Part shown: positions 1 to 64,000 of the stretch, piece after piece
Numbering within the stretch: the first letter of the stretch is position 1
How the letters are laid out: each line of letters begins with the position of its first letter
Assembly (NCBI GenBank): GCA_029261055.1
Contig: JAJDCA010000066.1
Coordinates: 157-64,156, forward strand
Direction of reading: 5' to 3'
Origin: Candidatus Omnitrophota bacterium
Lineage (GTDB): Bacteria > Omnitrophota > Gorgyraeia > Zapsychrales > Zapsychraceae
Length of the DNA: 64,000 nt
The notes under the pieces: model-generated
Databases searched by the model: none
The model's input: the letters and a program-made list of their open reading frames with translations, nothing else
What the model was told of the DNA's origin: nothing
Translations under genes and position numbers: made by a program

Positions 1-557
1 CCGCAAATTTTACCTCTAATAAATCCTGGGTACGAGATTTCCGAGAAGTCACCTTCACTAACACATCAAGCAATTTAGATTCCAATGCAACATTCTTATG
101 GCATTTTGGGGATGGGGGAACTAGCACATTAAAAAACCCGAAACACACTTATCCCAAAAATACAGGTTTTACTAAACCTTATAATGTAACCCTGACAGTT
201 ATTAATCCGGGAGATAAAACAAATTCTAAATTTAAACGTAACTTTATTGAAGTTAGAACCGCAACTTCGACAGCTGTACAACCCACTGCAAATTTTATTT
301 CTGATAAAACTTGGGTAAGAAGTTTGCGGACAATAAAATTCACAAACACATCAACTAATTTAGACTCCAACACAACATTTTTATGGCATTTTGGGGATGG
401 GGGAACTAGCACATTGAAAAACCCATCGCACAAGTATCCAAAAAATACAAATATTTTGAATAGATCAAACTTCTATGATGTAACTCTAACTGTTACTAAT
501 CCGGGAAATAAAACATCTAGAAAATTTAAACACAACTTAATAGAAGTAAAAAAATAA
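1..557 (+). CDS. C-terminal part of a PKD-domain tandem-repeat protein (5' partial; extends upstream of the window)
   Basis: Open frame from position 3 to TAA at 555-557. Two ~95-aa repeats each show FTNTS.NLDSN.TFLWHFGDGGTSTLKNP.H.YPKNT...Y.VTLTV.NPG.KT..KFK.N.IEV, which is typical of PKD domains. The repeat is also visible as a ~280-bp nucleotide tandem duplication. Confidence 0.6.
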   Translation, partial: ANFTSNKSWVRDFREVTFTNTSSNLDSNATFLWHFGDGGTSTLKNPKHTYPKNTGFTKPYNVTLTVINPGDKTNSKFKRNFIEVRTATSTAVQPTANFISDKTWVRSLRTIKFTNTSTNLDSNTTFLWHFGDGGTSTLKNPSHKYPKNTNILNRSNFYDVTLTVTNPGNKTSRKFKHNLIEVKK

Positions 558-629
558 TCAATAGTTATAAAACATCAATTTAGATTTTCTCTTGCCGTAA
601 GCCGAGCGTCGATATACAATGCTCGTCTT

Positions 630-1961
630 ATGGCTGAAAAAGAATTCCTCACAGTTTCTGAACTTAACAATCTTATTAAAGATGTCGTCAATACCGGTTT
701 TCCGTATCCCGTGTGGGTCTGCGGGGAAATTCAAGGTTACAACCGTAATAGAAGTAAGAATCATATTTTCTTTGAACTTGTCGAAAAGGATGCTAAATCC
801 AAAGACTTCAAAGCCAAAATCGGTTTGGTTATCTTTGCCGGAAAAAAATTCCAAATTGCTCAAATACTACGTAAAGGGGGAAGCCCTTTTGAACTGAAAG
901 ATGATATCGAAGTTAAATTTGCCTGCAAGATTGACTTTTATGCTCCACACGGCGCGATGCGGCTTGTTGTCGAAAGCATTGATCCGGTTTATACCTTAGG
1001 AAAACTTGCCCAAGCTAAACAAAAACTTATTGCCGAACTTAAAGAGAAAGGGACTCTGGATAAAAACAAACAACAGGAATTATCTCTGGTTCCCCTTAAA
1101 ATCGGCCTGATAACATCGGATGACTCGGCTGCGTACAATGACTTTCGTTCGGAGTTGCAAAAAAGTGGATTTGGCTTTAAGATTCTTCTTCACAATGCCA
1201 CGATGCAAGGCAAAAAGACAGAGGGAGAGGTGGCCAAGGCCATCGCGACTCTCAATAAAATAAAAGATTTAGACTGTATTGTTGTGACACGCGGCGGCGG
1301 TTCGATTGCGGATTTAAGTTGTTTTGACAGTCAAAAAATTGCCGAAGCTATTGCAGATTCTAATCTGCCAGTATTAAGCGGCATCGGACATGAAATTGAT
1401 ATGAGTATTACGGATATGGCCGCTCACACGTATGCCAAAACACCGACGGCAATTGCAAAGTTTTTAATCACGCTCATCGAAGAATTTCTTACTCGTATTG
1501 ATGAATACAAAGATCGTATTTGTAATTATGCGCTTACTAAAATGGATACAGAAAAAAACCAGCTTAAAAATTCGGCCGTACGCTTACAAAATGGAACCCT
1601 GCAATATCTCAAAGATCACAATACCCAAATCATACGCTTTAGCGAAATCATACGGCAACGGCCAAATATGTTATTAAAAGATCAGCAAAAAATACTCGTC
1701 ACCCAAAGCGACGCTCTGACAAAAACAATTAAACGACGACTCGAAAATACTCAGCTACAACTGAAAAACTATCAGAAAGTAATCGATGTCCTGCATCCGG
1801 CCAATACATTAAAACGCGGATTCAGTATTACACGCAAAAAGAATGGCCAGGCCGTAAAAAGTATTTCTGATGTATCTAATAAACAAGAATTAGTCACTGA
1901 ACTCATTGATGGCACGATTGAAAGCCAAGTCGTGAGTAATCTTAAACAAGTAGGGGTTTGA
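630..1961 (+). CDS. xseA: exodeoxyribonuclease VII large subunit
   Basis: 443 aa. N-terminal OB-fold region (GFPYPVWVCGEIQGYNR), VVTRGGGSIADL motif and C-terminal coiled region, as in XseA. Immediately followed by xseB. Confidence 0.85.
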   Translation: MAEKEFLTVSELNNLIKDVVNTGFPYPVWVCGEIQGYNRNRSKNHIFFELVEKDAKSKDFKAKIGLVIFAGKKFQIAQILRKGGSPFELKDDIEVKFACKIDFYAPHGAMRLVVESIDPVYTLGKLAQAKQKLIAELKEKGTLDKNKQQELSLVPLKIGLITSDDSAAYNDFRSELQKSGFGFKILLHNATMQGKKTEGEVAKAIATLNKIKDLDCIVVTRGGGSIADLSCFDSQKIAEAIADSNLPVLSGIGHEIDMSITDMAAHTYAKTPTAIAKFLITLIEEFLTRIDEYKDRICNYALTKMDTEKNQLKNSAVRLQNGTLQYLKDHNTQIIRFSEIIRQRPNMLLKDQQKILVTQSDALTKTIKRRLENTQLQLKNYQKVIDVLHPANTLKRGFSITRKKNGQAVKSISDVSNKQELVTELIDGTIESQVVSNLKQVGV

Positions 1962-2001
1962 TTAATCAAACCCAATAAAAGGACTTTAAGGAAAATACCC
2001 C

Positions 2002-2208
2002 ATGAGTGAAGTCAAATACAGTAAATCGATTAAAAAATTAGAAGAGATCATCGATAAAATCGAAAGCGAAGAAATCGATGTAGATGAACTCTCGGAAAAA
2101 GTTAAAGAGGCCGTGACACTAATCAAGACCTGCAAAGATAAAATTGAAAAAGCAGAATTGGAAGTCAAAAAAGTGGTCGATGAATTAGGGACACAAGAAA
2201 ACGATTAA
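2002..2208 (+). CDS. xseB: exodeoxyribonuclease VII small subunit
   Basis: 68 aa. Helical protein (SIKKLEEIIDKIESEEIDVDEL...) of XseB size and composition, positioned directly after xseA. Confidence 0.8.
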   Translation: MSEVKYSKSIKKLEEIIDKIESEEIDVDELSEKVKEAVTLIKTCKDKIEKAELEVKKVVDELGTQEND

Positions 2209-2211
2209 AGC

Positions 2212-2277
2212 GTCATCAGACATCAGACTTCAGCCTAACATCAATGGCTGATAACTGACGACTGAAAACTGAAAGCT
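2212..2277. repeat. GACTGA/CATCAG-rich palindromic intergenic element, copy 1
   Basis: gtcatcagacatcagacttcagcc...ggctgataactgacgactgaaaactgaaagc. Shares ctgataNctgacgactga and catcag blocks with the copy at 35045-35105. The arms are self-complementary. Confidence 0.4.
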
Positions 2278-2285
2278 ATCAAAAA

Positions 2286-3188
2286 ATGCTATCAATATCT
2301 ACATCCTGGATGAGCAACCCTGAGCTGGGTATGAAACATTGGTTGAAACAAGTCAAAGACCTTGGCATTAATGCCGTTGAGCTCAGCTACAAACTATCCG
2401 TTGCACAACTCAATGAAATAGAAGAGGGCATCAAGGAACTCGACATGCACGTATCCAGCATTCACAATTTCTGCCCTTCACCCAACGATGAAATCTCACC
2501 AAGACATCTGTCTAATTATTACCGTCTATCATCTACAGACGAACACGAACGCCAGCAAGCCATCAAATGGACCAACATTGCCGTGGACACCGCCCAACGT
2601 GTTGGGGCAAAAGTAGTCGTCATTCACGCCGGAACACTCGATTTTGAAGATGAACGCTCCCCGGAATTATTTAAATTATATGTCGATGGACAAAAAGACA
2701 CCGACGCCTTCCGTGACGAACGCCAACGCATCTTAACAGTACGTCAAGAAAAAAAAGGCCCGTATATTCAAGCCCTGGAAAAAAGTTTAGACGAAGTCGT
2801 GGCCCACGCACGATCAAAAAATATTAAAATCGGTCTGGAAACACGCTATTACCCCATCGAAATCCCAAACTTTGAGGAAGTCGGCTTTTTCCTAAAGAAA
2901 TTTGATGCTGATGTAATGGGCTATTGGCACGACGTCGGCCACGCCGAAATGAACGATCGCCTCGGCATCACATCCCATTTAGACTTTTTAGAAACCTACA
3001 AAGACCGCCTCATCGGCGTCCACATCCACGGCATCAAGGGCCGAAGAGACCACCTAGCCCCGTTTGAGGGAGAGATGGACTTAAACAAATTCTTACCCTA
3101 CTTCAAACCAAATATCATCCGCGTCATCGAATCCAAACCCTTTGCGTCCGAAGAATTAATCAAAGCAGCGGTAGGGAAGTTAAAATAA
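2286..3188 (+). CDS. sugar phosphate isomerase/epimerase (xylose-isomerase-like TIM barrel)
   Basis: 300 aa. Pattern of conserved His/Asp/Glu positions (VVIHAG, GLETRYYP, WHDVGHAE, GVHIHG) typical of the AP_endonuc_2/xylose isomerase-like fold. Confidence 0.6.
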   Translation: MLSISTSWMSNPELGMKHWLKQVKDLGINAVELSYKLSVAQLNEIEEGIKELDMHVSSIHNFCPSPNDEISPRHLSNYYRLSSTDEHERQQAIKWTNIAVDTAQRVGAKVVVIHAGTLDFEDERSPELFKLYVDGQKDTDAFRDERQRILTVRQEKKGPYIQALEKSLDEVVAHARSKNIKIGLETRYYPIEIPNFEEVGFFLKKFDADVMGYWHDVGHAEMNDRLGITSHLDFLETYKDRLIGVHIHGIKGRRDHLAPFEGEMDLNKFLPYFKPNIIRVIESKPFASEELIKAAVGKLK

Positions 3189-3284
3189 TTCTAAACGTCT
3201 AGTACTTCGAGATCTCAGCAGGTAAACAATCCGGTAAATAAATTTTAAAATTTGTTTACTGGTTTGTCGATGGTTACAACATTC

Positions 3285-3355
3285 CGACCGCGCGGTCGCA
3301 TTTCAATCCCGAGCGCAAGTTCCGAAAACCTAATCAAATCCCGAGCGCGCGCTCG
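3285..3355. repeat. pair of related GC-rich 14-bp perfect palindromes (CGACCGCGCGGTCG at 3285-3298 and CGAGCGCGCGCTCG at 3342-3355) inside an AT-rich spacer
   Basis: Read directly. An additional half-site CCCGAGCGC lies at 3308-3316. Confidence 0.4.
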
Positions 3356-3817
3356 CAAATACAGATTCATCCGCAGTAAACTACTCTACAAACAGCTCAC
3401 CACAGAAACAGCCCAGGTCTAATTTCTTTCATTTGCATAAAAAGCCTGTCGCTTAGATGGATAGAAGGCATTGTAATAATTAAAAATCTAATTCTTTTTA
3501 TGTTGAATTAATTAATAAATATATCTATTACATGAGTATTAACGTATACTTGTAGTAGATCATGTAAGTAGATATCCTGTCAAAAACAGACCTCTCCATT
3601 ATTTTCCTCTTGGCCGTCTGCCAGAATTATCATCTATTTATCGGTCTCAAATTTTTACAAATGAACACAATAATTGATTGATTTGATGTGCATCGAAGGA
3701 GTATCAATACCCCTCATCTAACAGGATGTTATTGGGGGCAGGCTGCTTTGGGAGAAGGTGATTCAGTTTGGTTTGAGAGAGTACGGGGAAAAGGCAATAA
3801 ACATTAAATCGTGTTAA

Positions 3818-3900
3818 TGAAGTCTCCCCGGGGCAAGCCTCGAGGAATTAAATCCGTTGGAGATTGGCTAAATAATTTGTTCAGCCAATCTCTTAATTAA
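3818..3900 (+). promoter_or_regulatory. conserved leader element (GGGGCAAGCCTCG core, downstream hairpin, then TAATTAAAT), copy A
   Basis: gaagtctccccggggcaagcctcgaggaattaaat, then hairpin gagattggc/gccaatctc (3860-3892), then ttaattaaat, RBS and ATG at 3920. Related copies at 51644-51723 and 57374-57462. Confidence 0.4.
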
Positions 3901-3919
3901 ATAATAAAGGAGAAAACTA

Positions 3920-4003
3920 ATGGGTGACAAAGGAAAGAAAGACAAAACAAAAAGCAATAAACAAAAACAAGATAAACAAAATAAAAAAGCAAACAAAAGC
4001 TAA
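3920..4003 (+). CDS. 27-aa lysine-rich peptide (MGDKGKKDKTKSNKQKQDKQNKKANKS)
   Basis: AAAGGAG RBS 6 nt upstream of the ATG. Preceded by leader copy A and followed by a perfect 48-bp palindrome. Below the 60-aa cutoff of the ORF track. Confidence 0.35.
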   Translation: MGDKGKKDKTKSNKQKQDKQNKKANKS

Positions 4004-4068
4004 TAGACAAACCTCATTTAGTTTGCAGGTTGTTCCCTTGAAATTAGTTAGGCCCTTAAATCGTATAC

Positions 4069-4117
4069 CTATAAATTAAATATGGGTTGTCTACTAGTAG
4101 ACAACCCATATTTAATT
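4069..4117. terminator. perfect 24/24-bp inverted repeat (taaattaaatatgggttgtctact|agtagacaacccatatttaattta); candidate terminator or operator
   Basis: Exact self-complementarity read from the sequence, located downstream of the tiny K-rich ORF. Confidence 0.45.
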
Positions 4118-4168
4118 TACTGATTACCCTTAGGAAAATATATATTTTTAAGAAAGATGTGATTAATA

Positions 4169-4315
4169 ATGCCCCCTAAAAAAACAAAAAAAAATGGTCC
4201 TGTAAAAAATTTTAAAGCAGGGAGAATGTGTAAAAAGTTCGGGTGTAAACAAAAACTGAGTATTTATAACTCAGAGGAATATTGTAATGTTCATCGAGGC
4301 GAAATCTTGAGATGA
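4169..4315 (+). CDS. 48-aa basic Cys/His small protein (MPPKKTKKNGPVKNFKAGRMCKKFGCKQKLSIYNSEEYCNVHRGEILR)
   Basis: ORF immediately upstream of the GT4 gene. C-x4-C...C-x2-H spacing suggests a small zinc-ribbon-like fold. Below the ORF-track cutoff. Confidence 0.35.
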   Translation: MPPKKTKKNGPVKNFKAGRMCKKFGCKQKLSIYNSEEYCNVHRGEILR

Positions 4316-4328
4316 GAAAAGATATCAA

Positions 4329-5525
4329 ATGATAAAAGCGCTAGCAAAAATAAGTGTTCTCCATGTCGCGACGCTAAATAGACCAATCAGGCAAGACTTG
4401 GGTTATGGTCCTATTGAAACGGTTATTTATAATATTGATAAAGGACTGCATAAATTAGGACAGCGTTCGATTGTTGCTTGTTCCGGTGATTCGTGTGTTG
4501 ACGGTGAACACTACACCACTATTGAAAAAAGTTTTAGTGAATATCACAGTAAAGACACGCGTATGCAGCGAGACAATATGCGTAAACATCTTCTTATGTC
4601 TCTTGAAAGAGCAAAAAAAGGCGACATTGATATTATCCATATGCATGACTCTGCCATGGTTGAATATATTTTTAAAGGAATTTTTAAAAGTCCTGTTCCT
4701 ATTGTGATGACGCTTCATGTTCCTGCCGAAGATAAAGGATCATTTCAACGTTGGAATGAATCGCTGCTTGCTTCTTCTGCCGCATATTTTGTTCCCATCA
4801 GTGAATATCAGAAAAAACAACATCAGGGCTTAGTCAACGCACAGAAGGTTATTCATCACGGTGTTGATGTGGCAGACTATCCGTACAAAAGTAATATTCG
4901 GAAATACGATTATTTGTTTTCAATCGGAAGAATCACCCAGGATAAAGGGCAGGATAAAGCTATTAAGATTGCAAAAAAAACAGGTTCGCGGCTTATCCTT
5001 GCCGGGAATATTCAGAACAAAGCAAAAGACCGGGCATTCTTTAAGGAATTGGAAAAATCAATTGACCTTGTGACGGACGTAAGCAAACCTTGTGCCCCGG
5101 ACGAGTATTATGAAAAAGTCATGAAACCCATTTTAGACTCAGACAATCAGATTATCTATATCGGCGAAGTTACTAGTGAGCAAAAGAAGTTGTGGTACAG
5201 TCACGCCCGAGCGACACTCTTTACTATTCAATGGGGCGAACCTTTTGGGCTTGTTTTGATAGAATCTATGGCTTGCGGAACCCCAGTGCTCGCATTCAAT
5301 AAAGGCTCGGTTCCCGAAATTGTTGTTCATGGTAAAACAGGATTTGTTGAGGACTCAATGGATGGCATGATTGAGGCTGTTAGGTCAATTCAGCTTATAA
5401 AATCCAAGGATTGTCGTAATCACATTAAAAATAATTTTTCAATTACGAGTATGGCTGAAAAATATTCCAAGTTATATCAGCAAATTATGGATGAAAGGAC
5501 GTCATGCCTAAAGATATCCCAGTAA
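4329..5525 (+). CDS. glycosyltransferase family 4 (GT-B, group 1)
   Basis: 398 aa. C-terminal EPFGLVLIESMACGTPVLAFNKGSVPEIVVHGKTGFV is the GT4 retaining-transferase signature. Confidence 0.8.
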   Translation: MIKALAKISVLHVATLNRPIRQDLGYGPIETVIYNIDKGLHKLGQRSIVACSGDSCVDGEHYTTIEKSFSEYHSKDTRMQRDNMRKHLLMSLERAKKGDIDIIHMHDSAMVEYIFKGIFKSPVPIVMTLHVPAEDKGSFQRWNESLLASSAAYFVPISEYQKKQHQGLVNAQKVIHHGVDVADYPYKSNIRKYDYLFSIGRITQDKGQDKAIKIAKKTGSRLILAGNIQNKAKDRAFFKELEKSIDLVTDVSKPCAPDEYYEKVMKPILDSDNQIIYIGEVTSEQKKLWYSHARATLFTIQWGEPFGLVLIESMACGTPVLAFNKGSVPEIVVHGKTGFVEDSMDGMIEAVRSIQLIKSKDCRNHIKNNFSITSMAEKYSKLYQQIMDERTSCLKISQ

Positions 5526-7465
5526 GCAACGGATCATTTCTTTTAAATTTTGATTCGGATTATCAAATTCGGGATATTTATTTCCCTTTTATTGGTCAGG
5601 AAAATCATTCCAGTGGACGTCCTTTTATTTTTGGTGTCTGGGTAGACGGGCATTATTCGAAAATGGGGCCGGATTGGACAAAAGATTTAAGATATCATAA
5701 CAATAGTCTTGTAACAGATGTCTTTTTAAAAAATGAAGTTTTAGGGCTGGAGTTGCGATGTTCAGATGTAGTAGATATGGATTTGAATATATATATTAAG
5801 AAAATTGAAGTGATCAATCTCAAAGATGAAGATCGTCAAGTTCGACTTTTTTTTAGTCATGAATTTAATCTTTATGGTAATGGCATTGGAGGGACGGCTT
5901 ATTTTGATCCTCGAACGTGTTCGATTATTCACTACAAAGTCCATCGATATTTTTTGATCAGCTGTTGGGCGCATGATAAATGGGGTGTACAGCATTTTGC
6001 TTGTGGAAGAAGAGAAGCTTCAGGAGAATTGGAAACACTCAAAGAAGCAGAAAATGGAGAGCTTATTGGAGATGCCTGTGCATGGGGATCACCGCATTCT
6101 ACCATTGGTATTTGGTTGGACGTGCCTGCGAAGGGAACAACAGATGCTTATTATTGGATGGCAGCGGGTACGACGTATTCAGATGTTGCAAACCTTAATT
6201 TACAAGTTCATGAAAAAACACCAGAAAAGCTCATCAGTCGTTCATCAAAATATTGGAGAACTTGGGTTCATAAGGATTCATTACAGCTTGAAAGTTTGCC
6301 TGATTCCGTAACACATATTTTTAATCGAAGTTTGCTTATATTACGGACACAAATTGATAACGGTGGAGCTATTATAGCGGCCAATGATTCAGACATTATT
6401 CGTTTTGGAAAAGACACTTATTCGTATATGTGGGGGCGTGATGGTGCTTTTGTTGCCGCTGCCTTAGCAAAGGCCGGTTATTCGCATGCGTGTATGAAAT
6501 ATTTTGATTTTTGTGCGCGCGCTTTAACAGACGAAGGGTATTTATTTCAACATTACAATCCAGATGGTTCTCTTGCGAGTAATTGGCATTCTTGGTTGGT
6601 CGAGGGTAAAGAAGTTCTTCCTATTCAGGAAGACTCGACGGCTTTAACTCTTTGGGCCCTTTGGATTCACTACGAGAGTTTGAAAGATATAGAATTTATT
6701 AGGCCTCTTTACAATAGTCTCATTAGAAAAGCTGCAGATTTTTTAGTCAGTTATCTAGATCCTCAGACAATGTTGCCGTTACCTTCCTATGATTTATGGG
6801 AAGAGCGTTATGCACTGCATACTTATACCGTTGCTTCCGTGATTGCCGGATTAAGAGCGGCTTCGAATTTTGCAAAAATATTTGAAGATGCTTCTTTGGC
6901 GCAAGAGTATGACTCTGTTGCCGAAGAAATGACGGAAGGGATCAAGAAACATCTTTACCATGATGGCTTAAAGCGATATGCCCGTTCGGGCTCCAGAATA
7001 GAAGGAGGGTATAAGCTTAATGAAGTCATTGATATCAGTTTATTAAGCTTGGCAACTCTTGGAGTTTTGGATCCTAAAGATCCACGCATGGTTGAAACAG
7101 CTAACGCTGTACGTGAACAATTGTGGCTTAAAACTTCTGTTGAAGGTTGCGCCAGATATCAGGGGGATGTTTACCAACGTGCGGAAGATAGTCCCAAAGA
7201 TATTCCTGGGAATCCATGGTTTATTTCAACATTATGGCTGGCAGAATATTTTATTGATCAGGCAGAGAATCAAGAACAGCTTCAAGAAACCCTTCCTTAT
7301 CTTGAATGGTGCGGAAAAAATGCACTTCCTTCCGGCGTGCTTGCTGAACAGGTGCATCCTGTGAGTGGCGCACCTCTTTGTGTCTCACCTCTTACGTGGA
7401 GCCATTCGGCTTTTGTTTGGACTGTTCTAAGATACACCGAGAAACACAAAACACTTAAGAAATAG
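5504..7465 (+). CDS. glycoside hydrolase family 15 (glucoamylase / trehalase-like)
   Basis: 653 aa. N-terminal beta-sandwich domain plus (alpha/alpha)6 catalytic domain with WEERYALHTYTVASVIAGL and W..SHSAF motifs characteristic of GH15. Overlaps the GT4 stop by 22 nt, so the two are probably co-transcribed. Confidence 0.75.
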   Translation: MPKDIPVSNGSFLLNFDSDYQIRDIYFPFIGQENHSSGRPFIFGVWVDGHYSKMGPDWTKDLRYHNNSLVTDVFLKNEVLGLELRCSDVVDMDLNIYIKKIEVINLKDEDRQVRLFFSHEFNLYGNGIGGTAYFDPRTCSIIHYKVHRYFLISCWAHDKWGVQHFACGRREASGELETLKEAENGELIGDACAWGSPHSTIGIWLDVPAKGTTDAYYWMAAGTTYSDVANLNLQVHEKTPEKLISRSSKYWRTWVHKDSLQLESLPDSVTHIFNRSLLILRTQIDNGGAIIAANDSDIIRFGKDTYSYMWGRDGAFVAAALAKAGYSHACMKYFDFCARALTDEGYLFQHYNPDGSLASNWHSWLVEGKEVLPIQEDSTALTLWALWIHYESLKDIEFIRPLYNSLIRKAADFLVSYLDPQTMLPLPSYDLWEERYALHTYTVASVIAGLRAASNFAKIFEDASLAQEYDSVAEEMTEGIKKHLYHDGLKRYARSGSRIEGGYKLNEVIDISLLSLATLGVLDPKDPRMVETANAVREQLWLKTSVEGCARYQGDVYQRAEDSPKDIPGNPWFISTLWLAEYFIDQAENQEQLQETLPYLEWCGKNALPSGVLAEQVHPVSGAPLCVSPLTWSHSAFVWTVLRYTEKHKTLKK

Positions 7466-7489
7466 AATTAGTCATAGGAGAATTGATTT

Positions 7490-8119
7490 ATGCATTCAGA
7501 CGAAGCGGTGTTTGATCGATGCAGTCAACATATTTCTAACGATAATTATTCCGTCATTGATCAATTCTTAACTTCCGAGGAAGTATCGGATATTTTGGTT
7601 GGCGTGGAGAATAAATATTCTCAAGACAAATTTAAAAAAGCAGGGGTTGGACAAAATGATGATTACAACAACACTTCTCAAGTGAGAGGAGATTTGATTT
7701 ATTGGATTGATTCTCAAAAAGTGTTTGAACTTAAACGACGATTTCTTCCATATCTTAATAAGTTTATAACCCATTTAAATCAAAAGTGTTTTTTGTCGAT
7801 TAAAGATTACGAAATGCATTATTCTGTGTATCCAAAAGGAACGTATTATAAGCGACATCTGGATCAATTCAAAAAGGATGATAATCGCGTTCTTACATTC
7901 ATTTGTTATTTAAATTTTGATTGGAGAAAAGGTGATGGAGGCGATTTACGGCTTTATACCAATCAAAAAAATACCGATGCTCAATATATAGATATCTTGC
8001 CTGAAGCAGGCCGTTTTGTTTGTTTTAAAAGTGATGTTTTAGAGCATGAAGTTTTAGTCACAAACAAAACACGATATAGTTTGACTGGATGGATGCTAAC
8101 ACGCGCCATGGATTCGTAA
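7490..8119 (+). CDS. 2OG-Fe(II) oxygenase, prolyl-4-hydroxylase-like
   Basis: 209 aa. H-x-D (KRHLDQF) ... H (LEHEV) iron triad and P4Hc-like core (LTFICYLN...GGDLRLY...GRFVCF). Confidence 0.7.
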   Translation: MHSDEAVFDRCSQHISNDNYSVIDQFLTSEEVSDILVGVENKYSQDKFKKAGVGQNDDYNNTSQVRGDLIYWIDSQKVFELKRRFLPYLNKFITHLNQKCFLSIKDYEMHYSVYPKGTYYKRHLDQFKKDDNRVLTFICYLNFDWRKGDGGDLRLYTNQKNTDAQYIDILPEAGRFVCFKSDVLEHEVLVTNKTRYSLTGWMLTRAMDS

Positions 8120-8394
8120 TGATTAAAATTCTGGGGTGGAAATAATCGTGTCGTTTCTCATAACTCAATATATCACAAGTATTTTTGAGTAATTAATGTA
8201 AACCGTGGCAAATTTTGAATTAACGATATCTTTCGCTTTTTGATAAAGTTGTCGCCATGTCCCGAGTGTAATGCCCCATTAATTACCGATATTCCAACTA
8301 CCTCAAAAACTCCACCCCGAAGAAAAAATTATTCCGGAAATAAAAATTTTACTTTTCATTCAACTTTTTAAATGTTATGATTTCAACTAATATT

Positions 8395-8471
8395 GCGCCT
8401 GTAGCTCAGCTGGATAGAGCACCTGCCTTCGGAGCAGGGTGTCGGGGGTTCGAATCCTCCCAGGCGCGCCA
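8395..8471 (+). tRNA. tRNA-Arg (anticodon TCG)
   Basis: Manual fold: acceptor GCGCCTG/CAGGCGC, D-arm GCTC-AGCTGGATA-GAGC, anticodon stem CCTGC/GCAGG with loop CTTCGGA, T-arm GGGGG-TTCGAAT-CCTCC, encoded CCA. Body is nearly identical to E. coli tRNA-Arg. Confidence 0.8.
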
Positions 8472-8624
8472 GTCTTCGCCAAAGAGCTTTCGCATTTGGC
8501 TTCGTCTGGCTTTGCCTGATATAAGTAAAATCGCTGCGGCAAGAATGAATTCGTATCAACGGAAAAATCCTGGCGAAAATACTTTGATCATTTCAATTAT
8601 GCCTGTAGGCTAAATCACTAAAAA

Positions 8625-9719
8625 ATGCAAGCAACTCTTCAAAAAACTCCACTCTATGACAATCACACATCACTCGACGCGCGTATCGTGGAGTTTGGTG
8701 GCTGGGCGATGCCGGTGCAGTATGACGGTATTCTGGCGGAATATAAACAGACACGAACACACACGGCATTATTTGATATTTCTCATATGGGAGAATTTAT
8801 TATGGAAGGGGATTGTGTAGAAATCGGTTTAGATCGTCTTGTCACATCAGCCATTGCTGATATGCCGATTAAATCCTGCCGATATGGCGCTATGCTGAAT
8901 GAACAAGGAGGGGTATTGGATGACCTCATTGTTTTTCGTATCGAAAAAGAAAAATGGTTTATCGTGGTCAATGCCTCGACGACAGAAAAGGATGCACAAC
9001 ATATTCAAAAACACCTTAAGCCAGGCACAACCTTCCAAGATGTTTCTTTAAAAACAGGGAAAATTGATATTCAAGGGCCGTTAGCTCGCGAAGTCCTTAG
9101 CCCTTTAGCTCCGGGCATCGAAAAACTAAACTTCTACACATTTGATCATTTTGATTTATTAGGACAACATGTTCTTATCAGCCGCACCGGATACACCGGC
9201 GAACTCGGCTATGAAATTTATTTCCCGTGGGAACACACGCCGGAACTTTGGCAAAAACTTTTAGAACACAAACACGTCAAACCGGCAGGCCTGGGAGCAC
9301 GTGATCTTCTTCGTCTTGAAGTCGGATATAGCCTGTACGGACACGAACTTGATGAAAACACTTCGGTGTTAGAATCCGGGCTTAATCGTTTTATTGATTT
9401 TAAAAAAAATTTTTTCGGTAAGGAATCTCTTTTAAAACAAAAAGAGTCAGGGTTAAAAAGAAAACTGATTGGATTTATAGCTGATTCTCGTCGATCTCCA
9501 CGGCAAGGACATAAAATTTATTCCGAATCTCAAGACGAAATAGGGGAGGTCACCAGCGGTTCCTTTTCACCCCATTTGCAAAAAGGAATCGGTTTGGGTT
9601 TTGTCTTGACTGAAGAAGGCATCCGTGATAAAAAAATTTTCTTTGGCAATGACAAAAATAAAATACCCGCTATAATTACGCCAAAAATATTTTATAAAAA
9701 CGGATCATTAAAAGATTGA
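8625..9719 (+). CDS. gcvT: glycine cleavage system T protein (aminomethyltransferase)
   Basis: 364 aa. Typical GcvT N-terminus (TPLYDNH...ARIVEFGGWAMPVQY) and domain layout. First gene of gcvT-H-PA-PB. Confidence 0.9.
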   Translation: MQATLQKTPLYDNHTSLDARIVEFGGWAMPVQYDGILAEYKQTRTHTALFDISHMGEFIMEGDCVEIGLDRLVTSAIADMPIKSCRYGAMLNEQGGVLDDLIVFRIEKEKWFIVVNASTTEKDAQHIQKHLKPGTTFQDVSLKTGKIDIQGPLAREVLSPLAPGIEKLNFYTFDHFDLLGQHVLISRTGYTGELGYEIYFPWEHTPELWQKLLEHKHVKPAGLGARDLLRLEVGYSLYGHELDENTSVLESGLNRFIDFKKNFFGKESLLKQKESGLKRKLIGFIADSRRSPRQGHKIYSESQDEIGEVTSGSFSPHLQKGIGLGFVLTEEGIRDKKIFFGNDKNKIPAIITPKIFYKNGSLKD

Positions 9720-9734
9720 ACTGGGAGAACGCAC

Positions 9735-10121
9735 ATGGAAATTATTGATCATTATCTTTATACCAAAGAACATGAATGGATTAACATTGAAGAAAATCAA
9801 GGTACCATTGGCATTTCAGAATATGCTCAGAGCTCATTAGGCGACATTACGTTTGTTGAATTACCGGCTGCTGATGACGAATTTGATCAAGCCGCTCAAT
9901 TTGCTTCCGTGGAATCCGTGAAAGCTGCTAGCGATATTTATTCACCAATGTCTGGAAAAATTATTGAAGTTAATGAAGATTTAGTCGAAGAACCAGAACT
10001 CATCAATAAATCAGCTTATGAAAACGGTTGGATTGCAAAAATAAAGCTTGCCGATCTCAGTGAGACCGAAGATCTTATGACGGCGGATGATTACCGTAAA
10101 TTTTTAGAAAGTATCGTCTAG
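9735..10121 (+). CDS. gcvH: glycine cleavage system H protein
   Basis: 128 aa. Lipoyl-lysine motif region ESVKAASDIYSPMSG and the Y.KEHEW N-terminus. Confidence 0.9.
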   Translation: MEIIDHYLYTKEHEWINIEENQGTIGISEYAQSSLGDITFVELPAADDEFDQAAQFASVESVKAASDIYSPMSGKIIEVNEDLVEEPELINKSAYENGWIAKIKLADLSETEDLMTADDYRKFLESIV

Positions 10122-10122
10122 T

Positions 10123-11463
10123 TTGAATCCCTACATCGCTAACACAAAAAACGACACAAAAGATATGCTGAAGGTCATTGGTGTAAATACCATCGATGAC
10201 CTTTTTGCCGATATACAACCTCACCAAAAGCCTAAGTCTTTTGATCTGCCAAACGGCCTATCTGAGTTTGAAGTCATCGAAAAAATTAAACGTATCGCCG
10301 AAAAAAATACGACCAACCTTATTTCGTTTTTAGGGGGAGGGTATTACGACCATTATGTGCCCGCCGCTGTAACAGCGCTCATTTCTCGAGGAGAATTTTC
10401 CACGGCGTATACGCCGTATCAGCCGGAATGTTCTCAAGGCACACTACAAGCCTTGTACGAATATCAAAGTGCTATTTGTACTTTAACTGAAATGGATGTG
10501 GCCAATGCATCACTCTACGACGGAGGGACAGCCCTTTACGAAGCGATTATGATGGCTATTCGTATTACACGACGAAAAAAAATTGTTATGGACGGCGGCG
10601 TAAGTCCTATCTATCGAAAAATTATCCATAGCTATACAAATAACTTAAATATTGAATTCAAAGAAACCCCTGTTGTGCATGGCCAAAGCGACCGCGATCA
10701 AATCAACAATCTCCTCGACAAAGACACAGCGGCCATTATTTTGCAAAACCCCAATTTCTTTGGTACCATTGATGATCATTCTGACATTATCCAAAAAGCA
10801 CATGAACAAGGTATATTAGTTATTGAAAGTGTTTATCCTGTTTCCCTGGGCATTGTCAAAACACCGGGCGAAATGGGGGTGGACATTGTCACCGGCGAAG
10901 GGCAAAGCCTGGGATTACCGCTTAATTTTGGCGGACCTTATCTTGGATTCATGTCCACGCGTAAAAAATATATCCGGAAAATGCCGGGACGTATTGTCGG
11001 TAAAACAATCGATAGCAGCGGAAAATCATGTTTTGTAAATACCTTGCAGGCACGGGAACAACATATCCGACGAGAAAAAGCGACCTCCAATATTTGCACG
11101 AATGTTTCTCTGTGTGCTGTACAATCTCTCATATATATGTCCTTATTGGGTAAACAAGGATTTGTTAATTTATCTCAACTCAATTTAGATAAAGCTGAAT
11201 TTATGCGCAAAACACTGGAAACGATAGAAGGGGTCGAGGTTAAACGCAGCTCCCCAACATTTAATGAATTCACCGTACGCCTTGCCAAAGAAGCGTCTGT
11301 CGTTATTAACGCTATGATTGAAAAAGGATTTGCCGCGGGCTTCCCGTTAGGACGCTATTATAAAGGAATGGAAAACTATATGATCGTGGCGGTGACCGAA
11401 AAACGAACCAAAGAAGAAATATTAAAATATGCGGAATGCTTGAAGGAAATTTTATCCCAATGA
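10123..11463 (+). CDS. gcvPA: glycine dehydrogenase (decarboxylating) subunit 1
   Basis: 446 aa. N-terminal half of a split P-protein (YTPYQPE, SQGTLQA motifs). Confidence 0.9.
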   Translation: MNPYIANTKNDTKDMLKVIGVNTIDDLFADIQPHQKPKSFDLPNGLSEFEVIEKIKRIAEKNTTNLISFLGGGYYDHYVPAAVTALISRGEFSTAYTPYQPECSQGTLQALYEYQSAICTLTEMDVANASLYDGGTALYEAIMMAIRITRRKKIVMDGGVSPIYRKIIHSYTNNLNIEFKETPVVHGQSDRDQINNLLDKDTAAIILQNPNFFGTIDDHSDIIQKAHEQGILVIESVYPVSLGIVKTPGEMGVDIVTGEGQSLGLPLNFGGPYLGFMSTRKKYIRKMPGRIVGKTIDSSGKSCFVNTLQAREQHIRREKATSNICTNVSLCAVQSLIYMSLLGKQGFVNLSQLNLDKAEFMRKTLETIEGVEVKRSSPTFNEFTVRLAKEASVVINAMIEKGFAAGFPLGRYYKGMENYMIVAVTEKRTKEEILKYAECLKEILSQ

Positions 11464-12911
11464 AACTCATATTTGAAAAAAGTGTAGAAGGTCGGCAAGG
11501 TTTTGGAATCCCTCAATCAGATGTCGGCCCGCAAGAGGGCATCCCCGAAAAATATAAAAGGGAAAAGCCTGCTTGCTTTCCTGAAGCTTCTGAACTTGAT
11601 ATTGTCCGTCATTTTACCGACTTAGCCCATAAAAATTTTTCCATTGATACGCATTTTTATCCTTTGGGGTCGTGTACAATGAAATACAATCCTAAATTTG
11701 CCGATGTTGTTACACAAATTCCAGGATTTGCTAATTTACATCCTCTTTTACCGCAATTAACCAAAGGAGAAACACTATCCCAAGGGGCCATTGAAGTACT
11801 TTATGAAACAGAACAATGGCTGTGTGAAATGACAGGAATGGATCATTTTACCATGCAACCTTTAGCCGGCGCGCATGGAGAATTGACCGGTGTTATGATG
11901 ATGGCAGCCTATCATAAAGCCAAAGGCAATCAAAAAACCCATATTATTGTTCCGGATTCTTCCCATGGAACCAATCCGGCCACAGCCGCCATTGCCGGAT
12001 ATAATATCGTAGCAGTCCCATCCGATGAAAACGGGGTTATGAATATGGAAGAATTAGCCAAGCGTATTACCGATGAAACAGCCGGTCTTATGTTAACGTG
12101 TCCCAATACACACGGTATCTTTAATTCTAATATTGATAAAATCGCCAAAATGATTCACGCCGTCGATGGCATTATGTATTATGATGGCGCCAATCTCAAT
12201 GCTATTTTAGGACGCTGCCGTCCAGGAGATATTGGCTTTGATGTCATTCATATTAATGTGCATAAAACATTTGCCACACCGCACGGAGGGGGTGGTCCTG
12301 GAGCAGGTCCTGTGGGCGTGACAAAAAAATTGGAGCCTTATTTACCCATTTCCCGCGTTGTCAAACATGAAAATGGCCAATTTGGACTCGATTACGATTA
12401 TCCACATTCCATAGGTTATGTGGCCCCTTTTTATGGTAATTTTGGAATTATTTTGCGCGCCTATGCGTATATGCTGATGTTAGGCCAAGAGGGCCTTAAA
12501 CAAACAAGTAATCATGCCGTTTTGAATGCCAATTATATTAAGGAACGTTTAAAAGAACATTATGCTTTGGCGTATGACCATATATGCATGCATGAATCCG
12601 TTTTTTCTGCATCCCTACAAGCTCAAAGAGGTGTACACGCGATCGACATTGCCAAATTTTTAATTGATAAAAACATCCATCCTCCAACCATTTATTTTCC
12701 CTTAACTGTTAAAGAGGCCATTATGATTGAACCAACAGAAACAGAGTCCAAAGAAACGCTGGATGAATTTATTGAAACCATGATTGAAGCTGATTCTTTA
12801 AGTAAAACTGATCCCGATAGCTTTCACAACTGCCCACAATCCACTCCGATTAACCGCCCTGATGAAGTCAAAGCTGCCAAAGAGATGAATACGAATTATT
12901 TTGCATCATGA
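11460..12911 (+). CDS. gcvPB: glycine dehydrogenase (decarboxylating) subunit 2
   Basis: PLP-lysine region NVHKTFATPHGGGGPGAGP. I chose the ATG at 11460 (ATGA overlap with the gcvPA stop, N-terminus MKLIFEKS) over the in-frame upstream ATG at 11436. Confidence 0.9.
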   Translation: MKLIFEKSVEGRQGFGIPQSDVGPQEGIPEKYKREKPACFPEASELDIVRHFTDLAHKNFSIDTHFYPLGSCTMKYNPKFADVVTQIPGFANLHPLLPQLTKGETLSQGAIEVLYETEQWLCEMTGMDHFTMQPLAGAHGELTGVMMMAAYHKAKGNQKTHIIVPDSSHGTNPATAAIAGYNIVAVPSDENGVMNMEELAKRITDETAGLMLTCPNTHGIFNSNIDKIAKMIHAVDGIMYYDGANLNAILGRCRPGDIGFDVIHINVHKTFATPHGGGGPGAGPVGVTKKLEPYLPISRVVKHENGQFGLDYDYPHSIGYVAPFYGNFGIILRAYAYMLMLGQEGLKQTSNHAVLNANYIKERLKEHYALAYDHICMHESVFSASLQAQRGVHAIDIAKFLIDKNIHPPTIYFPLTVKEAIMIEPTETESKETLDEFIETMIEADSLSKTDPDSFHNCPQSTPINRPDEVKAAKEMNTNYFAS

Positions 12912-13615
12912 TTCTCAAAGACATTTCATTTTCAACTCCTCACGAAAATATCGCCTATGATGATACCCTTTTGAAATTGGCTGAAGAAGGGCAAGAGGGA
13001 GAGGTTCTACGATTTTGGGAATCGCCCGAAATGTTCGTTGTCCTGGGACGTATTTCCAAAGAAGAAGAGGATGTCGATAAAGAAGCCGTTACACGCGATA
13101 ATATCCCCATTTTACGCCGCTCTTCAGGAGGAGGCACTGTTTTACAAGGCCCCGGATGCCTCAATTATACGTTAATCTTATCCAAAAAATGCCGCCCAGA
13201 AGTGGCTGATTTAAAAAAATCGTATCAATATATTCTTAATAAAATCATCGCCGCCTTAGAAACCCTGGGTGTAGAGGCCTTTTTTCACCCCATATCAGAC
13301 ATAACCGTAAACAGACCCCGGGGGTCTGTTTCAACGGTTCAAACCAAAACAGACCCCCGGGGTCTGTTTACGGTTCCATTAAAAATATCAGGAAACGCCC
13401 AAAAAAGAGGACGAAACTATATTTTGCATCATGGAACCATTCTGTATGACTTTAACCTTAAAAATATCGAAAAATATCTTAAAATACCTAAAAGCATACC
13501 CGAATATCGGGAAAAACGTCCTCATCTGGACTTTGTAACGAATATCGCACTTTCAGTCACAAGTCTTAAACAAGAGGTTCAAAAACAATTTGATCAATCT
13601 GATGAAAAAAATTGA
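12908..13615 (+). CDS. lipoate-protein ligase / octanoyltransferase family (BPL_LplA_LipB catalytic domain)
   Basis: 235 aa. RRSSGGGTVLQGPG and K-ISGNAQKR (catalytic Lys) motifs. Last gene of the gcv operon, overlapping the gcvPB stop. Contains an in-frame palindromic insertion (see repeat at 13305-13373). Confidence 0.7.
   Translation: MILKDISFSTPHENIAYDDTLLKLAEEGQEGEVLRFWESPEMFVVLGRISKEEEDVDKEAVTRDNIPILRRSSGGGTVLQGPGCLNYTLILSKKCRPEVADLKKSYQYILNKIIAALETLGVEAFFHPISDITVNRPRGSVSTVQTKTDPRGLFTVPLKISGNAQKRGRNYILHHGTILYDFNLKNIEKYLKIPKSIPEYREKRPHLDFVTNIALSVTSLKQEVQKQFDQSDEKN
13305..13373. repeat. 69-bp compound palindromic element inserted in frame inside the lipoate-ligase CDS
   Basis: ccgtaaacagaccccgggggtctgtttcaacggttcaaaccaaaacagacccccggggtctgtttacgg. 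The unit aaacagacccc|ggggtctgttt occurs twice and is self-complementary. 23 codons, no stop. Encodes NRPRGSVSTVQTKTDPRGLFTVP just before the catalytic K-ISGNAQ motif. Confidence 0.5.
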
Positions 13616-13942
13616 TTTAGAAATGAAAATATTTATCAATATTTTCTCTAAAAACAAACAAAACCTGCCCCAATCTGAGAAATTATGAAGTCTCTCTGAT
13701 TCCGATTCAAGAATACCCATTACAAATTTTTCTGACAATTTCTAAATCCCCCCCTCTTTGCGCAGAATTAGAAAAAAATTTCAAATAATTTTTTATTATA
13801 CGCATAACCATATGTTATTACTATAGTTAAAATTTATAAAGAATATTTCCTCGGTGGCAATTTACCCCTTCAATATGTTATATTTATTATACGTTGAAGA
13901 AAAGACTTTCTTCCTTTCTAAATATAGCAAAAAATCAAAAAA

Positions 13943-13957
13943 ATCGCCTACGCTGAT
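13943..13957. promoter_or_regulatory. near-palindromic operator-like site ATCGCCTACGCTGAT, 33 nt upstream of the giant-protein-1 start
   Basis: Near-identical (22/24 nt) to the motif aaaatcgcctacggcgataacc at 38558-38579 upstream of the histone-like gene. Confidence 0.35.
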
Positions 13958-13989
13958 AACCAAAATTACAGTACAGGAGAAAATAAGCC

Positions 13990-16900
13990 ATGCATATTTA
14001 CACAACAAAAAAACGATCAAATTTAATGTATCGAATCCTCTCAGCATTTATTGCAATAGTATTTTTAAGCACCACTATTGTGCCGCGAGGGTATACCCAA
14101 ACAGTGGTTTTACCAACAGCCACTATACTTAATTTACCTGTGCCGGGTACGATGGTAGGCATAACCGAAGGTTTTACACCTGCGATTATCAAAGGAATGA
14201 CGATTCATCCGGATAATCCTTTGGAATTTGATTTTATTGTGGGCCGCGGTGATAAAAATTTACAAGGAGATGATTTAAAAAAAGAAGGCATCAAAATAAT
14301 CAAATATTTTCTGGCTGCACTGACAACTCCTAAAGAGGACATGTGGGTAAACCTTTCCCCGTATGAAAAGAATCGTATTATTGCCGAAGGATTCGGACAA
14401 ACTGAAATGGGAGGAGATCTTTTATCTCAAGACTATCTTTTAAAACAGCTGACATCGTCATTAATGTATCCGGAAGATGAATTAGGCGGTGATTTTTGGG
14501 AAAAAGTGCATAAAAAAGCCTATGAACAGTTCGGAACAACCGATATTCCCATGAATACTTTTAATAAAATCTGGATTGTTCCAGAAAATGCCATGGTATA
14601 TGAGCATGAATCAAGCGCATTCGTAGTAGGCCGGCATTTAAAAGTGATGTTGGAGCAGGATTTTGTAGCTATGGATCATCAAAATTCTGGCATGCAAGGC
14701 ATAAAATTTGAGGTTACGACTGACAATATTGAACGAAAAAGCACGATAACTACGGAATTAATTCGTGAAATCCTTATCCCTGAGATTGAACGCGAGGTCA
14801 ATGAAGGTGAAAACTTTGCCAATTTACGTCAAATTTATAATTCTATGATTTTGGCTACATGGTATAAGCAAAACTTGAAAGAAAGTTTATTAGGACAAGT
14901 ATATATTGATAAAAATAAAATATTAGGCGTCGATGTGGAAGATAAAGATATCAAACATAAAATTTACAATCAATATATCCAGGCATTCAAAAAGGGCGTT
15001 TATAACTATATTAAGGAGGATTATGATTCTGTAACACATCAGGTCATTCCACGAAAATATTTTTCCGGAGGAACTTTATGGGTAAACGAAATTTCAGAAG
15101 TGGATAATTTAGAGGGCATTAACCTTAAACCTAAAATGATTCCTAATAAAACAGATGCTTCAATATTAACAAGTATTGTAGATGCAGGAGATGGTGCGGA
15201 TACGATTTATATTGAAGAAGTGATGAATCAATATGATGGCTCAATGTTAACCGTTCAGAGTGAGCTGGTTAGATTGAGAAATGATTTACCTTTAAATTTT
15301 TCTGGTAATTCGGATGAAATCATGGAAATTAAGAACTGGCCAAAGGTGGAACAGACAGTGAAAAACATCTCTGATGCTACCAAACAACTAATTCTTTTAT
15401 CAACAGTAAAAAATAACCTTTTTCGAGAATCAGTTCAAAAAGAAGTAGGTTTTATTTATGCCATTGCTTATTTCAGACAGCTTCTTCCGAATGATAAAAA
15501 GAAAGTTATAGAGGATTTTAATACATTGGGCCATAAGAATACTGCTGCGTGGTTAATGGAGAATAACAATTTGCATCTTGATGAATTAAAAGCCAAAATT
15601 CAGGACAAATTTGAAATTAATCTTAATCAAGAAACGGTAGAGTATATCAAAATGCATGATGAAACGGTGCGTCGATCAAGGGGGTTACGCTTAGCGGCAG
15701 ATTCTTTGAAAATATCTACCAGTGATCTTGATGTGATTTTCAAAAATCAAAGTTTGCTTGATGTTATTTTGGGATTACGCAAAGGAGCTGTTGTTGAAAT
15801 CCGACAACCTTTAAACAATTTAGAAAAAGTGCTACGACGGCTAAGATTGGCTGAAGGAGAGGCTATTCAATTTGTTCATCTTGGAAAAAATCAATATTAC
15901 GTCTATGAAGAACATCAGCTGAAACGGTTGGCGCAGGACAATGATTTAAATTATGGATTACACAGGAGTGGACTAAACCATTTGATCCAATTGGATATGG
16001 CAAAAAAACAAGGTATATTTTTTGAAGAAGCAAATAAAACAATTAATACAGATGCCCAAAAGAATATACATAGAATAAGCAGTTCCATCACTCTTTCAGA
16101 TACAAATAGAACTATGTATTTTGACGAAAAAGAAAAATTTTGGCGTGCTGATAAAACAGCCTCCCAGATTTTTGAAATTGAAAGAGTGGGAGCAGAACGA
16201 TCATATATTGCAACTATTCAAAGGGCAAAAGGATTTAAAAATGTTTTAGAATCCCAACTTGAAAATTTTTTAATATTTAATGTACAAACCCCAATCACCG
16301 TTATTGATGATTCTAACGAAACTGAACTTGAAATTAATATAAAGACAGTTAAAGAGTTTCAAAAAAAATATCAAATAGAAATTAAACATATAACAAAAAA
16401 AGAATGGGATGAAGAGTATGGATATTATGCAAAATATTTAAAGAAAACTTGGGAACAACAGCTAAATCAAGAAGTTTTACCTAACACTATTAAAGAATTT
16501 CTTTTAGAGACTGAAATTTTGCAAAAAAATATAATTAATGATGAAAAAATAGTCGAAGTCCTGCGTAGTCCAGAATTTTATCATACGTCCGGATTTCGAA
16601 ACAGACAATTTCTGATGGCTGTAGGGGAACCGATTATCCATGGATGGGATGACGATGCCCCTGCACATGTTTACGCGGTGACCGATAAAAAACGCGATCA
16701 ACTTCGCGAAGATGCCTTAAATGACAAAAAACCAATTATGCAGAACATGTTTCAAAAAGTTGGAAAAATGATTAACACAACCATTAAAAGTGAAAAAGCG
16801 TTCTATAAAGAACTCGCTAAGAACGATAATTATGACAACCCTAAAATCAAAGAGATTCTTGACAACTATTTTGGTTATGACCCCCAAGATGATCATAAAG

Positions 16901-18765
16901 GCTTAATTCCTCAAGCAGCAGAAGAAATAATTACATTGGAAAACAAAATGGATGGCATTAATCCTTATTCTGTCCAGAGGTATTCTCCTTTTATGCGAAA
17001 ATTCATTCCAAAACAAGCTCTTAGGATGGGAGACAATTATTCCCATAAACCTAGGATAAGTGATGATAAAGAAAATACATGTTGTATCATTATGCCGGCT
17101 AATCACCTGGGGCATTCCAGACGTGTTGGGCAAAGAATAGGGGATACTAATTTCTTCCTTGGGCAGGTTCCTTATAGGGGATTACTTAATACGCCTACAA
17201 ATAAAAATGAATCAAATGATTTAAAAGATCGCACTACCCATTTTCTGGGGCATGATTTTAATAATGACATCGATACGCAGGCCGGCAAACATTTGGAAGC
17301 TTATATTAATTCAGATGATCATCATATGAAACACATACAGCATACACATCAATCTGTTCTTTTGGTTGAGGGAGCTTTTGGTTTTGCTTCACTTCTTGGG
17401 TATCCTGTTTTTAATCGTAATTCAATGTTTGTGGGCGATTTTCCTCTGCCATCTTTGGGTGGACCGCTGCGTATTGAAGAACCCAAGATGTATCGATGGG
17501 TCGTCGGCCCATTGTTACTTAACACGGTAGCAGCTGCTAATGATAATATTGCAGGCGGACAAAAGCGTCATTTAGAAAATCGATTATATCGCAATTCTTA
17601 CCAAGACCTTACCGAAGTTGTGGGAGGGAACATTGCGGGTGATTTTTACGAAGCGGCCAAAGAGAAATATTACAAAATACTTCCAGAGAAATACAAAAAA
17701 GATTTATGGGGAGATTTATATAATCGACTTATCGTTTTAGCGAATGTTTTTCTTGAAGCTGGGACTGAAGTTAATTTAACAACCAAGCATAAAGAAAAGG
17801 CCTTAGAAGAACGTCAATTGAGAGCCCAATCCATTTCACGATTAGCATTAAAACGAAGCAAGAAAGTTATTAAATTAGAGAAAAATCCAGATGAAAATTT
17901 AAAACAGGAGATAAAAGATATTGATTTAATGATTCTCGACTATGCCGATCATTTTGGTTATTACGCTCCACAAAATACTAAAAATAAAAATTATAATCCG
18001 ATAAATCCTGAAGAAGATTATTTTTATAAAATCAAGGTTGATGGAAATTATTTAAAATGGCAAGCGGTATATCCTGATATGGAAGTCGCTGATCAGAATG
18101 GAGTTTCTTCAGTCAAGAGCAGTGAATGGAAAAATTTGCAAAAAAAATCAGGTGAAACCCGACTAAGTAATTGGGTAAAAGGAGAAACTATTTCTTTAGA
18201 AAATGGCCGGTCCATTCTTTTAGACGAACTGCCAGATAACGATATTGAAATAATTGTACCGGGCTTACGCTCCGACCTTGAAAAAGAATATTTAAAAGAA
18301 GTTCAACAAATTATTATAAAACAGCTTAAAGCCGATGGTAATCAAATGATTATCTGGCCAGATATGGTTGCAGCCGCTAAGCAAAGAAAAAAAGATTCCG
18401 CCATGGCAACAAAAAATGTAAAAAATAACCTTACTTTTAATACAAAACAGACTATAAATGAAGTCGGTGGTATCGATCTTAATCCTGATTTATTAAATTT
18501 ACAAATCAAACGTGATGGAAATGGCGTGCCGTTACCAGTAGCGATGCAGCCTATTGAAAATATGCATATTGAAGGGTTTTTCCCTATTATTATCAATATT
18601 ACACCTGTCAATCTTCCACTTCTTGGTTTTGGAGACACTCTTCCGAAAGAAAACTATCCCAAACCATCACCTGAACTCAGCTTTTGGGAAGAACAAGAGA
18701 GAAAAGCTTTTCTGAGAAGTAAATTAGGTGATAGAAATACACAACTAATACAAGAAAACACCTAA
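13990..18765 (+). CDS. giant secreted protein (1591 aa) with a conserved N-terminal domain of unknown function; paralog of 53880-57287
   Basis: Uninterrupted 4.8-kb ORF with a signal-peptide-like N-terminus (MYRILSAFIAIVFLSTTIV). The first ~350 aa are ~55-60% identical to the N-terminus of the 1135-aa protein at 53880 (LNLPVPGTMV...IKG...DPL.FDF; WVNLSPYE.NRII...GQTEMG.DLL.QDYLLKQLT.SLMYPE.ELG; IPRKYFSGG). The rest is unique and carries no domain I recognise. Confidence 0.7.
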   Translation: MHIYTTKKRSNLMYRILSAFIAIVFLSTTIVPRGYTQTVVLPTATILNLPVPGTMVGITEGFTPAIIKGMTIHPDNPLEFDFIVGRGDKNLQGDDLKKEGIKIIKYFLAALTTPKEDMWVNLSPYEKNRIIAEGFGQTEMGGDLLSQDYLLKQLTSSLMYPEDELGGDFWEKVHKKAYEQFGTTDIPMNTFNKIWIVPENAMVYEHESSAFVVGRHLKVMLEQDFVAMDHQNSGMQGIKFEVTTDNIERKSTITTELIREILIPEIEREVNEGENFANLRQIYNSMILATWYKQNLKESLLGQVYIDKNKILGVDVEDKDIKHKIYNQYIQAFKKGVYNYIKEDYDSVTHQVIPRKYFSGGTLWVNEISEVDNLEGINLKPKMIPNKTDASILTSIVDAGDGADTIYIEEVMNQYDGSMLTVQSELVRLRNDLPLNFSGNSDEIMEIKNWPKVEQTVKNISDATKQLILLSTVKNNLFRESVQKEVGFIYAIAYFRQLLPNDKKKVIEDFNTLGHKNTAAWLMENNNLHLDELKAKIQDKFEINLNQETVEYIKMHDETVRRSRGLRLAADSLKISTSDLDVIFKNQSLLDVILGLRKGAVVEIRQPLNNLEKVLRRLRLAEGEAIQFVHLGKNQYYVYEEHQLKRLAQDNDLNYGLHRSGLNHLIQLDMAKKQGIFFEEANKTINTDAQKNIHRISSSITLSDTNRTMYFDEKEKFWRADKTASQIFEIERVGAERSYIATIQRAKGFKNVLESQLENFLIFNVQTPITVIDDSNETELEINIKTVKEFQKKYQIEIKHITKKEWDEEYGYYAKYLKKTWEQQLNQEVLPNTIKEFLLETEILQKNIINDEKIVEVLRSPEFYHTSGFRNRQFLMAVGEPIIHGWDDDAPAHVYAVTDKKRDQLREDALNDKKPIMQNMFQKVGKMINTTIKSEKAFYKELAKNDNYDNPKIKEILDNYFGYDPQDDHKGLIPQAAEEIITLENKMDGINPYSVQRYSPFMRKFIPKQALRMGDNYSHKPRISDDKENTCCIIMPANHLGHSRRVGQRIGDTNFFLGQVPYRGLLNTPTNKNESNDLKDRTTHFLGHDFNNDIDTQAGKHLEAYINSDDHHMKHIQHTHQSVLLVEGAFGFASLLGYPVFNRNSMFVGDFPLPSLGGPLRIEEPKMYRWVVGPLLLNTVAAANDNIAGGQKRHLENRLYRNSYQDLTEVVGGNIAGDFYEAAKEKYYKILPEKYKKDLWGDLYNRLIVLANVFLEAGTEVNLTTKHKEKALEERQLRAQSISRLALKRSKKVIKLEKNPDENLKQEIKDIDLMILDYADHFGYYAPQNTKNKNYNPINPEEDYFYKIKVDGNYLKWQAVYPDMEVADQNGVSSVKSSEWKNLQKKSGETRLSNWVKGETISLENGRSILLDELPDNDIEIIVPGLRSDLEKEYLKEVQQIIIKQLKADGNQMIIWPDMVAAAKQRKKDSAMATKNVKNNLTFNTKQTINEVGGIDLNPDLLNLQIKRDGNGVPLPVAMQPIENMHIEGFFPIIINITPVNLPLLGFGDTLPKENYPKPSPELSFWEEQERKAFLRSKLGDRNTQLIQENT

Positions 18766-18775
18766 TAAAAAAACA

Positions 18776-18803
18776 TTGACATTTTCTAAAAAAGTGATAT
18801 ATT
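18776..18803 (+). promoter_or_regulatory. sigma70-like promoter (TTGACA, 16-nt spacer, TATATT) for rplM-rpsI
   Basis: Read from sequence. The -35 plus spacer (ttgacattttctaaaaaag) is almost identical to the promoter at 42202. Confidence 0.5.
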
Positions 18804-18833
18804 TACGGTTCATCTTTTACGAGGAGAGTTTAA

Positions 18834-19268
18834 ATGATACAAAAAACATACATGGCCAAGGCATCTGAAATAGAACGTAAGTGTTATATTATTGATGCCA
18901 AAGATAAAATTTTAGGACGTATTGCTGCCAAGGCGGCTACTATTTTGCGTGGTAAACATAAAGCCATTTATACACCACATGTGGATACAGGTGACATGGT
19001 TGTGATTATTAATGCGGAGAAAGTCAAAGTTACAGGTAAAAAGTTGGAACAAAAAGAATATCAACGCTACTCTGGTTATCCTTCAGGACAAAAATCTGTC
19101 AAGCTGAGTGTTATGTTAGAAAAAGCCCCGACACGAGTACTACGTCTTGCTATAAACCGTATGATTCCAAGCGGTCCATTAGGAAATCAAGTCAAAACAA
19201 AATTAAAAATTTATGCTGGGGACCAACATCCTCATCAAGCACAAAAACCGATTGCTTTAGCGGTTTAA
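18834..19268 (+). CDS. rplM: 50S ribosomal protein L13
   Basis: ILGRIAAKAATILRGKHKAIYTPHVDTGD is diagnostic of L13. The true start could be the ATG at 18852 (MAKASE...). Confidence 0.9.
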   Translation: MIQKTYMAKASEIERKCYIIDAKDKILGRIAAKAATILRGKHKAIYTPHVDTGDMVVIINAEKVKVTGKKLEQKEYQRYSGYPSGQKSVKLSVMLEKAPTRVLRLAINRMIPSGPLGNQVKTKLKIYAGDQHPHQAQKPIALAV

Positions 19269-19291
19269 TCTAATTTAAGGAGTTTGATCAC

Positions 19292-19687
19292 ATGGTTGAA
19301 ACAGTAAAATACGGAGCTACCGGACGTCGAAAATCTTCTATTGCCCGCGTCAATTTAATTCCTGGTGAAGGAACTATTCGTGTTAATAAACGCACATTCG
19401 AAAATTATTTTCCGCGTGAGACAGACCGTATTACCATTTTAAAACCTCTTAACCTCACCAATACGCTTGGAAAATTTAATATTGAAGCTAAAGTTTCTGG
19501 TGGTGGAAGCACTGGCCAAACAGGAGCTCTTTGCTTAGGAATTTCCCGCGCTTTAGCTTTATGTGATCCTGAAAATAAACCTGTCCTCAAAAAAGCCACT
19601 CTTCTAAGACGCGATCCCAGAATGAAAGAAAGACAAAAGCCCGGTCAAAAGGGAGCGCGAAAGAAATTCCAGTGGGTTAAACGATAA
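19292..19687 (+). CDS. rpsI: 30S ribosomal protein S9
   Basis: 131 aa. YGATGRRKSSIARV N-terminus and the ...FQWVKR C-terminus typical of S9. Confidence 0.9.
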   Translation: MVETVKYGATGRRKSSIARVNLIPGEGTIRVNKRTFENYFPRETDRITILKPLNLTNTLGKFNIEAKVSGGGSTGQTGALCLGISRALALCDPENKPVLKKATLLRRDPRMKERQKPGQKGARKKFQWVKR

Positions 19688-19744
19688 CGGTTGGATATTT
19701 CTGAACGTATCGTTCAGAATTACTCACCACACATTTCAGTAATA

Positions 19745-19797
19745 AAAAGCCTATCTCCCTTTGAAAAACAATTGACGAGATAGGCTTTTTATTTTAT
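19745..19797 (+). terminator. Rho-independent terminator after rpsI
   Basis: 13-bp stem aaaagcctatctc / gagataggctttt followed by a T-run. Confidence 0.55.
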
Positions 19798-19830
19798 TAT
19801 GATTTCTAATTATTTGTCGTGGAGGATTTT

Positions 19831-20850
19831 ATGATTAAAACAGGTATAGTTGGGATTAGTGGTTATTCCGGAGGCATACTTCTAGAAATTTTATTGAAGC
19901 ACCCTCAAGTGCGCGTCACTTATGTAAGTGCCAATAATACGCACGGAAAAGTGGACACCATCTGGCCACAAGTGGCGGGATACACTAATCTTACATGTGA
20001 AAAATTTGATGTAAAAAAAGCAGCTAAACATTGTGATTTTATATTTTTAGCTGTGCCGCACACCATTGCTATGCAAGTCACGCCAGGCTTGTTAAAAGCC
20101 GGACTTCGTGTCATTGATTTAAGCGGCGATTATCGCCTTAATTCTATTCAACAATATAAAAAATGGTACGGAGCTGCACATACAGATGCCAAAAATATTA
20201 AAAAAGCGGTCTATGGGTTACCCGAGCTTTACCGTGAAAATATCAAAAAGGCCAACCTCATTGCTAATCCAGGGTGTTATCCAACAGCTGCTTTACTAGG
20301 CTTAATACCTTTAACTTCTACGCATGCCACGGCTATTCAATCTATTATTATCGATGCAAAATCAGGCGTCACAGGGGCAGGACGTAAAGCTAAACTACAA
20401 CTCAATTTTTCTGAAATAAACGAAAATTTTAAAGCGTACAAAGTTTTAAATCACCAACATGTCCCGGAAATGGAATTATATTTATCTAAAATATCTAAAG
20501 AAAAATTCACGATCAACTTTGTCCCACATTTATTACCAGTAAACCGCGGCATTTTAGAAACTATCTATGTACAAGTGAATAAATGTTTACCCTTAAAAGA
20601 TATTCATAAAATTTATACACGTTTTTATAAAACAGAACCTTTTGTACGCATTCTTCCATTAGGACAACAACCGGAATTAAATAATGTTACAAAAAATAAT
20701 TATTGTGATATCGGCCTGGCAACAGATGCAACCAATCAACTCTTGGTCATCACATCTGTCATTGACAATCTAATGAAGGGCGCTGCAGGCCAAGCCGTGC
20801 AAAATATGAATATCATGTGTGGATTTGACGAAAAAGAAGGATTACATTAA
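19831..20850 (+). CDS. argC: N-acetyl-gamma-glutamyl-phosphate reductase
   Basis: Catalytic-Cys motif GCYPTAALLGLIPL. Start placed at the ATG at 19831 behind a GGAGGA RBS. The ORF-track start at 19819 is a GTG. Confidence 0.9.
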   Translation: MIKTGIVGISGYSGGILLEILLKHPQVRVTYVSANNTHGKVDTIWPQVAGYTNLTCEKFDVKKAAKHCDFIFLAVPHTIAMQVTPGLLKAGLRVIDLSGDYRLNSIQQYKKWYGAAHTDAKNIKKAVYGLPELYRENIKKANLIANPGCYPTAALLGLIPLTSTHATAIQSIIIDAKSGVTGAGRKAKLQLNFSEINENFKAYKVLNHQHVPEMELYLSKISKEKFTINFVPHLLPVNRGILETIYVQVNKCLPLKDIHKIYTRFYKTEPFVRILPLGQQPELNNVTKNNYCDIGLATDATNQLLVITSVIDNLMKGAAGQAVQNMNIMCGFDEKEGLH

Positions 20851-20852
20851 AA

Positions 20853-21995
20853 ATGAAAATCATAAAAGGTGGAATAACACAACCTCAAGGCTTTAAATCT
20901 AACGGTATTGCCTGTGGGCTTAAAAAATCTGGAAAACTGGATCTCGGATTAATTACCAGCGATATTCCCGCAGTGTCATCTGCTGTATTCACAAAGAGTT
21001 CCATTAAAGCGGCTCCGTTGCTCGTGTGTCAAGAACACATTCGCAATCATATAACCCAGGCTATTGTTATTAATAGTGGTAATGCTAATTGTTTTACAGG
21101 AAAACAAGGCCTTGCTTGCGCTCAAAAGACCACGGAATTAATTGGCAAAAAACTCGCGATTCCTCACGAAGATGTCCTTGTCGCCTCTACAGGTATTATT
21201 GGAAAACAATTATCTTTTACAAAAATTCAAGATGGCGCCAAAAAGTTAATTAAAGGATTAAGTCCTCACGGGGCAGATAAAACCGCTCGCGCGATTTTAA
21301 CAACAGACATTACAACCAAAGAAATCACTGTTGAAATCACCTTAAGCGGCAAAAAAGTAACGATCGGTGCTTGCGCCAAAGGTTCAGGAATGATTGCCCC
21401 GAACATGGCGACCATGTTGGCGTTTATCACCACCGATGCCGCTATTAGTGCAAAAATGCTGAATACAGCCCTTAAAAGTGCGTCCGATCAATCCTTCAAT
21501 TGTATTTCTGTAGACGGATGCATGAGCACCAATGATATGGTTTCAGTAATGGCCAATGGATTGGCCAAAAATAAGAAAATTACAACGGCGAATAAAGATT
21601 ATAAAACATTCTGCAATGCCCTCAATCATGTCTGCCTTGATTTAGCTAAAAAAATTGTCTTAGATGGAGAGGGCGCCACAAAATTTATTGAAATCCAAGT
21701 TGTCGGCGCAAAAAACTATAAGCAGGCTCAAGAAGTTGGCTTAAAAGTCGCCAACTCAAATCTTGTTAAAACCGCCGCTTACGGCAATAATCCTAACTGG
21801 GGACGCGTCGCCGCTGCCGTAGGTTCCGTAGGAATTAAAGAAGTTACCGAAAATAAAATCAAATTCAAATTCAGCCCGTTCACACGAAAACATATTATCA
21901 TCCATATTAATCTTAATATCGGTGCGCACAAAGCCGTCGTCTACACCTCAGATTTATCTTATAAATACGTAAAAATTAATGTGGAGTACACCTAA
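20853..21995 (+). CDS. argJ: bifunctional ornithine acetyltransferase / N-acetylglutamate synthase
   Basis: 380 aa. ATMLAFITTDA self-cleavage site region typical of ArgJ. Confidence 0.9.
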   Translation: MKIIKGGITQPQGFKSNGIACGLKKSGKLDLGLITSDIPAVSSAVFTKSSIKAAPLLVCQEHIRNHITQAIVINSGNANCFTGKQGLACAQKTTELIGKKLAIPHEDVLVASTGIIGKQLSFTKIQDGAKKLIKGLSPHGADKTARAILTTDITTKEITVEITLSGKKVTIGACAKGSGMIAPNMATMLAFITTDAAISAKMLNTALKSASDQSFNCISVDGCMSTNDMVSVMANGLAKNKKITTANKDYKTFCNALNHVCLDLAKKIVLDGEGATKFIEIQVVGAKNYKQAQEVGLKVANSNLVKTAAYGNNPNWGRVAAAVGSVGIKEVTENKIKFKFSPFTRKHIIIHINLNIGAHKAVVYTSDLSYKYVKINVEYT

Positions 21996-22874
21996 ATGGA
22001 AGACGTCATTAAAAAAGCTGGAATTCTTGTTGAAGCGATTCCTTATATTCATGCCTTTCGACGTAAAGTATTTGTCATTAAATATGGTGGCAGTATCCTT
22101 GATCATGATGCGATCCGAAAAAACATACTCGAAGATATTGTTTTTTTGAGTTACGTTGGCATTCATACCATTCTTGTTCATGGGGGAGGGCCCCACATCA
22201 GCGGCCGCTTAAAAGAGGCCGGTGTTAAACCTGAATTCCACAATGGTATTCGTGTGACCGATAAACAAACCCTCGCTATTGTTAGCGAAGAATTAGGAAA
22301 ATTAAATAAATCTATCGTCGAAGAAATCAAAAGTTTAAAAGGGGATGTTACCGGATTAAAAGGGCATGAAAATATTATCCATGTCAAAAAACGTAAATCA
22401 TCTAAAGATCTTGGATATGTCGGAACGATTACCAACATTGAAAAAGAAGCTTTGGAAACACATTTAAAAAAAGGACACATCACCGTTGTTTCACCAATGG
22501 GTATTTCGGTAGAAAAACAACCGCATAACATCAATGCTGATGAAGTCGCTAGTGCGATTGCCACGTCTATGAACGCAGAAAAATTAGTTTTGCTCACTAA
22601 TGTACAAGGTGTCATGCGTAAAGCAGATGATCCTGAGTCATTAATTTCCACCTTAAACATCGATGAAATTCAAAATTTAATTGAACTCAATGTTATTCAA
22701 GGAGGTATGATTCCTAAAGTCAACTCTTGCGTCGAAGCTTTACACGGTGGTGTTAAAAAAACACATATCGTGGACGCCCGTATCCCGCATGCCCTCTTAC
22801 TTGAATTTTTTACCACTCTTGGTATTGGAACTCAAATACTGAAGAAATCCCATGAAAAAAAATCAAATTCTTGA
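21996..22874 (+). CDS. argB: acetylglutamate kinase
   Basis: 292 aa. VIKYGGS and HGGGP amino-acid-kinase motifs. Confidence 0.9.
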   Translation: MEDVIKKAGILVEAIPYIHAFRRKVFVIKYGGSILDHDAIRKNILEDIVFLSYVGIHTILVHGGGPHISGRLKEAGVKPEFHNGIRVTDKQTLAIVSEELGKLNKSIVEEIKSLKGDVTGLKGHENIIHVKKRKSSKDLGYVGTITNIEKEALETHLKKGHITVVSPMGISVEKQPHNINADEVASAIATSMNAEKLVLLTNVQGVMRKADDPESLISTLNIDEIQNLIELNVIQGGMIPKVNSCVEALHGGVKKTHIVDARIPHALLLEFFTTLGIGTQILKKSHEKKSNS

Positions 22875-24045
22875 AAATTACGACAAATATATCCTGTCCA
22901 CGTACACACGCACGCCCGCAATCTTTGTAAAAGGCAAAGGGATGAATCTTGTAGATATTGACGGAAAAAAATATCTCGATTTCTTTCCCGGATGGGGCGT
23001 TAACAATGTTGGGCATTGTCATCCGAAAGTTATGTCGGGCGTTCGTGATCAAATTTCAAAATTGATTCACATCCCAAATAATTTTTATCATCCTAATCAG
23101 GTCAAATTAGCCAAAGAAATCATCCGTTGTTCCTTCAAAGGAAAAGTCTTTTTTTGCAACAGTGGGGCTGAAGGCAATGAAGCGGCCATAAAATTTGCTA
23201 GGGTCTACGGCAAAGGGCAACGTCACGAGATTATTACGATGAAAAATTCCTTTCACGGACGCACTTTAGGCGCCTTAGCCGCTACAGGGCAACCCAAATA
23301 CCACGAAGGATTTGAACCATTACCTAAAGGATTTAAAACCGTACCTTTTAATGATTGGAACGCATTAGAGTCTGCTGTCACTGAAAAAACAACGGCCATT
23401 TTATTAGAATTGGTTCAAGGGGAAGGTGGCGTCAATATTGCACCTAAAGAATATATTCAAAAAATACGAAAATTATGCGATCAAAAAGATATTCTGTTAA
23501 TCCTTGATGAAGTTCAGACGGGGATGGGGCGCACAGGAACGATGTTTGCTTTTCAACAATATGATATTCAACCGGATGTCATGATTCTTGCCAAGGCTCT
23601 TGGTGGAGGATTACCGATCGGCGCTATTGTGGTTAAAGATAGTATCGCCGATACATTTCAACCTGGCATGCATGCATCCACGTTTGGTGGAAGTCCGCTT
23701 GTCAGTAAAGCGGCCTTAGGCACATTTAAAGCTATTTTCAGCGATAAAATGTTACAAAATGCAAAAAAAATCGGGGCTTATATCCTTAAAGAGCTAACGC
23801 AATTGAAACAAGAAATTCCCTACATTGTTGATGTCCGCGGTCTTGGACTGATGATTGGTATTGAGCTTAATATGGAAGGTAAAGAAATTTATGAAGAGTG
23901 CTTCAAAAATGGACTTATCATCAACTGCACACAGGGAAACATTTTACGCTTTATGCCGGCGTTAAACGTCACCAAAAAACAAGCGGATAAAGCTATTTAT
24001 ATCCTTAAAAAATCATTAACAAAGGTAACCCAAAATGAAACGTGA
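22852..24045 (+). CDS. argD: acetylornithine aminotransferase
   Basis: 397 aa. Class-III aminotransferase (LILDEVQTGMGRTG, PLP-lysine region), sitting in the arg operon. Confidence 0.85.
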   Translation: MKKNQILENYDKYILSTYTRTPAIFVKGKGMNLVDIDGKKYLDFFPGWGVNNVGHCHPKVMSGVRDQISKLIHIPNNFYHPNQVKLAKEIIRCSFKGKVFFCNSGAEGNEAAIKFARVYGKGQRHEIITMKNSFHGRTLGALAATGQPKYHEGFEPLPKGFKTVPFNDWNALESAVTEKTTAILLELVQGEGGVNIAPKEYIQKIRKLCDQKDILLILDEVQTGMGRTGTMFAFQQYDIQPDVMILAKALGGGLPIGAIVVKDSIADTFQPGMHASTFGGSPLVSKAALGTFKAIFSDKMLQNAKKIGAYILKELTQLKQEIPYIVDVRGLGLMIGIELNMEGKEIYEECFKNGLIINCTQGNILRFMPALNVTKKQADKAIYILKKSLTKVTQNET

Positions 24046-24973
24046 CTTAATGAGTTTACATGATTTATCATCCGACGAAATTCTGCATATTCTAGATCTT
24101 ACGCAAAAAATCAAAAATGATAAAACAATGGGGAAGGCAATTCTCAAAGACCAATCGATTGGTCTTGTATTCCAAAAACCATCCAACCGAACACGCGTAT
24201 CATTTGAAGTCGGTGTCACGCAGCTTGGCGGACATTGTTTGTACTTAGGGCCGGATGAAATTAATTTAGGTGTCCGTGAATCAACAGCTGACGTTTCCAA
24301 AACATTATCCCGGTATTTAAACGGTATTGTCGCTCGAACGCATACCCACCAGGATATTGAAGACCTTTGTCGTTATTCATCTGTCCCTGTAATTAACGGC
24401 CTGTCGGATTTATATCATCCTTGCCAGGCGTTAACTGATCTTTTTTCAATTAAAGAAAAATTTGAACAGATTAAAGGTTTAACTTTTGCTTATATCGGAG
24501 ATGGCAACAATGTCTGCCACTCCTTATTAATCGGATGTGCTAAAGTCGGCATTCATATAAATGTAGCAACACCCAAAGGATATGAACCTGACGAAGACGT
24601 TATCGAAACGGCTAAGACTTATGCAGAACAATCCGGCGTCAGCATTGATTTAAGCAACTCTCCCGAGGAAGCCGTTGGACAAGCCGATGTCATTTATACC
24701 GATGTTTGGGTCAGCATGGGACAGGAAAAAGAATCTGAAAAACGCTTAGCTGATTTTGATAATTTTCAAATCAACGAAAAACTCATGCAATTAGCCAACA
24801 ATAAACACATCTTCATGCACTGCCTGCCAGCTCACCGCGGCCAGGAAGTCACCGCAGAAGTGATCGACGGCCCCAATTCCATCGTCTTCGACCAAGCCGA
24901 AAACCGGTTACATACGCAAAAAGCAGTACTGATGTTTTTATTCCAAACACAAGAGACCTGTCAAACTGAATAA
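24035..24973 (+). CDS. argF: ornithine carbamoyltransferase
   Basis: 312 aa. STRTR carbamoyl-phosphate motif and HCLP ornithine-binding motif. Confidence 0.85.
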   Translation: MKRDLMSLHDLSSDEILHILDLTQKIKNDKTMGKAILKDQSIGLVFQKPSNRTRVSFEVGVTQLGGHCLYLGPDEINLGVRESTADVSKTLSRYLNGIVARTHTHQDIEDLCRYSSVPVINGLSDLYHPCQALTDLFSIKEKFEQIKGLTFAYIGDGNNVCHSLLIGCAKVGIHINVATPKGYEPDEDVIETAKTYAEQSGVSIDLSNSPEEAVGQADVIYTDVWVSMGQEKESEKRLADFDNFQINEKLMQLANNKHIFMHCLPAHRGQEVTAEVIDGPNSIVFDQAENRLHTQKAVLMFLFQTQETCQTE

Positions 24974-26310
24974 TGAAAGAATCTGAAACAACTGAACTTA
25001 AAAAGTCTACCGCTGAATTGAAAGATGCCGTTATTTCCATTGCAGCGATTCTCAATAAACATAGCCAGGGAGATATATATTTTGGGATAAAGGATAATGG
25101 GACTATCGTTGGACAGACGGTTGGTCGCCATACTATTAAAGAAGTCACGCAGACAATTGTGGACAATATTGAACCAAAAATTTATCCCAAAATTGAAGCA
25201 AAAAAAATCAAAGGCAAAGAGTGCGTCGTTGTAGAATTTCAAGGTTTGAACAGTCCCTATTTTGCTTATGGCCGGGCGTATATGCGCGTTGGAGAGTCTG
25301 ACAAACAACTAACTGTTAAGGAAATCGAAGAACAGATTGTGAAAAGAAAAAAATTTCTATGGGAAAGTGAGATTTCTAAGAAAACCTTGGAGGATGTTAA
25401 TGACGCAGCTATCCAAGAGTTTATGCGCAAAGCAAAAGAGGCTGGCCGGATTAATTTTGAGTTTACAAGCACGAAAGAGACACTTCGGAAACTTAGCTTG
25501 CTATCTGGAGATCAGTTAACAATGGCCGCCGAAATTTTGTTTTGCGATAACAGTCGTATGGAAATTCAGGCTGCTGTTTTTGCTACAGCAGTAAAGGCCA
25601 CTTTTCTTGATATCAGTAAATTTGAAGGAAATCTTTTTAGCCTGCGTAAACAGGCGGAAGCCTATGTCAAAGAGCACATGAAATGGCGAGCAGACATGAC
25701 TGGAAGTCGACGCAAAGAAATTCCAGAAATTCCCATACGAGCACTTTCCGAAGCAATTGGAAATTCATTGTGCCATCGGGATTATTCAAATCCAAAAGGT
25801 AATGAGGTTGCAATTTTCAAAGACCGAATTGAAATTTACAACCCAGGACAATTTCCAAATGAATTAGATCCGGATGATTTTATCAAAGGTGACGGATATT
25901 CTGTTTTACGTAATCCTTTGATTGCAGAAACAATGTACCGTTCTGAAGATATTGAAAAATGGGCGAGTGGCCTAAGACGGATTTACGATGAGTGTATGAC
26001 GAATCAGGTAAAGGTCGAGTTCAAAAGAGTTAAAACAGGATTTGTTGTGTGTTTTTATCGGCCTAAATGGGAAAACGGCGAAGGTTTAGAACAAAACATC
26101 CAGGAAGGTAAAGAGAAAAGTTCGGAGAAAAGTTCGGAGAAAATACTTCGCTTACTTAAAGAAAATAACACCATTTCTGCCCAAGAATTATCAGGATTAA
26201 TCGGAATAAGCTCCCGTGCCGTTGAAAAACATTTAGCCACATTGAAGAAATTAAACAAAATTAAACGTGTCGGCCCGGATAAGGGGGGGCATTGGGAAGC
26301 TGTGGAATAA
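24973..26310 (+). CDS. AlbA_2 (divergent AAA / Schlafen-like) plus HATPase_c_4/wHTH putative DNA-binding regulator (often mis-annotated as RecG-like)
   Basis: 445 aa. N-terminal ESETTELKKS...GDIYFGIKDNGTIVG (AlbA_2 core). Central IRALSEAIGNSLCHRDY (HATPase_c_4). C-terminal wHTH (ISAQELSGLIGISSRAVEKHLATLKKL). Its start overlaps the argF stop (TAATG). Confidence 0.6.
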   Translation: MKESETTELKKSTAELKDAVISIAAILNKHSQGDIYFGIKDNGTIVGQTVGRHTIKEVTQTIVDNIEPKIYPKIEAKKIKGKECVVVEFQGLNSPYFAYGRAYMRVGESDKQLTVKEIEEQIVKRKKFLWESEISKKTLEDVNDAAIQEFMRKAKEAGRINFEFTSTKETLRKLSLLSGDQLTMAAEILFCDNSRMEIQAAVFATAVKATFLDISKFEGNLFSLRKQAEAYVKEHMKWRADMTGSRRKEIPEIPIRALSEAIGNSLCHRDYSNPKGNEVAIFKDRIEIYNPGQFPNELDPDDFIKGDGYSVLRNPLIAETMYRSEDIEKWASGLRRIYDECMTNQVKVEFKRVKTGFVVCFYRPKWENGEGLEQNIQEGKEKSSEKSSEKILRLLKENNTISAQELSGLIGISSRAVEKHLATLKKLNKIKRVGPDKGGHWEAVE

Positions 26311-26403
26311 TATTTTCTTGATATTGCATCATAACTCCATCGAATTCGATGGGTTTAAAAATATATTAAATTCAAATATAAAAAACTCAGAACTTGCTAT
26401 TAC

Positions 26404-28494
26404 ATGAAAAACTTCATCTATACACTCTTATTTACCCTTAGCATCCTTTTATTTTGCCAAGCTGAGGCAGGTTTCACAAAAGTCACTTCATCAATGGATA
26501 CCAAAAAAACACCTATCCCGGCAGAAGAAATTATTCAAAAACTTATAAATACTTATGCGGTTATGGAAAACTATCAAAGTGAGGCCAAATATATAGGGCA
26601 GTTTGAAATCGATGGACAGATTGTAAAAACTGAAACGACTATGTTGATCAAATTAGGCAAGCCAAACTTATATCACATCAATTGGAAATCTCAGGAGAAC
26701 CAATTTGGCGAAAGCCCAGGAACAATTTGGAACGCCGGGAAAGGAGCATTTAAGTATACCGAATCAACAAATACTTATATCCAAATTTCAGAAATGCCAC
26801 AAGAATCATGTGAGATGAAAAATCAAAAAGAATGGTTGAATATAACAGAGCCATTGTTTGACATTTTCTTTAATTGCAACAATACCTCTTCAAAAATAAC
26901 ACAATTTAGATTAGTAGGAACAGATACGATCAACGGAGAAGACAACTACATCCTCCATCAAACCAATGATTCTTACAAACACACTTTATGGATTTCTAAA
27001 AAAGATTTCTTGATCAATAGGTATAAAAAAGAACCCCTGACAGAAGATTTAAGTATAGATGCCTTATCTGCAAGCCTGATAGATTCTTATGAAGATATGG
27101 GAATTGATCTTACTGAACAGGACAAATCAAAAATAAACAAATTTACGGGAATTTCTTATTTCTCATTAAATACAAGTGAATTTAAAAATATGCACATAGC
27201 ACTAAATTTTTATAATAATTTAATTGATGAAATAAAAGATAATAATGAATTCATATATTCTCTTCCTGAAAATGCTCAACTAAAATCATCTGAAAATATT
27301 ATTCCAAACAAAGAATCTATGCTACGCATACTAAAAAATCTAGATGGATTAAATTATACAATGTTATACACAAAAGGTCTTGAGCTTAGCGAAGAATCCG
27401 TAAGCGACCTCGAGAAAGAATTAGAAAACGATCCTTATAATTTTGAAATACGTTTGCAGATAATAGGGTATTACAGTGCTGATACTGACTCCGAAGAATA
27501 TCGCAGAATTAAAAATAAACACATTCTGTGGATTATTGAAAACCAACCGGATTATAAGGAAGGTAGTAGTATAATCTCTTCCCTATTTTATATTTTTCCT
27601 GACATTAATCCAAATGCCTATGATAAAGCCAAATCATTGTGGTTAAAACAAATTGAACTTCATAAAGATAATCCTGTTGTACTTACGAACGCATCTAAAT
27701 TTTTTTACCTTGTAGACAGTGAACTCTCAAAAGAAATTTTAAATATTGGAAAAAATATTGATCCAGATAATCTTTATTGGGAAGAAAGATTAAAATTCTT
27801 AAATTCATTAAATCCAAAAGATGGTATTCATAAAGAGTATTATGTCAACGGAAAATTAAAATTAGAGACAGAATATAAAGACGGCAAATACAATGGAATA
27901 TATAAAACATATTATGAAAGCGGCTCTTTAAAATTTGATGGAAATGTTAAAAATGGCGTTTATCACGGGATGGGAAAAAAGTATTATGAAAATGGACAAA
28001 TAAGTTTTATCGGGAATTTCAAAGAAGGAGCAAATGATGGTCTGTATAAATTTTTTCATGAAAGTGGTGAATTAATGCACACGTGTACGCAACAATTTAA
28101 AAAAGAAGGATTTACCCGAAAAGACTGCCAACAATATTCTTCAACAGGTGAAATAGAAAAAGAATATTATGCATTAATTTATAAACAGGATAAAGGTACT
28201 ACTCTGGAAAAAATATTTACAAACGATCATCTGTCTATTGAAAAAATCTATGATGAAAATGGGACTATTATAAAAGAAAAAGCATATACTAACGATGGGA
28301 AGCTAAAAGATGGCATTAATTATAACTACTATGATACTGGTAAAGTTCATTATGCACTAAATTACAAAAAGGGGATAAGAAAAGGTGTTAGTAAAGAGTA
28401 TTATGAAAACGGCAGCTTAAAAAAAGAAGTATCTTACACAAAGACGGCAAAAGAATTGGAATTTACAAAGAATTTTATGAAACTGGGGAAATAA
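26404..28494 (+). CDS. secreted MORN-variant (YwqK-like) repeat protein; apparent frameshift near 28436, with the repeat array continuing in another frame to 28583
   Basis: 696 aa. Signal peptide and a C-terminal array of YYENG.LK.E..YK.GK..G repeats. After the annotated stop, the +1 frame reads KDGKRIGIYKEFYETGEIKEEWSYKEGELIRKKKY...*, i.e. two further perfect MORN-variant repeats. Confidence 0.7.
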   Translation: MKNFIYTLLFTLSILLFCQAEAGFTKVTSSMDTKKTPIPAEEIIQKLINTYAVMENYQSEAKYIGQFEIDGQIVKTETTMLIKLGKPNLYHINWKSQENQFGESPGTIWNAGKGAFKYTESTNTYIQISEMPQESCEMKNQKEWLNITEPLFDIFFNCNNTSSKITQFRLVGTDTINGEDNYILHQTNDSYKHTLWISKKDFLINRYKKEPLTEDLSIDALSASLIDSYEDMGIDLTEQDKSKINKFTGISYFSLNTSEFKNMHIALNFYNNLIDEIKDNNEFIYSLPENAQLKSSENIIPNKESMLRILKNLDGLNYTMLYTKGLELSEESVSDLEKELENDPYNFEIRLQIIGYYSADTDSEEYRRIKNKHILWIIENQPDYKEGSSIISSLFYIFPDINPNAYDKAKSLWLKQIELHKDNPVVLTNASKFFYLVDSELSKEILNIGKNIDPDNLYWEERLKFLNSLNPKDGIHKEYYVNGKLKLETEYKDGKYNGIYKTYYESGSLKFDGNVKNGVYHGMGKKYYENGQISFIGNFKEGANDGLYKFFHESGELMHTCTQQFKKEGFTRKDCQQYSSTGEIEKEYYALIYKQDKGTTLEKIFTNDHLSIEKIYDENGTIIKEKAYTNDGKLKDGINYNYYDTGKVHYALNYKKGIRKGVSKEYYENGSLKKEVSYTKTAKELEFTKNFMKLGK

Positions 28495-28623
28495 AGGAAG
28501 AGTGGAGTTACAAAGAAGGAGAATTAATTCGTAAAAAGAAATATGCTACATCAGGTAATATGCTTTCTGTAGAAAATTACTAAACCAAAAAATATACTAT
28601 TACATTGCTTTAGGAGAAACCAC

Positions 28624-29790
28624 ATGAAAAAAATTGTACTTGCTTACTCGGGGGGGTTAGATACCTCGTGTCTTATCAAATGGTTTGAGGAAAAAGGGTA
28701 TGATGTTATTGCCTTTATTGCGGATGTGGGGCAGGGGGAGGACTTTACTTCCATCAAAAAGCGTGCTCTGGCTACAGGAGCATCCAAGGTCTACTGTCTG
28801 AATTTACAAAAAGAGTTTGTGACGGATTATGTATTTCCGGCGCTTAAGGCTGGGGCGCTTTATGAAGAGAAATATAATTTAGCTTGCGCGTTATCTCGGC
28901 CATTGATTGCCAAGCATCTTGTGGACATTGCCCATAAAGAAAAGGCCCACGCAATTGCGCACGGGTGTACTGGTAAAGGTAACGATCAAGTACGATTTGA
29001 AGTGACCGCGCGTTTGATTGACCCTAAAATTGAAATTATCGCACCCGTGCGTTTTTGGGAGTTTAAAACACGGGACGAAGAAATTGAATATGCAAAATCT
29101 AAAAAAATTCCTGTGAGTGTAACCAAAAAAAGTCCGTACAGTATTGATGTCAATCTCTACGGCCGTGCGATTGAATGCGGTGTCTTAGAGGATCCTTGGC
29201 AAGAACCTCCGGAAGATATTTATGCGTTGACGGAAAACCCGATCAAGGCGCCTAATAAACCGACTTATGTCACCATTGATTTTGTGAAGGGTATTCCTCA
29301 AAAAATTGATGGCAAGGCGTATGCGCCTGTTACCTTAATCCAAAAACTGAATCAAATTGGTGGGAAAAATAGCGTCGGCCGTGTCGATATGGTAGAAAAC
29401 CGTTTGGTAGGTATTAAATCCCGTGAAATTTACGAAAATCCCGCTGGGACGATTCTTTACGCCGCTCTGCACGAATTAGAATGTTTAGTCTTAGACCGCG
29501 AAACTATGCGTTACAAACAAGCGGCCGCACAAAAGTATGCGGAGTTGACCTATAACGGTCTTTGGTGTATACCTTTAAAGACTCAATTGGATTCTTATTT
29601 TAACACAGTCCATAAAAACACCACCGGCACCGTTCGTCTAAAACTTTTCAAAGGAAATTGTACGGTCGCAGGACGTAAATCAAAATATTCGCGATACAAA
29701 GAAGAAATGGCAACCTACGGGGAAAAAGACATCTTCGACCAAAAACAATCCGAAGGCTTTGTCAAACTCTGGGGCATGCCTTTTGCATAA
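28624..29790 (+). CDS. argG: argininosuccinate synthase
   Basis: 388 aa. AYSGGLDTS PP-loop and the rest of the ArgG fold. Confidence 0.9.
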   Translation: MKKIVLAYSGGLDTSCLIKWFEEKGYDVIAFIADVGQGEDFTSIKKRALATGASKVYCLNLQKEFVTDYVFPALKAGALYEEKYNLACALSRPLIAKHLVDIAHKEKAHAIAHGCTGKGNDQVRFEVTARLIDPKIEIIAPVRFWEFKTRDEEIEYAKSKKIPVSVTKKSPYSIDVNLYGRAIECGVLEDPWQEPPEDIYALTENPIKAPNKPTYVTIDFVKGIPQKIDGKAYAPVTLIQKLNQIGGKNSVGRVDMVENRLVGIKSREIYENPAGTILYAALHELECLVLDRETMRYKQAAAQKYAELTYNGLWCIPLKTQLDSYFNTVHKNTTGTVRLKLFKGNCTVAGRKSKYSRYKEEMATYGEKDIFDQKQSEGFVKLWGMPFA

Positions 29791-29794
29791 TTGA

Positions 29795-29905
29795 AATAGA
29801 AGCAGAGAAGCAAAGAAGCAAAATGCAAAGAAAAAAACAACTAATCTAAACATTTTATCTCTCTGCCTCTTGCCGCTTTACACCTCTGCCTCTTTAAATT
29901 GGAGT
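29795..29905. repeat. GA-arm / CT-arm hairpin intergenic repeat, copy 1 (argG|argH spacer)
   Basis: aatagaagcagagaagcaaagaagcaaa...tctctgcctcttgccgctttacacctctgcctctttaaattgg. Related copies at 36301-36415 and 45291-45420. All three end in ctcttt(t)aaa just before the next gene. Confidence 0.5.
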
Positions 29906-29912
29906 TAGAACT

Positions 29913-31286
29913 ATGACAAAATTTTGGGGAAGTCGATTTGCTAAGAAAACAGATAGCCTCGCTGATCAATTTAGCTTTAGTATCAGCTATGATTATCGTT
30001 TAGCTATATATGATGTCCTGGGTAGCATTGCTCATGCCAATATGCTTGGCAAATGCAAAATCATCAGTAAAAAAGATGCTTCTGAAATTGTTTCAGGTTT
30101 GAAGAAAATAGGGAAGCAATTGGAAGAAGAGACCTTCAAATTTGATACTAAAGCCGAAGATATTCATACCAACATTCAATCAGCACTTAAAAAATTAATA
30201 GGGCCAGCGGCTGATAAACTGCATACGGCACGTTCCCGCAATGATCTTATTGCACTGGACATGAAATTATATTGTCTCGTCGAATTGACGATGATTATGG
30301 ATTTGATAGCTAAACTACAAAAATCTATCATCAAATTTGCGGATAAACATCAAGATGTTATTGTCCCGGCCTATACGCACCTTCAAGCCGCCCAAGTGGT
30401 TTTATTATCCCATCATATGCTGGCTTATGTCGAAATGCTTGACCGTGACAAAAATCGTTTGATGGATACACTCAACCGCACAGATGTTATGCCCTTGGGA
30501 AGTTGCGCCTTATCCGGAACATCGCTTGAAACGGACCGTGACTTTGTGACCAAAGAATTAGGCTTTTTAGCGACAACCCAAAATAGCATCGATTCTGTCA
30601 GCGACCGCGACTTTATTATTGAATCCTTATCGAATTTGGCAATGCTTGGCATACACGCGTCCCGTATCTCAGAAGATTTTATTATCTGGGCGACAAGTGA
30701 ATTTAATTTTATCAATATCGACTGGTCCTTATGTACAGGGTCATCCATAATGCCGCACAAAAAGAATCCGGATATTTTAGAATTAGTCCGTGGAGAGACG
30801 GCCAAGCTCTGCAGCAATTTAAATGAAATATTAATTTTGATGAAAGGTCTACCGTTGACATATAACCGTGATATGCAACTGGACAAACCGCCACTTTTTG
30901 AATCTGTGGAAAAATCAAAAGAGATATTACAACTATTGTCGTCATTGTTTACAGGACTTAAGGTCAATAAAAAAGTCCTCAAAGAACGTATCAACGATGA
31001 ATCATTTTTTTCTGTCGACATTATGGAATACTTAATCAAAAAAGGTATTTCTTACCGCGAAGCGCATGATATCGTTGGAACAATGATCAAAGAATGCGTT
31101 GATAAAGGAAACAAAATTGCAGACTTAAGCAAAGAAGAATTAAAAAAGTATTGCCCAAAGTTCGATACTGATGTAAAAGAACTGCTTAATCCGGAGACGT
31201 CAGTAAAAATGAAAAAATCTCTCGGGTCAACGAATCCTCAAATGGTTAAAAAACAGATTGAGGGATGGAAGAAAAAATTGTTGTAA
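29913..31286 (+). CDS. argH: argininosuccinate lyase
   Basis: 457 aa. Fumarase/aspartase family with the GSS.MPHKKNPD signature. Confidence 0.9.
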   Translation: MTKFWGSRFAKKTDSLADQFSFSISYDYRLAIYDVLGSIAHANMLGKCKIISKKDASEIVSGLKKIGKQLEEETFKFDTKAEDIHTNIQSALKKLIGPAADKLHTARSRNDLIALDMKLYCLVELTMIMDLIAKLQKSIIKFADKHQDVIVPAYTHLQAAQVVLLSHHMLAYVEMLDRDKNRLMDTLNRTDVMPLGSCALSGTSLETDRDFVTKELGFLATTQNSIDSVSDRDFIIESLSNLAMLGIHASRISEDFIIWATSEFNFINIDWSLCTGSSIMPHKKNPDILELVRGETAKLCSNLNEILILMKGLPLTYNRDMQLDKPPLFESVEKSKEILQLLSSLFTGLKVNKKVLKERINDESFFSVDIMEYLIKKGISYREAHDIVGTMIKECVDKGNKIADLSKEELKKYCPKFDTDVKELLNPETSVKMKKSLGSTNPQMVKKQIEGWKKKLL

Positions 31287-31316
31287 CAATGGTAAGATGT
31301 AAGCGAGGCTAAATTA

Positions 31317-32573
31317 ATGCACGATTTTAAATTTAAAAATAATGAATTACATTGCGAATCGGTTAAGGTAAGCACGATTGCTAAAAAGGTGGGGACGCCA
31401 TTTTATCTTTATAGTCACCATACGCTTGTCGATCATTTTACAAAAATTCAAAAAGCTTTTAAGAAAATTGATCCGATAATCTGCTTTGCCATGAAAGCTA
31501 ATGATAATTTAGCGGTGCTTAAAACCTTGGCAGATGAGGGAGCAGGTTTTGATATTGTTTCTGTAGGTGAACTAAAAAAGGTAAAAAAAGTCGGGGCCGA
31601 TCCGAAAAAAATCGTATTTGCTTCTGTTGGCAAAACCGAAGAAGAAATAACAGCGGCGATCAAAGCTGGCATCTTATTTTTTAATGTCGAATCTCTGCCG
31701 GAACTGGAAGAAATCAATGCCATTGCAAAAAAATTAAAAAAGAAAACACAAATTGCTTTGCGTATCAATCCGGATGTGGAAGCTGCGACTCATGCCAAAA
31801 TTACAACAGGGACATTAAGAAATAAATTTGGTATTGATTTACAAACAGCGCGTCACATTTTAAACGAACAAAAGAAATATCCGTTCCTTAAAATCAATGG
31901 ACTACATGTACACATCGGTTCACAAATCACAAGTAGCGCTCCTTTTATTCATGCAATTAAAAAAGTCATCGACTTCATTGGTGTTTTACAAAAAGAAGGT
32001 ATTCCGTTAGAATATCTCGATATTGGCGGCGGCTTAGGGATTGTTTATCATGATGAAAAACCCCAAACGGCACAAGATTTTGCCAATGCTATTTTACCGT
32101 ATCTTGAAAAAACTGGCCTGAAGATTGTGATGGAACCCGGACGATTTATTGCTGGAAACGCCGGAATTTTTGTCACACAAGTTTTGTATCTTAAAGATAA
32201 TGGTTTTAAAAAATTTCTGATTGTTGATGGTGGCATGAATGATTTACTACGGCCTTCTCTATATGATGCCTACCATGACGTTGTGGCATTAAAAAAATCG
32301 AATGCCAAAAAAGTAAAGATGGACATTGTAGGCCCCATTTGCGAAAGCGGTGATTTTTTTGCTAAAGACCGTATTTTTCCACAGTTAAAAAAAGGCGATC
32401 TGATCGCCGTTATGAGCACCGGTGCCTACGGTTATGTTATGGCGAGTAATTACAATGTTCGAGGACGTCCTCCGGAAGTCATGGTTCGTGGGAATAAATA
32501 TGCAATAACTAAAAAACGTGAAACCTTTCAAGATTTGATGCGTGGCGAATGTATACCAGAATTTCTAAAATAA
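31317..32573 (+). CDS. lysA: diaminopimelate decarboxylase
   Basis: 418 aa. PLP-lysine (CFAMKAN) and fold-III decarboxylase motifs (GGGLGI, EPGR, CESGD). Confidence 0.9.
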   Translation: MHDFKFKNNELHCESVKVSTIAKKVGTPFYLYSHHTLVDHFTKIQKAFKKIDPIICFAMKANDNLAVLKTLADEGAGFDIVSVGELKKVKKVGADPKKIVFASVGKTEEEITAAIKAGILFFNVESLPELEEINAIAKKLKKKTQIALRINPDVEAATHAKITTGTLRNKFGIDLQTARHILNEQKKYPFLKINGLHVHIGSQITSSAPFIHAIKKVIDFIGVLQKEGIPLEYLDIGGGLGIVYHDEKPQTAQDFANAILPYLEKTGLKIVMEPGRFIAGNAGIFVTQVLYLKDNGFKKFLIVDGGMNDLLRPSLYDAYHDVVALKKSNAKKVKMDIVGPICESGDFFAKDRIFPQLKKGDLIAVMSTGAYGYVMASNYNVRGRPPEVMVRGNKYAITKKRETFQDLMRGECIPEFLK

Positions 32574-33397
32574 AAAAAATCCCTTTCACAAAAATGGCCG
32601 GAGCCGGAAATGATTTTATTATCGTTGAAGCCCCTGTTGAAGGTGTTCGTTTAAAACGATTAGCAATCCAGGTCTGTGACCGAACCAATGGTATTGGGGC
32701 TGATGGGCTGCTCGTTTTAGATAAATCTAAAAAAGCGGATTACAAAATGCGCATTATCAATGCGGATGGGTCTATAGCAGAAATGTGTGGTAACGGCGCT
32801 CGTTGTATGGCTTCTTACATTGCTCAATATAAAAAACCAAAAAAGAAATTATTTAATATGGAAACATTAGCTGGACTCGTATTAGGAGAAGCCGCAGGTG
32901 AAATTGCCAATGTTCGCTTAAGTAATCCCGTCAATTATAAACCGGATATTCCTATTGTCCTTATGGGCCGAAAAATTTCGGTGCATTATATTAATACTGG
33001 TGTACCTCATACAATTGTGTATGTTGACGACCTTGCGAATATTGACGTAGCTAAAATTGGCCACATTATCCGCCACCATGATGAATTTGAACCGAGAGGA
33101 TGTAATGTCAATTTTGTGGAACAAATTAATCAAAACACCGTAAGCGCGCGCACTTATGAACGTGGTGTTGAAGATGAAACCAAGGCATGTGGGACAGGTA
33201 GTGTCGCGGCAGCTATTATTTCTTATTTAAAGGCAAACTTAATCGTCGTTAATAAATCAAATGCCCGAATGAAAGTAAAAACAACCGGGGGCGAAACCCT
33301 GGAAGTAACATTCGATGTCAAAGAAGGTAAAATTTCCAATGTGTGGTTAAAAGGCAGTGCTAAATTTATCGCCAGTGGAAAATTTTATTTTAAATAG
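32549..33397 (+). CDS. dapF: diaminopimelate epimerase
   Basis: FTKMAGAGNDFIIVE N-terminal motif plus CGNGARC and ACGTGS catalytic-Cys motifs. Confidence 0.85.
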   Translation: MYTRISKIKKIPFTKMAGAGNDFIIVEAPVEGVRLKRLAIQVCDRTNGIGADGLLVLDKSKKADYKMRIINADGSIAEMCGNGARCMASYIAQYKKPKKKLFNMETLAGLVLGEAAGEIANVRLSNPVNYKPDIPIVLMGRKISVHYINTGVPHTIVYVDDLANIDVAKIGHIIRHHDEFEPRGCNVNFVEQINQNTVSARTYERGVEDETKACGTGSVAAAIISYLKANLIVVNKSNARMKVKTTGGETLEVTFDVKEGKISNVWLKGSAKFIASGKFYFK

Positions 33398-33412
33398 AGA
33401 AAGGATTCAAAC

Positions 33413-34318
33413 ATGTTAAAAGGATCTATTGTTGCGCTTGTGACCCCATTTAAAAACGGACAAGTCGATCAAGACAAACTTAAAGAATTAGTAGAATTTC
33501 AAATTAAAAATGGCACAAACGGTATTCTTCCGTGTGGAACAACCGGAGAATCACCGACATTGTCACACGATGAGCATAATCTAGTTGTAGAAACCTGTAT
33601 TCAAGCCGCTAATGGTCGTGTGCCTGTTATGGCCGGAACCGGATCAAATTCAACCTCAGAAGCCGTGGCTTTAACTAAACATGCAGCCGAGGCAGGCGCA
33701 GATGCAGCCCTTATTGTTTCCCCTTATTATAATAAGCCAACACAAAAAGGACTTTATTTACATTTCAAAGAAATTGCCGATAATGTCGACATTCCTATTA
33801 TTCTCTATAATATTGCCGGACGTACCGCTGTCAACATCGAACCAGACACCATCGCCAAACTAGCCAAAGATTGTAAAAATATTATAGGCGTTAAAGAAGC
33901 CTCAGGTTCTTTAGGACAAATGCAGGCGATCAAGCAATTATGTCCTGATAGTTTTTTAATGTTTTCAGGCGATGACAATTTAACCTTGCCTGTGCTGAGC
34001 ATCGGGGGCGTCGGCGTTATTTCTGTATTAGCTAATATTGTGCCAGCTGATATTGCCAAAGTGATTGAATATTATAACAATGGCCAAATAAAAGAAGCAC
34101 AAACACTACATTACAAACTTTTACCATTAGTCAAAGCGATGTTTGTAGAAACTAATCCTACTCCTGTTAAAAAAGCGATGGAATTGCTAGGCCTTTGCTC
34201 AGCTGAACTACGACTTCCTTTATGTGCTATGGCAGAAGAAAATGTAGCAACAGTAAAAGCCGCTTTAAAAGATTACGGTTTGAATTCTTCTAACGTGATG
34301 GTGAAGGAGGCCGCATGA
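33413..34318 (+). CDS. dapA: 4-hydroxy-tetrahydrodipicolinate synthase
   Basis: 301 aa. GS.VALVTPF, GTTGES and the K-containing IIGVKEASG motifs. Confidence 0.9.
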   Translation: MLKGSIVALVTPFKNGQVDQDKLKELVEFQIKNGTNGILPCGTTGESPTLSHDEHNLVVETCIQAANGRVPVMAGTGSNSTSEAVALTKHAAEAGADAALIVSPYYNKPTQKGLYLHFKEIADNVDIPIILYNIAGRTAVNIEPDTIAKLAKDCKNIIGVKEASGSLGQMQAIKQLCPDSFLMFSGDDNLTLPVLSIGGVGVISVLANIVPADIAKVIEYYNNGQIKEAQTLHYKLLPLVKAMFVETNPTPVKKAMELLGLCSAELRLPLCAMAEENVATVKAALKDYGLNSSNVMVKEAA

Positions 34319-35037
34319 TAAAATTAGGCGTTAGCGGGTGTCAAGGGAGGATGGGGCAAAGTATTCGTCGATTAGCCCTTGAAGATAAAGCCTTTGAATT
34401 AACAACCCTCTTAGAACATAAAGCTCACCCAAAAGCGAATGAAACAGTTCATAATATTGCTATTAGCACGGATAATGCTTCTTTAAACAAAGACACAGAC
34501 GTTCTTATTGAATTTACATTACCGGAAGGGACCATCGAGAATCTGAAAGCTTGTGTTCAATATGGTGTCAAGATGGTGATTGGTACAACAGGATTTACAC
34601 CGGAACAAATCAAAGCCATTGAAGACGCTTCTAAAAAAATTCCGATCGTATTTGCTTCTAATATGTCTGTTGGAGTAAATATCTTATTTAAATTAACACA
34701 AATGGTAGCTGAAAAAACTGGTGAATCATATTCCATTAATATGACAGAAGCTCATCATATCCACAAAAAAGATGCGCCATCAGGCACAGCAAAAACTTTA
34801 GCAGAAATCGCTGAGGCTTCATCCGGACAGAAGGTTGAAAACATTGATTCAATCCGTGAAGGAGAAATTATCGGGGATCATGACGTCGTTTTTGAAAGTG
34901 CCGAGGATATTATTAAAATTTCTCATCACGCCAAAAACCGGGACATTTTTGCCAAAGGAGCGCTTGTTGCCGCAAAATTCCTAGCCAATAAAGAAAAAGG
35001 CTTGTTCAACATGCAGGATGTATTAGGATTAAATTAG
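34315..35037 (+). CDS. dapB: 4-hydroxy-tetrahydrodipicolinate reductase
   Basis: 240 aa. N-terminal Rossmann fold (KLGVSGCQGRMG) and the EAHHIHKKDAPSGTA motif. Confidence 0.8.
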   Translation: MIKLGVSGCQGRMGQSIRRLALEDKAFELTTLLEHKAHPKANETVHNIAISTDNASLNKDTDVLIEFTLPEGTIENLKACVQYGVKMVIGTTGFTPEQIKAIEDASKKIPIVFASNMSVGVNILFKLTQMVAEKTGESYSINMTEAHHIHKKDAPSGTAKTLAEIAEASSGQKVENIDSIREGEIIGDHDVVFESAEDIIKISHHAKNRDIFAKGALVAAKFLANKEKGLFNMQDVLGLN

Positions 35038-35044
35038 GCCGCTT

Positions 35045-35105
35045 TCAGCCATCAGTCATCAGTAAAAAAATACTGAAGTCTGATAGCTGACGACTGATGA
35101 CTATT
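35045..35105. repeat. GACTGA/CATCAG-rich palindromic intergenic element, copy 2 (dapB|dapL spacer)
   Basis: gctttcagccatcagtcatcagt...actgaagtctgatagctgacgactgatgact. Shares ctgatagctgacgactga with the copy at 2212-2277. Confidence 0.4.
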
Positions 35106-35125
35106 AAGAAAGGATTCAAAGATCT

Positions 35126-36292
35126 ATGTCAATTTCCATCGAATTTTCCGAACGATTAAAAAATTTACCACCATACCTTTTTGTTGCCATCGATAAAGCC
35201 AAAAGAGCTGCTATGGCTGAAGGACGGGATGTTATTAATCTTGGTATCGGTGATCCGGATTCTGGAACCCCACAACATATTATTGATGCCCTTAAACAAG
35301 CGGTTGAAGATTCAGCGAATCATCATTATGCTTTGGATTCTGGCTTACCAGAATTAAGAAAAGAAATTGCTATCTGGTTTCAAAACCGCTTTCAAGTATC
35401 TCTGGATATTGATTCAGAAATATATCCTCTCATCGGAACTAAGGAAGGGTTGGCCCATTTACCTTTAGGCATTATTAACCCTAAAGACAAAGTGCTTCTT
35501 ACAGATCCAGCTTACCCAGCATACCGGCCTTCCATTGAATTTGCCGGAGGAAAAATCGTTAATATCCCTTTAAAAGCTAATCGTGGATTTTTACCAGATC
35601 TAGAAAAGATTGAAAAAATGAGGGATGTTAAAATGTTGGTGATTAACTACCCCAACAATCCAACCGCCACAACAGCAACCAAAGAATTCTACACAGACTT
35701 AGTAAAACTCGCTCAAGAAAAAGAATTTATCATTGTCTCAGATATGGCCTATTCAGAAGTTTATTACGATGGAGAAAAACCTCTTAGCATCCTGGAAATT
35801 GATGGGGCAAAGGATGTTGCCATAGAATTTCATTCTTTATCTAAGACATATTACATGACTGGCTGGCGTATTGGATGGGCTTGTGGTAATCCAACGCTTG
35901 TGGCAGCTCTGGCTAAAGTCAAATCAAACTTTGATTCTGGTATTTTTCAAGCAATTCAAGTGGCTGGTATTGCAGCCTTAAAAAGTGATCCTCAAATCAC
36001 TGAAGACATGCGCACACTTTATCAAGATAGACGCGATTATCTTGTAAATGGACTAAGAGGCATCGGGTGGAAAGTGCCCGCACCTCAAGCCGCTTTCTAT
36101 GTTTGGGCTAAAATTCCAAAAGGATTTTCCAGCTCTATGGAAACCTCAAAAGCATTTTTGGACAAAGCCGATATCGTGGCTACCCCTGGAAATGGATTTG
36201 GAGAGGCAGGGGAGGGTTACATTCGCATGGCGCTTACTGTTTCAAAAGACCGAATTAATGAAGCCGTAGAAAGATTACGAAAGGTTTTGTAG
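35126..36292 (+). CDS. LL-diaminopimelate aminotransferase-type class-I aminotransferase (DapL-like)
   Basis: 388 aa fold-type-I aminotransferase (NLGIGDPD, SKTYYMTGWRIGW). Sits directly after dapFAB, and no dapD/dapC/dapE is present, which is consistent with the DapL route. Confidence 0.65.
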   Translation: MSISIEFSERLKNLPPYLFVAIDKAKRAAMAEGRDVINLGIGDPDSGTPQHIIDALKQAVEDSANHHYALDSGLPELRKEIAIWFQNRFQVSLDIDSEIYPLIGTKEGLAHLPLGIINPKDKVLLTDPAYPAYRPSIEFAGGKIVNIPLKANRGFLPDLEKIEKMRDVKMLVINYPNNPTATTATKEFYTDLVKLAQEKEFIIVSDMAYSEVYYDGEKPLSILEIDGAKDVAIEFHSLSKTYYMTGWRIGWACGNPTLVAALAKVKSNFDSGIFQAIQVAGIAALKSDPQITEDMRTLYQDRRDYLVNGLRGIGWKVPAPQAAFYVWAKIPKGFSSSMETSKAFLDKADIVATPGNGFGEAGEGYIRMALTVSKDRINEAVERLRKVL

Positions 36293-36300
36293 TCTATTTA

Positions 36301-36415
36301 AATATAGAAGCAAGATGCATAGAGGTAAGAGGCAGAGAATAAAAACATTAGTTAGCTTTATTTTTTGCTTTGCTTCTTGTGTCTCTATTTCTCTGCTTCT
36401 TTAAATAGGAAGGAA
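36301..36415. repeat. GA-arm / CT-arm hairpin intergenic repeat, copy 2 (dapL|folK spacer)
   Basis: aatatagaagcaagatgcatagaggtaagaggcagagaat...ttttttgctttgcttcttgtgtctctatttctctgcttctttaaatagg. The two arms are reverse complements of each other. Confidence 0.5.
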
Positions 36416-36420
36416 AAGAT

Positions 36421-36852
36421 TTGGAAACCGTTTACCTTGGGTTGGGTTCCAATATGGGAAATCGTCAAGAAAACATCAAAAAATCCTTAGAACTTTTAGA
36501 AAACAATTTGATCAAAATTCTAAAATGCGCAACGATTATTGAAACCGATCCCGTAGGAGGACCTAAACAGGATAAATACCTCAACACAGTTGCCGAGGCT
36601 AAAACCTCATTGTCCCCACAAGATTTACTTACACAACTCCATCAAATCGAGAAACAACTCGGTCGTATTCGAACCATCAAAAATGGACCACGTCCTATTG
36701 ATATCGATATTCTTCTTTATGGAAATATAAATATACAAACACCTCAACTTACTATTCCACATCCGCGCATGCTGAAACGCGATTTTGTGATGATCCCACT
36801 TAAAGAAATTTCTCCTAAAACGGTAGAGGCATTGCTCCATGCGCGTCATTAA
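36421..36852 (+). CDS. folK: 2-amino-4-hydroxy-6-hydroxymethyldihydropteridine pyrophosphokinase
   Basis: 143 aa. VYLGLGSNMGNR N-terminus and PRPIDIDILLYG motifs of HPPK. Apparent TTG start. Confidence 0.8.
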   Translation: METVYLGLGSNMGNRQENIKKSLELLENNLIKILKCATIIETDPVGGPKQDKYLNTVAEAKTSLSPQDLLTQLHQIEKQLGRIRTIKNGPRPIDIDILLYGNINIQTPQLTIPHPRMLKRDFVMIPLKEISPKTVEALLHARH

Positions 36853-37687
36853 ATCCATAAAATCAATCCGAACCTTCCTTAAAACGATAAAAATAAAAAA
36901 TAAAAGAATCGGCCTTGTCCCGACTATGGGAGCCCTTCATAAAGGACACCTTTCGCTTATACAAAAATCTCGACGAGAAAATGACATTATCATCTTAAGT
37001 ATTTTTGTAAACCCAAAACAATTCGGTCCAAAGGAGGATTTCACCCAATATCCTCGACAAGAAAAAAAAGATGAATTATTGGCAAAAAAAGAAAAAGTTG
37101 ATATAATATTTTATCCGTCGGTCGAGGAGCTTTATCCGAAGGATTATTTGACATACGTTTTTGTTGACGAATTAGGTGAAAAATTATGCGGCCAGTCACG
37201 ACCAAATCATTTTCAAGGCGTTACAACTATCGTCGCTAAACTTTTAAATATCATTACCCCTGATACATTGTATCTAGGGCAAAAAGATGCTCAGCAGGTC
37301 ATTATTATAAATAAAATGATCCAAAATTTAAATATTCCTGTAAAAGTAAAAACCTGTCCTATTATTCGAGAACCTGACGGACTTGCCATGAGTTCACGTA
37401 ATCGTTATCTTTCAAGCCGCCAACGAAAAGAAGCCCCAATCCTTTTTCAATCACTCAAATCAGCTAAAAAAAGAATTCAAAAAGGCGAACACAGAAGCGC
37501 AGCTTTGCTTCAAATGATCCAATCTAATATTGAAAGAAATAGTTCCGGCCGTATTGATTATCTTGAATGCGTAGACAATCAATCACTAAACCCTTTAAAA
37601 AAAATTACATCAAGTGGTATGATTGCTCTGGCTGTAAAATTTGGTTCTACACGACTCATAGATAACATTGAATTTAAAATAAAATGA
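36839..37687 (+). CDS. panC: pantoate--beta-alanine ligase
   Basis: 282 aa. VPTMGALHKGHLSL HIGH-type motif. Confidence 0.9.
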   Translation: MRVIKSIKSIRTFLKTIKIKNKRIGLVPTMGALHKGHLSLIQKSRRENDIIILSIFVNPKQFGPKEDFTQYPRQEKKDELLAKKEKVDIIFYPSVEELYPKDYLTYVFVDELGEKLCGQSRPNHFQGVTTIVAKLLNIITPDTLYLGQKDAQQVIIINKMIQNLNIPVKVKTCPIIREPDGLAMSSRNRYLSSRQRKEAPILFQSLKSAKKRIQKGEHRSAALLQMIQSNIERNSSGRIDYLECVDNQSLNPLKKITSSGMIALAVKFGSTRLIDNIEFKIK

Positions 37688-38514
37688 AATCAAGAAATTA
37701 CAAAGTTAAAATTGGTATTGTTGGCTGTGGCGCGATTGGATCCCGAATGGCACAAGCTATTCATCACGACTTTAAGGATGATTGCAAAATATCTGGACTC
37801 TACGACATCAATGCAAAAAAAACTGAAGAACTTGGTAAGAAACTATCCCTCAAAAAATCGCTCTACACTCTATCGCTCCCGGAACTGATAAAAACCTGTG
37901 ATTGTATGGTTGAAGCTATAAACGCAGAAAATACACTTGATATTATTCGTCAGGCATTGAAAGCCAAAAAAAGTGTCTTAGCTATGAGCGTAGGCAAACT
38001 TCTAAATGCTCAAGATTTATTTCAACTAGCCAGAAAAAACCGACGATATATTCTATTGCCTTCCGGAGCAATCGCCGGTATTGACGCTATAAAAGCTGCA
38101 AGCCTTGTTAATGTTAAGAAAATTACACTCACCTCAAGCAAGCCTCCTCAGGGGTTTAAAAATAATCCTTATTTCCTTGAAAAGAAAATTGATGTGTCTA
38201 AGATAAAGAGGAAGACAATACTATTTGAAGGAGATGTGAATACGGCTGTAAAACTTTTCCCGCAAAACATCAATGTTGCTGCAACTTTAGCGCTTGCTTG
38301 TCAAGTAAGGAAAAAAATACACATTCGTATTATCACTTCTCCTAAATATAAAACAAATTCGCATGAAATTGAAATGACAGGAGACTTTGGTAGCTTAATA
38401 ACAAAAACGGATAACGTTATTTGTCCCGACAACCCGAAATCAAGTTACCTAGCCGTGCTGTCAGGACTACAAACTTTAAAACAATATTGCACCGGTATAG
38501 TGATCGGAACATAA
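37684..38514 (+). CDS. aspartate dehydrogenase-like protein (NAD-binding; DUF108-type)
   Basis: 276 aa. KIGIVGCGAIGSRMAQAI Rossmann N-terminus and the general layout of L-aspartate dehydrogenases. Function inferred only. Confidence 0.5.
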   Translation: MKSRNYKVKIGIVGCGAIGSRMAQAIHHDFKDDCKISGLYDINAKKTEELGKKLSLKKSLYTLSLPELIKTCDCMVEAINAENTLDIIRQALKAKKSVLAMSVGKLLNAQDLFQLARKNRRYILLPSGAIAGIDAIKAASLVNVKKITLTSSKPPQGFKNNPYFLEKKIDVSKIKRKTILFEGDVNTAVKLFPQNINVAATLALACQVRKKIHIRIITSPKYKTNSHEIEMTGDFGSLITKTDNVICPDNPKSSYLAVLSGLQTLKQYCTGIVIGT

Positions 38515-38560
38515 ATACGCTTGTACAAAACTAAGTATTACCCTTTTTCTATCCAAGAAA

Positions 38561-38575
38561 ATCGCCTACGGCGAT
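38561..38575. promoter_or_regulatory. perfect palindrome ATCGCCTACGGCGAT, 85 nt upstream of the histone-like gene
   Basis: Read directly. The 22-bp context matches 13940-13961. Confidence 0.35.
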
Positions 38576-38659
38576 AACCTGAAGCGATTTTTAATGCCGA
38601 TAGGAAAGTTTAATACTTTTTTATACGGAAAAAATTAATAAGAAAGGAGGAACACACAC

Positions 38660-39088
38660 ATGGCCAAGAAAGTTGCAAAAGTTGGTATAAAAAAAGAGAG
38701 TGGATATCTTTATTTTGTCGACAAAGCTGGTGATATTTCTTGTGCAAAGATGGCCCGTGGCAACAAAAAAGGGGGTAAACCCAAAAAAGTTGCAAAAGTC
38801 GGTATAGAAAAAGAATCAGGATTTCTTTACTTCATCGACAAAAACGGAGATATCTCCTGCGCTAAGATGGTTCGTGGTGGAAAGAAAAAGAAAGCCACTA
38901 AGAAAAAAGCCGCTAAGAAGACAACGAAGAAAAAAGTAGTTAAAAAAGCAACAAAGAAAACAGCAACAAAAAAAACAGCTACTAAGAAAAAAGCTGTCAA
39001 AAAAGCTGTAACAAAGAAAAAAGCAACAAAGAAAACAGCTACTAAAAAAAAAGCTACTAAGAAAAAAGCAACAAAAAAAAGAAAATAA
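38660..39088 (+). CDS. lysine-rich histone H1-like basic protein with a duplicated ~35-aa N-terminal module
   Basis: 142 aa. Two copies of KKVAKVGI.KESG.LYF.DK.GDISCAKM.RG, followed by a K/A/T-rich tail (KKKATKKKAAKKTTKKK...). Strong RBS AAAGGAGG. Confidence 0.6.
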   Translation: MAKKVAKVGIKKESGYLYFVDKAGDISCAKMARGNKKGGKPKKVAKVGIEKESGFLYFIDKNGDISCAKMVRGGKKKKATKKKAAKKTTKKKVVKKATKKTATKKTATKKKAVKKAVTKKKATKKTATKKKATKKKATKKRK

Positions 39089-39128
39089 ACCATTTCAAAC
39101 GGCCCTCGTATACTTCGATCTGTTCGAC

Positions 39129-40406
39129 ATGTGCCTGGGCCGTCTTGAAATAATGAAGAGATATACTATGTTTAATCGTCCAATAAAATCAATTGTTATT
39201 TTTCTTACCCTATTCAACATTCTCTGCATGTGGAACTTAAAATCAGGCTATGCGGAGAAAAGCAAAGAAGGCATCATCAAAGAATTTTATCCTGATGGAT
39301 CCTTAGAGACTCAACGACACTATAAAGCCAATAAACTTAATGGAAAAAGTCAAACATTTTACAATAACGGCCAATTAATGAGTGAAGCAACCTACAAAGA
39401 TGATATCCTTAATGATACTTACAAAACTTTTTATGAAAATGGTAAAACATATTTTATTAAAAGATTTAACAAAGGAATTCAAGATGGTGAAGCTAAAGAA
39501 TATTATGAAAATGGCCAATTAAAAAGTGAAGAAACTTACGTCAACGACAAACTACAAGGTTTAAGTAAATATTATTTTGATGATGGTCAACTTAAATATT
39601 TTATGAATTTTAAAAAGGGCCAGTTAGAAGGAATCAGTAAAGAATACTACCAGAATGGAAAAATAAAAAGCACTGTTACCTATAAAGATGGGAAGTGGCA
39701 TGGATTAGTAAAAGAACACGAGGAAACCGGACATTTAATAGCTGAATGGGAATATCTCAATGGGAAAAGAAACGGTATTTCCAAAATCTTTTATCCTGAT
39801 GGTAAATTAAAATGGAAAGCAAATTTCAAAAATGATGAAATGAATGGCCCCAGTCTTGCCTTTGCCAAAAACGGCCAACAAATCATGGAAACAAATTTTA
39901 ACCAAAATAAATTGCATGGGCTCGTTACAGAAAACTATTCAGATGGAACATTAAAACGTGTTTCTCATTATAAAAATGACTTAAAAAATGGCCTTACAAA
40001 AGAATACTTTGAAAATGGCACATTAAGCCTCGAACGACATTATAAAGAGGCTAGAGAAGTAGGCGTTTCAAAAGAATATTATGAGGATGGAAGCCTCTGG
40101 ATTACAAGAACCTACTTAAATGAAAATAACGATGGAACATTGCGAGAATATTACGAAACAGGTGAATTAAAACAACAATGGATCATAAAAAACGGCCTCA
40201 TTCATGATATCAGTAAGTCCTACTACAAAATTGGCAAATTAATGACCGAAGAATACTATTTTGAAGGAAAGAAAAATGGTATCAGCCGTCTATACCGCCA
40301 AAATGGATCAATCGTCTATGAAGATACATACATGGATGGCGCCAGAATAAACCGAAAAATGTTTGATGAAAACGGAAAAATAATACAACCCGCCGATAAA
40401 AACTAA
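39129..40406 (+). CDS. secreted MORN-variant (YwqK-like) repeat protein
   Basis: 425 aa. Hydrophobic N-terminus, then about 14 repeats of the YYENGQLK.E..Y...K.G form. The start may instead be 39144. Confidence 0.7.
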   Translation: MCLGRLEIMKRYTMFNRPIKSIVIFLTLFNILCMWNLKSGYAEKSKEGIIKEFYPDGSLETQRHYKANKLNGKSQTFYNNGQLMSEATYKDDILNDTYKTFYENGKTYFIKRFNKGIQDGEAKEYYENGQLKSEETYVNDKLQGLSKYYFDDGQLKYFMNFKKGQLEGISKEYYQNGKIKSTVTYKDGKWHGLVKEHEETGHLIAEWEYLNGKRNGISKIFYPDGKLKWKANFKNDEMNGPSLAFAKNGQQIMETNFNQNKLHGLVTENYSDGTLKRVSHYKNDLKNGLTKEYFENGTLSLERHYKEAREVGVSKEYYEDGSLWITRTYLNENNDGTLREYYETGELKQQWIIKNGLIHDISKSYYKIGKLMTEEYYFEGKKNGISRLYRQNGSIVYEDTYMDGARINRKMFDENGKIIQPADKN

Positions 40407-41878
40407 TGAAAAAAAAACAAAAACAAAATTTTGCTTTATCTATCGAAAAAGAATCAATTTTAAGAAAATTCACTATTTTATTTTTGTTAATGTCTTTCCT
40501 TCCAATGAGCCTTCTTTATTACCTATATTTTCAAATTAAAGAATATGGCTCCGTTCAAATCAGCGAAGAAAACTTTAACCTCACTTTATCTATCATTATC
40601 ATTGGAATTATTGTCGGTTATTTTGCCATGCGTTCTGTAATAAAAAAAGTCATGGAATTAGCTCATGCTAATCGAAAAGCTCTGGAAAAAATACTAAGCC
40701 CGGATAAAATTAAAGAACTCAGCAATGAAAAAAATGAAATTGCTGTTTTAGCTAAATCATTTAAAAGTATCACTCAACGGTTGGAAGAAAATGTCCAAAA
40801 TCTCAAGAGTGCCAAACAGACACTTCATGCCGTTATGACGAAAATTGGCCATGGTATTTCCAACATACAAAATATTGACACTTTTTTAGAATTAATTTTA
40901 GAAACCATCACAGACGCATTCTTAGGGGAAGTAGGGGTCTTATTGGTTCGTACTGAAAAAGAGAATGAACTACAAATAAGGACTATTCATGGAATAAAAT
41001 CTAAACGATTGAAGAAAAATAAAATATCTTTTGAATCTGAGTCTGTTTTTGCTGATATTTTAGCATCAAAAAAACCCCGCATCATATCGGACATAGAGCC
41101 AGAAACTCTTGAACTCAAAAAATATGACCCCTTATTTAAACCGCCGTTGCTATGTTCCCCTTTAATTGTCCACGAAAACTGTTGTGGTATTATTGCTGTA
41201 AGCGGAAAAATAAAAAGTAAAAACTTTGGTGAAGATGAACTAAATCAATTTTTTAATTTTGCATCCCAGACAGCCGTTGCTTTAGAAAACTCTCGATTAA
41301 ATAAAAACATTGAAAAAACCTATTTTGAGACTATATCGGCTCTAGCTTTGGCGGTAGATGCAAAAGATAAATATTCTCGAGGACACCTGGAGCGCGTTTC
41401 CAAATATTGCGTTCAAACAGCAGAAAAACTTGGACTCGAAGAAGAAGATATAAACACCTTACGGGATGCCGCTAAACTGCATGATTTAGGAAAAATTGGT
41501 ATTCCAGATGAAGTTTTAGCTAAAAAAGGACCTCTAAACGATCAAGAATGGGCTTTAATGCGTAAACATCCTGAAATTGGAGAAAGCATCATCAAACCTA
41601 TTCGCTCCCTAAACCATTTATGTGACATCATCCGCCATCATCATGAAAAACTTGACGGAAGCGGATATCCTGATGGAATAAAAGGGGATAACATCACGCC
41701 GTTAGTTAGAATTCTTACCGTTGCTGATATCTACGATGCACTAACTACAAATCGATCTTATAGAGAAAGAATGCCTAAAGAAAAAGCCTATCAGCTCCTT
41801 CGTAACATGCAAGATCAAATTGATCAAGACATCGTAGAAACCTTTATTGAAACATTAGAAGAAGAGACCCTTCCATAA
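40406..41878 (+). CDS. membrane-anchored GAF + HD-GYP c-di-GMP phosphodiesterase-type protein
   Basis: 490 aa. Two N-terminal TM helices and an HD-GYP domain (HDLGKIGIPDEVL ... HHEKLDGSGYP). Confidence 0.75.
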   Translation: MKKKQKQNFALSIEKESILRKFTILFLLMSFLPMSLLYYLYFQIKEYGSVQISEENFNLTLSIIIIGIIVGYFAMRSVIKKVMELAHANRKALEKILSPDKIKELSNEKNEIAVLAKSFKSITQRLEENVQNLKSAKQTLHAVMTKIGHGISNIQNIDTFLELILETITDAFLGEVGVLLVRTEKENELQIRTIHGIKSKRLKKNKISFESESVFADILASKKPRIISDIEPETLELKKYDPLFKPPLLCSPLIVHENCCGIIAVSGKIKSKNFGEDELNQFFNFASQTAVALENSRLNKNIEKTYFETISALALAVDAKDKYSRGHLERVSKYCVQTAEKLGLEEEDINTLRDAAKLHDLGKIGIPDEVLAKKGPLNDQEWALMRKHPEIGESIIKPIRSLNHLCDIIRHHHEKLDGSGYPDGIKGDNITPLVRILTVADIYDALTTNRSYRERMPKEKAYQLLRNMQDQIDQDIVETFIETLEEETLP

Positions 41879-41891
41879 AAAATTATTCCAA

Positions 41892-41978
41892 GGAGAGATG
41901 CCAGAGCGGTTGAATGGGACGGTCTCGAAAATCGTTGCCCTACTGGGGCCCTGGGTTCGAATCCCAGTCTCTCCGCCA
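41892..41978 (+). tRNA. tRNA-Ser (anticodon CGA)
   Basis: Manual fold: acceptor GGAGAGA/TCTCTCC, anticodon stem ACGGT/ATCGT with loop CTCGAAA, long variable arm, T-arm CTGGG-TTCGAAT-CCCAG, encoded CCA. Close to E. coli tRNA-Ser(CGA). Confidence 0.8.
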
Positions 41979-42041
41979 AATTTTGCTACGCAAAATTTGG
42001 CGAGATCTCGCCATTTTGCAGAGCAAAATGGCGGATCCGCC
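41978..42041. repeat. array of four consecutive short palindromes immediately 3' of tRNA-Ser
   Basis: aaattttgcTACgcaaaattt | ggcgagatctcgcc | attttgcAGAgcaaaat | ggcggatccgcc. Two alternating hairpin types. Confidence 0.4.
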
Positions 42042-42060
42042 AACAAAATCATCCACTATT

Positions 42061-42168
42061 ATGTATTACGTTTATATTCTATTAAATGAAAAAAAGACAC
42101 GGACGTATACAGGAGCTGCAAAAAATGTTGAAAAACGATTGAAAGAAATACTTTCTAGACTTGAATAA
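42061..42168 (+). pseudogene. truncated GIY-YIG nuclease remnant (35 codons)
   Basis: MYYVYILLNEKKTRTYTGAAKNVEKRLKEI matches the N-terminal GIY-YIG motifs. The ORF stops where the conserved H-N-x-G segment should follow. Confidence 0.4.
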
Positions 42169-42201
42169 TAGGGGCATTTACCCCAAAATCCAGATTTTTT
42201 A

Positions 42202-42229
42202 TTGACTTTTCTAAAAAAAGCACTATAAT
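42202..42229 (+). promoter_or_regulatory. sigma70-like promoter (TTGACT, 16-nt spacer, TATAAT) for the IMPDH-family gene and guaA
   Basis: Read from sequence. The spacer is nearly identical to the rplM promoter. Confidence 0.5.
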
Positions 42230-42282
42230 ATAGCTTTAATTTACCCGCAAAATACCCACAATTCAATTGGAGGAAAATATAC

Positions 42283-43443
42283 ATGGCAGAATGGATTGGA
42301 ATTGGCCGCAGGGCTAGACGATGTTATGGATTTGATGAAGTAGCTCTTGTCCCAGGAGCTCTAACAGTTAACCCTAACGATGTGGACCCCAGCTGGACCC
42401 TTGGAGGAAAGAAATTTAAAGTTCCTATCCTCGCAGCCGCTATGGATGGCGTGGTAGACGTCAATTTTGCCATTGCGATGGGCAAATTAGGTGGTATTGC
42501 CGTGCTTAATTTAGACGGTATTCAAACGCGGTATGATAACCCCGATGAAGTTCTTGAAAAAATTGCTAATGCCTCACCTGACGAAGCCACAAAATTGGTA
42601 CAAACCGTTTATTTAAAACCAATTAAAGAAGATCTTATTGCTAAACGTGTTGAACAAATCAAAGCCAAAAAAGTTCCTGCCGTTGTAAGCTGCATTCCTC
42701 AAAATGCTAAAAAATTCTCCAAGATTGCACAAGAGGCAGGATGTGATATTTTTGTTGTCCAATCAACCGTAGCTTCAGTAAAGCACCTTTCAACAGAATA
42801 CAAAGCCTTGGACTTAGAAAAACTTTGTAATGAGCTTAAAATCCCTGTTATTATCGGAAACTGCGTTACATACGAAATTGCCCTGGAACTTATGGAAATA
42901 GGCTCTTCAGGTTTATTGGTAGGTATCGGACCCGGTGCGGCGTGTACAACACGAGGTGTTTTAGGCATCGGTGTCCCACAAATTACAACCACCGTTGATA
43001 CAGCGGCTGCACGTGATCATTTTTATAAACGCAAAGGAAAATACATACCTATCATTACAGATGGTGGGATGCGTATCGGTGGCGAAATATGCAAAGCCTT
43101 TGCTGCAGGGGCTGATGCCGTTATGGTTGGTTCCGCTTTTGCCAAAACCCAAGAGGCCCCTGGAAGGGGATTCCATTGGGGCATGGCTACATCACACGCC
43201 AACCTACCACGCGGAACACGTGTGCATGTCCGAACGACAGGAACGGTTAAAGATGTCCTCTTTGGCCCGGCAAAAGTAGACGATGGTTCCCAAAACCTTG
43301 TCGGAGCTCTACAAACTTCTATGGGCTCTCTTGGAGCCTCAAACTTAAAAGAAATGCATGATGTGGAAATTATTATGGCGCCATCTATTCAGACAGAAGG
43401 TAAAGTCTTCCAAGTCGGACAACGTGTGGGAATGGGTAAATAA
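42283..43443 (+). CDS. IMP dehydrogenase / GMP reductase family protein lacking the CBS subdomain
   Basis: 386 aa. Catalytic-Cys loop GIGPGAACTTR, GVPQIT and GGMRIGGEICKA motifs. Located upstream of guaA. Confidence 0.75.
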   Translation: MAEWIGIGRRARRCYGFDEVALVPGALTVNPNDVDPSWTLGGKKFKVPILAAAMDGVVDVNFAIAMGKLGGIAVLNLDGIQTRYDNPDEVLEKIANASPDEATKLVQTVYLKPIKEDLIAKRVEQIKAKKVPAVVSCIPQNAKKFSKIAQEAGCDIFVVQSTVASVKHLSTEYKALDLEKLCNELKIPVIIGNCVTYEIALELMEIGSSGLLVGIGPGAACTTRGVLGIGVPQITTTVDTAAARDHFYKRKGKYIPIITDGGMRIGGEICKAFAAGADAVMVGSAFAKTQEAPGRGFHWGMATSHANLPRGTRVHVRTTGTVKDVLFGPAKVDDGSQNLVGALQTSMGSLGASNLKEMHDVEIIMAPSIQTEGKVFQVGQRVGMGK

Positions 43444-43541
43444 AATATATATAATAACCAGTTAAGGAATTAAAAAAAGAATACCCATCTCAAGAGAAAA
43501 AATTTCTTTCATAATTCCTAAATAATAGAAAATTAAAACAA

Positions 43542-45287
43542 ATGCCAAAAACAACTAAAAAAGCCCCTGTAAAGAAAAAAACAGCAACCAAAAAAGTAGT
43601 CACTAAAAAAGCCCCCTTAAAACCAAAAAAGAAAGTCGGTTTAAAAACACGATTCAAGGTTAACCCCAAAAAAAGTATTGGAAAACTCCCTAAACTACGA
43701 AAAATTAAGGGACGCGTCAGTGCTACAGTAAAAATCAAAAAAATACGACACAAAGATGTTATGTTAATCCTTGATTTTGGTTCCCAATATACCCAACTCA
43801 TCGCTCGTCGCATTCGAGAAAATAAAGTTTATAGTAAAATTGTACCTTATACTATTAGCCCCGATGAAATCCGAGAACTAAATCCAAAAGGAATTATTCT
43901 TTCCGGAGGCCCTTTAAGTGTTTATGACAAAAATGCACCGACCCCTTCCAAAGAAATATTTAAAATGGGGATTCCAATTCTCGGCATCTGTTATGGTATG
44001 CAGATTATAACTGAAATTTTTGGTGGTAAAGTTAAATCAAGCAACGAAAGAGAGTTTGGACGCGCTGAACTATTTGTCGACAGCAATAAAGATCTTTTTA
44101 CAAATCTTCCATCTAATTTAACCAGCTGGATGAGCCACAGTGATGAAATTAAAAAAATTCCTACAGGCTTCGTCAAACTCGCGCATACACTTAATGCCCC
44201 TGTTGCTGCTTTTGCTAACCGTGCAAAGAAAATTTATGGTGTACAATTTCACCCGGAAGTTGTTCATACTCAACGTGGTGTTCAAGTCTTAACCAACTTT
44301 GTTTTTCATATTTGTGGATGTCTCCCTCGATGGACAATGGATAAATTCATCAATGCTTCCATTAAACAAATCAAAGAAAAAGTTGGCACCAAAAAAGTTA
44401 TTCTTGGTTTAAGTGGTGGGGTTGACTCTGCTGTAGCTGCTGCCATGATTCATAAGGCTATTGGAAAAAGACTATATTGTGTTTTTATCGACAATGGACT
44501 GTTACGAAAAAATGAACTGACCTCCGTCCAAAAAACATTTAAAACAAATTTAAACATGAATTTAACATGTGTCAGTGCCGAAAAAGGATTTTTAACCCGG
44601 CTAGAAAATATCACCGACCCTGAAGAAAAAAGAAAAATTATCGGGGATGAATTCATAAAAGTTTTCCAAAATAAATCTAAAAGAATTAAGAATGCTTCTT
44701 TTCTGGCCCAAGGCACACTTTATCCAGATGTTATAGAATCCCATTCTCCGACAGGAGGGCCATCGGCTGTCATTAAAAGCCATCACAATGTTGGAGGACT
44801 CCCTAAAAACCTTAAGTTTGAACTTATCGAACCTTTGCGCGAACTTTTCAAAGATGAAGTCCGTGCGATTGGAAAGCGCCTTGACCTCCCGGAAAACATC
44901 CTTAAGCGACAGCCATTTCCTGGACCTGGACTTGCTATTCGTATCATTGGTGCGGTAACCCCAGAACGCCTGGAAATACTTAGAGAAGCCGATGAACGCG
45001 TACTTGATGAAATCAAAAAAGCCGGCCTGTATAATGAGATTTGGCAGTCTTTTGCGGTATTACTTCCTATAAAAACTGTTGGCGTTATGGGAGACCAAAG
45101 AACCTATGAAAATGTTATCGCCATCAGATGTGTAAACAGTCAGGATGGCATGACGGCAGACTGGGTACAATTGCCACACGAAATTCTTGGAAAAATATCT
45201 AACCGCATTATTAATGAAGTCAACGGTGTTAACCGTGTCGTTTACGATATAAGCTCTAAGCCTCCCGCAACGATTGAATGGGAGTAA
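43542..45287 (+). CDS. guaA: GMP synthase (glutamine-hydrolysing), with ~70 in-frame K-rich codons ahead of the conserved GATase start (possible N-terminal extension)
   Basis: GATase region [19 protein letters not shown]...GICYGMQ, ATP-PPase region GLSGGVDS and a conserved C-terminal dimerisation domain. The first ~70 codons are [18 protein letters not shown]... Confidence 0.9.
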
Positions 45288-45290
45288 TTA

Positions 45291-45420
45291 ATAGAAATAA
45301 AGAAGCAGAGAAGCAAGAGACAGAGAAGCAGAGAAAAACCTTTGTTTCTCTGTGCCTTTGCCTCTTACTTCTCGTAATATCTCTACCTCTTGCATCTCTA
45401 CTTCTTGCCTCTTTTTAAAA
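45291..45420. repeat. GA-arm / CT-arm hairpin intergenic repeat, copy 3 (guaA|dnaE spacer)
   Basis: aatagaaataaagaagcagagaagcaagagacagagaagcagagaaaaa...tctctgtgcctttgcctcttacttctcg...cttgcctctttttaaaat. Confidence 0.5.
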
Positions 45421-45421
45421 T

Positions 45422-48400
45422 ATGAACCAAGCCGAATTCGTCCATCTCCACGTCCACACACAATACAGCCTCCTTGATGGGGCTTGTCGCATTAAAAAAT
45501 TAATCCAAAAAGCTGTTGATTACAATATGCCGGCCCTTGGCATGACTGACCACGGAAATTTATTTGGCGCTATCGATTTTTATCAAACGGCCGTTAAAAT
45601 GGGTGTCAAACCTATTATCGGCTGTGAAGCCTACATGGCGGTCAATGGCAGTCGTTTAGAAAAAACACCTCGAAATAAAGCAACCGCACACCTTATTTTA
45701 TTTGCACGCAATAAAGACGGTTATCAAAACTTACTAAAATTAGTTTCTGCATCTTATCTAGATGGTTTTTATTATCATCCTCGGATGGATAAAGAAATCC
45801 TTTCCCAACATTCCGAAGGACTGCTTTGTACCTCAGGCTGTATCCGGGGAGAGGTTGCCTGGAACCTCAAGGAAGGAAATTATGATGCCGCATTAAAAGC
45901 GGCTGACGACCTGTCTCAAATTTTTGGCAAAGGCAACTTTTACCTCGAAGTGATGAACCACGGACTTAATGAGGAAAGAATTGTTAACGAAGGTATTCTA
46001 AAAATTTCCAAACAATTAAACCTTCCTATTGTCGCCACTAATGATGTTCATTTCTTAGAACAATGCCAATCCAACGCTCACGATGCCTTGCTGTGTATTC
46101 AAACACAAACAACGCTCAGCGACCCCAAACACATGTCCTTACAATCGGATCAATTTTATTTTAAAGATCCTGACTCAATGAGAAAAGCCTTTGATTGGAT
46201 TCCTGAAGCATTAACCAATACATTAGAAATTGCCGAGAAATGTAATCTGGATTTAAGTTTTAACAAATTTCATTTGCCACGTTTTGATCCCCCCAAAGAC
46301 ACAAAGAATGACCAGTATCTTCATCAACTTTGCACAGAAGGCCTGGCAAAACGTTATCCAGAAATCACAGACGAAATACAACAACGCCTTGACCATGAAT
46401 TAAAAACTATCGAAAAAATGGGCTTTGTCAGTTACTTTCTCATTGTCTGGGATTTTATTCGTTTTGCAAAAAGTGAAAATATTCCTGTTGGACCGGGAAG
46501 AGGATCAGCGGCTGGAAGTATTGTCAGTTATCTTTTGGGAATCACAGACTTGGATCCGTTAAAATATGGCCTCTTGTTTGAACGCTTTCTTAATCCGGAC
46601 CGCTCCGGTATGCCCGATATTGATATTGACTTTTGTTATGAACGACGCCCGGAAGTCATTGAGTATGTGACTCGAAAATATGGAAAACATAATGTCGCCC
46701 AAATCATAACATTCGGAACCATGCAAGCCCGCGCGGCGATTCGTGATGTAGGGCGCGTAATGGATGTGCCTTATTCCGATGTTGACCGTATTGCCAAATT
46801 AATCCCAAATGATTTAGGTATTACCCTTACTGAAGCGCTTGAAAAAGAACCTCAGCTAAAAAAACTATGTGACGAAGACCCCACCACAAAAAAAGTCATT
46901 GAAACAGCCCAAATCCTTGAAGGTCTCAACCGTCACGCCTCAACACACGCCGCTGGTGTCGTTATTTCGGATAAGCCGCTCAATGAGTACACGCCGCTTT
47001 TTAAAACAAGTGACGATCAAATCACCACCGGATATTCAATGAACGGGATTGCCCTCATCGGTCTTTTAAAAATGGACTTTTTAGGCTTGCGTACCCTTAC
47101 AGTCATTAGCCAATCCGTGCAACTTATTAAAGAAAATCACAATATTGATATCGACATAAGTAAAGTCCCACTTGATGACAAAAAAACGTATGAAAATTTA
47201 AGCCAAGCAAATAGTTTCGGCGTGTTCCAGCTGGAAAGTGCTGGTATGCGAGAACTGTTAAAACGGCTTCAACCATCTGAATTTGAAGATTTGATATCCA
47301 TCCTGGCCCTTTACCGACCGGGCCCAATGGGAAGTGGCATGTTAGAAGACTTCATCAAGCGTAAAAGAGGCGAAGTGCCCATTGTATATGACCACCCAAA
47401 ACTTGAACCTATCCTAAAGTCTACCTACGGTATCATTGTTTACCAGGAACAAGTTATGCAAATCCCAGTTGCCCTGGCTGGCTTTTCAATGACAGATGCC
47501 GACCACCTTCGACGGGCGATGAGTAAGAAAATTGCGTCGGTCATGGAGAAGATACGTAAAGATTTTGTATCTGGATGTCAAAAATACAGTGATATTACCG
47601 AAATAGCGGGTAACAAACTCTTTGACCTCATTGACTATTTTTCCGGTTATGGGTTTAACCGCAGCCATTCGGCGGCCTATGCCTTAATTACCTATCAAAC
47701 GGCGTATCTCAAGGCCAATTATCCAGTTGAATTTATGTGCGCCATATTAAACAGTGAAAAAAATAATACCGATAAAATTGTTGAGTATGTCAAAGAATCA
47801 AAAGCGATGGGCATCACCATCGTGCCACCTGATATTAACAATAGCTTTAAAGAATTTCACGTTGTCGATTCAAAAACGATACAATTCGGACTTTTAGCTA
47901 TAAAAAATGTTGGATCAACAGCCATTGATTCTATTGTTGATAAACGAAAATCAGGCCCGTACAAAAACATCTATGAATTATGCGAGAGAATTGACTTACG
48001 TTTAGCCAATAAAAAAGTCATTGAAAGTCTTATCAAATGTGGGGCAGTGGATTGTTTAGGGGTATTCCGCTCTCAAATGATGGCGGTTTCAGACAGAGCC
48101 CTTGAACAGGGATCTAAAACACAAAAAGAAAAAGCCCAGGGCCAAGTCTCATTCTTTAATCTTGGCGCCGAAATGGGTGGTTTTACAAAAAAAATGGATG
48201 ACTTTCCTGATATCAAAGAATGGCATAAACCCCAAATTTTATCATTTGAAAAAGAAATTCTAGGATTTTATATCAGTGGTCACCCTCTAGAACATTATGA
48301 AATTGAAATTAAAAAATTTACAGACTTCTCAACAAAGAGCCTTAGAACAGCCATTGACGGAGAAGGTGTACGCCTGGTCGGACTCATCGAACATGTTAAA

Positions 48401-48856
48401 TTAACCAATACCCGCAAAAAGAACGAACGTATGGCTATTATCAAAATTGGAGATATGGAAGGGGAAGTCGAGGTTGTCATTTTTCCTTCAACCTATGCAA
48501 CTTTAGCCTCGTATCTCACTGAAGGAGAAGTTGTTTTCATAAACGGAACAGTAAACATCCGACAAGATACTCCCACTATCATTGCCAATGATATGCGCCG
48601 TATTCAAGACGTTTATAGTGCCATCAAGGCCATTACACTGGACTTATCCAAAGTTGAAAAACAAAATTTTATGGACCTAAAAAGACGCCTTTTGACTTTC
48701 CCTGGAAAAGTCCCTGTATATCTACAAATGAGTACAAAATCCAACAAAAGCGTCCAAATCCGCGTCGGCGAAGACCTCTGCGTGACGCCGAATGAAAATT
48801 TGATGAATGAAGTAAAGAAATTAGTAGGCCAAGAAGGATTGTCTGTAGCGTTTTAA
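45422..48856 (+). CDS. dnaE: DNA polymerase III alpha subunit
   Basis: 1144 aa. PHP domain (HLHVHTQYSLLDG, MTDHGNLFG), polymerase core, OB-fold. Confidence 0.95.
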   Translation: MNQAEFVHLHVHTQYSLLDGACRIKKLIQKAVDYNMPALGMTDHGNLFGAIDFYQTAVKMGVKPIIGCEAYMAVNGSRLEKTPRNKATAHLILFARNKDGYQNLLKLVSASYLDGFYYHPRMDKEILSQHSEGLLCTSGCIRGEVAWNLKEGNYDAALKAADDLSQIFGKGNFYLEVMNHGLNEERIVNEGILKISKQLNLPIVATNDVHFLEQCQSNAHDALLCIQTQTTLSDPKHMSLQSDQFYFKDPDSMRKAFDWIPEALTNTLEIAEKCNLDLSFNKFHLPRFDPPKDTKNDQYLHQLCTEGLAKRYPEITDEIQQRLDHELKTIEKMGFVSYFLIVWDFIRFAKSENIPVGPGRGSAAGSIVSYLLGITDLDPLKYGLLFERFLNPDRSGMPDIDIDFCYERRPEVIEYVTRKYGKHNVAQIITFGTMQARAAIRDVGRVMDVPYSDVDRIAKLIPNDLGITLTEALEKEPQLKKLCDEDPTTKKVIETAQILEGLNRHASTHAAGVVISDKPLNEYTPLFKTSDDQITTGYSMNGIALIGLLKMDFLGLRTLTVISQSVQLIKENHNIDIDISKVPLDDKKTYENLSQANSFGVFQLESAGMRELLKRLQPSEFEDLISILALYRPGPMGSGMLEDFIKRKRGEVPIVYDHPKLEPILKSTYGIIVYQEQVMQIPVALAGFSMTDADHLRRAMSKKIASVMEKIRKDFVSGCQKYSDITEIAGNKLFDLIDYFSGYGFNRSHSAAYALITYQTAYLKANYPVEFMCAILNSEKNNTDKIVEYVKESKAMGITIVPPDINNSFKEFHVVDSKTIQFGLLAIKNVGSTAIDSIVDKRKSGPYKNIYELCERIDLRLANKKVIESLIKCGAVDCLGVFRSQMMAVSDRALEQGSKTQKEKAQGQVSFFNLGAEMGGFTKKMDDFPDIKEWHKPQILSFEKEILGFYISGHPLEHYEIEIKKFTDFSTKSLRTAIDGEGVRLVGLIEHVKLTNTRKKNERMAIIKIGDMEGEVEVVIFPSTYATLASYLTEGEVVFINGTVNIRQDTPTIIANDMRRIQDVYSAIKAITLDLSKVEKQNFMDLKRRLLTFPGKVPVYLQMSTKSNKSVQIRVGEDLCVTPNENLMNEVKKLVGQEGLSVAF

Positions 48857-48888
48857 ATCGAAGCCCCCATCGAAGGCCCACATAACAT

Positions 48889-48916
48889 TTGTCCTTCCTA
48901 ATTTTAGTGCTATAAT
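48889..48916 (+). promoter_or_regulatory. sigma70-like promoter (TTGTCC, 16 nt, TATAAT) upstream of the zeta-like gene
   Basis: Read from sequence; 10 nt before the ATG. Confidence 0.45.
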
Positions 48917-48925
48917 TTCCGTATT

Positions 48926-49510
48926 ATGAAAAGTAAAAACGTTTATATTATTGCTGGATCAAACGGTTCTGGGAAGACAACTTTTGCCAAAACGTTTTTA
49001 CCCGAGTACGCCAAGTGTATTCGATTTATCAATGCGGATTTGATTGCGGCAGGATTATCACCCTTTTTGCCTCAACAAGTCGCCATCAAATCAGGCAAAC
49101 TTGTCTTGGAACAAATCAAGGAATATGCAGAAGCTGGTATCGATTTTTGTTTTGAAACAACCATGTCCGGAACAACTTATCTGAAATATTTTAAAATGTT
49201 GAAAGAAAAAGGCTACAAAATACATATTTTCTTTTTATGGATTCCAAGTGCGCAATTAGCGATGATCCGCATTAAAGACCGTGTCGCTCAGGGAGGGCAT
49301 GATGTTCCTGTGAAAGATATAAAACGTCGCTTTGAACGTAGCCTTAACAAATTCTTCACTGAATACCGTTTATTAACTGATAAATGGATTTTATTTGATA
49401 ACGCCGAAGCCACACCAAAAATTATCGCTAAAAAATCTAATGCTCATATCGATATTATTAATGCCGATAAATTTAAAAAGATTACAAAAAAAATTGGAAT
49501 AACATTATGA
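48926..49510 (+). CDS. zeta-toxin-like P-loop kinase (Zeta_toxin/AAA_33 family)
   Basis: 194 aa. Walker A IIAGSNGSGKTTFAK, Walker B-like DFCFETT and the overall zeta/PezT-like layout. Confidence 0.7.
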   Translation: MKSKNVYIIAGSNGSGKTTFAKTFLPEYAKCIRFINADLIAAGLSPFLPQQVAIKSGKLVLEQIKEYAEAGIDFCFETTMSGTTYLKYFKMLKEKGYKIHIFFLWIPSAQLAMIRIKDRVAQGGHDVPVKDIKRRFERSLNKFFTEYRLLTDKWILFDNAEATPKIIAKKSNAHIDIINADKFKKITKKIGITL

Positions 49511-49656
49511 AAAAGAAAAAAAGATTGTCGATCCTGGATAAAGCTGAATTGGCGATGAAAAAGGCGATTGCGGGGGTTGTGGAAGAGCATCGAAAATCTG
49601 GTCGCCCACTTGCTATCTGGAGAAATGGGCGGGTTGTTCGCATCAAAGTTAAATAA
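49507..49656 (+). CDS. 49-aa basic small protein translationally coupled to the zeta-like gene (MKKKKRLSILDKAELAMKKAIAGVVEEHRKSGRPLAIWRNGRVVRIKVK)
   Basis: ATGA start/stop overlap with the upstream gene. Below the ORF-track cutoff. Candidate partner/antitoxin. Confidence 0.4.
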   Translation: MKKKKRLSILDKAELAMKKAIAGVVEEHRKSGRPLAIWRNGRVVRIKVK

Positions 49657-49672
49657 AATGAAAGGAGTTAAA

Positions 49673-50623
49673 ATGAACTTCTCAAAATGGATTAAATTAA
49701 ATTTTTATGTTTTAACAGCCGGTGTTTTAAATTCTACTCTTGCCTTCGCACAAACAAAAACTTCTACATCAACATCAACGGAAGCGCAAAGTCTTCAGGA
49801 TGTGGCTGTATCTCAAATCGAGACGGCTAAAAGTTTGGTGAATATGATTATTGAATTCTTTGTGAAATACAGTTTTCAAGTTTTAGGCGGTATTATTGTT
49901 CTTGTAATCGGATGGGCGGTGGCGGGATATGTTGCTAACATTATTAATAAGCTGCTTGCTAAAAAAGGAATAGATGTCACGATCAACAAATTTGCGGTTG
50001 GTTCGATCAAATTAATGATTGTGAGTTTTGCCGTAATTGTGGCTTTGGGAAAATTTGGAATTGAAATTGCGCCCTTGATCGCCGGTATCAGTGTCGCAGG
50101 CTTCGGTTTAAGTTTTGCTTTACAAGGCCCCTTGTCTAATTATGCAGCAGGTATCGCCCTTATTTTCACGAAACCATTTAAAGTTGGACAAATCATTGAA
50201 GTCGCCGGTGTGATGGGGGAAGTGATCGACATGAAACTGCCGCGTACAGACATTAAAACGGTTGACGGTAATATGGTTGTTATCCCTAATAAACATATCA
50301 TTGGTGAAATTATCCACAATTATTCAACCGCCAAACGATTAGATATTAATGTCGGCGTCAGTTACAAAGCAGATGTAGAATCCGCTATTAATGTTGTCAA
50401 AGACATCATTAAAAAAGATGCGCGAACCGTTAAAGAACCTAACGTAGGCATCTCCGAATTTGCTGACTCCAGCGTCAATATTTATGCCCGACTCTGGTGT
50501 AAGCAGGACGATTACTGGAATACAAAATTTGATCTCAATAAAAAAATATTTGATGCGTTTAATGCTAAGGGCATCGAAATCCCATTCCCACAACGCGACG
50601 TGCATTTGATAAAGGAGGCCTGA
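49673..50623 (+). CDS. mscS: small-conductance mechanosensitive channel
   Basis: TM helices followed by the MscS beta-domain (GQIIEVAGVMGEVIDMKLPRTDIKTVDGNMVVIPN). Start chosen at 49673 behind an AAAGGAG RBS rather than at 49568, which would overlap the small ORF. Confidence 0.8.
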   Translation: MNFSKWIKLNFYVLTAGVLNSTLAFAQTKTSTSTSTEAQSLQDVAVSQIETAKSLVNMIIEFFVKYSFQVLGGIIVLVIGWAVAGYVANIINKLLAKKGIDVTINKFAVGSIKLMIVSFAVIVALGKFGIEIAPLIAGISVAGFGLSFALQGPLSNYAAGIALIFTKPFKVGQIIEVAGVMGEVIDMKLPRTDIKTVDGNMVVIPNKHIIGEIIHNYSTAKRLDINVGVSYKADVESAINVVKDIIKKDARTVKEPNVGISEFADSSVNIYARLWCKQDDYWNTKFDLNKKIFDAFNAKGIEIPFPQRDVHLIKEA

Positions 50624-50850
50624 TGGCAAAATTAAATGAAATTATTGAGTGGCAAGAGCTTGGAACAGAATATCGAATGTACATACGGCATCATTGGGGA
50701 GAGGATGAAAAAGTAAATATCCGAATGGTCTTTGAAGATGTCACCCACGACAAAGTAACTGAAATGAATATTCCACACACAAAAGTCAAACAATTTCTCA
50801 ATACCCTAAACGGCAATCTATTGTCCAGAAAATACGAAATTAATGTTTGA
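50623..50850 (+). CDS. 75-aa hypothetical protein translationally coupled to mscS
   Basis: TGATG overlap with the mscS stop and an AAGGAGG RBS inside the mscS 3' end. No recognisable motif. Confidence 0.45.
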   Translation: MAKLNEIIEWQELGTEYRMYIRHHWGEDEKVNIRMVFEDVTHDKVTEMNIPHTKVKQFLNTLNGNLLSRKYEINV

Positions 50851-50856
50851 GTTTTA

Positions 50857-51552
50857 ATGATCTCCAATTCCAAAACAGCACCATTTATTCTTGAAACAAT
50901 TGACCAACGCTTACAGTTACGTAAATCTGATGAACCGAAACTCGGGTCTGTCTGCGTCGATTTTGTCAAAGGCTCAAATGCTCATCGTCGTAAATTTGGT
51001 GGAGGGAGGAGGCAGGCTATTGCCAGGGCTGTCGGCCTTAAAAAAGGAGCAACACCCTCGATCTTAGATGCCACGGCCGGACTAGGGCGCGATGCGTTTG
51101 TACTGGCCTCACTCGGTTGTCGTGTTCATATGCTGGAGCGTTCACCCATCATAACGGATCTGCTTGCCGATGGATTACAGCGCGCAAAAAATGATGCTCA
51201 AATCGGTACCTGGATTTCAAAACGCCTTACACTAGACATCAAAGACAGCACCAAAGGATTATCATCTTTACCTTTTAAACCCGATGTTGTTTATTTAGAT
51301 CCGATGTACCCGGAAAAGAAAAAATCTGCTCTTGTAAAAAAAGAAATGCGCATGCTTCAATTGCTTCTCGGCAATGATCTTGATTCTGACAACCTACTAG
51401 AGATAGCTTTAAATATCGCACAACAACGTGTTGTTGTTAAACGTTCGGCACATGCCAGTCATCTCGCCGATAAAACCCCCAATGCCACAATTAAAACACA
51501 AAAAAATCGTTTTGATATTTATCTAATACCAAACCAAAATAGAAAAGATTGA
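50857..51552 (+). CDS. rsmJ: 16S rRNA (guanine1516-N2)-methyltransferase
   Basis: 231 aa. Close match to E. coli RsmJ/YhiQ over its length ([10 protein letters not shown]...DFV.G...[60 protein letters not shown]). Confidence 0.9.
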
Positions 51553-51643
51553 CGAATGAATAAACAAAGAGTATAGTGCAAACAATTAGGAATTGAAAAA
51601 AATAATTTACACATATTTAATAAAAAACCTCGTCGATTCAACT

Positions 51644-51723
51644 GAATCTCCTCGGGGCAAGCCTCGGGAAATTAGACCCTTTTGGAATTTCTTTAAAACT
51701 AGAAATTCCTAATTAAATTAAAC
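51644..51723 (+). promoter_or_regulatory. conserved leader element, copy B, within a ~320-nt 5' leader
   Basis: gaatctcctcggggcaagcctcgggaaattag, then hairpin ggaatttct/agaaattcc (51684-51709), then taattaaattaaac. Confidence 0.4.
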
Positions 51724-51874
51724 GATGATTTTATTTCTTTCCAATTGCTTGAGTAAAAGTTTTTACTTTAACCATCCTGAAATTTTAATTAACCATTTTC
51801 GTGTTCAACCTACTTTTAAACATTATCAAAATTCCTACACGCTTAGCTTTATTTAAAAGGGAGGGGAAAAATCA

Positions 51875-52105
51875 ATGATGGATATAGGGAAAATTTCAAA
51901 AATACGGCAAGACAAACACTGTGGCATGATAACATTATCTGATGGTCGAGAGGCTACGTTTAATAATCGTTGCCTTTATAAGAATGCTGATTTTAATACG
52001 TTATACGAAGGCCAAGAGGTTGAATTTTATATTCAAAGAAGCCATAAAGGTTATCTAGCTGCTTCAATTAGACCGCTCCAACCAGCAAGTACTGTAAAAG
52101 TTTAA
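51875..52105 (+). CDS. degenerate cold-shock-domain-like small protein
   Basis: 76 aa. Spacing resembles CspA (G.I..I...KG.G.IT..DG...F ... L.EGQ.V.F.I), but the aromatic residues of RNP1 are replaced (KHCGMI). Confidence 0.4.
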   Translation: MMDIGKISKIRQDKHCGMITLSDGREATFNNRCLYKNADFNTLYEGQEVEFYIQRSHKGYLAASIRPLQPASTVKV

Positions 52106-52131
52106 ACACCCTTATTTAGATATCTGCATCA

Positions 52132-52947
52132 ATGAAAAAAATTATACATATCAGTGATCTACATATCGGATACGAAGATTTTTCTGAGCGCTTTTCAAAA
52201 ATTATATCGAATTTAAAAACACAATTGGGCGAACAGGCACGTGATTATGTTCTGGTCATTACCGGTGATTTAATCGATAATGCACACAACCAGGATGATT
52301 TCTTTGTTATTCAAAAAAAATTAGAGGAATTAAAACAATCAGGCTTTGAAGAAATCCTTGTAGTGCCGGGAAATCATGATTACGGTACCGGGTCCCGCGG
52401 GGATAAAAAATTCGTTAAAGTTTTTCACGATATCTTTTATCAAGATCAAAAAACCTTTCCCCGAAAAAATATTATCGAAAATGTTGCCTTCCTTGGGCTG
52501 GACTCAATGGCCGAAGAACTCAATTGGTACGATGAAATTTGGGCCGAAGGAGAATTGGGCAACGAACAATTGCAACGTTTAGAAGCGAACTTACACGAAG
52601 ATGAAGTACGTTCTTGTGCCAAACGTGTGGTTTACCTTCATCACCATCCATTTGATTTTCGGCCACTGCACCAGCTCAAAGACTCCAGGAAATTAAAAAA
52701 AGTCCTGTGTGACGCTATTGCTGAAGGCATCAGTATTGATGCGCTTCTTTACGGGCACAATCACGAAGGCAAATCGCATAATGGTCAGTGGGACATTCCT
52801 CGGTGTTACGATGCCGGCAGCGCCACACTAAAACCTCGCCCATCGTATATTGATTGGGTTCCCGGTTTTCAAACCAAGGCCTCCGTACGTGTTATCGATC
52901 TGGAGCAACATGATGCTACACTCGACAAAGAATTGACTCTCTTATAA
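52132..52947 (+). CDS. calcineurin-like metallophosphoesterase
   Basis: 271 aa. Motifs IHISDLHIG, GDLIDN, VPGNHDYG, LHHHP, GHNHEG. Confidence 0.75.
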   Translation: MKKIIHISDLHIGYEDFSERFSKIISNLKTQLGEQARDYVLVITGDLIDNAHNQDDFFVIQKKLEELKQSGFEEILVVPGNHDYGTGSRGDKKFVKVFHDIFYQDQKTFPRKNIIENVAFLGLDSMAEELNWYDEIWAEGELGNEQLQRLEANLHEDEVRSCAKRVVYLHHHPFDFRPLHQLKDSRKLKKVLCDAIAEGISIDALLYGHNHEGKSHNGQWDIPRCYDAGSATLKPRPSYIDWVPGFQTKASVRVIDLEQHDATLDKELTLL

Positions 52948-52968
52948 AAACATACATCCTGATTATTT

Positions 52969-53751
52969 ATGCTAAAAATTAAAAAAATTCTAAGTCGTCA
53001 AAATAACCAAATCAAATGCCTCCGTAAATTATCCCTAAAGAAGTATCGCCATCAAACAAACACATTTACCGTCGAGAATTTAGCCATCATTTTCGATGCC
53101 TTAAAAAGCGATTATACATTCAAAGAATTATTTGTAACGCAGGATTTTATTGATCGACATAAAGAAAAATTTCAATATCTACAAAAACATGCCGCCTCAG
53201 CCGAATATTATTTAATTAATGAACCTTTGAATAAATATGCTTCACAACTCGACACCCCCGCTGGAATCATCGCTGTTTATGAGCAAACACCCTCTAATTT
53301 AGATCAAAGCCAGTCCGCCGTTTATCTAAACGGCATTAAAGACCCTGGTAATCTTGGCACAATCCTACGCACAGCCTTAGCCTTTAATGTACCCAACATC
53401 ATCGTGGATCCTACGTGTGTGGACGTTTATAATTTTAAAACTATTAGCGCGGCTAAAGATTCGATTTTTAAATTGAATATTACCGAAGACAAGCAGGGGA
53501 CTTGGCTAAAGGAGCATAAAGATATCTGGCCTATTTACGTGGCGAATTCCCAAGGTGGGGTGGCCTTATCAAAAGTGAAGGGGGCAAGAAAATTCTGTCT
53601 GGTTTTAGGTAACGAAAGCCACGGCGTGAGTAAAGATATCATCAAATTGGCTGATAAAAACATCTATATCGAAATCTCCGAACAAATTGAATCACTCAAT
53701 GTCGCTACCGCTGCTGCTATTTTACTACACAGATTACAACAAAAAACATAA
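52969..53751 (+). CDS. SpoU/TrmH-family RNA 2'-O-methyltransferase
   Basis: 260 aa. SPOUT motifs NPGNLGTILRTA, LVLGNESHGVS, NVATAAAILL. Confidence 0.75.
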   Translation: MLKIKKILSRQNNQIKCLRKLSLKKYRHQTNTFTVENLAIIFDALKSDYTFKELFVTQDFIDRHKEKFQYLQKHAASAEYYLINEPLNKYASQLDTPAGIIAVYEQTPSNLDQSQSAVYLNGIKDPGNLGTILRTALAFNVPNIIVDPTCVDVYNFKTISAAKDSIFKLNITEDKQGTWLKEHKDIWPIYVANSQGGVALSKVKGARKFCLVLGNESHGVSKDIIKLADKNIYIEISEQIESLNVATAAAILLHRLQQKT

Positions 53752-53879
53752 TGATGTTTGAGCAAATATGGCAATTAAGGAAACCATATAGTATACTTAA
53801 AGGAGAAAAAATTAAACGGAAATCAATAAAACCTATTCTTATGAAATCGGTTTTTATATTTTTTAGAAAATAATATTTT

Positions 53880-56800
53880 ATGAAATTACAATTTTCATTA
53901 AAATCTCAAATTATTAGTAACTTTGTCATTTTGACATTTGTATCTAGCTTGATTCTCCCTCCATCCAAGGTACAAGCCCAGACAGCACCTGCATTAACAA
54001 AAAGCGGATTAAATCTTCCTGTTCCCGGGACAATGGTACCATTGAGTGAATCATTTTTTCCTGTGGTGATAAAAGGAATAAAGGTATTTCCAGAGGATCC
54101 GCTAAAATTTGATTTTATTATGAATATGCCTGAGTCTGAATTAGAAGGCGCTGATTTAGAAAATAAAGCATTTAAACTTGTGAAATACTTTTTAGCTTCA
54201 CTCACCGTTCCTGAGAAAGATTTATGGGTTAACCTCTCTCCTTACGAAGAAAATCGTATCATTCCTGAGCAACTTGGACAAACAGAAATGGGTCGTGATT
54301 TGTTGGCACAGGATTATTTGCTAAAACAATTGACGGCATCTTTGATGTATCCGGAGGAGGAACTAGGAGAAGAATTTTGGGATCGAATATATAAAGAATC
54401 TTATGAAAAATTCGGAACAACGGATGTTCCGATAAATACATTTCATAAAGTTTGGATTATTCCTGATAAAGCGGTTGTCCATGAACAAGGAACAACTGCT
54501 TTTGTAACGGAAAGTTATTTAAAGGTAATGTTAGAAAAAGATTATTTAGCTTCCCAAAAAGGCACAAAAACCGCCCCTTCATCACAAGAAAAAGATGATT
54601 TAGAATCAAAAATTATTAAAGAGGTTATCATTCCTGCCATTGAAGAAGAAGTTAACTATGGAAAGAATTTCATTCTATTACGGCAAATTTATCATTCTTT
54701 GATTCTTGCTAAATGGTTTAAAACACGCATGAAGAGTACTTTATTAGGGAAAAATTATGCAGACAAAAGTAAAATCGTTGGCATTGAATTGGAAGATAAA
54801 GACATTTCAGAAAAAATTTATCAACAGTATGTCGAATCTTTTAAAGTAGGGGTATATGATCTAATTCGGGAAGAATATGATCCCATGACAGAGTCTATTA
54901 TTCCGAGAAAATATTTTTCCGGAGGGCTTGTTTTGGAAACACCACTTGTTATTCAAAATATCAATGGTGTAAGTATGGCCATGCTTGTGAATGATTCATT
55001 TAGTAAAGTAGCTTCCTTTACTGTAAGAATTAATCCTATTTCCTCTGGTGATAAATCAATGAGTTCGGCGGCAGATGATCTTCTTGTAAAAATAAAGCGT
55101 CGGGTTAAAAGCGAGAGCTTTACTATTATTGATGAGCCTCTAGAAGAGCTAAAAGGTCTTATTGGAAATGACAGTAAAGCTGCGAGTCAATACAAAGAAG
55201 CCGTTATTACTTTTGCCGATGGGCTACTTGAAAAGATAAAAGATCTTTCTAATCGCGAAAAATTTAATATTATTGACGGATATCTGGAACAACTAAAAGA
55301 ACTTAGTGAGGAACACACATATGTTGTCGATCAATTCAAAGAAGCCGTTATTGCTTTTGCAGATGGCTTAGTTAAAAAGATAAAAAGACTTTCTGATGAA
55401 AAGAAATTTAATATTATTGACGGATATCTGAACCAACTAAAAGAGCTTAGTGAGGAATATACATATGTTGTCGATCAATATGAAACAGCAAATTTTTATT
55501 ATCAAGAGTCTTTGCCGAGGGATAATTTATCCGGAGTTGATGAAGAAATTTATAAAAGGACTACCGAAATTAGAAAAAATCTAAATAGGGGCAATTTTAA
55601 AAAAGTGCAGGAACTTCATATAGAGAACATAGACACTGTGAAAAAACTTTCCAATCCAGAAAAAGAAGAAAAATATGGTAGACTTATCGTTAAAACATTT
55701 CTAGAAGGTCAGATAGATTCGATGAACAGAGAACAAAATTATGGAGATTTCTTTACATTAGTACAAAATGAGAGGTTTGAAGAAAATCTAAAGAATTTTG
55801 GGCATTTGCAATCAATCACGACACATAAAACTCTACAAGAAATGTATACGGATATGCTGAGAAAAAAAGCATTATTTATGAAAAACAAATTTAAGGCTCT
55901 TCCTGATGAAGAAAAATTTAGTGTTAATATAAAGAAAGAGGGCATCAGCTTTAATGATAATATTGCTGCCATAGTAGCGATTTTTTCTATAAATCAAAAG
56001 GATACAGTGATAGGGAAACATTTGATAGAAATGTTTGAGACCTACTCTGCGAGTTTATTAAGGGTATTAGAAAATGAATGGGGAAAAAATAAAAAACCCT
56101 CTTTTAAATTGATTTATACATCAGAAAAAATCCTGGAAGCTATGAAAGAAATTACAAATATTGTCCAGCTGCATGACGGACTCACGGAAAATCTTAAAAC
56201 AGCAACTTCAACATACCAGACGGCTTTAGAAAACGCCGGAATATCAGATTCCATAAGAAAGAAATTGTTAAATTTTGCAATATACTTTTTGCAAACAATT
56301 TACAACGCCAGAAGTTATGATGCAAATAAATTATTTTCTTCTTTGAAGGAAGATCCCGAGCTTCTTCAATACCCCCATTTGGAAAACGTTTATGCTGAAG
56401 GATTCTCATATTTATTTTCTGTATTCAAAGAAAATAGATTATTCTCGAGTTGGGAGAGCCTGTCTTCCGGTTGGAATATTCACCTTTTTGATTATTTGAA
56501 AACATTTTTACTGGAGAGAAATGGTGAATTTACGTTAATCAAAAAAGTTTATGAGACAAATCTAGGAGAATATGCGGTTAATTTTTCTCGAGCAATTCAG
56601 AATCAACTTGATAAAGATACAGATTGGGATGGAAGAATGACTACTCCTATTTCTGCGGTCTTAAACTCAGAACCAGTAAATATTCCAAGCGCATCAAACA
56701 TACTCTTTAAATTTTGGGAGTTCTTAGTGGATTATCCTGTTGAAAGTGTAGAGGATGTTTATGTAGAAACATTAGAAAATATTTTTAATGCAATAGAAAG

Positions 56801-57287
56801 GAATTATTCTTCAAATATTTTTGAATCGGTAAGAGAAGATTTTATGAAAACTATTCGTAGAAGATTAAATGATGCCGATCCGAATACATTTGTAAAAATA
56901 AGAGAATTTCTTGCTCATCAAGAAACTAATCCTCATAAAAATCGTCAAATAGACGCAGTTGAAAACACGCCTATAGCTTTCCCATCATTAAACCCATGGG
57001 GGCAGATTCCACGTAGAATAGTTATTTCTAATAATAGTGATGGGAGTTTTACAATTATGTTCTCTGATCTGAGTATGCTTAATAATAAAACAATATCGAC
57101 TAAAGGGGGGATTGATTTGGTTGATACAAAGATAGATATTCGGCAAGATAATGCGTTTGAACGGTTTAATAACGAAAATGTATTATTAGATTCTGCCTCA
57201 TTTGTAGGGGGGTCCTTTGATATTAATGGTGTAACCATGATTCCTAATGTTTCAGCTTATCTTAATCCTAACCCACTATCGTATTAA
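53880..57287 (+). CDS. giant secreted protein (1135 aa); paralog of 13990-18765 through the shared N-terminal ~350-aa domain
   Basis: Signal-peptide-like N-terminus ending ...VQAQT. The N-terminal domain aligns along its length with giant protein 1. The central region has an internal ~60-aa duplication (..KESFTIIDEPLEELKGL.. / ..REKFNIIDGYLEQLKELSEEHTYVVDQFKEAVIAFADGL.. x2). Confidence 0.7.
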   Translation: MKLQFSLKSQIISNFVILTFVSSLILPPSKVQAQTAPALTKSGLNLPVPGTMVPLSESFFPVVIKGIKVFPEDPLKFDFIMNMPESELEGADLENKAFKLVKYFLASLTVPEKDLWVNLSPYEENRIIPEQLGQTEMGRDLLAQDYLLKQLTASLMYPEEELGEEFWDRIYKESYEKFGTTDVPINTFHKVWIIPDKAVVHEQGTTAFVTESYLKVMLEKDYLASQKGTKTAPSSQEKDDLESKIIKEVIIPAIEEEVNYGKNFILLRQIYHSLILAKWFKTRMKSTLLGKNYADKSKIVGIELEDKDISEKIYQQYVESFKVGVYDLIREEYDPMTESIIPRKYFSGGLVLETPLVIQNINGVSMAMLVNDSFSKVASFTVRINPISSGDKSMSSAADDLLVKIKRRVKSESFTIIDEPLEELKGLIGNDSKAASQYKEAVITFADGLLEKIKDLSNREKFNIIDGYLEQLKELSEEHTYVVDQFKEAVIAFADGLVKKIKRLSDEKKFNIIDGYLNQLKELSEEYTYVVDQYETANFYYQESLPRDNLSGVDEEIYKRTTEIRKNLNRGNFKKVQELHIENIDTVKKLSNPEKEEKYGRLIVKTFLEGQIDSMNREQNYGDFFTLVQNERFEENLKNFGHLQSITTHKTLQEMYTDMLRKKALFMKNKFKALPDEEKFSVNIKKEGISFNDNIAAIVAIFSINQKDTVIGKHLIEMFETYSASLLRVLENEWGKNKKPSFKLIYTSEKILEAMKEITNIVQLHDGLTENLKTATSTYQTALENAGISDSIRKKLLNFAIYFLQTIYNARSYDANKLFSSLKEDPELLQYPHLENVYAEGFSYLFSVFKENRLFSSWESLSSGWNIHLFDYLKTFLLERNGEFTLIKKVYETNLGEYAVNFSRAIQNQLDKDTDWDGRMTTPISAVLNSEPVNIPSASNILFKFWEFLVDYPVESVEDVYVETLENIFNAIERNYSSNIFESVREDFMKTIRRRLNDADPNTFVKIREFLAHQETNPHKNRQIDAVENTPIAFPSLNPWGQIPRRIVISNNSDGSFTIMFSDLSMLNNKTISTKGGIDLVDTKIDIRQDNAFERFNNENVLLDSASFVGGSFDINGVTMIPNVSAYLNPNPLSY

Positions 57288-57373
57288 CAAAACTAATAGA
57301 ATACAACAAAAAACATAATGATTGCATTTTGATGAAAAATGCATTATACTTAATAATGAATCAAGGGTATGAA

Positions 57374-57462
57374 CAGGGCAAGCCCTGGACCCTATCAGTC
57401 GCAGCGAACTGCAGGGTATTAAACCCATTTAGAATTTCGTTAAAGCATCGAAATTCCTAAAT
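57374..57462 (+). promoter_or_regulatory. conserved leader element, copy C (more divergent), upstream of vapB
   Basis: cagggcaagccctgg..., then hairpin gaatttcg/cgaaattc (57432-57456), then ctaaatgaaaggagg. Confidence 0.35.
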
Positions 57463-57477
57463 GAAAGGAGGTTGACT

Positions 57478-57726
57478 ATGGCATCATTACAGATAAGAGA
57501 CATCCCTCTCAATATTGAAAAAAAACTAAAAAATGAAGCAAAAAAATATCATCGTAGTTTAACGCAACAGGCTATTGCGACATTAGAAAAAGGGTTAGGG
57601 TTTACAGAGCCTTCTAAAGAAAAACGCAAAAAAACTATTCAGAATTTATTAGATAATCCAATCGTAGAAGACACCTCTAAACTAAAGGATCATATTCCAT
57701 TAATTAGAGAGGACCGCAACCGATGA
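57478..57726 (+). CDS. ribbon-helix-helix antitoxin (VapB/FitA-like)
   Basis: MASLQIRDIPLNIEKKLKNEAKKYHRSLTQQAIATLEKGL is an Arc/MetJ-type RHH N-terminus. AAAGGAGG RBS. Overlaps the downstream PIN gene by ATGA. Confidence 0.65.
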   Translation: MASLQIRDIPLNIEKKLKNEAKKYHRSLTQQAIATLEKGLGFTEPSKEKRKKTIQNLLDNPIVEDTSKLKDHIPLIREDRNR

Positions 57727-58121
57727 TCATCGTCCTGGATCCCAGCGCAGCTATTGAAATTGTATTAAATAAGAAAAAAGCAAAAAATTTAATACCGCAC
57801 CTCGCGGCAGCAGATTGGGTAATTGCTCCACGATTATATGTTTCTGAAATCAACAATGTTTTCTGGAAATATTATGAATTCACACAACTTTCTAAAGAAG
57901 TTTGTGAAACAGCTATTGAAAAATCATTAGATTTAGTTGAAGAACTGTTTAATGAAAGTGATTTTTACCGGGAAGCCTTTGCGTTAGCCTGTTTAACACG
58001 CTCATCCGTGTATGATATGTTTTATCTCACCCTGGCCCGCCGAAACGATGCTCATCTTATGACTCTAGACACCAAACTTATGGCAACGGCGAAAAAACAA
58101 TCTATTAAATATTTTTTGTAA
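57723..58121 (+). CDS. vapC: PIN-domain toxin
   Basis: 132 aa. Acidic residues at PIN positions (IVLDPSA ... E ... D ... TLD). Confidence 0.75.
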   Translation: MIIVLDPSAAIEIVLNKKKAKNLIPHLAAADWVIAPRLYVSEINNVFWKYYEFTQLSKEVCETAIEKSLDLVEELFNESDFYREAFALACLTRSSVYDMFYLTLARRNDAHLMTLDTKLMATAKKQSIKYFL

Positions 58122-58181
58122 CTTTTTCCTCCCATCTGCGATAAATAAGTGTAGGATAAAACAGACAACCGGAGGGAAATA

Positions 58182-61100
58182 ATGAAAATAAAATATCTTG
58201 CAGTAGCTTGCTTATTACTCGTAGCTTTTACCACCTCACCACACTCCTTTGCCAATCCAATAGACATTGAACAATCCCTCACGCAGGCCAATCAATTCTG
58301 GCACGAAAAATCCTTTCGCCAGGCGGCTGAACATTATGCCAAATTCCTTACACAGACAGACCTTAATAAGGAAGAACAACGTGAAGTGGCGTTTAAATGG
58401 GCAGATGCGAGTTGGCGGACACAGGAAAATCGACGTTACGAAGAGGCGGTTGATGCCCTCAAAACACTGATTGAGTCTGATACAGACGACCGCTGGCGGG
58501 CTGAGGCCAATGAATCATTGGCTGAACATTATTTGCAAGTGGATCGTTGGACACATCAAGAAGACATCAAACAGTATTTCCAAAATGCCCGTGAATATTG
58601 GGCTTCTTCTAAAAATATTGAATTAGCCCGCAAACGTTTCATCAAGGTAAGTTTTACGTTTGGTGAATATCTACGCAACAATTGGGGCTGGCATTACAAT
58701 CAAATCCAACCCGTCAGCGCATTTCGTAAAACTCTTGAAACTATCCCAGATACGCCTCAATCCGGATTACATGTCCTTTATGAAGAAATACTTCAAGTTG
58801 CCACATCAGACGAAGACAAGGCCAAAGCCTATTACGCGCTGGCGATGAGTTATATGAACCAATATTATGGACAATATAAAGAAGATCTGGCTGAAAAGTA
58901 TTTCCAGAAAGTCATTGATGAATTTTCTAAAAGCGAATGGTTGGATGATGCCTATTATTATTTAGGCCAATACCATCAAAAAAACCAGGACTATGTTAAA
59001 GCCTTAAATCCTTATCAGGGATTAATACAAAGATTCAAACCGGGTGAATCCCAGTGGCTGGATAATGCCCGCAACCAAATCAAAAATATTACATCACCCA
59101 CCATTAACCTCAGCAACGGCTATACTTATCTTCCAGGATCGGAAATACTATTTTCACTCAATTGGCACAATGTATCGAAGGCAACCTTTACTATTTATAA
59201 AATGGATATTGTTAAGGAACTAGCATTGGATTTGAATAAACCGGCAGATAACCGCGAACGCGGGGTTGATAATTACCAAGACATCCTCAAACAAATCGTA
59301 GATTACCGCCGCTATCAAAGCTTTCCTAAAGTTTTATCCTGGCAAAAACCCCTTAAGAATGAAGGAAAACACAAACAACATAATGCCACCCAATCACTGG
59401 CCGACTGGCAAGCCGATGAAGGAGAAAAAGATATTGATCCAAAATCTGGCATTCTTGAACCCGGCGCGTATTTACTTTTAGTTAATGCGGCAGGTCAAAC
59501 GGCCTACGATTTAATTTTAGTGACCGAGACGGCTTTGATTTCTAAAACAGGGGGACACTCAGCCCTTTTCTTTACGATGGACAGCAAAACCGGTAAACCC
59601 AAGCCTGAAGCGACGATCAAATATCATTACCGTTATTACGACAGCAACCGTAATGATTGGTTGTGGGAAGAAGACCAGGGCGTCACCGACTCCAAAGGCT
59701 TACTGAAAATATCGCTGAAAAAAAACAACCCGCATCATTATGACAATCAGCATCAAATCTTTGCTACCGCCTCAGACGGTGTAATGCAAGCTTTTACGCA
59801 AAATAATTATTATAACTATTCGAATCAATCCAACCAATGGCACCTATACGCCCACACGGACCGCCCGGCGTATCGTCCGAATGAAAAGGTGTCCTTTAAA
59901 GCGACACTGCGGGGATACGATGATGAAGCATTTAACACGCCCTCCGGCAAAAAAGTTAAGGGCTGGATTCAGGATGCGCGGGGTCAGAAAGTCTTTGAAA
60001 AAACATTTATCCTGAATGATTTTGGTTCTCTTTATGACAGTTTCACTTTAGATGAAAAGGCTACCTTAGGCGAGTATATCCTTTATATCTATTCTGAAGA
60101 AGACAACGCATACTTGGCCCAATCCACCTTGTTCCGTTTGGAAGAATACAAACTACCGGAATTTTTGGTAAACATTAATCCCAAAGCTAAAGAAGGGCAA
60201 GAGGCGGCTGCTTATCAATTGGGCGACACGGTCAAAATCGAAGTTGCTGCTGAATATTATTTCGGCGGGCCGGTGGCTGAGGCAGAGGTAGAATATTTGG
60301 TCTATCAAAACCCCTATTATCATTATTACCGTCAACCGCGCGAATACGGTTGGTACTACGACGATATGTATCCGAATCCCCACAATTATTACAACCAAGG
60401 CCAGCTGTTGCATAAAGAAAAAATTAAAACAGATACCCACGGCAAGGCAATTTTTGAATTTCAAACACTGAAAAAAAGTGATTATGATTTAAGCTACCGT
60501 ATCGAAGTGCGCGTGGTCGATCAAAGTCGACGGGAAATTACAGCTAACCGAGAAATGAAAGTGACGCGTCAGGCCTTTTATGCCTATTTGACGCCCAAAA
60601 ATAATCTCTACCGTCCCGGTGACAAAGCTGAGATTGATATTAAAACCATCACCGCTAATAACGACCCGGTATCTGTTGACGGTAAAGTCACGGTATCACG
60701 TAATTGGTGGAAAAATCCGATTATTAAAAAAAGTACCGTCATAGAACAAGGCCGTTACGATGCGACAGAACTGTTTTCTAAATTTGTTAAAACCAATAAA
60801 AAAGGGGAAACCATCTTTTCCTTTGAACCGGGGCAAGATGGCTATTACATAATTGCCTTTACTGGATTTGATAACAAAGGTAAAGAAGTCAAAACACAAA
60901 CCAATATTTTTGTCTGTGACAAAGGAAGCCGGGATTTAGGCTACCGACACGGGGGCATCCAGATTATTGCCGAAAAAGATACCTACACAATTGGGGAAAC
61001 GGCCCGCGTGATGCTTACGGCGGACAAGCCGGATACCTGGGTATTATTTTCTGTGGAGGCGGACGAAATCTTTGATTACAATCTGTATCATTTAGATGGT

Positions 61101-64000
61101 GCCGTTAAGCTTTTAGAATTTCCTGTTCAAGAAAGCTTTACACCAAATATATTTCTAAACGCGATTTCTGGGCAAGACCACCAGTTGAAAAATCATACCC
61201 TAGCTCTGGTTGTACCTCCGGAAGAAAAATTTCTGAATATCAAGATCCAATCGGATAAGGAAGTCTATCGCCCACAGGAAGAAGGACACTTTGACGTTGA
61301 AGTCACCGACAGCCAGGGCCACCCGGTTTCAGGTGAAATGGCTTTAGGCATCGTGGATGCCAGTGTGTATTACATTCAACAAGATTATGCCGGCGACATC
61401 CGTCAATTTTTCTACGGTACCAAACGGCCGCATTCCGTGCAGACCAACGCGAGTTTTTATCAACGATCTTACGTGAAACTTGTCCGTGGGGATCAAAATC
61501 AAATAATAGATGAACGTATTACGCGTCAGGCTGGATTAACCGAAGCGAAAATATTTAGCGACTCTAGTGATACATTTGGTGGAGGACGTTTAGAACAGGA
61601 TAAATTTGCTCTACGCTCAATGAATGCCATTGCCCCAATGGGAGAAATGATTGATGCTTTAGAAAAAAAAGAAGGGAGGGGCTTTGCTAAATCTTCCCTG
61701 GCTTCCCCTGCAAAGAAAATGAAGTCCCGAAAAAATTTACCAGCATCTCAAGCCTCACCAGCACCAACCAAGGCGGGACTTGCCCAACCAGCTGTCCGTC
61801 AAGACTTCCGCTCCACGGTCTTCTGGCAACCGACGATTATCACGGATGAAGACGGCAAGGCGAGCGTCACAGTCAAATTTCCGGATTCCTTAACCACGTG
61901 GCGCACCACGGCACGTTCACTTACACGCGAGACCGCGGTGGGCACAGTGACTCACGAAAATAAAACCAGCAAAGATATCCTCGTACGCCTGCAGGCTCCG
62001 CGCTTTTTCACAGAACGCGACGAAGTCACCATTTCCGCCAACGTACACAATTACACCGATACCGAACAAAAAATTAAAGTGAACCTTAAAGCCGAAGGTC
62101 TGGATGTTCTTGGCGAAAAATCCCTTTGGGTGACCGTTGAAGCAAATGGAGAACAACGTGTGGATTGGGCCACCGTGGCCCAACAACAAGGTCAGGCCTC
62201 ATTAACAGTGATGGCCCAGGCGCAAGACGACGCCGATGCTGTCCTGCGTACGTACCCTATCATTCCACACGGCATTGAGAAATTTATCGCGCAATCAATC
62301 GTACTTAAAAGTAAAGAAGGCGAGGCTGTTAAAAACCAGTTCACACTCGATCTACCCAAAAAACGTATTAAAGAATCCACTTCGTTACAATTAACATTTT
62401 CTCCTTCACTAGCCGCCGCCTTGTTAGATGCCTTACCGTATTTAGCGGATTATCCGTACGGCTGTGTCGAACAAACAATGAGTCGATTCTTGCCAGCCGT
62501 GACTGTGAAAAAAACAATGAAGGACTTGGGTTTAACGGATACAGAAATTGCGACTTACTTAAACGATGTACTGGAACCCCGTCAAGACCCTGAACATCCA
62601 AAACGCCGCAAAGATGCCACACTGTCCAAACTCAATCAAATGACCAAAGCTAGCCTGGACCGTCTTTACGATTTTCAACACAGCGACGGCGGCTGGGGTT
62701 GGTGGAAAGAAGGGAGCAGCGACTGGTTTATGAGTGCCTACGTGGTGTGGGGATTGAGTCTCGCCAAAGAAGCCGGCATCAAGGTAAAAGGCAAAGTTTT
62801 AAACCGTGCTGTGGACTTCTTGCAAAAACAACTCGTGGAAGAAGAAAATCAACCCGATATGCTCGCCTGGATGTTGCACGCCCTTTCGGTCGCCAAATCA
62901 AAAAGTACATTTGAAAACAAACAAAGCCAACGGCTCTGGGAACAAAGGGAAAAACTTAATCCTTATACTCGCGCCTTATTTGCTTTGAGCGAACATTATC
63001 GCGGTTCGACCGAACACGCCGTGATTTTGGCCCGTAATCTGGCCAACGGCTTACACGAAGATAAAGATAACGGCACGGCCCACTGGGGTGAAGCCGGCAT
63101 TCACTACCGTTTTAGCGAAGGCGGGGTAGAGGCCACGGCCTTTGGCATTAAGGCATTGGCCAACATTCTTCCGGACAGTGAATATCTGGAACCCGCCGTC
63201 AAATGGCTGGCCTTAAACCGAAGAGGAGGCCACTGGAAAAATACACGAGATACGGCGATTGCCATTCTCGGCCTTTCCGATTATCTAAAAATTTCTAAAG
63301 AACTTGTCCCTAATTTTGACTACACGGTCACTGTCAACGGCAAGATTGCACAAAAAGGACACGTTGATCGCAGCAATATCTTCCAATTCAACCGTATTAT
63401 CACCTTGCCCAACGACGCCCTGAAAGATGGAACCAACACCGTTGACGTTAACATCAACGGCACAGGGGCCCTGTACGTTGCCGGTTACCTCAAATATTTC
63501 ACACTGGAAGAAAACATCACACCAGCCGGTAACGAAGTATTTGTCGAACGCAAATACTTTATCAACGACACCGCTGAAACCCTTTTAAAAGGCTACACCA
63601 CCGACTGGCGACCGCTTAAAGCTGGCGACACCGTCAAAAGCGGAGACCGCATCAAAGTCGAAATTACATTGGAAGCCAAGAACCACTACGAATACTTAAT
63701 TGTCGAAGACTACAAACCGGCGGGCCTTGAGGCTGTCGAACTCAAAAGCGGCACCGGTTACGCCCAACAGCTAGATCACAAAGGCAAAGAAACCGGCCGC
63801 ACAACCTGGCTTTACCAAGAATACCGCGACCAAAAAGCCGCCATCTTTATCGACAAACTCAAACAAGGCAAACACCGCATAGAATACGAACTAAGGGCTG
63901 AAATCCCCGGCCGCTTCCACGGCATGCCCAACCAGGTCCACGCAATGTACGTGCCGGAGATCCGGGCGAATAGTAGTGAAATGATTTTAACGGTAGGGGA
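58182..64000 (+). CDS. bacterial alpha-2-macroglobulin family protein (3' partial; runs past the window end)
   Basis: Signal peptide, N-terminal helical repeats, then a long beta-rich region. Thioester-region motif DYPYGCVEQTMSRFLP at ~62440-62490 (CxEQ), followed by DFQHSDGGWGWW (the thioester-containing domain). RBS GGAGGG. Confidence 0.75.
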   Translation, partial: MKIKYLAVACLLLVAFTTSPHSFANPIDIEQSLTQANQFWHEKSFRQAAEHYAKFLTQTDLNKEEQREVAFKWADASWRTQENRRYEEAVDALKTLIESDTDDRWRAEANESLAEHYLQVDRWTHQEDIKQYFQNAREYWASSKNIELARKRFIKVSFTFGEYLRNNWGWHYNQIQPVSAFRKTLETIPDTPQSGLHVLYEEILQVATSDEDKAKAYYALAMSYMNQYYGQYKEDLAEKYFQKVIDEFSKSEWLDDAYYYLGQYHQKNQDYVKALNPYQGLIQRFKPGESQWLDNARNQIKNITSPTINLSNGYTYLPGSEILFSLNWHNVSKATFTIYKMDIVKELALDLNKPADNRERGVDNYQDILKQIVDYRRYQSFPKVLSWQKPLKNEGKHKQHNATQSLADWQADEGEKDIDPKSGILEPGAYLLLVNAAGQTAYDLILVTETALISKTGGHSALFFTMDSKTGKPKPEATIKYHYRYYDSNRNDWLWEEDQGVTDSKGLLKISLKKNNPHHYDNQHQIFATASDGVMQAFTQNNYYNYSNQSNQWHLYAHTDRPAYRPNEKVSFKATLRGYDDEAFNTPSGKKVKGWIQDARGQKVFEKTFILNDFGSLYDSFTLDEKATLGEYILYIYSEEDNAYLAQSTLFRLEEYKLPEFLVNINPKAKEGQEAAAYQLGDTVKIEVAAEYYFGGPVAEAEVEYLVYQNPYYHYYRQPREYGWYYDDMYPNPHNYYNQGQLLHKEKIKTDTHGKAIFEFQTLKKSDYDLSYRIEVRVVDQSRREITANREMKVTRQAFYAYLTPKNNLYRPGDKAEIDIKTITANNDPVSVDGKVTVSRNWWKNPIIKKSTVIEQGRYDATELFSKFVKTNKKGETIFSFEPGQDGYYIIAFTGFDNKGKEVKTQTNIFVCDKGSRDLGYRHGGIQIIAEKDTYTIGETARVMLTADKPDTWVLFSVEADEIFDYNLYHLDGAVKLLEFPVQESFTPNIFLNAISGQDHQLKNHTLALVVPPEEKFLNIKIQSDKEVYRPQEEGHFDVEVTDSQGHPVSGEMALGIVDASVYYIQQDYAGDIRQFFYGTKRPHSVQTNASFYQRSYVKLVRGDQNQIIDERITRQAGLTEAKIFSDSSDTFGGGRLEQDKFALRSMNAIAPMGEMIDALEKKEGRGFAKSSLASPAKKMKSRKNLPASQASPAPTKAGLAQPAVRQDFRSTVFWQPTIITDEDGKASVTVKFPDSLTTWRTTARSLTRETAVGTVTHENKTSKDILVRLQAPRFFTERDEVTISANVHNYTDTEQKIKVNLKAEGLDVLGEKSLWVTVEANGEQRVDWATVAQQQGQASLTVMAQAQDDADAVLRTYPIIPHGIEKFIAQSIVLKSKEGEAVKNQFTLDLPKKRIKESTSLQLTFSPSLAAALLDALPYLADYPYGCVEQTMSRFLPAVTVKKTMKDLGLTDTEIATYLNDVLEPRQDPEHPKRRKDATLSKLNQMTKASLDRLYDFQHSDGGWGWWKEGSSDWFMSAYVVWGLSLAKEAGIKVKGKVLNRAVDFLQKQLVEEENQPDMLAWMLHALSVAKSKSTFENKQSQRLWEQREKLNPYTRALFALSEHYRGSTEHAVILARNLANGLHEDKDNGTAHWGEAGIHYRFSEGGVEATAFGIKALANILPDSEYLEPAVKWLALNRRGGHWKNTRDTAIAILGLSDYLKISKELVPNFDYTVTVNGKIAQKGHVDRSNIFQFNRIITLPNDALKDGTNTVDVNINGTGALYVAGYLKYFTLEENITPAGNEVFVERKYFINDTAETLLKGYTTDWRPLKAGDTVKSGDRIKVEITLEAKNHYEYLIVEDYKPAGLEAVELKSGTGYAQQLDHKGKETGRTTWLYQEYRDQKAAIFIDKLKQGKHRIEYELRAEIPGRFHGMPNQVHAMYVPEIRANSSEMILTVG

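Follow-up and report, generated by a model that had tools for sequence, protein, structure and literature searches.

A structured intergenic element, possibly a REP-like dispersed repeat, in an Omnitrophota contig and in many Bacteroidota

Three copies of a structured element were found upstream of small genes in a 64-kb stretch of Omnitrophota DNA (the whole stretch analyzed, referred to here as the window). The family to which they belong is intergenic, occurs in either orientation, lies preferentially just after stop codons, and is present in many Bacteroidota. We put at about even the chance that the three modules represent an as yet undescribed structured repeat, REP-like and dispersed through intergenic DNA, which came to lie upstream of the small genes by accident. 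Because the neighboring genes are unrelated and the copies stand in either orientation, the element is probably a repeat of this kind rather than a switch by which the three small genes are controlled.

The modules lie on the plus strand at the places given in the initial annotation, as borne out by the sequence and by a covariance model. They are mutually homologous, and a MAFFT alignment of the three spans about 90 nt. The exact 9-mer GGGCAAGCC occurs three times in the window against an expectation of 0.33, a count that was reached in 0 of 100 shuffles. A covariance model of the core (43 positions), built from 36 distinct copies with the three window sites among the training sequences, matched exactly three sites in the 64 kb with filters off (42.7, 38.9, and 35.2 bits; E values, 1e-9 to 2e-7), and the next-best match in the window scored 11 bits (E > 1). 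The match in copy 1 covers positions 3819 to 3861 (38.9 bits; E value, 1.6e-8) and that in copy 2 positions 51643 to 51685 (42.7 bits), while the upstream hairpin of copy 3, hp1, gives a partial match at positions 57374 to 57388. The copies are spaced 48 kb and 6 kb apart, and no further copy was found in an extra 4 kb beyond the window. Their parts are listed in Table 1.

Table 1. Positions of the three element copies and their parts in the window
Feature	Coordinates	Strand	Evidence
Copy 1, short (one-hairpin) form	3818..3902	+	sequence, covariance model
Copy 1, core hairpin hpB CGGGG-CAAG-CCTCG, one G.U pair	3829..3842	+	sequence, fold, model
Copy 1, small hairpin P2 GGA-ATTAAA-TCC	3844..3855	+	fold
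Copy 1, variable hairpin hpC GGAGATTGGCT ... AGCCAATCTC	3859..3892	+	fold
Copy 1, 3' end motif TAATTAAAT	3894..3902	+	sequence; family consensus G/U-AUUAAA
Copy 2, short form	51635..51718	+	sequence, fold, model
Copy 2, possible upstream hairpin GATTC-AACT-GAATC	51635-51648	+	fold
Copy 2, core hairpin hpB CGGGG-CAAG-CCTCG	51653..51666	+	sequence, fold, model
Copy 2, variable hairpin hpC GGAATTTCT-ttaaaact-AGAAATTCC	51684..51709	+	fold
Copy 2, 3' end motif TAATTAAAT	51710..51718	+	sequence
Copy 3, full (two-hairpin) form	57359..57466	+	sequence, alignment, model
Copy 3, layout AATCAA-GGGTATGAA-[hp1]-GACCC-linker-[hpB]-GGGTATTAAACCC-[hpC]-TAAATGAAA	57359..57466	+	
Copy 3, extra upstream hairpin hp1 CAGGG-CAAG-CCCTG, contains GGGCAAGCC	57374..57387	+	sequence, alignment, model
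Copy 3, core hairpin hpB GCAG-CGAA-CTGC, homologue of the core of copies 1 and 2	57401..57412	+	alignment, model
Copy 3, small hairpin P2 GGG-TATTAAA-CCC	57414..57426	+	sequence, fold
Copy 3, variable hairpin hpC GAATTTCG-ttaaagcat-CGAAATTC	57432..57456	+	sequence, fold

The unit is 55 to 130 nt long and consists, in this order, of a UGAAC-like 5' box, hpB, P2, the optional hpC, and a (G/U)AUUAAA end. The GC-rich hpB is nearly invariant (consensus, CGGGG-CAAG-CCYCG) and has a 4-nt loop; the 14-mer that forms it in copy 1 recurs in copy 2, and 16 short-form copies from other genomes have it too. The cc(t/c)cgggg sequences that had been described as half-sites are indeed there, but they are the two arms of this hairpin. 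After hpB comes G or A and then GG(A/U)AUUAAA(C)CC, which is able to close as P2. hpC is free in sequence and length, with 11 bp in copy 1 and 8 to 9 bp in copies 2 and 3, where the two hairpins are alike and one compensatory change (T-A to G-C) separates them. On the 3' side of hpC stands TAATTAAAT in copies 1 and 2 and TAAATGAAA in copy 3, the unit end in the window copies being (C)UAAUUAAAU; AT-rich hairpins downstream of the core, followed by a (c)taa(t)taaat-like end, are present in all three copies as first noted. The full form adds a second CAAG-loop hairpin and a GGUAU(U/G)AAC box, both upstream. Copy 3, which at the RNA level starts with AAUCAA-GGGUAUGAA, had been assigned the same GC-rich core as the other two; it does contain GGGCAAGCC, but in the extra hp1, and the counterpart of the core of copies 1 and 2 is GCAG-CGAA-CTGC.

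The hpB helix of copy 3 is retained relative to copies 1 and 2 via two compensatory pair changes. Counted across 42 distinct sequences, 99% of the hpB cells are paired, and in two of the five pairs both partners change (6 cells), a result matched by 0 of 500 shuffles, although this covariation is modest evidence because the search pattern fixed most of hpB. By inspection, pairing is also kept through compensatory changes in the hp1, hpA (Flavobacteria), and hpC hairpins of additional copies. As read tentatively from the alignment, the arms of P2 co-vary as well (GGGG/CCCC, GAG/CUC, AGG/CCU, and GAAGA/UUUUC), with about five exceptional copies. The GGGG run has two mutually exclusive partners, CCUC on its 5' side and CCCC on its 3' side. 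At the G.U pair of the short-form core, T is never restored to C in a set for which the search pattern admitted only C or T at that position, and on the opposite strand this pair would become an A.C mismatch. Between the two strands, hpC has 10 against 19 G.U pairs with similar energies, and its equal stability on both strands suits an orientation-free element.

The motif was found elsewhere as well. The pattern CGGGGCAAGCCYCGNNNAATTA was scanned over 185,579 species, one genome each, in a collection from which the source genome of the window is absent. It gave 38 loci, of which about 36 have the whole motif context (5' box, P2, optional hpC, and GAUUAAA end), where about 9 chance matches were expected by our own estimate. 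This set carries the ascertainment bias of an exact search pattern, it was drawn as small (8-kb) samples per genome, and some of the MAG bins may be contaminated. Nearly all carriers are Bacteroidota (Bacteroidales, Marinilabiliales, and Flavobacteriaceae), and the Marinilabiliales include the isolates Saccharicrinis aurantiacus and Geofilum rhodophaeum. The other carriers are several unclassified MAGs, an Omnitrophota MAG (L031), and a MAG labeled Gammaproteobacteria (L027); together with the source of the window, the Omnitrophota genomes with the element number at least two.

The Bacteroidales have the full form, AAUAAAUGGUAUUAAACC-[CCAGGG-CAAG-CCCUGG]-ACCC-N6-[CCGGGG-CAAG-CCCCGG]-GGAAUUAAACC-[GC-rich hpC]-GGAUUAAAA, which aligns with copy 3 end to end. 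The short form with the G.U pair is that of the Marinilabiliales, the Flavobacteriia, the Omnitrophota MAG L031, and window copies 1 and 2, and the L031 copy shares 32 consecutive identical nucleotides in the core with that of Geofilum (L029). Second, diverged copies were detected with the covariance model within 8 kb at five loci. The diverged copy L005b has the hpB CGAGG-CAAA-CCUCG, and the diverged copy L030b has the hairpin CCCGCUG-CAAG-CAGCGGG; L024 has a tandem neighbor copy, and L032 and L033 contain single-hairpin derivatives. The MAG JBBRAY01 contains at least 6 copies, five of them near-identical over about 125 nt, and in four of these five hp1 is enlarged by the same 24-nt insertion, which is specific to this genome. 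The JBBRAY01 copies have sharp ends (AATAAAATGG...GGATTAAA), unrelated flanks, and unique sequence past the 3' boundary. Near-identity, sharp ends, and unrelated flanks together are the signature of a repeat multiplied within a genome.

Plasmids and phages gave zero element matches by blastn. The single match in viral contigs (IMG/VR) was inside a coding region and was rejected as chance, as were all 15 matches of a metagenome scan with the lineage-specific pattern TCTCCYCGGGGCAAGCCTCG, which fell in GC-rich coding DNA. In a search of the window and 18 foreign loci against Rfam 15, tRNAs alone reached the gathering threshold; a permissive search (E ≤ 10) of the three window copies and one full-form copy returned noise only, and the 600-nt gap upstream of copy 1 had no match at E ≤ 1. 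A literature search for short core strings retrieved no paper with the element, and papers on REP/RAYT systems and on Flavobacteria transcriptomes held no description matching it. The element therefore appears to be uncatalogued.

Genes around the foreign copies were called as greedy ORFs of at least 90 aa, and the following counts are approximations to that extent. The flanking genes are oriented ++ in 9 cases, -- in 8, +- in 7, and -+ in 3, and the downstream gene shares the strand of the element in 15 cases and is encoded on the other strand in 19. For thirteen foreign copies a stop codon is no more than 40 nt away (8 of an upstream co-directional gene and 5 of a downstream convergent gene), and for four a start codon is that close. 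When their N-terminal ORF translations were read by eye, the neighbors looked unrelated to one another (hemL-, aroC-, obg-, and murQ-like genes, transporters, an ABC ATPase, an OmpA-like protein, and a response regulator), and the ORF translations of several opposite-strand neighbors resemble ordinary genes. The L031 copy is antisense to both of its neighboring genes. Long-ORF calls traverse the element in L031 (positions ~6170 to 6215, minus strand) and in L018 (positions 1960 to 2313), giving spurious N-terminal extensions (...IPRGLPRGSS... and ...RGKPREIK...), and automated annotation of carrier genomes may hold such artefacts.

Mobility of the copies is suggested by their identity within a genome and by their scattered contexts. 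As REP-like repeats, the copies would multiply and move within genomes via an enzyme whose recognition site is the invariant hairpin together with the AUUAAA boxes. Transcribed copies would act only as stable stem-loops in neighboring mRNAs, by analogy with REPs in 3'-end protection or punctuation, and in the window the copies would have landed downstream of promoter-like sites and ahead of the three small genes' start codons. A mobilizing enzyme was found neither in the 8-kb samples of the carrier genomes nor in the window, and no empty site or presence/absence polymorphism of the element was seen. Further points against the repeat reading are the very high identity of the core across phyla, which would be more usual for a functional RNA or a site bound by protein than for a repeat that drifts passively, the G.U pair that favors one strand, and the direction of the three window copies, each of which faces a small gene just downstream. 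For the same organism, two Logan contigs (L001 and L064, run SRR15505515) start at positions 51688 and 57438, inside hpC of copies 2 and 3, which weakly suggests assembly trouble at a repeat or hairpin.

A cross-phylum core, conserved single-stranded boxes, and the G.U pair fit a sequence-specific partner of one strand (RNA or single-stranded DNA) better than they fit a passive palindrome. We regard it as possible, though only tentatively, that the copies represent an undescribed cross-phylum class of structured element in which the invariant CGGGGCAAGCCYCG hairpin and the AUUAAA boxes are the site of a dedicated protein, which would belong either to a new HUH-like single-strand mobilization system without the hallmarks of REP/RAYT or to the RNA-binding factors, marking mRNA ends in Bacteroidota and Omnitrophota. 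The fit to a one-strand partner also sets the order in which we rank small RNAs, cis-acting regulators, and double-stranded DNA sites below.

It is unlikely, in our judgment, that the copies are independently transcribed small RNAs or guide-RNA-like scaffolds, in which the hairpins would serve as a scaffold for protein binding and the unique sequence beside them as the variable portion. Such RNAs would explain an orientation independent of the neighbors, a sharp 3' boundary followed by unique sequence, single-stranded boxes (CAAG loop, AAUUAAA, and GAUUAAA) conserved across phyla, and a core G.U pair that favors one strand. Omega-RNA-like guide RNAs with a scaffold and a 3' guide are known in Bacteroidota (PMC13472631); the guide RNAs of that dCas12f study are locus-specific and are not the window element. 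Among 37 copies, however, neither a Bacteroidota -7 box (TAnnTTTG) at a fixed upstream distance nor a T-run at a fixed position was found, so there is no sign of a separate transcription unit with its own promoter and a terminator after the element. No TnpB/Cas12f-like or other constant neighbor gene was found at the foreign loci, many copies overlap or abut the stop codons of their neighbors, and the stability of hpC is the same on both strands, all of which speaks against transcribed scaffolds.

We give still less credence to a cis-acting structured 5' UTR (riboswitch, protein-binding leader, or thermometer) that would co-regulate the Lys-rich mini-protein, the CSD-like protein, and VapBC. 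This reading is close to one offered in the initial annotation, of which the structure and its conservation are supported and the dedicated switch for three small genes is not. The case for it comes from the window, where each copy faces a nearby downstream gene, and from the strong conservation of the core across phyla. Copy 1 ends 17 nt before the ATG of a 27-aa Lys-rich ORF (positions 3920 to 4003), copy 2 ends 157 nt before the CSD gene (positions 51875 to 52105), and copy 3 abuts the SD GGAGG (positions 57467 to 57471) of the RHH antitoxin gene, whose ATG is 13 nt away. Promoter-like sites were found at positions 51549 to 51577 (10/12), about 60 nt upstream of copy 2, and at positions 57329 to 57357, upstream of copy 3. 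Since they lie downstream of such sites and before ATGs, the copies are probably carried in 5' UTRs, and they may have a local side effect on the stability or translation of the small genes. In the MFE fold of copy 1, UCUCC on the 5' side of the core pairs with the SD GGAGA; in copies 1 and 3, the CU-rich 3' arm of hpC (UCUCU and UUCCU) is complementary to the SD, an arrangement that copy 2 lacks. The mutually exclusive pairings of the GGGG run would also suit a switch.

The wider family weighs against a dedicated leader, as 19 of 34 foreign copies have their downstream gene on the opposite strand, the neighbors are unrelated housekeeping genes, stop codons are favored and abutted, and the L031 copy is antisense to both sides. 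The distance of copy 2 from its gene argues in the same direction. Co-orientation within the window carries little information, because nearly all ORFs of at least 80 aa are on the plus strand; the G+C content of the window is 37 to 42%, and its AT skew is positive throughout. Very large proteins are also encoded in the window (1591 aa, positions 13990 to 18765, and 1135 aa, positions 53880 to 57287).

The Lys-rich gene has homologues without the element, which likewise speaks against a dedicated leader. The 27-aa ORF (MGDKGKKDKTKSNKQKQDKQNKKANKS, with a strong SD) belongs to a conserved mini-protein family in Omnitrophota, and the related contig L061 contains paralogues at positions 10924 to 11007 and 1890 to 1970 (MGDKGKKDKDKRGQQKQSKKDKKANKK and ...KKSKK; MGDKGKKDK...), with the element absent upstream of both. 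Upstream of one of these paralogues, positions 10898 to 10910 of L061 read AATTGGTATGAAG, matching 12 of 13 bases of the full-form 5' end (AATTGGTATGAAC, L034) without the hairpins; this match may have arisen by chance, or it may mark a target site or what is left of a former copy. TGGTATKAA was considered as a common promoter box and rejected, as it is not enriched in the window. About 75 nt past the Lys-rich ORF of the window is a near-perfect palindrome (positions ~4078 to 4113; AAATATGGGTTGTCTAC-TAG-TAGACAACCCATATTT, about 17 bp per arm) without a T-run, which may be a bidirectional terminator-like hairpin. Positions 4169 to 4315 encode a 48-aa Lys-/Cys-rich ORF (MPPKKTKKNG...CKKFGCKQKL...CNVH) with no Pfam match, whose product may be a small zinc-binding protein.

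The CSD-domain protein has a Pfam CSD match (E value, 3e-8), and its gene has an unusually long leader of about 300 nt. In an index of 5.8 billion proteins, no homologue of it was found but itself. A candidate 43-aa ORF (MILFLSNCLSKSFYF...; positions 51725 to 51856) begins 7 nt past copy 2, without an obvious SD. The homologues of the metallophosphoesterase encoded at positions 52132 to 52947 are, by source, from Candidatus Omnitrophica/Omnitrophota, the best non-self match having 68% identity. Eight loci (114 kb) from related Omnitrophota contain zero copies of the element. In these relatives neither rsmJ nor the CSD gene has a counterpart among the genes that precede the metallophosphoesterase, and because the neighborhoods are not syntenic they provide no empty-site comparison for copy 2.

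A double-stranded DNA site, namely, an alternative-sigma promoter or an operator for a dimeric regulator acting on CCYCGGGG/CCYCGRGG half-sites, is very improbable, although a shared promoter or operator had been put forward from the sequence of the window. The core is an imperfect palindrome upstream of the window genes, and A/T-rich boxes flanking it are repeated three times in full forms, as might be expected of such a site. In copy 3, L005b, and L030b, however, the sequences of the arms are altered and stay complementary. A core that keeps its pairing without its sequence bears the signature of a folded single strand and argues against a double-stranded operator. By inspection, neither ECF (GGAAC...CGTC) nor sigma-54 (TGGCAC-N5-TTGC) boxes are matched, and the element contains no promoter-like hexamer pair. 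Family copies also stand between convergent genes and on stop codons, and the mixed orientation and unrelated neighbors are at odds with a shared promoter. A leader peptide or other coding function was rejected by inspection, as the frames through the core (RGKPRGIK and M..PGQAPGN*) are not kept, the short forms have no start codon, and stops interrupt the frame in L014 and L036.

It follows for annotation that the three small genes of the window should not be described as a regulon under one common riboswitch, thermometer, or operator. The element of 55 to 130 nt combines a core almost identical between Bacteroidota and Omnitrophota with REP-like behavior, in the absence of a REP tag or transposase. 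If a cognate protein exists, the two would form a new pair of repeat and enzyme in phyla whose intergenic repeats have barely been studied, and finding it would explain recurrent assembly breaks and spurious small ORFs ('...PRGKPRGIK...' frames through the core).

REP/BIME sequences of Proteobacteria are mobilized by RAYT (TnpA_REP) transposases of the Y1 HUH type. The element resembles them in being a short, GC-rich, imperfect palindrome that is strictly intergenic, multicopy, in either orientation, and often past stop codons, and in its near-identity within a genome, its composite units with variable linkers, and its stem-loops in mRNA. Extragenic location, multiple copies, and both orientations were all observed (three copies in 64 kb, all copies intergenic, and orientation about 50:50). 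In contrast to REPs, the element has no GTAG/GTGG (or CGTC) foot tetranucleotide, the bases 5' of the core being CCU, UUC, or CCC in 40 copies; its core is conserved across phyla, whereas REPs are species specific; and it has extra conserved single-stranded boxes (AAUUAAA, GAUUAAA, and CAAG loop). A link to RAYT was rejected, since the single RAYT-like gene seen (L007) adjoins another repeat, and phmmer found no homologue of its product in the window or in the other loci searched, which were sampled at 8 kb per genome. This gene encodes a RAYT-like Y1 transposase (positions 258 to 815 of L007; HuH SHVH, YIHTNP) and is flanked by a different hairpin repeat, CCACTAGT...ACTAGCGG, which occurs twice at positions 1 to 250 (CCGCTAGTA...TACTAGTGG and CCACTAGTT...AACTAGCGG). 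By analogy, the latter is probably the gene's own atypical REP; a Bacteroidetes RAYT subclass, 2.6, has been described with an atypical REP (PMC6006769).

Like MITE-like repeats (Correia/NEMIS, ERIC, RUP, and BOX), the element falls within 50 to 150 nt, is dispersed between genes, and would be co-transcribed with its neighbors. It is modular, as is BOX with its variable number of modules, and repeats of this type can alter the expression of adjacent genes. Unlike them, it has no terminal inverted repeats or variable target-site duplication and is found across phyla. In the same-genome alignment, it is bounded by AATAAAATGG and GGATTAAA(A), A/T boxes (AATAAA... and ...ATTAAA) that stand in direct orientation and are constant between copies.

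With 5' UTR regulators (cspA-type leaders, ROSE/fourU thermometers, and riboswitches), the element shares a conserved multihairpin fold with compensatory changes, a likely 5' UTR position of the window copies, one of them before a cold-shock-domain gene, and possible SD/anti-SD alternatives in copies 1 and 3. It differs from them in that the wider family has no constant gene association or orientation bias (15 same versus 19 opposite strand, without recurrent co-oriented genes) and no Rfam match. None of the conserved hairpins includes the SD; in copies 1 and 3 the SD might pair over a long range or in an alternative fold, and such pairings are absent from copy 2. No terminator-like site was found at the three window copies, nor a fixed T-run in the 37 copies, as would be seen in intrinsic terminators. 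By inspection, the window copies have no GTTRRRY/RYYYAAC pair of integron attC sites; with spacings of 48 kb and 6 kb in the window and foreign copies beside housekeeping genes, they do not form an attC cassette array.

The ends of IS200/IS605 elements and PATEs share with the element two similar subterminal hairpins on one strand and the absence of duplications and inverted repeats. Sharp ends beside short conserved A/T motifs, which could be target or cleavage sites, and a strand-specific G.T pair are further points of likeness. The element differs in that no TnpA or TnpB gene was found at any locus examined, in that its hairpins are only about 10 to 25 nt apart, and in that its short forms have a single conserved hairpin. 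Overall, the element is compatible with a derivative of IS200/IS605-type ends.

Follow-up and report, generated by a model that had tools for sequence, protein, structure and literature searches.

How does a long, perfectly paired inverted repeat come to lie inside the reading frame of an enzyme gene, where did its sequence come from, and what has become of the enzyme? These questions are raised by the last gene of a glycine-cleavage operon in the window, as we call the whole 64-kb stretch of Omnitrophota DNA analysed here. An earlier note, made from the sequence alone, had drawn attention to a palindrome in this gene, and the analysis below follows it up.

A palindromic doublet inside the terminal gene of the gcv operon

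The host gene (12908..13615, + strand) encodes a protein of 235 aa that matches the catalytic domain of the LplA/LipB-type lipoyl/octanoyl protein ligases (PF21948, E = 1.1e-41). It closes the cluster formed by gcvT (8625-9719), gcvH (9735-10121), gcvPA (10123-11463) and gcvPB (11436-12911), which all lie upstream on the + strand in the block 8625..12911. Its start overlaps the stop of gcvPB by 4 nt, and relatives show the identical gene order. The LplA-type motifs RRxSGGG and K-x-S-G-x-A are present as RRSSGGG and KISGNAQ, solved LplA structures in the PDB match the protein, and a Foldseek search with its structural model returned the LplA of T. acidophilum (TMq 0.72-0.75). The NCBIfam lipoate-protein ligase models match it as well, every one below its cut-off, and the protein may be either a ligase or an octanoyltransferase. 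Its closest homologues are 57-66% identical, and those with a named source are labelled Omnitrophica or Omnitrophota.

The palindrome lies wholly within the ORF 12908..13615(+), in frame and without a stop codon, as had been noted. It is genuine but somewhat longer than first described: instead of 69 bp (13305-13373), the repeat search delimits 73 nt (13303-13375), made of two 29-nt arms (13303-13331 and 13347-13375) that are 100% complementary and separated by a 15-nt spacer, CAACGGTTCAAACCA (13332..13346). Each arm carries one 23-nt palindrome with an 11+1+11 layout, AAACAGACCCC[G/C]GGGGTCTGTTT, in which only the central base is unpaired with respect to the symmetry. The first core (13309..13331) is AAACAGACCCCGGGGGTCTGTTT, that is AAACAGACCCC-G-GGGGTCTGTTT, and the second (13347..13369) is AAACAGACCCCCGGGGTCTGTTT, that is AAACAGACCCC-C-GGGGTCTGTTT. 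No strand is assigned to the cores, to the spacer or to the element as a whole.

The repeated unit is larger than the core, as shown by the alignment with the copies of another genome, CSMAG_1994, which are described below. Unit 1 (13303..13339, + strand) consists of AACCGT, the 23-nt core with its central G, and CAACGGTT. Unit 2 (13342..13375, - strand) is inverted; from the complementarity of the arms and the alignment of the units, its reverse complement reads AACCGT, the core with a central G, and TGGTT. The outer stem pairs AACCGT with ACGGTT, and the spacer holds the inner halves of the outer stems of both units. Because the central base is G in one core and C in the other, and because the AACCGT flank is identical, the units are inverted rather than direct. 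Within a unit, the outer stem pairs ACC with GGT and has bulges of 1-2 nt, which gives each unit the form of a short imperfect palindrome, like a REP. The whole element (13303..13375) is therefore a complete palindromic doublet of two inverted REP-like units, for which one long hairpin or two short ones are possible. The minimum-free-energy fold is the single long hairpin, so that the inverted pair, the spacer and the hairpin of a REPIN are all present.

This is the longest perfect inverted repeat of the window, and its predicted folds are extreme: RNA reaches -59 kcal/mol (z = -11.9) and single-strand DNA -37 kcal/mol (z = -10.8), with 0 of 200 shuffles equally stable in either case. The 23-mer pattern was matched in none of 100 dinucleotide-preserving shuffles. 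In the 64 kb of the window it occurs, with up to 3 mismatches, at no place beyond the two arms, and the half-sites likewise occur nowhere else, in agreement with the previous statement that the window holds no second copy. The GC content of the element is 53%, versus 39% for the remainder of the gene. The codons that it contributes include two CGG, which makes up 7.7% of Arg codons and is rarer than all but one of the six, and two CCC, the rarest Pro codon. Two of its six reading frames are stop-free, i.e. an open copy in frame is a one-in-three outcome; on the reverse strand, all three frames have a stop codon, within or adjoining the 15-nt spacer.

The flanks (...GACAT before the element, CCATTA... 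after it) contain neither a direct repeat of at least 4 nt nor a TA duplication. The adjacent bases, ACAT and CCAT, have CAT alone in common, one base out of register. No U-tract follows the hairpin. Several other classes of element were considered and discarded: an integron attC site, since GTTRRRY/RYYYAAC ends are lacking; a CRISPR repeat, since the element is not in an array; and a translational bypass or intron-like element, either of which the open frame makes unnecessary.

Palindromes deserve some suspicion when they come from assembled reads, and the element could be a chimera or hairpin produced during assembly or library preparation and absent from the DNA of the organism. Exact look-ups of GcvPB and GcvH detected the organism in one sequencing run alone, SRR15505515, and the two assemblies that contain the locus thus probably draw on common reads. 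Nevertheless, the Logan assembly of this run agrees with ours without a mismatch over 15,224 nt (window 8392-23615), so that two assemblers gave the same sequence over 15.2 kb. The insert also preserves the frame without introducing a stop, and its core is foreign to the neighbouring sequence yet matches a repeat of an independent genome from another study. Furthermore, palindromes typically break or collapse assemblies and seldom arise in them de novo. We therefore regard an artefact as very improbable.

The element lengthens a loop ahead of the catalytic lysine

If the palindrome was inserted, relatives should differ from the window protein at this position. In an alignment of 120 sequences, the spacing between the invariant D131 and K159 is 8 residues in 118 of the 119 homologues, 10 in the remaining one and 27 in the window protein. 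An insertion relative to the orthologues had been proposed, together with the proviso that a segment of the same length and of ordinary sequence in relatives would make the palindrome coincidental; the orthologues have no such segment. The size of the insertion has to be revised, since the gene has gained a net 19 codons (57 nt) and not 23. At the protein level, 26 residues (T133-L158; 13304..13381, + strand), modelled as a low-confidence loop, replace 7 residues of the orthologues (A-L-x-x-N-x-K). The loop is located just ahead of the lysine of KISGNAQ, but the element itself does not adjoin this lysine, as the earlier note had it, because P157 and L158 intervene before K159. The K159 codon (13382..13384, + strand) encodes a residue that is invariant in the 120 homologues and that corresponds, in the alignment with solved LplA structures, to the lysine of their K-V/I-S-G-N/S-A motif; we take it to be the catalytic lysine, by equivalence to K133 of E. 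coli LplA. In the solved LplA structures, about 4 residues connect the two flanks of the insert.

These data bear on one alternative, namely that this is an ordinary lineage-specific loop in which the palindrome is a coincidence. The length of the loop does vary, given the one homologue with 10 residues rather than 8. However, all other homologues have exactly 8, none of the 100 shuffles matched the pattern, the stability of the RNA fold is far outside that of shuffled sequences, and the identical core is found in another genome. We consider this alternative effectively refuted.

The residues at the edges of the insert are atypical for their columns: T133 (A in 114/118), P157 (otherwise polar) and L158 (K in 96/118). 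The DNA of an orthologue at the site reads gat att gcc ctt act aaa aat cag aag aag ata, which contains no seed palindrome; orthologue DNA is 60-66% identical, too diverged for exact junctions. Because the edge residues are atypical and the orthologue DNA has nothing resembling a palindrome, the comparison suggests that the element overwrote about five ancestral loop codons. Given that 73 nt of element correspond to a net gain of 57 nt, one must assume either a deletion of about 16 nt at the insertion site or a later remodelling. Database searches and the exact look-ups of GcvPB and GcvH returned no empty-site allele and no relative more than 66% identical.

The AlphaFold model based on the 120-sequence alignment has a mean pLDDT of 88.4, and most of the core is above 90. 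Residues 140-150 and 152-154 are below 50, and the model assigns no secondary structure between the strands 131-134 and 161-167. The insert is thus modelled as a disordered, floppy loop of 19 residues near the catalytic lysine, in the turn of the preceding beta-hairpin. Elsewhere the protein looks like its homologues: among the 82 columns in which conservation reaches 90% or more, it departs from the consensus in one, A133T at the edge of the element, and the median for homologues is 2. Since the protein outside the insert is as conserved as the homologues, this supports an enzyme that is functional or was altered only recently.

The C-terminus of the host protein is short, with 7 residues after F228 versus typically 27-35 aa in homologues. 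The TGA stop is followed by 11 in-frame codons, FRNENIYQYFL, and then by TAA (13613..13651, + strand). This peptide weakly resembles the tail motif ExxxLxxFL of the orthologues and may be a remnant of their C-terminal tail of roughly 30 aa. We discarded the hypothesis of a recoded UGA, since TGA terminates 12 of the 43 ORFs of the window and is thus an ordinary stop. This makes a nonsense truncation more likely than recoding, and a nonsense truncation is what the short C-terminus looks like. Because the C-terminus is shortened too, the host gene may be under relaxed selection and decaying, rather than tolerating the insert.

Related units in a second Omnitrophota genome

To class the element, we searched for the exact 21-mer core, AACAGACCCCSGGGGTCTGTT, in one genome per species for 185,579 species, a set in which the source genome is not included. 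It was found in 3 places, all in a single MAG, Candidatus Omnitrophota bacterium CSMAG_1994, whose phylum is also that of the window. The three exact copies are single intergenic units at the 3' ends of genes: the first follows a short uvrC, another follows mnmG and the third abuts the stop codon of a PEBP-family gene. A fourth, diverged copy, AAACGGACTCC-C-GGGGTCCGTTT, is also intergenic, lies directly upstream of uvrC and has the identical A-to-G change in both arms. When the six units are aligned, the likeness extends past the search pattern, with ACCnT to the left of the core and GG(G/T)T to its right forming an outer stem with bulges of 1-2 nt. The resulting consensus, aACCnT-AAACAGACCCC-S-GGGGTCTGTTT-n-GGTT, is ~35 nt long. 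Because the 23-nt core and similar flanks recur in another Omnitrophota genome, the window element is, on this sequence evidence, a pair of full units, inverted, of a repeat family shared with CSMAG_1994. The copies observed are one intragenic doublet in the 64-kb window and, in CSMAG_1994, three exact copies and one diverged, all extragenic.

BLASTP comparisons of the ORFs of the CSMAG and metagenome loci with those of the window identified no shared genes. Neither a transposase nor a RAYT (Y1_Tnp) was found among the 43 ORFs of the window or the 8 ORFs beside the CSMAG copies. RAYTs are single-copy genes, and their lack within 64 kb and a few ORFs thus carries little weight.

The 21-mer is also present in 8 JGI metagenome contigs, corresponding to 4 distinct loci, which were excluded from the family on account of their unrelated flanks. 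In these loci, found on unrelated low-GC or other contigs, the 21-mer tops long A-tract/T-tract hairpins after genes; they look like ordinary terminators sharing the stem by chance. The scanned viral contigs, plasmids and phages gave no match to the repeat. Rfam gave none above the gathering scores, with generic miRNA-precursor-like hairpins far below them. Finally, we used phmmer to search the 30-aa insert peptide against 1.84 billion representative proteins, and the insert turned up in no further protein among these 50%-identity cluster representatives, behind which an insert-bearing protein would be invisible if its representative is free of the insert. Two matches, to tandem-repeat proteins of 3943 aa and 2877 aa (...TVTQPDGSDSTVTVKTDQNGIATLPV...), were rejected as a chance resemblance multiplied by the repeats: each score adds up 16-17 matches of ~8 bits apiece. 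Judging from their sequences, these proteins look like invasin-type adhesins.

Arrival, persistence and possible effects of the element

The explanation that we find probable, with moderate confidence, is that a REP/REPIN-like doublet entered a tolerant loop of the LplA-type ligase and survived there by keeping the frame. Two REP-like units of ~35 nt, in inverted orientation, would together form one long hairpin. One such doublet would have integrated into the beta-hairpin turn ahead of the catalytic lysine in the gene that ends the gcv operon, where it would have replaced about 5 ancestral loop codons and added a net 19. It would have persisted because, of six frames, this copy lies in one of the two that have no stop, and because the loop can accommodate an extension without structure. 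The element would thus be a survivor of selection and not a sequence adapted to coding DNA. Its mobility would probably depend, as in the case of REPINs and RAYTs, on an enzyme that acts in trans and recognises hairpins in single strands; alternatively, it may have been captured from an intergenic copy by recombination or repair. The host ligase presumably continues to function as an enzyme. Since a hairpin of -59 kcal/mol lies within the coding region together with rare codons, it is plausible that the two reduce or pause the translation of lplA.

A palindrome can also arise locally, without mobility, if template switching or snap-back synthesis acts on a small quasi-palindrome of the loop and turns duplicated and inverted local sequence into a large, perfect one; the likeness to CSMAG_1994 would then be a coincidental convergence of GC-rich hairpins. 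The arms are indeed exact reverse complements, even over the 6 nt (AACCGT/ACGGTT) that can be read as the host codons T133-V134. The searches for a target-site duplication and for a transposase, both negative, fit such an origin, as do the unrelated terminator hairpins of metagenomes in which the identical 21-mer occurs. Yet the orthologue DNA at the site offers no seed palindrome, the core is set apart from the gene by its high GC content, and the scan of 185,579 species genomes matched only three copies, all in the Omnitrophota MAG CSMAG_1994, which also have flank bases outside the pattern in common with the window. We thus regard a purely local origin as quite unlikely. Template switching could be the source of the doubling of a single unit.

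Another explanation reverses the roles of gene and hairpin: the latter would be a selected RNA element that sets the 3' end or the stability of the gcvTHP transcript, or that throttles the translation of lplA, whose frame would be secondary and possibly decaying. Intergenic REPs protect the upstream mRNA from 3' exonucleases or mark points of processing or termination. The extreme stability of the hairpin, the location of the CSMAG_1994 copies at the 3' ends of genes and the position of the host gene at the end of the operon are all consistent with such a role. So are the shortened C-terminal tail, with its possible remnant past the in-frame TGA, and the arms, which are still perfect although they lie within coding sequence. 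A recent insertion accounts equally well for perfect arms, however, and the hairpin has no U-tract downstream. The open frame and the single deviation in 82 conserved columns also speak against it. This explanation is therefore unlikely in our view.

The proposed doublet insertion can be taken further in two directions, which together we hold to be rather unlikely. Omnitrophota may hold an undescribed and active REPIN-like family able to colonise coding sequence, an RPE-like evolution of protein loops outside Rickettsia; or the hairpin may have been co-opted to adjust how strongly the lipoylation enzyme is expressed in comparison with the glycine-cleavage genes. Genomes that differ in GC content (38% and 46%) have the identical 23-nt core, and in the case of an active family this would imply a partner protein with sequence specificity.

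Should the doublet insertion be confirmed, it would enlarge, by a clean and well-delimited example, the short list of palindromic repeats known to persist as surface loops within essential-type enzyme genes. This case would come from a poorly studied candidate phylum and involve the architecture of a REP doublet, which is as a rule found strictly outside genes. The 21-mer would provide a probe for the family, and for its presumed mobilising enzyme, in Omnitrophota genomes. The locus would also be a natural experiment on the tolerance to insertions of the loop beside the catalytic lysine of LplA. For annotation, it would illustrate that such inserts depress profile scores without signalling a pseudogene.

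Comparison with known repeat systems

REPINs consist of two short palindromes in inverted orientation which, with the spacer between them, form one hairpin (PMC3337134), and the REP/REPIN sequences of Pseudomonas and Enterobacteria were described by Bertels & Rainey 2011 (PMC3337134, PMC3116915). The window element resembles them in its short units (a core of 23 nt, ~35 nt with the outer stem), in their inverted pairing around a short spacer, in the near-perfect hairpin of ~70-90 nt and in the asymmetric central base that gives a unit its orientation. The single units of CSMAG_1994 are extragenic and at the 3' ends of genes, like REPs. There are also differences. The window copy is intragenic and translated, no RAYT was found in the 43 window ORFs and 8 CSMAG ORFs, and the cores of the window are perfect palindromes save for the single central base. 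Copies are few (2 units here, 3 exact and 1 diverged in CSMAG_1994) relative to the hundreds of classic REPs. The host belongs to the Omnitrophota, and a search of a paper library that paired this phylum with the term repetitive extragenic palindromic found no paper.

The earlier note had likened the element to the Rickettsia palindromic elements (RPEs) and to Correia elements. What remains of this comparison is the insertion, in frame, of a repeat that belongs to a family; the closest architecture is that of a REP doublet, and both RPEs and Correia elements are longer and apparently unrelated in sequence. According to the summary of Ogata et al. 2000 in PMC10969869, RPEs measure ~100-150 bp, form families in Rickettsia and have dozens of in-frame copies per genome with a conserved peptide. 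What the element shares with RPEs, so described, is that a palindromic repeat lies in frame in the gene of a housekeeping enzyme and encodes a peptide placed in a loop, with the host fold apparently preserved in the model. Relative to that same account, it differs in its 73 nt, in the one in-frame copy, in having 2 of 6 frames open and in the peptide, found in no other of the proteins searched. The length, the Omnitrophota host and the lack of any match in Rfam, plasmids or phages set it apart from the RPE sequence families by description. An RPE-like habit of invading coding sequences, which the likeness would entail, does not emerge from the data: the four CSMAG_1994 copies are all intergenic, and phmmer found no second insert-bearing protein among the cluster representatives, hence no repeated in-frame insertion with a conserved peptide.

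Correia/NEMIS elements of Neisseria, ERIC, RUP and BOX are likewise small non-autonomous repeats that have inverted-repeat ends, can form mRNA hairpins and are occasionally intragenic. In MITEs, the terminal inverted repeats derive from an IS, there are target-site duplications (TA for Correia) and the length is 100-400 bp. The window element has inverted ends but no duplication and no IS relative that we could find, and its building blocks are two copies of a single short palindrome. With intrinsic terminators it shares the identical 21-mer stem seen in the metagenome hairpins. Yet those have AAAA.../...TTTT flanks and no ACCnT/GGTT, whereas the window element lacks a U-tract and lies inside coding sequence.

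In-frame insertions of MITEs and RPEs are a documented outcome (PMC10969869), and the element described here is a new example, in a single instance, of a known phenomenon rather than a new system or class of biology. Its sequence suggests a REPIN-like architecture with an RPE-like outcome, and its membership is putative for the REPINs and not supported for the RPEs.

Copies of the palindrome family around uvrC in CSMAG_1994

The contig DAOWGP010000112.1 of Candidatus Omnitrophota bacterium CSMAG_1994 carries a short uvrC, encoding a protein of 413 aa with GIY-YIG, UVR, and RNase H domains. Two copies of the palindrome family, whose 23-nt-core repeat units are shared with the lplA element, flank this gene on both sides (contig positions 4743-4790 and 6067-6097). 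The copy upstream of uvrC is preceded by an additional half-site, GGGACAGACCCC. Its two arms share an A-to-G substitution, such that its stem is preserved.

Among the JGI metagenome contigs that have the same 21-mer in terminator-like hairpins, and that we did not count as members of the family, Ga0209719_1005304 (L006) has a stretch of ~600 nt with internal repeats (7500-8170), non-coding in appearance and located downstream of an HU-like gene. This stretch terminates in the hairpin containing the shared 21-mer. The locus is conserved in four metagenome samples (the same locus is found in L007, L008, and L011), and the stretch possibly represents a gene for a structured RNA.

Genomic context of the lplA element

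The window is characterised by an extreme co-orientation of its genes over ~63 kb: the + strand carries all 43 substantial ORFs between positions 630 and 64000. These include xseA, the gcv operon, rplM/rpsI, arg, dap, and pan genes, guaB/guaA, and dnaE, among others, and none of the 43 is a mobile-element gene. Two giant ORFs lack any Pfam match: one of 1591 aa (13990-18765), directly downstream of the lplA-like gene, and one of 1135 aa (53880-57287). A third, which starts at 58155, continues past the window end at 64000 and exceeds 1948 aa; the GC content there is higher (0.46). A tRNA gene (8395-8468) lies ~155 nt 5' of gcvT, and among the Rfam families, that of the glycine riboswitch included, none reached its gathering score in the region preceding the gcv operon. 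A second palindrome, perfect, loopless, and 48 bp long (TAAATTAAATATGGGTTGTCTACT / AGTAGACAACCCATATTTAATTTA, 4072-4119), occupies the intergenic gap between the ORFs 2286..3188 and 4329..5525, and its sequence is unrelated to that of the lplA element.

Encoded peptide and C-terminus of the LplA-like protein

Translation of the palindrome gives the peptide TVNRPRGSVSTVQTKTDPRGLFTVP (13301-13390). Two giant proteins matched in the phmmer search (P0121 and P0122), which have the appearance of invasin-type adhesins, consist of tandem repeats whose unit, TVTQPDGSDSTVTVKTDQNGIATLPV, shares ~50% identity with this peptide. We judged the match to be due to chance, inflated by the 16-17 tandem repeats.

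The LplA-like ORF ends at a TGA ~25 residues short of the ends of its homologues, and past this codon the frame continues for 11 further codons, FRNENIYQYFL, before a TAA (13613-13651). Elsewhere in the window, TGA is a normal stop. Together with the early TGA, the weak resemblance of the downstream codons to the C-terminal motif of the orthologues, ExxxLxxFL, suggests that the tail was lost by nonsense truncation.

What the first reader, a model, noticed from the sequence alone, without database searches (positions are those of the whole stretch)
13990..18765. Giant secreted protein 1 (1591 aa) carrying an unrecognised N-terminal domain shared with a second giant protein 40 kb away
Two very large, signal-peptide-bearing ORFs (13990-18765 and 53880-57287) share a ~350-aa N-terminal module (LNLPVPGTMV / DPL.FDF / WVNLSPYE.NRII / GQTEMG.DLL.QDYLLKQLT.SLMYPE.ELG / IPRKYFSGG) at roughly 55-60% identity, then diverge into unrelated C-terminal regions of 1200 and 800 aa. 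A conserved delivery or anchoring domain fused to variable payloads is the architecture of polymorphic toxins, adhesins and effectors. Neither the N-terminal module nor the C-terminal regions match any domain I can name. Giant protein 1 sits alone between the gcv operon and rplM, and has an operator-like palindrome 33 nt upstream of its start.
Basis: seen in the sequence. Interest (0 to 1): 0.8.

Follow-up and report, generated by a model that had tools for sequence, protein, structure and literature searches.

The report
Capped exported enzyme-carrier protein family
Giant protein 1 belongs to a very large, undescribed Omnitrophota protein family in which a conserved signal-peptide-bearing N-terminal domain and a conserved 60-residue C-terminal cap enclose an exchangeable enzyme; here the enzyme is a nucleotide-sugar enzyme of the GT75 type, not a toxin or adhesin.

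Summary
ORFs 13990-18765 (1591 aa, p1) and 53880-57287 (1135 aa, p2) share a signal peptide plus a ~320-aa N-terminal domain (50-56% identity, E 5e-124) and then diverge.

It is strong in p1 (aa 1490-1549) and degenerate in p2.

The middle "cargo" varies. Where recognisable, it is cytoplasmic-type sugar metabolism (PGI, PGK, PGM, UDP-glucose pyrophosphorylase, TIM, FBPase), not toxins.

My best reading is that the caps are a shared sorting or anchoring device for Sec-exported enzyme cargo. The side of the membrane on which the cargo acts is unresolved. The polymorphic-toxin reading is not supported.

The parts
13990..18765 (+). p1, 1591-aa capped protein (whole ORF including stop)
   Evidence: RBS GGAG 9 nt upstream
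13990..14097 (+). p1 signal-peptide-like N-terminus (aa 1-36: KKR...R n-region, 16-aa uncharged h-region, family cleavage position x-x-A|Q is G-Y-T|Q here)
   Evidence: Highest hydropathy of the protein. Across the family, 138/150 have A-[Q/S] after position 18; where it occurs it lies about 8 aa before the domain, and the -3 residue is small or aliphatic (S/V/G/A/L/T) in 121 of the 138.
14128..15072 (+). p1 N-cap domain (aa 47-361, LNLPVPG ... KYFSGG)
15247..18399 (+). p1 cargo module (aa ~420-1470): helical domain, GT75-like core, coiled coil and beta-sandwich
   Evidence: 30 homologs at E<=1e-30, the best aligning across the module. 48 invariant columns. AF2 pLDDT 81.4, pTM 0.82.
16192..17640 (+). 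GT75-like catalytic core inside the cargo (aa ~735-1217; DDS 772-774, HxSGxRN 865-871, invariant DDD 887-889, QRY 996-998, QH 1117-1118, REEP 1161-1165)
18457..18636 (+). p1 C-cap (aa 1490-1549: GGIDLNPDLLNLQIKRDGNGVPLPVAMQPIENMHIEGFFPIIINITPVNLPLLG)
   Evidence: HMM E 2e-31. 55-80% identical to the C-termini of over 1500 cluster representatives.
18637..18762 (+). p1 variable tail after the C-cap (42 aa)
   Evidence: Family members have 2-77 aa after the cap.
53880..57287 (+). p2, 1135-aa paralog (whole ORF including stop)
53880..53978 (+). p2 signal peptide (aa 1-33, V-Q-A|Q)
54009..54926 (+). p2 N-cap domain (aa 44-349)
54927..57104 (+). p2 cargo (aa 350-1075). The sequence looks helical and repeat-rich to my eye; no prediction was run. 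It includes a 144-nt tandem duplication at 55187-55480.
   Evidence: No homolog by word-index search and none in the fetched loci. Tandem repeat. No Pfam hit above threshold.
57105..57284 (+). p2 degenerate C-cap (aa 1076-1135, GGIDLVDTKIDIRQDN...INGVTMIPNVSAYLNP)
   Evidence: No HMM hit. Local alignment z 5.9 and 4.5 against the caps of P0031 and P0068, 0 and 1 of 500 shuffles.

Best explanation
p1 is a precursor with a Sec-type signal peptide. It is followed by a conserved ~315-aa N-cap domain, a linker, an exchangeable cargo and a conserved ~60-aa C-cap with a short tail. It is one of two members in this window of an Omnitrophota-wide family of 'capped' proteins. I read the constant parts (signal peptide, N-cap, C-cap) as a common export and sorting or anchoring device. 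It would bring different enzyme cargos to one shared location in the cell envelope or beyond, while the cargo supplies the activity. In p1 the cargo is a ~1050-aa enzyme module whose core has the fold and DDD metal motif of GT75 enzymes (Mn2+-dependent NDP-pyranose/furanose mutases that autoglycosylate an arginine). p1 would therefore bind a nucleotide sugar and either isomerise it or prime or transfer a glycosyl residue. Cargos of other family members (PGI, PGM, UDP-glucose pyrophosphorylase, PGK, TIM, FBPase) are the steps that feed hexose phosphates into nucleotide sugars. The family as a whole looks like a co-localised sugar-activation pathway. Shown: the family, the two caps, the signal-peptide features, the cargo repertoire and the GT75-like fold. 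Inferred: export, the sorting or anchoring role of the caps, contact between N-cap and C-cap, and the enzymatic reaction.
For: N-cap family: 1054 hits at 50-66% identity, nearly all labelled Candidatus Omnitrophota/Omnitrophica. There are 79 genomic loci with 4-6 or more paralogs per MAG, and members range from 750 to over 2400 aa.

C-cap: 1752 hits at E<=1e-3 in the search with p1 aa 392-1591. Apart from some 40-50 that match the cargo, the 150 listed hit only p1 aa ~1486-1556, at 55-80% identity and at the protein C-terminus. 39 of 43 complete genomic members have the cap within 2-77 aa of the stop. 41 proteins in the fetched sets carry both caps. Where a C-cap ORF lacks the N-cap, the one case examined has an N-cap ORF 36 nt upstream.

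Signal peptide: median 3.5 K/R in the n-region and a 16-aa uncharged h-region. 138 of 150 have A-[Q/S]; the -3 residue is small or aliphatic in 121 of those 138. No other strongly hydrophobic segment exists outside folded regions.

Cargo survey of 43 members: UDPGP 5, PGM/PMM 4, PGK 3, plus PGI, TIM, FBPase, transketolase and others. Full examples are L008 and L012 (N-cap + UDPGP + PGK + C-cap) and L020 (N-cap + UDPGP + PGM + C-cap), and L001 (N-cap + PGI + PGM + C-cap).

In the model of p1 with the cargo deleted, the first 18 residues of the C-cap are beta-strands with pLDDT 77-82 although flanked by disorder. This suggests they pack on the N-cap.
Against: The recognisable cargos, GT75-type enzymes included, use ATP, UTP or NDP-sugars, and as far as I know they work in the cytoplasm. 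That is hard to square with Sec export. Homologs of the p1 cargo module occur both behind ordinary signal peptides (P0121, P0126, P0129, P0135) and behind N-termini that to my eye lack a signal peptide and resemble group-1/GT4 glycosyltransferases (P0125, P0134; not scanned). No dedicated signal-peptide or topology predictor was available. p1 itself has T, not A, at the -1 position. No partner gene (sortase-like enzyme, transporter) is linked to either gene. p1 does not match Pfam at all, so it is not a sequence-level member of the RGP family. Foldseek against PDB gave no significant hit. Equivalence of catalytic residues was not tested.
Confidence: 0.4

Rival explanations
1. Membrane-tethered cytoplasmic metabolon. 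The N-terminal hydrophobic helix is an uncleaved anchor or peripheral tether. The caps mediate assembly on the cytoplasmic face, and the enzyme cargos work in the cytoplasm on their normal substrates.
For: Cargos are cytoplasmic-type enzymes with high-scoring, apparently intact domains (PGI E 3e-198, PGK E 1e-107). GT75 enzymes use NDP-sugars. Omnitrophota long multi-enzyme proteins are reported as overwhelmingly membrane-associated, with TM helices interspersed among enzyme domains (bioRxiv 10.64898/2026.06.07.730766). Some homologs of the p1 cargo module have N-termini that appear to lack a signal peptide.
Against: Positive charges precede the helix, which by the positive-inside rule places the body outside. 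92% of members have an A-[Q/S] site in the expected position. Only one hydrophobic segment is present, so no re-entry is possible.
Confidence: 0.25
2. Host- or prey-directed effectors. The capped proteins are exported and delivered into or onto a host cell, where nucleotide sugars and ATP are available. This would resemble secreted GT-A effectors, or the glycogen-metabolism enzymes that Chlamydia secretes.
For: The signal peptide. A phylum with proposed host-dependent or predatory lifestyles (PMC10066038; bioRxiv 10.1101/2023.11.21.568195). A precedent in Chlamydia, to my knowledge a PVC-group relative, for secreted sugar-polymer enzymes (PMC4829429, PMC3722199). Weak Foldseek hits include the toxin glucosyltransferases Lgt1 and YeGT.
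Confidence: 0.15
3. Polyprotein precursors. The caps act as pro-domain or chaperone elements, and the cargo is released by proteolysis at linker motifs.
For: The SSP motif is enriched 5-fold in family proteins (95 observed vs 17.8 +/- 4.0 in shuffles) and is followed by V/I/L in 81%. In L001 it sits before PGI, between PGI and PGM, and before the C-cap. Proteolytic processing has been suggested for Omnitrophota giant proteins (bioRxiv 10.1101/2023.11.21.568195).
Against: p1 and p2 contain no SSP motif, and 44 of 75 family proteins lack it. The N-cap has no conserved His or Cys and no peptidase match. The motif may simply be a linker.
Confidence: 0.08
4. Polymorphic toxin or adhesin with a conserved delivery domain and variable payload.
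For: A conserved N-terminal module with many different downstream regions. Large size and a signal peptide.
Against: No toxin, adhesin, RHS, filamentous-haemagglutinin, RTX or Ig-like domains in 43 surveyed cargos. The variable part is internal and capped. There is no immunity gene. PADLOC and PHROGs give nothing. N-cap identity is barely higher for pairs with the same cargo (62% vs 56%), and p1 is closer to members of other genomes (67%) than to p2 (56%). The diversification is therefore old, not ongoing tip-swapping.
Confidence: 0.04
5. Assembly chimera or mis-called ORF.
For: The family is repetitive, and many database members are truncated at contig ends.
Against: The ORF is uninterrupted with an RBS. 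GC is even, 0.34-0.35 across the gene. The N-cap / cargo / C-cap order is the family norm in independent assemblies.
Confidence: 0.01

Closest known systems
Glycosyltransferase family 75 (reversibly glycosylated polypeptides / UDP-arabinopyranose mutases; bacterial MtdL)
   Different: 9-15% identity and no Pfam hit of any kind. The core sits inside a ~1050-aa module with a ~330-aa helical domain before it, a ~60-aa helical insert after the DDD motif, and a coiled coil plus beta-sandwich after it. It is preceded by a signal peptide, whereas plant GT75 enzymes are cytosolic. Equivalents of the autoglycosylated Arg and the Mn2+-binding His are not established.
Multi-enzyme 'metabolic cluster' long proteins of Omnitrophota (Nielsen & Lui 2026 preprint; West-Roberts et al. 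2023 preprint)
   Same: Same phylum. Same content of sugar-metabolism domains (PGM/PMM, glycosyltransferases, nucleotidyl transferases). A signal peptide or TM helices in most. The p1 cargo module recurs inside such proteins (P0122, P0125, P0128).
   Different: Those papers treat proteins of 10,000 aa or more. In the sections and term searches I read, they do not describe the N-cap or the C-cap. p1 and p2 are 1.1-1.6 kaa with a single N-terminal hydrophobic segment.
C-terminal sorting domains (T9SS CTD, LPXTG, PEP-CTERM) combined with an N-terminal signal peptide
   Same: A signal peptide at one end and a short, highly conserved, family-independent domain at the other end of otherwise unrelated proteins. 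Lineage-restricted and present many times per genome.
   Different: No sequence match to any such model in Pfam or NCBIfam. The C-cap is followed by a variable 2-77-aa tail rather than a TM helix plus basic tail. It is coupled to a 315-aa N-terminal domain. No candidate sorting enzyme has been identified.
LapA-type type-1-secreted adhesins (N-terminal retention module + giant variable region + C-terminal secretion signal)
   Same: Conserved modules at both ends enclose a large variable middle. The end modules serve localisation rather than function (from my own knowledge of the family).
   Different: No RTX repeats. The LapA type lacks a Sec signal peptide. The cargo here is enzymes rather than Ig-like repeats. 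No T1SS genes are adjacent.
Polymorphic toxin systems (CdiA, Rhs, MafB)
   Same: A conserved N-terminal part with many alternative downstream regions.
   Different: The variable part is not the C-terminal tip. No toxin or immunity pair and no associated secretion system.

Membership tests
Omnitrophota 'capped' protein family (unnamed; defined here) | N-cap domain (LNLPxPG ... WVNLSPYE ... TEMGxDLLxQDYxLKQ ... KYFSGG) directly after a signal peptide | tested here: met
   p1 and p2 both have it. 50-67% identity to family members.
Omnitrophota 'capped' protein family (unnamed; defined here) | C-cap (GGIDLNPxLLxLQIKRDGxGxPLP...IxGFxPVIINxxP...LLG) within about 80 aa of the C-terminus | tested here: met
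   p1: HMM E 2e-31 at aa 1490-1549. p2: no HMM hit, only a weak pairwise resemblance to a second subtype, so p2 is inconclusive on this feature.
GT75 / RGP / NDP-pyranose mutase | [quoted passage not shown] | tested here: met
GT75 / RGP / NDP-pyranose mutase | Conserved DDD metal-binding motif | tested here: met
   D887-D888-D889 are invariant in the p1 and homolog alignments. The motif is described in PMC9937993.
GT75 / RGP / NDP-pyranose mutase | Sequence membership (Pfam RGP model or PDB sequence similarity) | tested here: not met
   No Pfam family at E<=1 for p1. The profile of the module finds no PDB sequence at E<=0.1. Homologs give only one weak Glycos_transf_2 hit.
GT75 / RGP / NDP-pyranose mutase | Autoglycosylated arginine and Mn2+-coordinating histidine at equivalent positions | not testable with these tools
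   Invariant R997, H1118, R1143, R1161 and R1193 exist, but no residue-level superposition was available.
Sec signal peptide (SPase I type) | Basic n-region, 10-20-aa hydrophobic h-region, small residues at -3 and -1 | tested here: inconclusive
   The manual analysis fits for the family and for p2 (V-Q-A|Q). p1 has G-Y-T|Q. No SignalP or DeepTMHMM was available.
Polymorphic toxin systems | Recognisable toxin domain at the extreme C-terminus plus an adjacent immunity gene | tested here: not met
   The C-terminus is the conserved cap. The next genes are rplM (p1) and a small ORF with no Pfam hit (p2). No toxin domains in 43 cargos.
T9SS / LPXTG / PEP-CTERM sorting signals | Match to the curated C-terminal domain models | tested here: not met
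   No NCBIfam or Pfam hit at E<=1.
RTX / T1SS adhesins | RTX nonapeptide repeats, no Sec signal, linked ABC/MFP/TolC genes | tested here: not met
   No RTX hit. A signal peptide is present. No such genes in the window.

The most novel reading that the evidence does not exclude
The signal peptide, N-cap and C-cap form a previously unknown, phylum-specific protein-sorting or display system. It would move a whole set of normally cytoplasmic sugar-phosphate and nucleotide-sugar enzymes (PGI, PGM, UDP-glucose pyrophosphorylase, PGK, TIM, FBPase, the GT75-like enzyme of p1) out of the cytoplasm to one shared extracytoplasmic place: the periplasm, the cell surface or a host or prey cell. The two caps would clasp together or bind a common receptor. 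That would be an exported metabolic pathway, something like a bacterial counterpart of targeting glycolytic enzymes to an organelle.
Probability: 0.2. Interest if true: 0.85.

Novelty: new variant of a known kind. Interest (0 to 1): 0.6.

Why it matters
Omnitrophota are uncultured, ultra-small and probably host-dependent bacteria. Their many long multi-enzyme proteins are unexplained. A pair of very strongly conserved end-caps, shared by thousands of otherwise unrelated proteins, gives a concrete sequence handle on that problem. The caps can be used to list the whole cargo set of any genome. They can be used to search for the machinery that recognises them. They also allow a direct test, by proteomics or localisation, of whether these organisms really export glycolytic and nucleotide-sugar enzymes. 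For p1, the GT75-like fold gives a testable biochemical activity in a protein that every sequence library leaves blank.

Tried and rejected
- Pfam, NCBIfam, PADLOC and PHROGs on p1 and p2 gave nothing usable.
- Word-index homolog searches with the p1 and p2 regions downstream of the N-cap found nothing. For p1 the exhaustive HMMER search showed this to be a false negative, so the p2 negative is weak.
- Profile searches of the cargo module and of the caps against PDB sequences found nothing.
- The idea that the start of the N-cap (LNLPVPGTMV..GFTPAIIKG) and the C-cap (GVPLPVAM..GFFPIIINI) are repeats of one element was rejected. hhalign aligns only 9 residues, with probability 2.3%.
It was replaced by one with only p1 deleted and full-length homologs.
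- The apparent fusion of an N-cap to ribosomal protein S9 (P0001) is a weak Pfam hit on a 2.4-kb scaffold with no synteny to the window. It was dropped.
- A C-terminal '...S-x-L-N' end motif occurs in only 15 of 80 members and not in p1.
- No relatives were found on viral contigs, with limited patterns.
- The upstream palindrome was not found.
- The literature searches and the papers I read turned up no description of the caps.
Full report
**Observation.** BLASTP aligns p1 aa 7-379 with p2 aa 2-366 at 50% identity and 75% positives, E 5e-124. Restricted to the domain, identity is 55.6%. tblastn finds no third copy in the window. Pfam gives no family for p1 at E<=1 and only sub-threshold noise for p2. 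NCBIfam gives nothing for either.

The gene context is as described. gcvT, gcvH, gcvPA, gcvPB and an lplA-like ligase lie upstream of p1, and rplM, rpsI and argC lie downstream. The rest of the window is ordinary chromosome: xseA, arginine biosynthesis, guaB, guaA, dnaE, mscS. The claimed palindrome 33 nt upstream of p1 was not found. The nearest inverted repeats are imperfect and AT-rich, and promoter-like sites are not more frequent than in shuffles. A strong promoter-like site (11 of 12 matches) lies between p1 and rplM, so rplM probably has its own promoter.

**The N-terminal module is a family.** A search with p1 aa 1-380 returned 1054 proteins at E<=1e-3. The best 120 are 51-66% identical. 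Nearly all of those that carry a name are hypothetical proteins of Candidatus Omnitrophota/Omnitrophica MAGs, several of them from the same MAG. A scan of one genome per species found 86 relatives in 79 loci, again in Omnitrophota-type MAGs, with four to six loci from single MAGs and frequent tandem pairs.

Reading the ORFs in these loci shows that complete members are 750 to over 2300 aa and that many run off the 6-kb flank. p1 is closer to members in other genomes (up to 67%) than to p2 (56%), so the two window copies are old paralogs. No relative was found on viral contigs.

**A second conserved element.** Many family members end with GGIDLNPxLLDLQIKRDGNGVPLP...IEGFxPVIINITP...LLG, followed by a short variable tail. 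p1 has this cap at aa 1490-1549. An exhaustive HMMER search with p1 aa 392-1591 against 1.84 billion representatives gave 1752 hits at E<=1e-3. About 40-50 of the listed hits match the cargo. The other listed hits match only this ~65-aa stretch, at 55-80% identity and at the C-terminus of proteins of up to 4341 aa.

An HMM of the cap detects it in 39 of 43 complete genomic members, always 2-77 aa from the stop, and in p1 (E 2e-31) but not in p2. The last 66 residues of p2 (GGIDLVDTKIDIRQDN...INGVTMIPNVSAYLNP) align with a second cap subtype with z 5.9 and 4.5 against shuffles. I therefore call the p2 cap degenerate.

Among the proteins fetched, 41 carry both caps. The one long 'C-cap only' protein I followed up (P0195) lies 36 nt downstream of an ORF that carries the N-cap. 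L001 is a capped gene broken by a frame change. N-cap and C-cap therefore belong together.

**The N-terminus.** In 150 N-terminally complete members, the n-region has a median of 3.5 Lys/Arg and the uncharged h-region a median of 16 residues. 138 members have A-[Q/S] after position 18. Where it occurs, it lies about 8 residues before the domain, and the -3 residue is small or aliphatic in 121 of the 138. That is the pattern of a Sec signal peptide cut by signal peptidase I. p2 fits (V-Q-A|Q). p1 has G-Y-T|Q at that place. In both proteins the N-terminal segment is the only strongly hydrophobic stretch outside folded regions. No dedicated predictor was available, so export is an inference.

**What the caps are.** Neither cap matches Pfam, NCBIfam, PADLOC, PHROGs or PDB sequences. 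I modelled p1 with its cargo deleted (aa 1-395 joined to 1466-1591), using full-length homologs that carry both caps as the alignment. The model is moderate, with mean pLDDT 61.5. The N-cap core is an alpha/beta domain with block pLDDT of about 55-94.

The confident C-cap hairpin suggests that it packs on the N-cap. I could not inspect coordinates or PAE, so this remains a suggestion. The resemblance between the start of the N-cap and the C-cap is limited to a GFxPxII motif and is not significant.

**What lies between the caps.** A Pfam survey of the middle regions of 43 complete members found these families:
- UDP-glucose pyrophosphorylase (5 members)
- PGM/PMM (4)
- PGK (3)
- HEAT repeats (3)
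- single cases of PGI, TIM, two kinds of FBPase, transketolase, a histidine phosphatase, CofD, GGDEF, ankyrin repeats and others

Worked examples are L008 and L012 (N-cap, UDPGP, PGK, C-cap), L020 (N-cap, UDPGP, PGM domains I-IV, C-cap) and L001 (N-cap, PGI, PGM, C-cap). Most cargos are unrelated to each other: 34 of 45 are singletons by BLAST. No toxin or adhesin domain was seen.

The recognisable enzymes are the steps that interconvert triose and hexose phosphates and activate glucose. This matches the 'sugar metabolism module' reported for much longer Omnitrophota proteins (bioRxiv 10.64898/2026.06.07.730766). In the parts I read, that preprint and the two other Omnitrophota papers I consulted do not mention the caps.

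**The cargo of p1.** Thirty proteins match at E<=1e-30, and the best of them align with p1 aa ~420-1470 at about 30% identity. They are 850-3000-aa proteins. Reading their sequences, the module appears joined to glycosyltransferases, nucleotidyl transferases, PGM, a GalT-like domain, pyruvate kinase and others; I did not scan these with Pfam. Three of them also end with a C-cap.

The alignment has 48 invariant columns. These include I-F-N and D-D-S after a beta-strand, H-x-S-G-x-R-N, D887-D888-D889, Q-R-Y 996-998, Q-H 1117-1118, N-R 1142-1143 and R-x-E-E-P 1161-1165. Pfam sees nothing except one weak Glycos_transf_2 hit in a homolog.

MtdL and the plant mutases form glycosyltransferase family 75. 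They are Mn2+-dependent enzymes with a GT-A domain, a family-specific core and a helix domain, and a conserved DDD motif. They autoglycosylate an arginine and interconvert NDP-pyranose and NDP-furanose (PMC9937993).

The p1 core thus has the GT75 fold and the DDD motif but is not a sequence-level member. It is embedded in a larger module with a helical domain in front and a coiled coil and beta-sandwich behind. I infer a nucleotide-sugar-binding, metal-dependent enzyme. The reaction itself is not established.

**The cargo of p2.** No homolog was found by the word-index search or in the fetched loci, but the same method also missed the p1 homologs. To my eye the sequence is helical and repeat-rich, though no prediction was run. 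It contains a recent 144-nt tandem duplication. Its nature is open.

**Interpretation.** The constant parts (signal peptide, N-cap, C-cap) are far better conserved than the cargos and carry no catalytic signature. They enclose unrelated cargos in thousands of proteins of one phylum. That is the behaviour of a localisation or assembly device, and I take this as the best explanation (confidence 0.4).

The unresolved contradiction is topology. The N-terminus looks like a cleavable signal peptide, yet the cargos use ATP, UTP and NDP-sugars. Homologs of the p1 module occur both behind ordinary signal peptides and behind N-termini that appear to lack one.

The rivals are:
- a membrane-tethered cytoplasmic metabolon (0.25)
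- delivery to a host or prey cell, for which Chlamydia's secreted glycogen enzymes are a precedent (PMC4829429) (0.15)
- polyprotein processing, prompted by a five-fold enrichment of SSP[V/I/L] at domain junctions in other members, though the motif is absent from p1 and p2 (0.08)
- the polymorphic toxin or adhesin reading (0.04)
- an assembly artefact (0.01)

**Verdict.** The toxin/adhesin interpretation is not supported. p1 is a typical member of a large, apparently undescribed Omnitrophota family of capped, signal-peptide-bearing enzyme carriers, and its own cargo is a GT75-like nucleotide-sugar enzyme module. The caps have no detectable relative in sequence or fold.

Noticed in passing
window 58182-64000 (runs off the end): A third very long ORF (at least 1939 aa). 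It has its own signal peptide (MKIKYLAVACLLLVAF) and a GCVEQ thioester motif, so it looks like a bacterial alpha-2-macroglobulin. It has no N-cap. The ORF listing does not show it because it runs off the window.
   Followed up: partly
L001:1939-7952; family proteins in L002-L080: The motif (S/A)SSP(V/I/L) is enriched 5-fold in capped proteins of other genomes (95 observed vs 17.8 +/- 4.0 in shuffles). In L001 it sits at domain junctions. It could be a linker or a processing site. It is absent from p1 and p2.
   Followed up: partly
L001:3837-3840 and L081:2741-2778: Capped genes occur in split form. In L001 a frame change lies inside PGI. In L081 a stop codon lies 36 nt before a second ORF that carries the C-cap. 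These could be sequencing errors, pseudogenes or real two-gene versions.
   Followed up: partly
P0121, P0126, P0129, P0135 vs P0125, P0134: Homologs of the p1 cargo module start either with ordinary signal peptides (and no N-cap) or with N-termini that appear to lack a signal peptide and resemble group-1/GT4 glycosyltransferases (not scanned). This is a topology puzzle for an NDP-sugar enzyme.
   Followed up: no
window 55187-55480: A 144-nt tandem duplication (2.0 copies, 86% matches) inside the p2 cargo, giving 48-aa repeats.
   Followed up: partly
window 18776-18803: A near-consensus sigma-70-like promoter (TTGACA-16-TATATT with an extended-10 TG) lies between the p1 stop and rplM.
   Followed up: no
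window 26404-28494 and 39129-40406: Two MORN-repeat proteins. The first sits in a low-GC stretch (0.317) and also gives a DUF2092 periplasmic-domain hit.
   Followed up: no
window 48926-49510 and 57723-58121: A zeta-toxin-like kinase gene after dnaE. Just after p2 lies a 132-aa ORF with no Pfam hit that I suspected from its sequence might be PIN-like.
   Followed up: no
C-termini of family proteins: 15 of 80 capped proteins end in an acidic stretch followed by S-x-[L/F/I]-N at the very C-terminus (for example EEVSALN, VSSLN). This is a possible sub-signal and is not present in p1 or p2.
   Followed up: partly
window 4329-7465: A GT4 glycosyltransferase and a GH15 glucoamylase-like gene lie next to each other. 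They are stand-alone sugar-polymer genes in the same region as the capped proteins.
   Followed up: no

Follow-up and report, generated by a model that had tools for sequence, protein, structure and literature searches.

Gene content of the arginine operon

We analyzed a 64,000-nucleotide stretch of DNA from a Candidatus Omnitrophota bacterium (contig JAJDCA010000066.1; hereinafter, the window) in which, between argF and argG, the arginine biosynthesis operon carries a gene for a prokaryotic Schlafen protein followed by a gene for a MORN-repeat lipoprotein. This gene order, argCJBDF-Schlafen-MORN-argGH, which an earlier note had proposed from the sequence, is borne out by Pfam and NCBIfam matches, and the 445-amino acid (aa) ORF likewise stands on the plus strand where that note had placed it. 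The relevant features are the following.

19772..19800, plus strand: promoter-like site (TTGACG, 17 nt, TATTAT) 5' of argC, a consensus match only
19832..24973, plus strand: argC, argJ, argB, argD and argF, the 5' part of the conserved operon (Pfam and NCBIfam; synteny in 30 Omnitrophota loci)
24944..24973, plus strand: lineage-specific 9-residue ArgF tail QTQETCQTE and stop codon
24971..24975, plus strand: TAATG, read from the sequence, with one base common to the argF stop codon and the Schlafen start codon
24973..26310, plus strand: prokaryotic Schlafen gene ('Schlatpase + HTH'), intact, 445 aa, encoding SLFN_AlbA_2, GHKL-type HATPase_c_4 and winged helix-turn-helix (wHTH) domains
24979..25002, plus strand: Schlafen catalytic motif Ex4ExK, codons 3-10 (ESETTELK, with E3, E8 and K10), read from the sequence
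25750..25764, plus strand: ExxxN pair, codons 260-264 (EAIGN), putative GHKL N-box for Mg/ATP
26113..26143, plus strand: 12-nt tandem repeat GAGAAAAGTTCG, 2.6 copies (Tandem Repeats Finder), encoding the linker EKSSEKSSEK that precedes the HTH
26134..26265, plus strand: C-terminal wHTH, residues 388-431 (HTH_24, 29.2 bits; HTH_11, 30.3 bits)
26404..28583, plus strand: orphan MORN lipoprotein gene, with a DUF2092 (LolA-like) N-terminal part and MORN_2 repeats; annotated ORF 26404..28494, 696 aa
28624..31286, plus strand: argG and argH, 3.65 kb from argF through the insertion, with an AGGAG Shine-Dalgarno motif on argG
39129..40406: MORN_2 paralog

The TAATG overlap reported in the earlier note is confirmed: the argF stop codon TAA occupies positions 24971-24973 and the Schlafen ATG positions 24973-24975, so that the base at 24973 is shared. 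A start upstream of this ATG is excluded because of an in-frame TGA at 24967-69. No Shine-Dalgarno-like motif (GGAG, GAGG or AGGA) is present in the 25 nt 5' of the ATG; motifs of this type were found for 20 of the 43 genes of the window. Such an overlap is nothing unusual in this genome: of the 42 adjacent same-strand gene pairs in the window, 14 overlap or are spaced by no more than 2 nt, and a second TAATG is located at 40404-40408. Two antisense ORFs (24849..25166 and 24961..25308), both with TTG starts and with zero family matches, were discarded as spurious.

The product of the MORN gene contains a lipoprotein-like signal peptide in addition to the DUF2092 and MORN_2 regions, in agreement with the original description of a secreted MORN-repeat protein encoded after the Schlafen gene. 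A frameshift near 28436 cuts off the last repeat, which runs on to 28583. In a search of 5.8 billion proteins, matches to this protein were confined to the repeat region. Among the annotated genes within 10 kb of the locus (glycine cleavage, ribosomal, arg, lys and dap genes), no defense gene was detected. The sole non-housekeeping ORF annotated within this distance encodes a 1591-aa protein without a Pfam match.

Synteny, composition and assembly of the locus

The gene order rplM-rpsI-argCJBDF-argGH-lysA-dapF was found in 30 other Omnitrophota loci, of which the 28 that extend beyond argF were used for all counts concerning the argF-argG junction. In all 28, argG is the next gene after argF, usually with a gap of 0-20 nt or a 4-nt overlap, and in none of them is a homolog of the Schlafen or the MORN gene encoded between the two. 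Therefore, the 3.6-kb block is a lineage-specific insertion, an alternative that the earlier note had put forward and that the comparison strongly supports, the arrangement being confined to a single lineage among those compared. Among the 5.8 billion proteins, the closest ArgF shows 72% identity; the ArgF proteins of relatives stop 0-7 residues past the conserved LxFL[FL], and the tail at 24944..24973 probably represents the left edge of the insertion.

Apart from the MORN repeats and chance matches, a search of positions 24700-28800 detected no direct or inverted repeats flanking the block; tRNA and Rfam scans revealed no such element near the locus, and the ORFs scanned with Pfam from 8.6 to 41.9 kb included no recombinase. 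Other lineages carry unrelated genes at the same or an adjacent junction, namely N_methyl prepilin-like genes (L019 and L031) and a DUF2007 gene (L011) at the argF-argG junction and a bAvd-like gene between argG and argH (L078). Such junctions therefore tolerate insertions, and those of the Omnitrophota arg-lys cluster are permissive landing sites.

The possibility that the block differs in composition from its surroundings was not substantiated for the Schlafen gene, with its GC content of 0.392 and GC3 of 0.336 (both z = 0.2 versus the window genes). The MORN gene does have a low GC content, but this is due mainly to codon positions 1 and 2, that is, to amino acid content. Thus, the composition of neither inserted gene is evidence for foreign origin.

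Because the sequence comes from a metagenome-assembled genome and the insertion is unique to it, the arg operon could have been joined to unrelated DNA by a chimeric assembly. An independent check with two Logan contigs from run SRR15505515, reached via identical ArgF and MORN entries, makes this exceedingly improbable. One contig (L077) is 100% identical, in the aligned part, to positions 18035-26142 of the window, thus across the argF junction, and the other (L079), as judged by coordinates and gene calls, starts near 26114 and covers the MORN gene, with an identical protein product, as well as argG and argH. The only break between the two contigs is at the 12-nt tandem repeat inside the Schlafen gene. 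The homogeneous composition and the precise in-frame stop-start overlap between argF and the Schlafen gene also speak against a chimera.

Domain architecture and conserved motifs of the Schlafen protein

All three predicted domains of the Schlafen protein score above the Pfam gathering thresholds that were used as the cut-off, which upholds the initial assignment of AlbA_2, HATPase_c_4 and wHTH domains. The SLFN_AlbA_2 domain (PF04326) spans residues 3-113 and covers profile positions 1-117 of 118 (62.8 bits versus a cut-off of 25.3), and the HATPase_c_4 domain (PF13749) is located C-terminal to it in the same polypeptide, at residues 278-360 (64.2 bits versus a cut-off of 26). A profile search of PDB with the wHTH produced weak matches to regulators of the MarR, AsnC and ArsR types. 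In the alignment of 42 homologs (A1), conservation reaches at least 90% for E3 of the catalytic motif and is complete for E8 and K10 of this motif and for the pair E260 and N264. The EAIGN sequence that includes the latter pair aligns with EAMLN of PDB 3LMM, which is similar to residues 22-340 of the Schlafen protein (E = 1.9e-8) in a continuous alignment over the AlbA_2 and GHKL regions. The ExxxN spacing is equal to that of E314/N318 in RzAgo. An AlphaFold2 model built from the 42-sequence alignment was poor (mean pLDDT 56.9, pTM 0.36).

The PADLOC matches were partial only, to models of SLFN-containing pAgo (PDLC02394, covering residues 14-321) and Aga SIR2; therefore, the protein falls outside the catalogued systems. 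Retention of the Ex4ExK motif and of the GHKL-type E260/N264 pair, however, places it, on sequence grounds, in the published class of 'pSlfn HisKinase-HTH' or 'Schlatpase + HTH' proteins, and hence among proteins of a known kind.

Homologs and their genomic neighborhoods

Altogether, 2374 homologs of the Schlafen protein were detected. The closest ones are full length and 59-72% identical, and those with assigned names come from Omnitrophota metagenome-assembled genomes. The best match in metagenome contigs shows 72% identity, and an exact-sequence look-up returned zero records. The neighbors of the 59-72% identical homologs include LexA and a Y-family polymerase; a type I restriction-modification system with TIR, SIR2 and an integrase; BrnT/BrnA; HsdR, a KAP NTPase, T5orf172 and AbiEii; Fic, within a polysaccharide operon; and an integrase with TIR. 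Further neighbors of these homologs are Phd-PIN, AbiEii, Mrr, AbiTii and a group II intron reverse transcriptase. At none of the inspected loci are arg genes located beside such a homolog. More distant relatives were found in 98 plasmid and 27 phage records. This family of Schlafen-type nuclease, ATPase and DNA-binding proteins is common in bacteria and is usually encoded among phage defense and mobile genes.

Origin, expression and possible function of the inserted genes

The scenario that we consider probable is that of a horizontally acquired Schlafen-type effector which hitch-hikes on transcription of the arg operon and translation of argF, a passenger rather than a regulator. A stand-alone Schlafen gene would have been acquired, probably from another Omnitrophota genome, and would have landed in the very short spacer that separates argF from argG in the rplM-rpsI-argCJBDFGH-lysA-dapFAB cluster, the orphan MORN lipoprotein gene having arrived together with it or beside it. 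For the Schlafen gene, we recognised neither a promoter nor a terminator nor a Shine-Dalgarno motif of its own, and no terminator-like site is present on the plus strand between 24689 and 28653. The promoter-like site at 19772..19800 is the likely source of the transcript carrying the inserted genes. Read-through from this arg promoter would thus yield the Schlafen mRNA, and ribosomes that terminate on argF would reinitiate at the TAATG overlap to translate it. If the protein works like its characterized relatives, the GHKL domain would bind ATP and bring about oligomerization, which would assemble the Schlafen active site (E3, E8 and K10); when triggered, the protein would cleave tRNA or other RNA and cause growth arrest, with the wHTH serving as a nucleic-acid sensor or an autoregulator. 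A role in defense is inferred as well. In the literature, no stand-alone Schlatpase-HTH protein has been reported as protecting against phage. Further points against the scenario are that no defense gene was detected within 10 kb, that the Schlafen gene has average composition and that the search for scars, repeats and an integrase was negative.

The passenger scenario has to be weighed against several others. The Schlafen protein belongs to a family with a long-standing annotation as predicted transcriptional regulators (COG2865), and the earlier note had proposed an operon-embedded regulator. As such, the wHTH protein would bind arg or lys promoters and control its own operon instead of ArgR. 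The C-terminal wHTH of the MarR/AsnC/ArsR type and the apparent coupling of expression to argF are compatible with such a role, and the window shows no obvious classical ArgR system: ARG-box pattern matches number 62 versus about 67 expected by chance, with none in the argC leader, and the Arg_repressor domain has zero Pfam or NCBIfam matches. The proposal nevertheless finds no support and appears quite improbable, because the gene is missing from the arg operons of all 28 other Omnitrophota loci that extend beyond argF, its 59-72% identical homologs are never arg-linked and instead occur in defense, toxin-antitoxin and mobile contexts, and the conserved Schlafen nuclease and GHKL ATPase residues would be needless in a plain repressor. 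Even less probable, indeed very unlikely in our opinion, is that the arrangement has been selected and is not accidental, with a Schlafen-type RNase effector placed under transcriptional and translational control of the arg operon. Were this the case, the dose of the Schlafen protein would rise on arginine starvation, and the starvation signal would be tied to translation shut-off or defense.

A non-immune module for growth arrest or stress, as proposed for TrlG, with arginine limitation as the cue because the arg operon drives the gene, is unlikely as well, albeit with more in its favor. TrlG, which combines AlbA_2 and HATPase_c_4 domains, causes replication arrest on temperature upshift, 30.4% of the pSlfn genes are not near defense genes (PMC13056530), and the neighborhood here is entirely housekeeping. 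However, the insertion is present in a single lineage and therefore gives no sign of a selected link to arginine metabolism, unrelated genes gather at the same junction in other lineages, and the closest homologs reside in defense or toxin-antitoxin contexts. Finally, the Schlafen gene could be a tolerated, functionless passenger on the way to becoming a pseudogene. The adjoining MORN gene already has a 3' frameshift, and with one genome only, purifying selection is not measurable; against this, the Schlafen reading frame is full length, its codon composition equals that of the genome, and the exact stop-start overlap spares a catalytic motif that starts at residue 3. The protein also keeps all invariant columns of the 42-sequence alignment, as it does by construction. 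We therefore regard neutral decay as distinctly unlikely.

The locus provides a clean natural case of a Schlafen gene of the defense-island type that resides outside any island, in a biosynthetic operon of high conservation, where it seems to rely on the promoter and the ribosomes of a host gene. It does not represent a new kind of system and would bear on arginine regulation only in the improbable event of a selected coupling.

Comparison with known systems

The closest counterparts are the pSlfn HisKinase-HTH proteins, which account for 19.2% of the pSlfn proteins; the study that describes them gives Ex4(E/D)xK as the catalytic motif of pSlfn nucleases, locates a defense gene no farther than 10 kb from 69.6% of the pSlfn genes, and reports protection for two systems, neither of which is one of the HisKinase fusions chosen for tests in Escherichia coli (Perez Taboada et al., Nat Microbiol 2026, PMC13056530). 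The same arrangement has been described as a stand-alone Schlatpase with a C-terminal HTH: most members of the Schlatpase supradomain (SLFN and GHKL ATPase) are either stand-alone or have a C-terminal HTH (Kuzmenko et al., bioRxiv 10.64898/2026.05.29.728809). The protein described here has the same domain order (PF04326, PF13749, HTH), an Ex4ExK motif, a putative GHKL ExxxN pair, and close homologs in defense, toxin-antitoxin and mobile neighborhoods. Unlike the typical members, the present copy lies in a core amino acid operon, overlaps a biosynthetic gene and has no defense gene within 10 kb, adding one more case to the approximately 30% of prokaryotic Schlafens without defense neighbors.

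With ArgR/AhrC, the Schlafen protein shares a winged helix predicted to bind DNA and the association with arg genes, but there is no sequence or domain relationship between them, and ARG boxes are not above chance. The only solved structure with sequence similarity to the Schlafen protein, PDB 3LMM, is that of an uncharacterized protein from a structural-genomics project, which differs in its length (583 aa) and its C-terminus. TrlG (Temperature Restricting Locus) of Photorhabdus laumondii, loss-of-function mutants of which escape temperature-induced replication arrest (bioRxiv 10.1101/2020.06.02.129163), resembles the Schlafen protein by its AlbA_2 and HATPase_c_4 domains and is a chromosomal gene that causes growth arrest on expression, but it belongs to its own three-gene, temperature-induced operon. 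In RzAgo, the SLFN-pAgo of Runella zeae, ATP-driven tetramerization and tRNA cleavage have been demonstrated, and E314/N318 form the ExxxN pair that coordinates Mg-ATP (bioRxiv 10.64898/2026.05.29.728809). The N-terminal SLFN and GHKL module is the same in the two proteins, whereas the PAZ, MID and PIWI sensor core of RzAgo is replaced in the Schlafen protein by a 60-residue wHTH, and therefore the trigger must differ.

Architecture of the Schlafen protein

The ORF immediately downstream of argF encodes a protein with three Pfam domains, all above the gathering threshold, and is followed by a second gene, for a lipoprotein, that separates it from argG:

24973..26310, + strand: Schlafen gene, 445 aa; SLFN_AlbA_2 at residues 3-113 (E = 5e-17), HATPase_c_4 at 278-360 (E = 1e-17) and a winged HTH (HTH_24/HTH_11) at 388-431
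26113-26143: perfect 12-nt tandem repeat (GAGAAAAGTTCG, 2.6 copies) within the Schlafen gene, encoding the EKSSEKSSEK linker from the GHKL domain to the wHTH
26404..28494, + strand: MORN gene, 696 aa; lipoprotein-like signal peptide, DUF2092 N-terminal region, MORN_2 repeats

The argF stop codon (TAA, 24971-73) and the Schlafen ATG (24973-75) have one base in common, and a longer Schlafen ORF is excluded by an in-frame TGA at 24967-69. The resulting TAATG overlap is real yet typical for the genome, given that the window has 42 pairs of neighbors on the same strand, of which 14 overlap or are spaced by no more than 2 nt. The Schlafen gene is preceded by rplM, rpsI, argC, argJ, argB, argD and argF, and the MORN gene is followed by argG, argH, lysA, dapF, dapA and dapB; the surroundings in the window are entirely housekeeping. 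Two large ORFs were also noticed, one of 1591 aa without a Pfam match just upstream of rplM (13990-18765), the other opening at about 58155 with a signal-peptide-like N-terminus and running for more than 1940 codons off the window end (64000).

An assembly chimera as the source of the arg/Schlafen junction is very unlikely because two contigs of an independent Logan assembly of SRR15505515 reproduce the layout. One (L077) matches 18035-26142 at 100% identity, including the argF junction; the other (L079), judging from coordinates and gene calls, begins near 26114 and takes in the identical MORN protein as well as argG and argH. The sole break between them falls exactly at the 12-nt tandem repeat. 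The ORF, its three domains, the TAATG overlap and the flanking genes thus stand as described in the earlier note, on the evidence of ORF calling, Pfam, the sequence itself and the Logan contigs.

Among the 2374 homologs of the Schlafen protein, the best are 59-72% identical over the full length, and the homologs with a named source come from Candidatus Omnitrophota MAGs. An alignment of 42 sequences shows no variation at E8, K10, E260 and N264, and conservation of 90% or more at E3. E3-x4-E8-x-K10 corresponds to Ex4(E/D)xK, defined as the catalytic motif in Schlafen RNases by Perez Taboada et al. 2026 (PMC13056530), and E260-xxx-N264 has the same spacing as E314/N318, which coordinate Mg-ATP in the GHKL domain of RzAgo, the SLFN-pAgo of Runella zeae (Kuzmenko et al. 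2026). PADLOC yielded only partial matches, to SLFN-containing pAgo and Aga models; the sole solved relative is the uncharacterized PDB entry 3LMM, and the AlphaFold model (pLDDT 57) is of too low quality for use. On its sequence features, the protein is assigned to the prokaryotic Schlafens (pSlfn) of the Schlatpase-HTH kind, SLFN plus GHKL ATPase with an HTH, a kind that is known and recently characterized.

Insertion at the argF-argG junction

The earlier note left two alternatives, an operon-embedded regulator and an insertion that became fixed, and suggested a synteny comparison among its checks. One genome per GTDB species was scanned for ArgF and all window proteins were mapped onto the loci found; the comparison set comprised 29 Omnitrophota loci (L005-L033 and L040) plus L078, the closest ArgF relative (72% identity), 30 altogether. 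The order rplM-rpsI-argCJBDF-argG-argH-lysA-dapF-dapA-dapB is common to all 30 as far as the contigs reach, and argG directly follows argF in each of the 28 that extend past argF, usually 0-20 nt from the argF stop or with a 4-nt overlap; the junction is tight and probably translationally coupled. Homologs of the Schlafen and MORN proteins are absent from these loci, so the gene order with the Schlafen gene is not conserved in the lineage, and the segment from 24973 to about 28600 is, by this comparison, a lineage-specific insertion. The window ArgF carries a 9-residue tail (QTQETCQTE) past the endpoint of its relatives, which suggests that the original stop was displaced and that argF now ends within inserted sequence. 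Flanking repeats and tRNA or Rfam elements were not found at or near the insertion, nor was a recombinase among the scanned window ORFs.

The junctions of this operon harbor other small insertions, unrelated to the window's block:

L019, 10383-10799, argF-argG: prepilin-type (N_methyl) gene (132-138 aa, range shared with L031)
L031, 10886-11348, argF-argG: prepilin-type (N_methyl) gene
L011, 4545-4799, argF-argG: DUF2007 gene
L006, 7146-7633, argF-argG: 488 bp of AT-rich DNA
L078, 9163-9701, argG-argH: bAvd/23S_rRNA_IVP gene

Insertions have landed repeatedly between argF and argG in other lineages, and an apparent permissiveness of the gene junctions in the Omnitrophota arg operon explains the unusual position of the Schlafen gene.

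Of the two inserted genes, only the MORN gene differs in composition. The Schlafen gene is genome-like (GC 0.392, GC3 0.336, z = 0.2), which fits an old insertion or one from a compositionally similar donor. The GC of the MORN gene is low (0.304, z = -2.5), and because codon positions 1 and 2 account for most of the shortfall, it reflects amino-acid composition. No ortholog of the MORN protein was detected among 5.8 billion proteins, the matches covering the repeat region only (25-31% identity, about 30% of the length). A frameshift near 28436 (tacACaaagac) severs the last repeat: the annotated frame ends at 28494, and in another frame an unbroken MORN_2 repeat (KDGKRIGIYKEFYETGEIKEEWSYKEGEL...) runs on until the TAA at 28581-83; the identical 696-aa protein is called in the Logan assembly. 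The genome encodes another MORN_2 protein, a paralog (39129..40406) that forms a second TAATG (40404-40408) with a GAF + HD-domain gene (40406..41878).

Neighborhoods of homologs and the case against a regulator

No arg genes are present in any of the 13 distinct homolog neighborhoods inspected:

L001: LexA, Y-family polymerase
L003/L004: HsdM-TIR-HsdS-SIR2-HsdR, integrase
L055/L066: Phd-PIN, AbiEii
L056: Mrr, DUF2442
L058: LigT
L061/L062: AbiTii, group II intron reverse transcriptase
L063: Xre/MbcA/ParS-like protein
L064: DUF6577-AbiEii
L065: AAA_14/DUF4143 and ATPase_2/DUF234 ATPases
L072: BrnT/BrnA
L073: HsdR, KAP NTPase, T5orf172, AbiEii
L075: Fic, inside a polysaccharide-biosynthesis operon
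L076: integrase, TIR protein

These contexts match the published defense-island association, with which the housekeeping setting in the window contrasts. More distant relatives occur in 98 plasmid records (45 conjugative) and 27 phage records. L075 is a second instance of the family inside a biosynthetic operon: a 61%-identical homolog and the Fic gene (6001-8130) lie co-directionally among NeuB, radical SAM and glycosyltransferase genes.

A role of the Schlafen protein as an arg regulator, one of the two alternatives of the earlier note, is contradicted on three counts: none of the other arg operons examined carries its gene, its homologs lie in non-arg contexts, and its enzymatic motifs are conserved. 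An ARG-box scan yielded nothing above chance. A selected coupling of a Schlafen RNase to arginine-starvation signaling is not supported here. The gene might instead be a decaying passenger, but it keeps a full reading frame and every conserved residue. The position is that of an insertion, as borne out by the 28 loci, and the gene is a pSlfn family member in an unusual genomic place.

Proposed expression and mechanism, and known systems

A promoter-like site lies at 19772-19800, no + strand terminator-like site was found between 24689 and 28653, and the Schlafen gene lacks a Shine-Dalgarno motif, as against 20 of the 43 window genes that have one. Transcription of the gene would start at the arg promoter and reach it by read-through, and its translation would occur by termination-reinitiation at the TAATG. 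The rpsI-argC spacer (19690-19835) contains two hairpins, tctgaacgtatcgttcaga and aagcctatctc...gagataggctt, the second followed by a T-rich run and holding in its loop TTGACG, the -35-like element in the argC promoter prediction; this structure could be a terminator or an attenuator-like leader. For argC, ATG 19832 (after GGAGG) is a likelier start than GTG 19819. By analogy with RzAgo and RorSlfn5, ATP-driven oligomerization of the GHKL domain would assemble the Schlafen active site, which, when triggered, would cleave tRNA or other RNA and arrest growth; the wHTH may be a nucleic-acid sensor or an autoregulator.

We know of no demonstrated activity for any Schlatpase-HTH protein. The architecture has already been described (Perez Taboada et al. 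2026; Kuzmenko et al. 2026): HisKinase-HTH proteins make up 19.2% of 5,930 pSlfn proteins (PMC13056530), and Schlatpase occurs in 58.6% of 103,533 prokaryotic SLFN proteins, mostly stand-alone or with a short C-terminal HTH (Kuzmenko et al. 2026). The HisKinase fusions picked for tests in E. coli were not among the two systems reported protective (PMC13056530). TrlG of Photorhabdus (Temperature Restricting Locus), which combines AlbA_2 and HATPase_c_4 domains, arrests replication upon induction, and stand-alone relatives can therefore be growth-arresting; a TrlG-like physiological growth-arrest module, which overlaps with the mechanism proposed here, is possible for the Schlafen protein.
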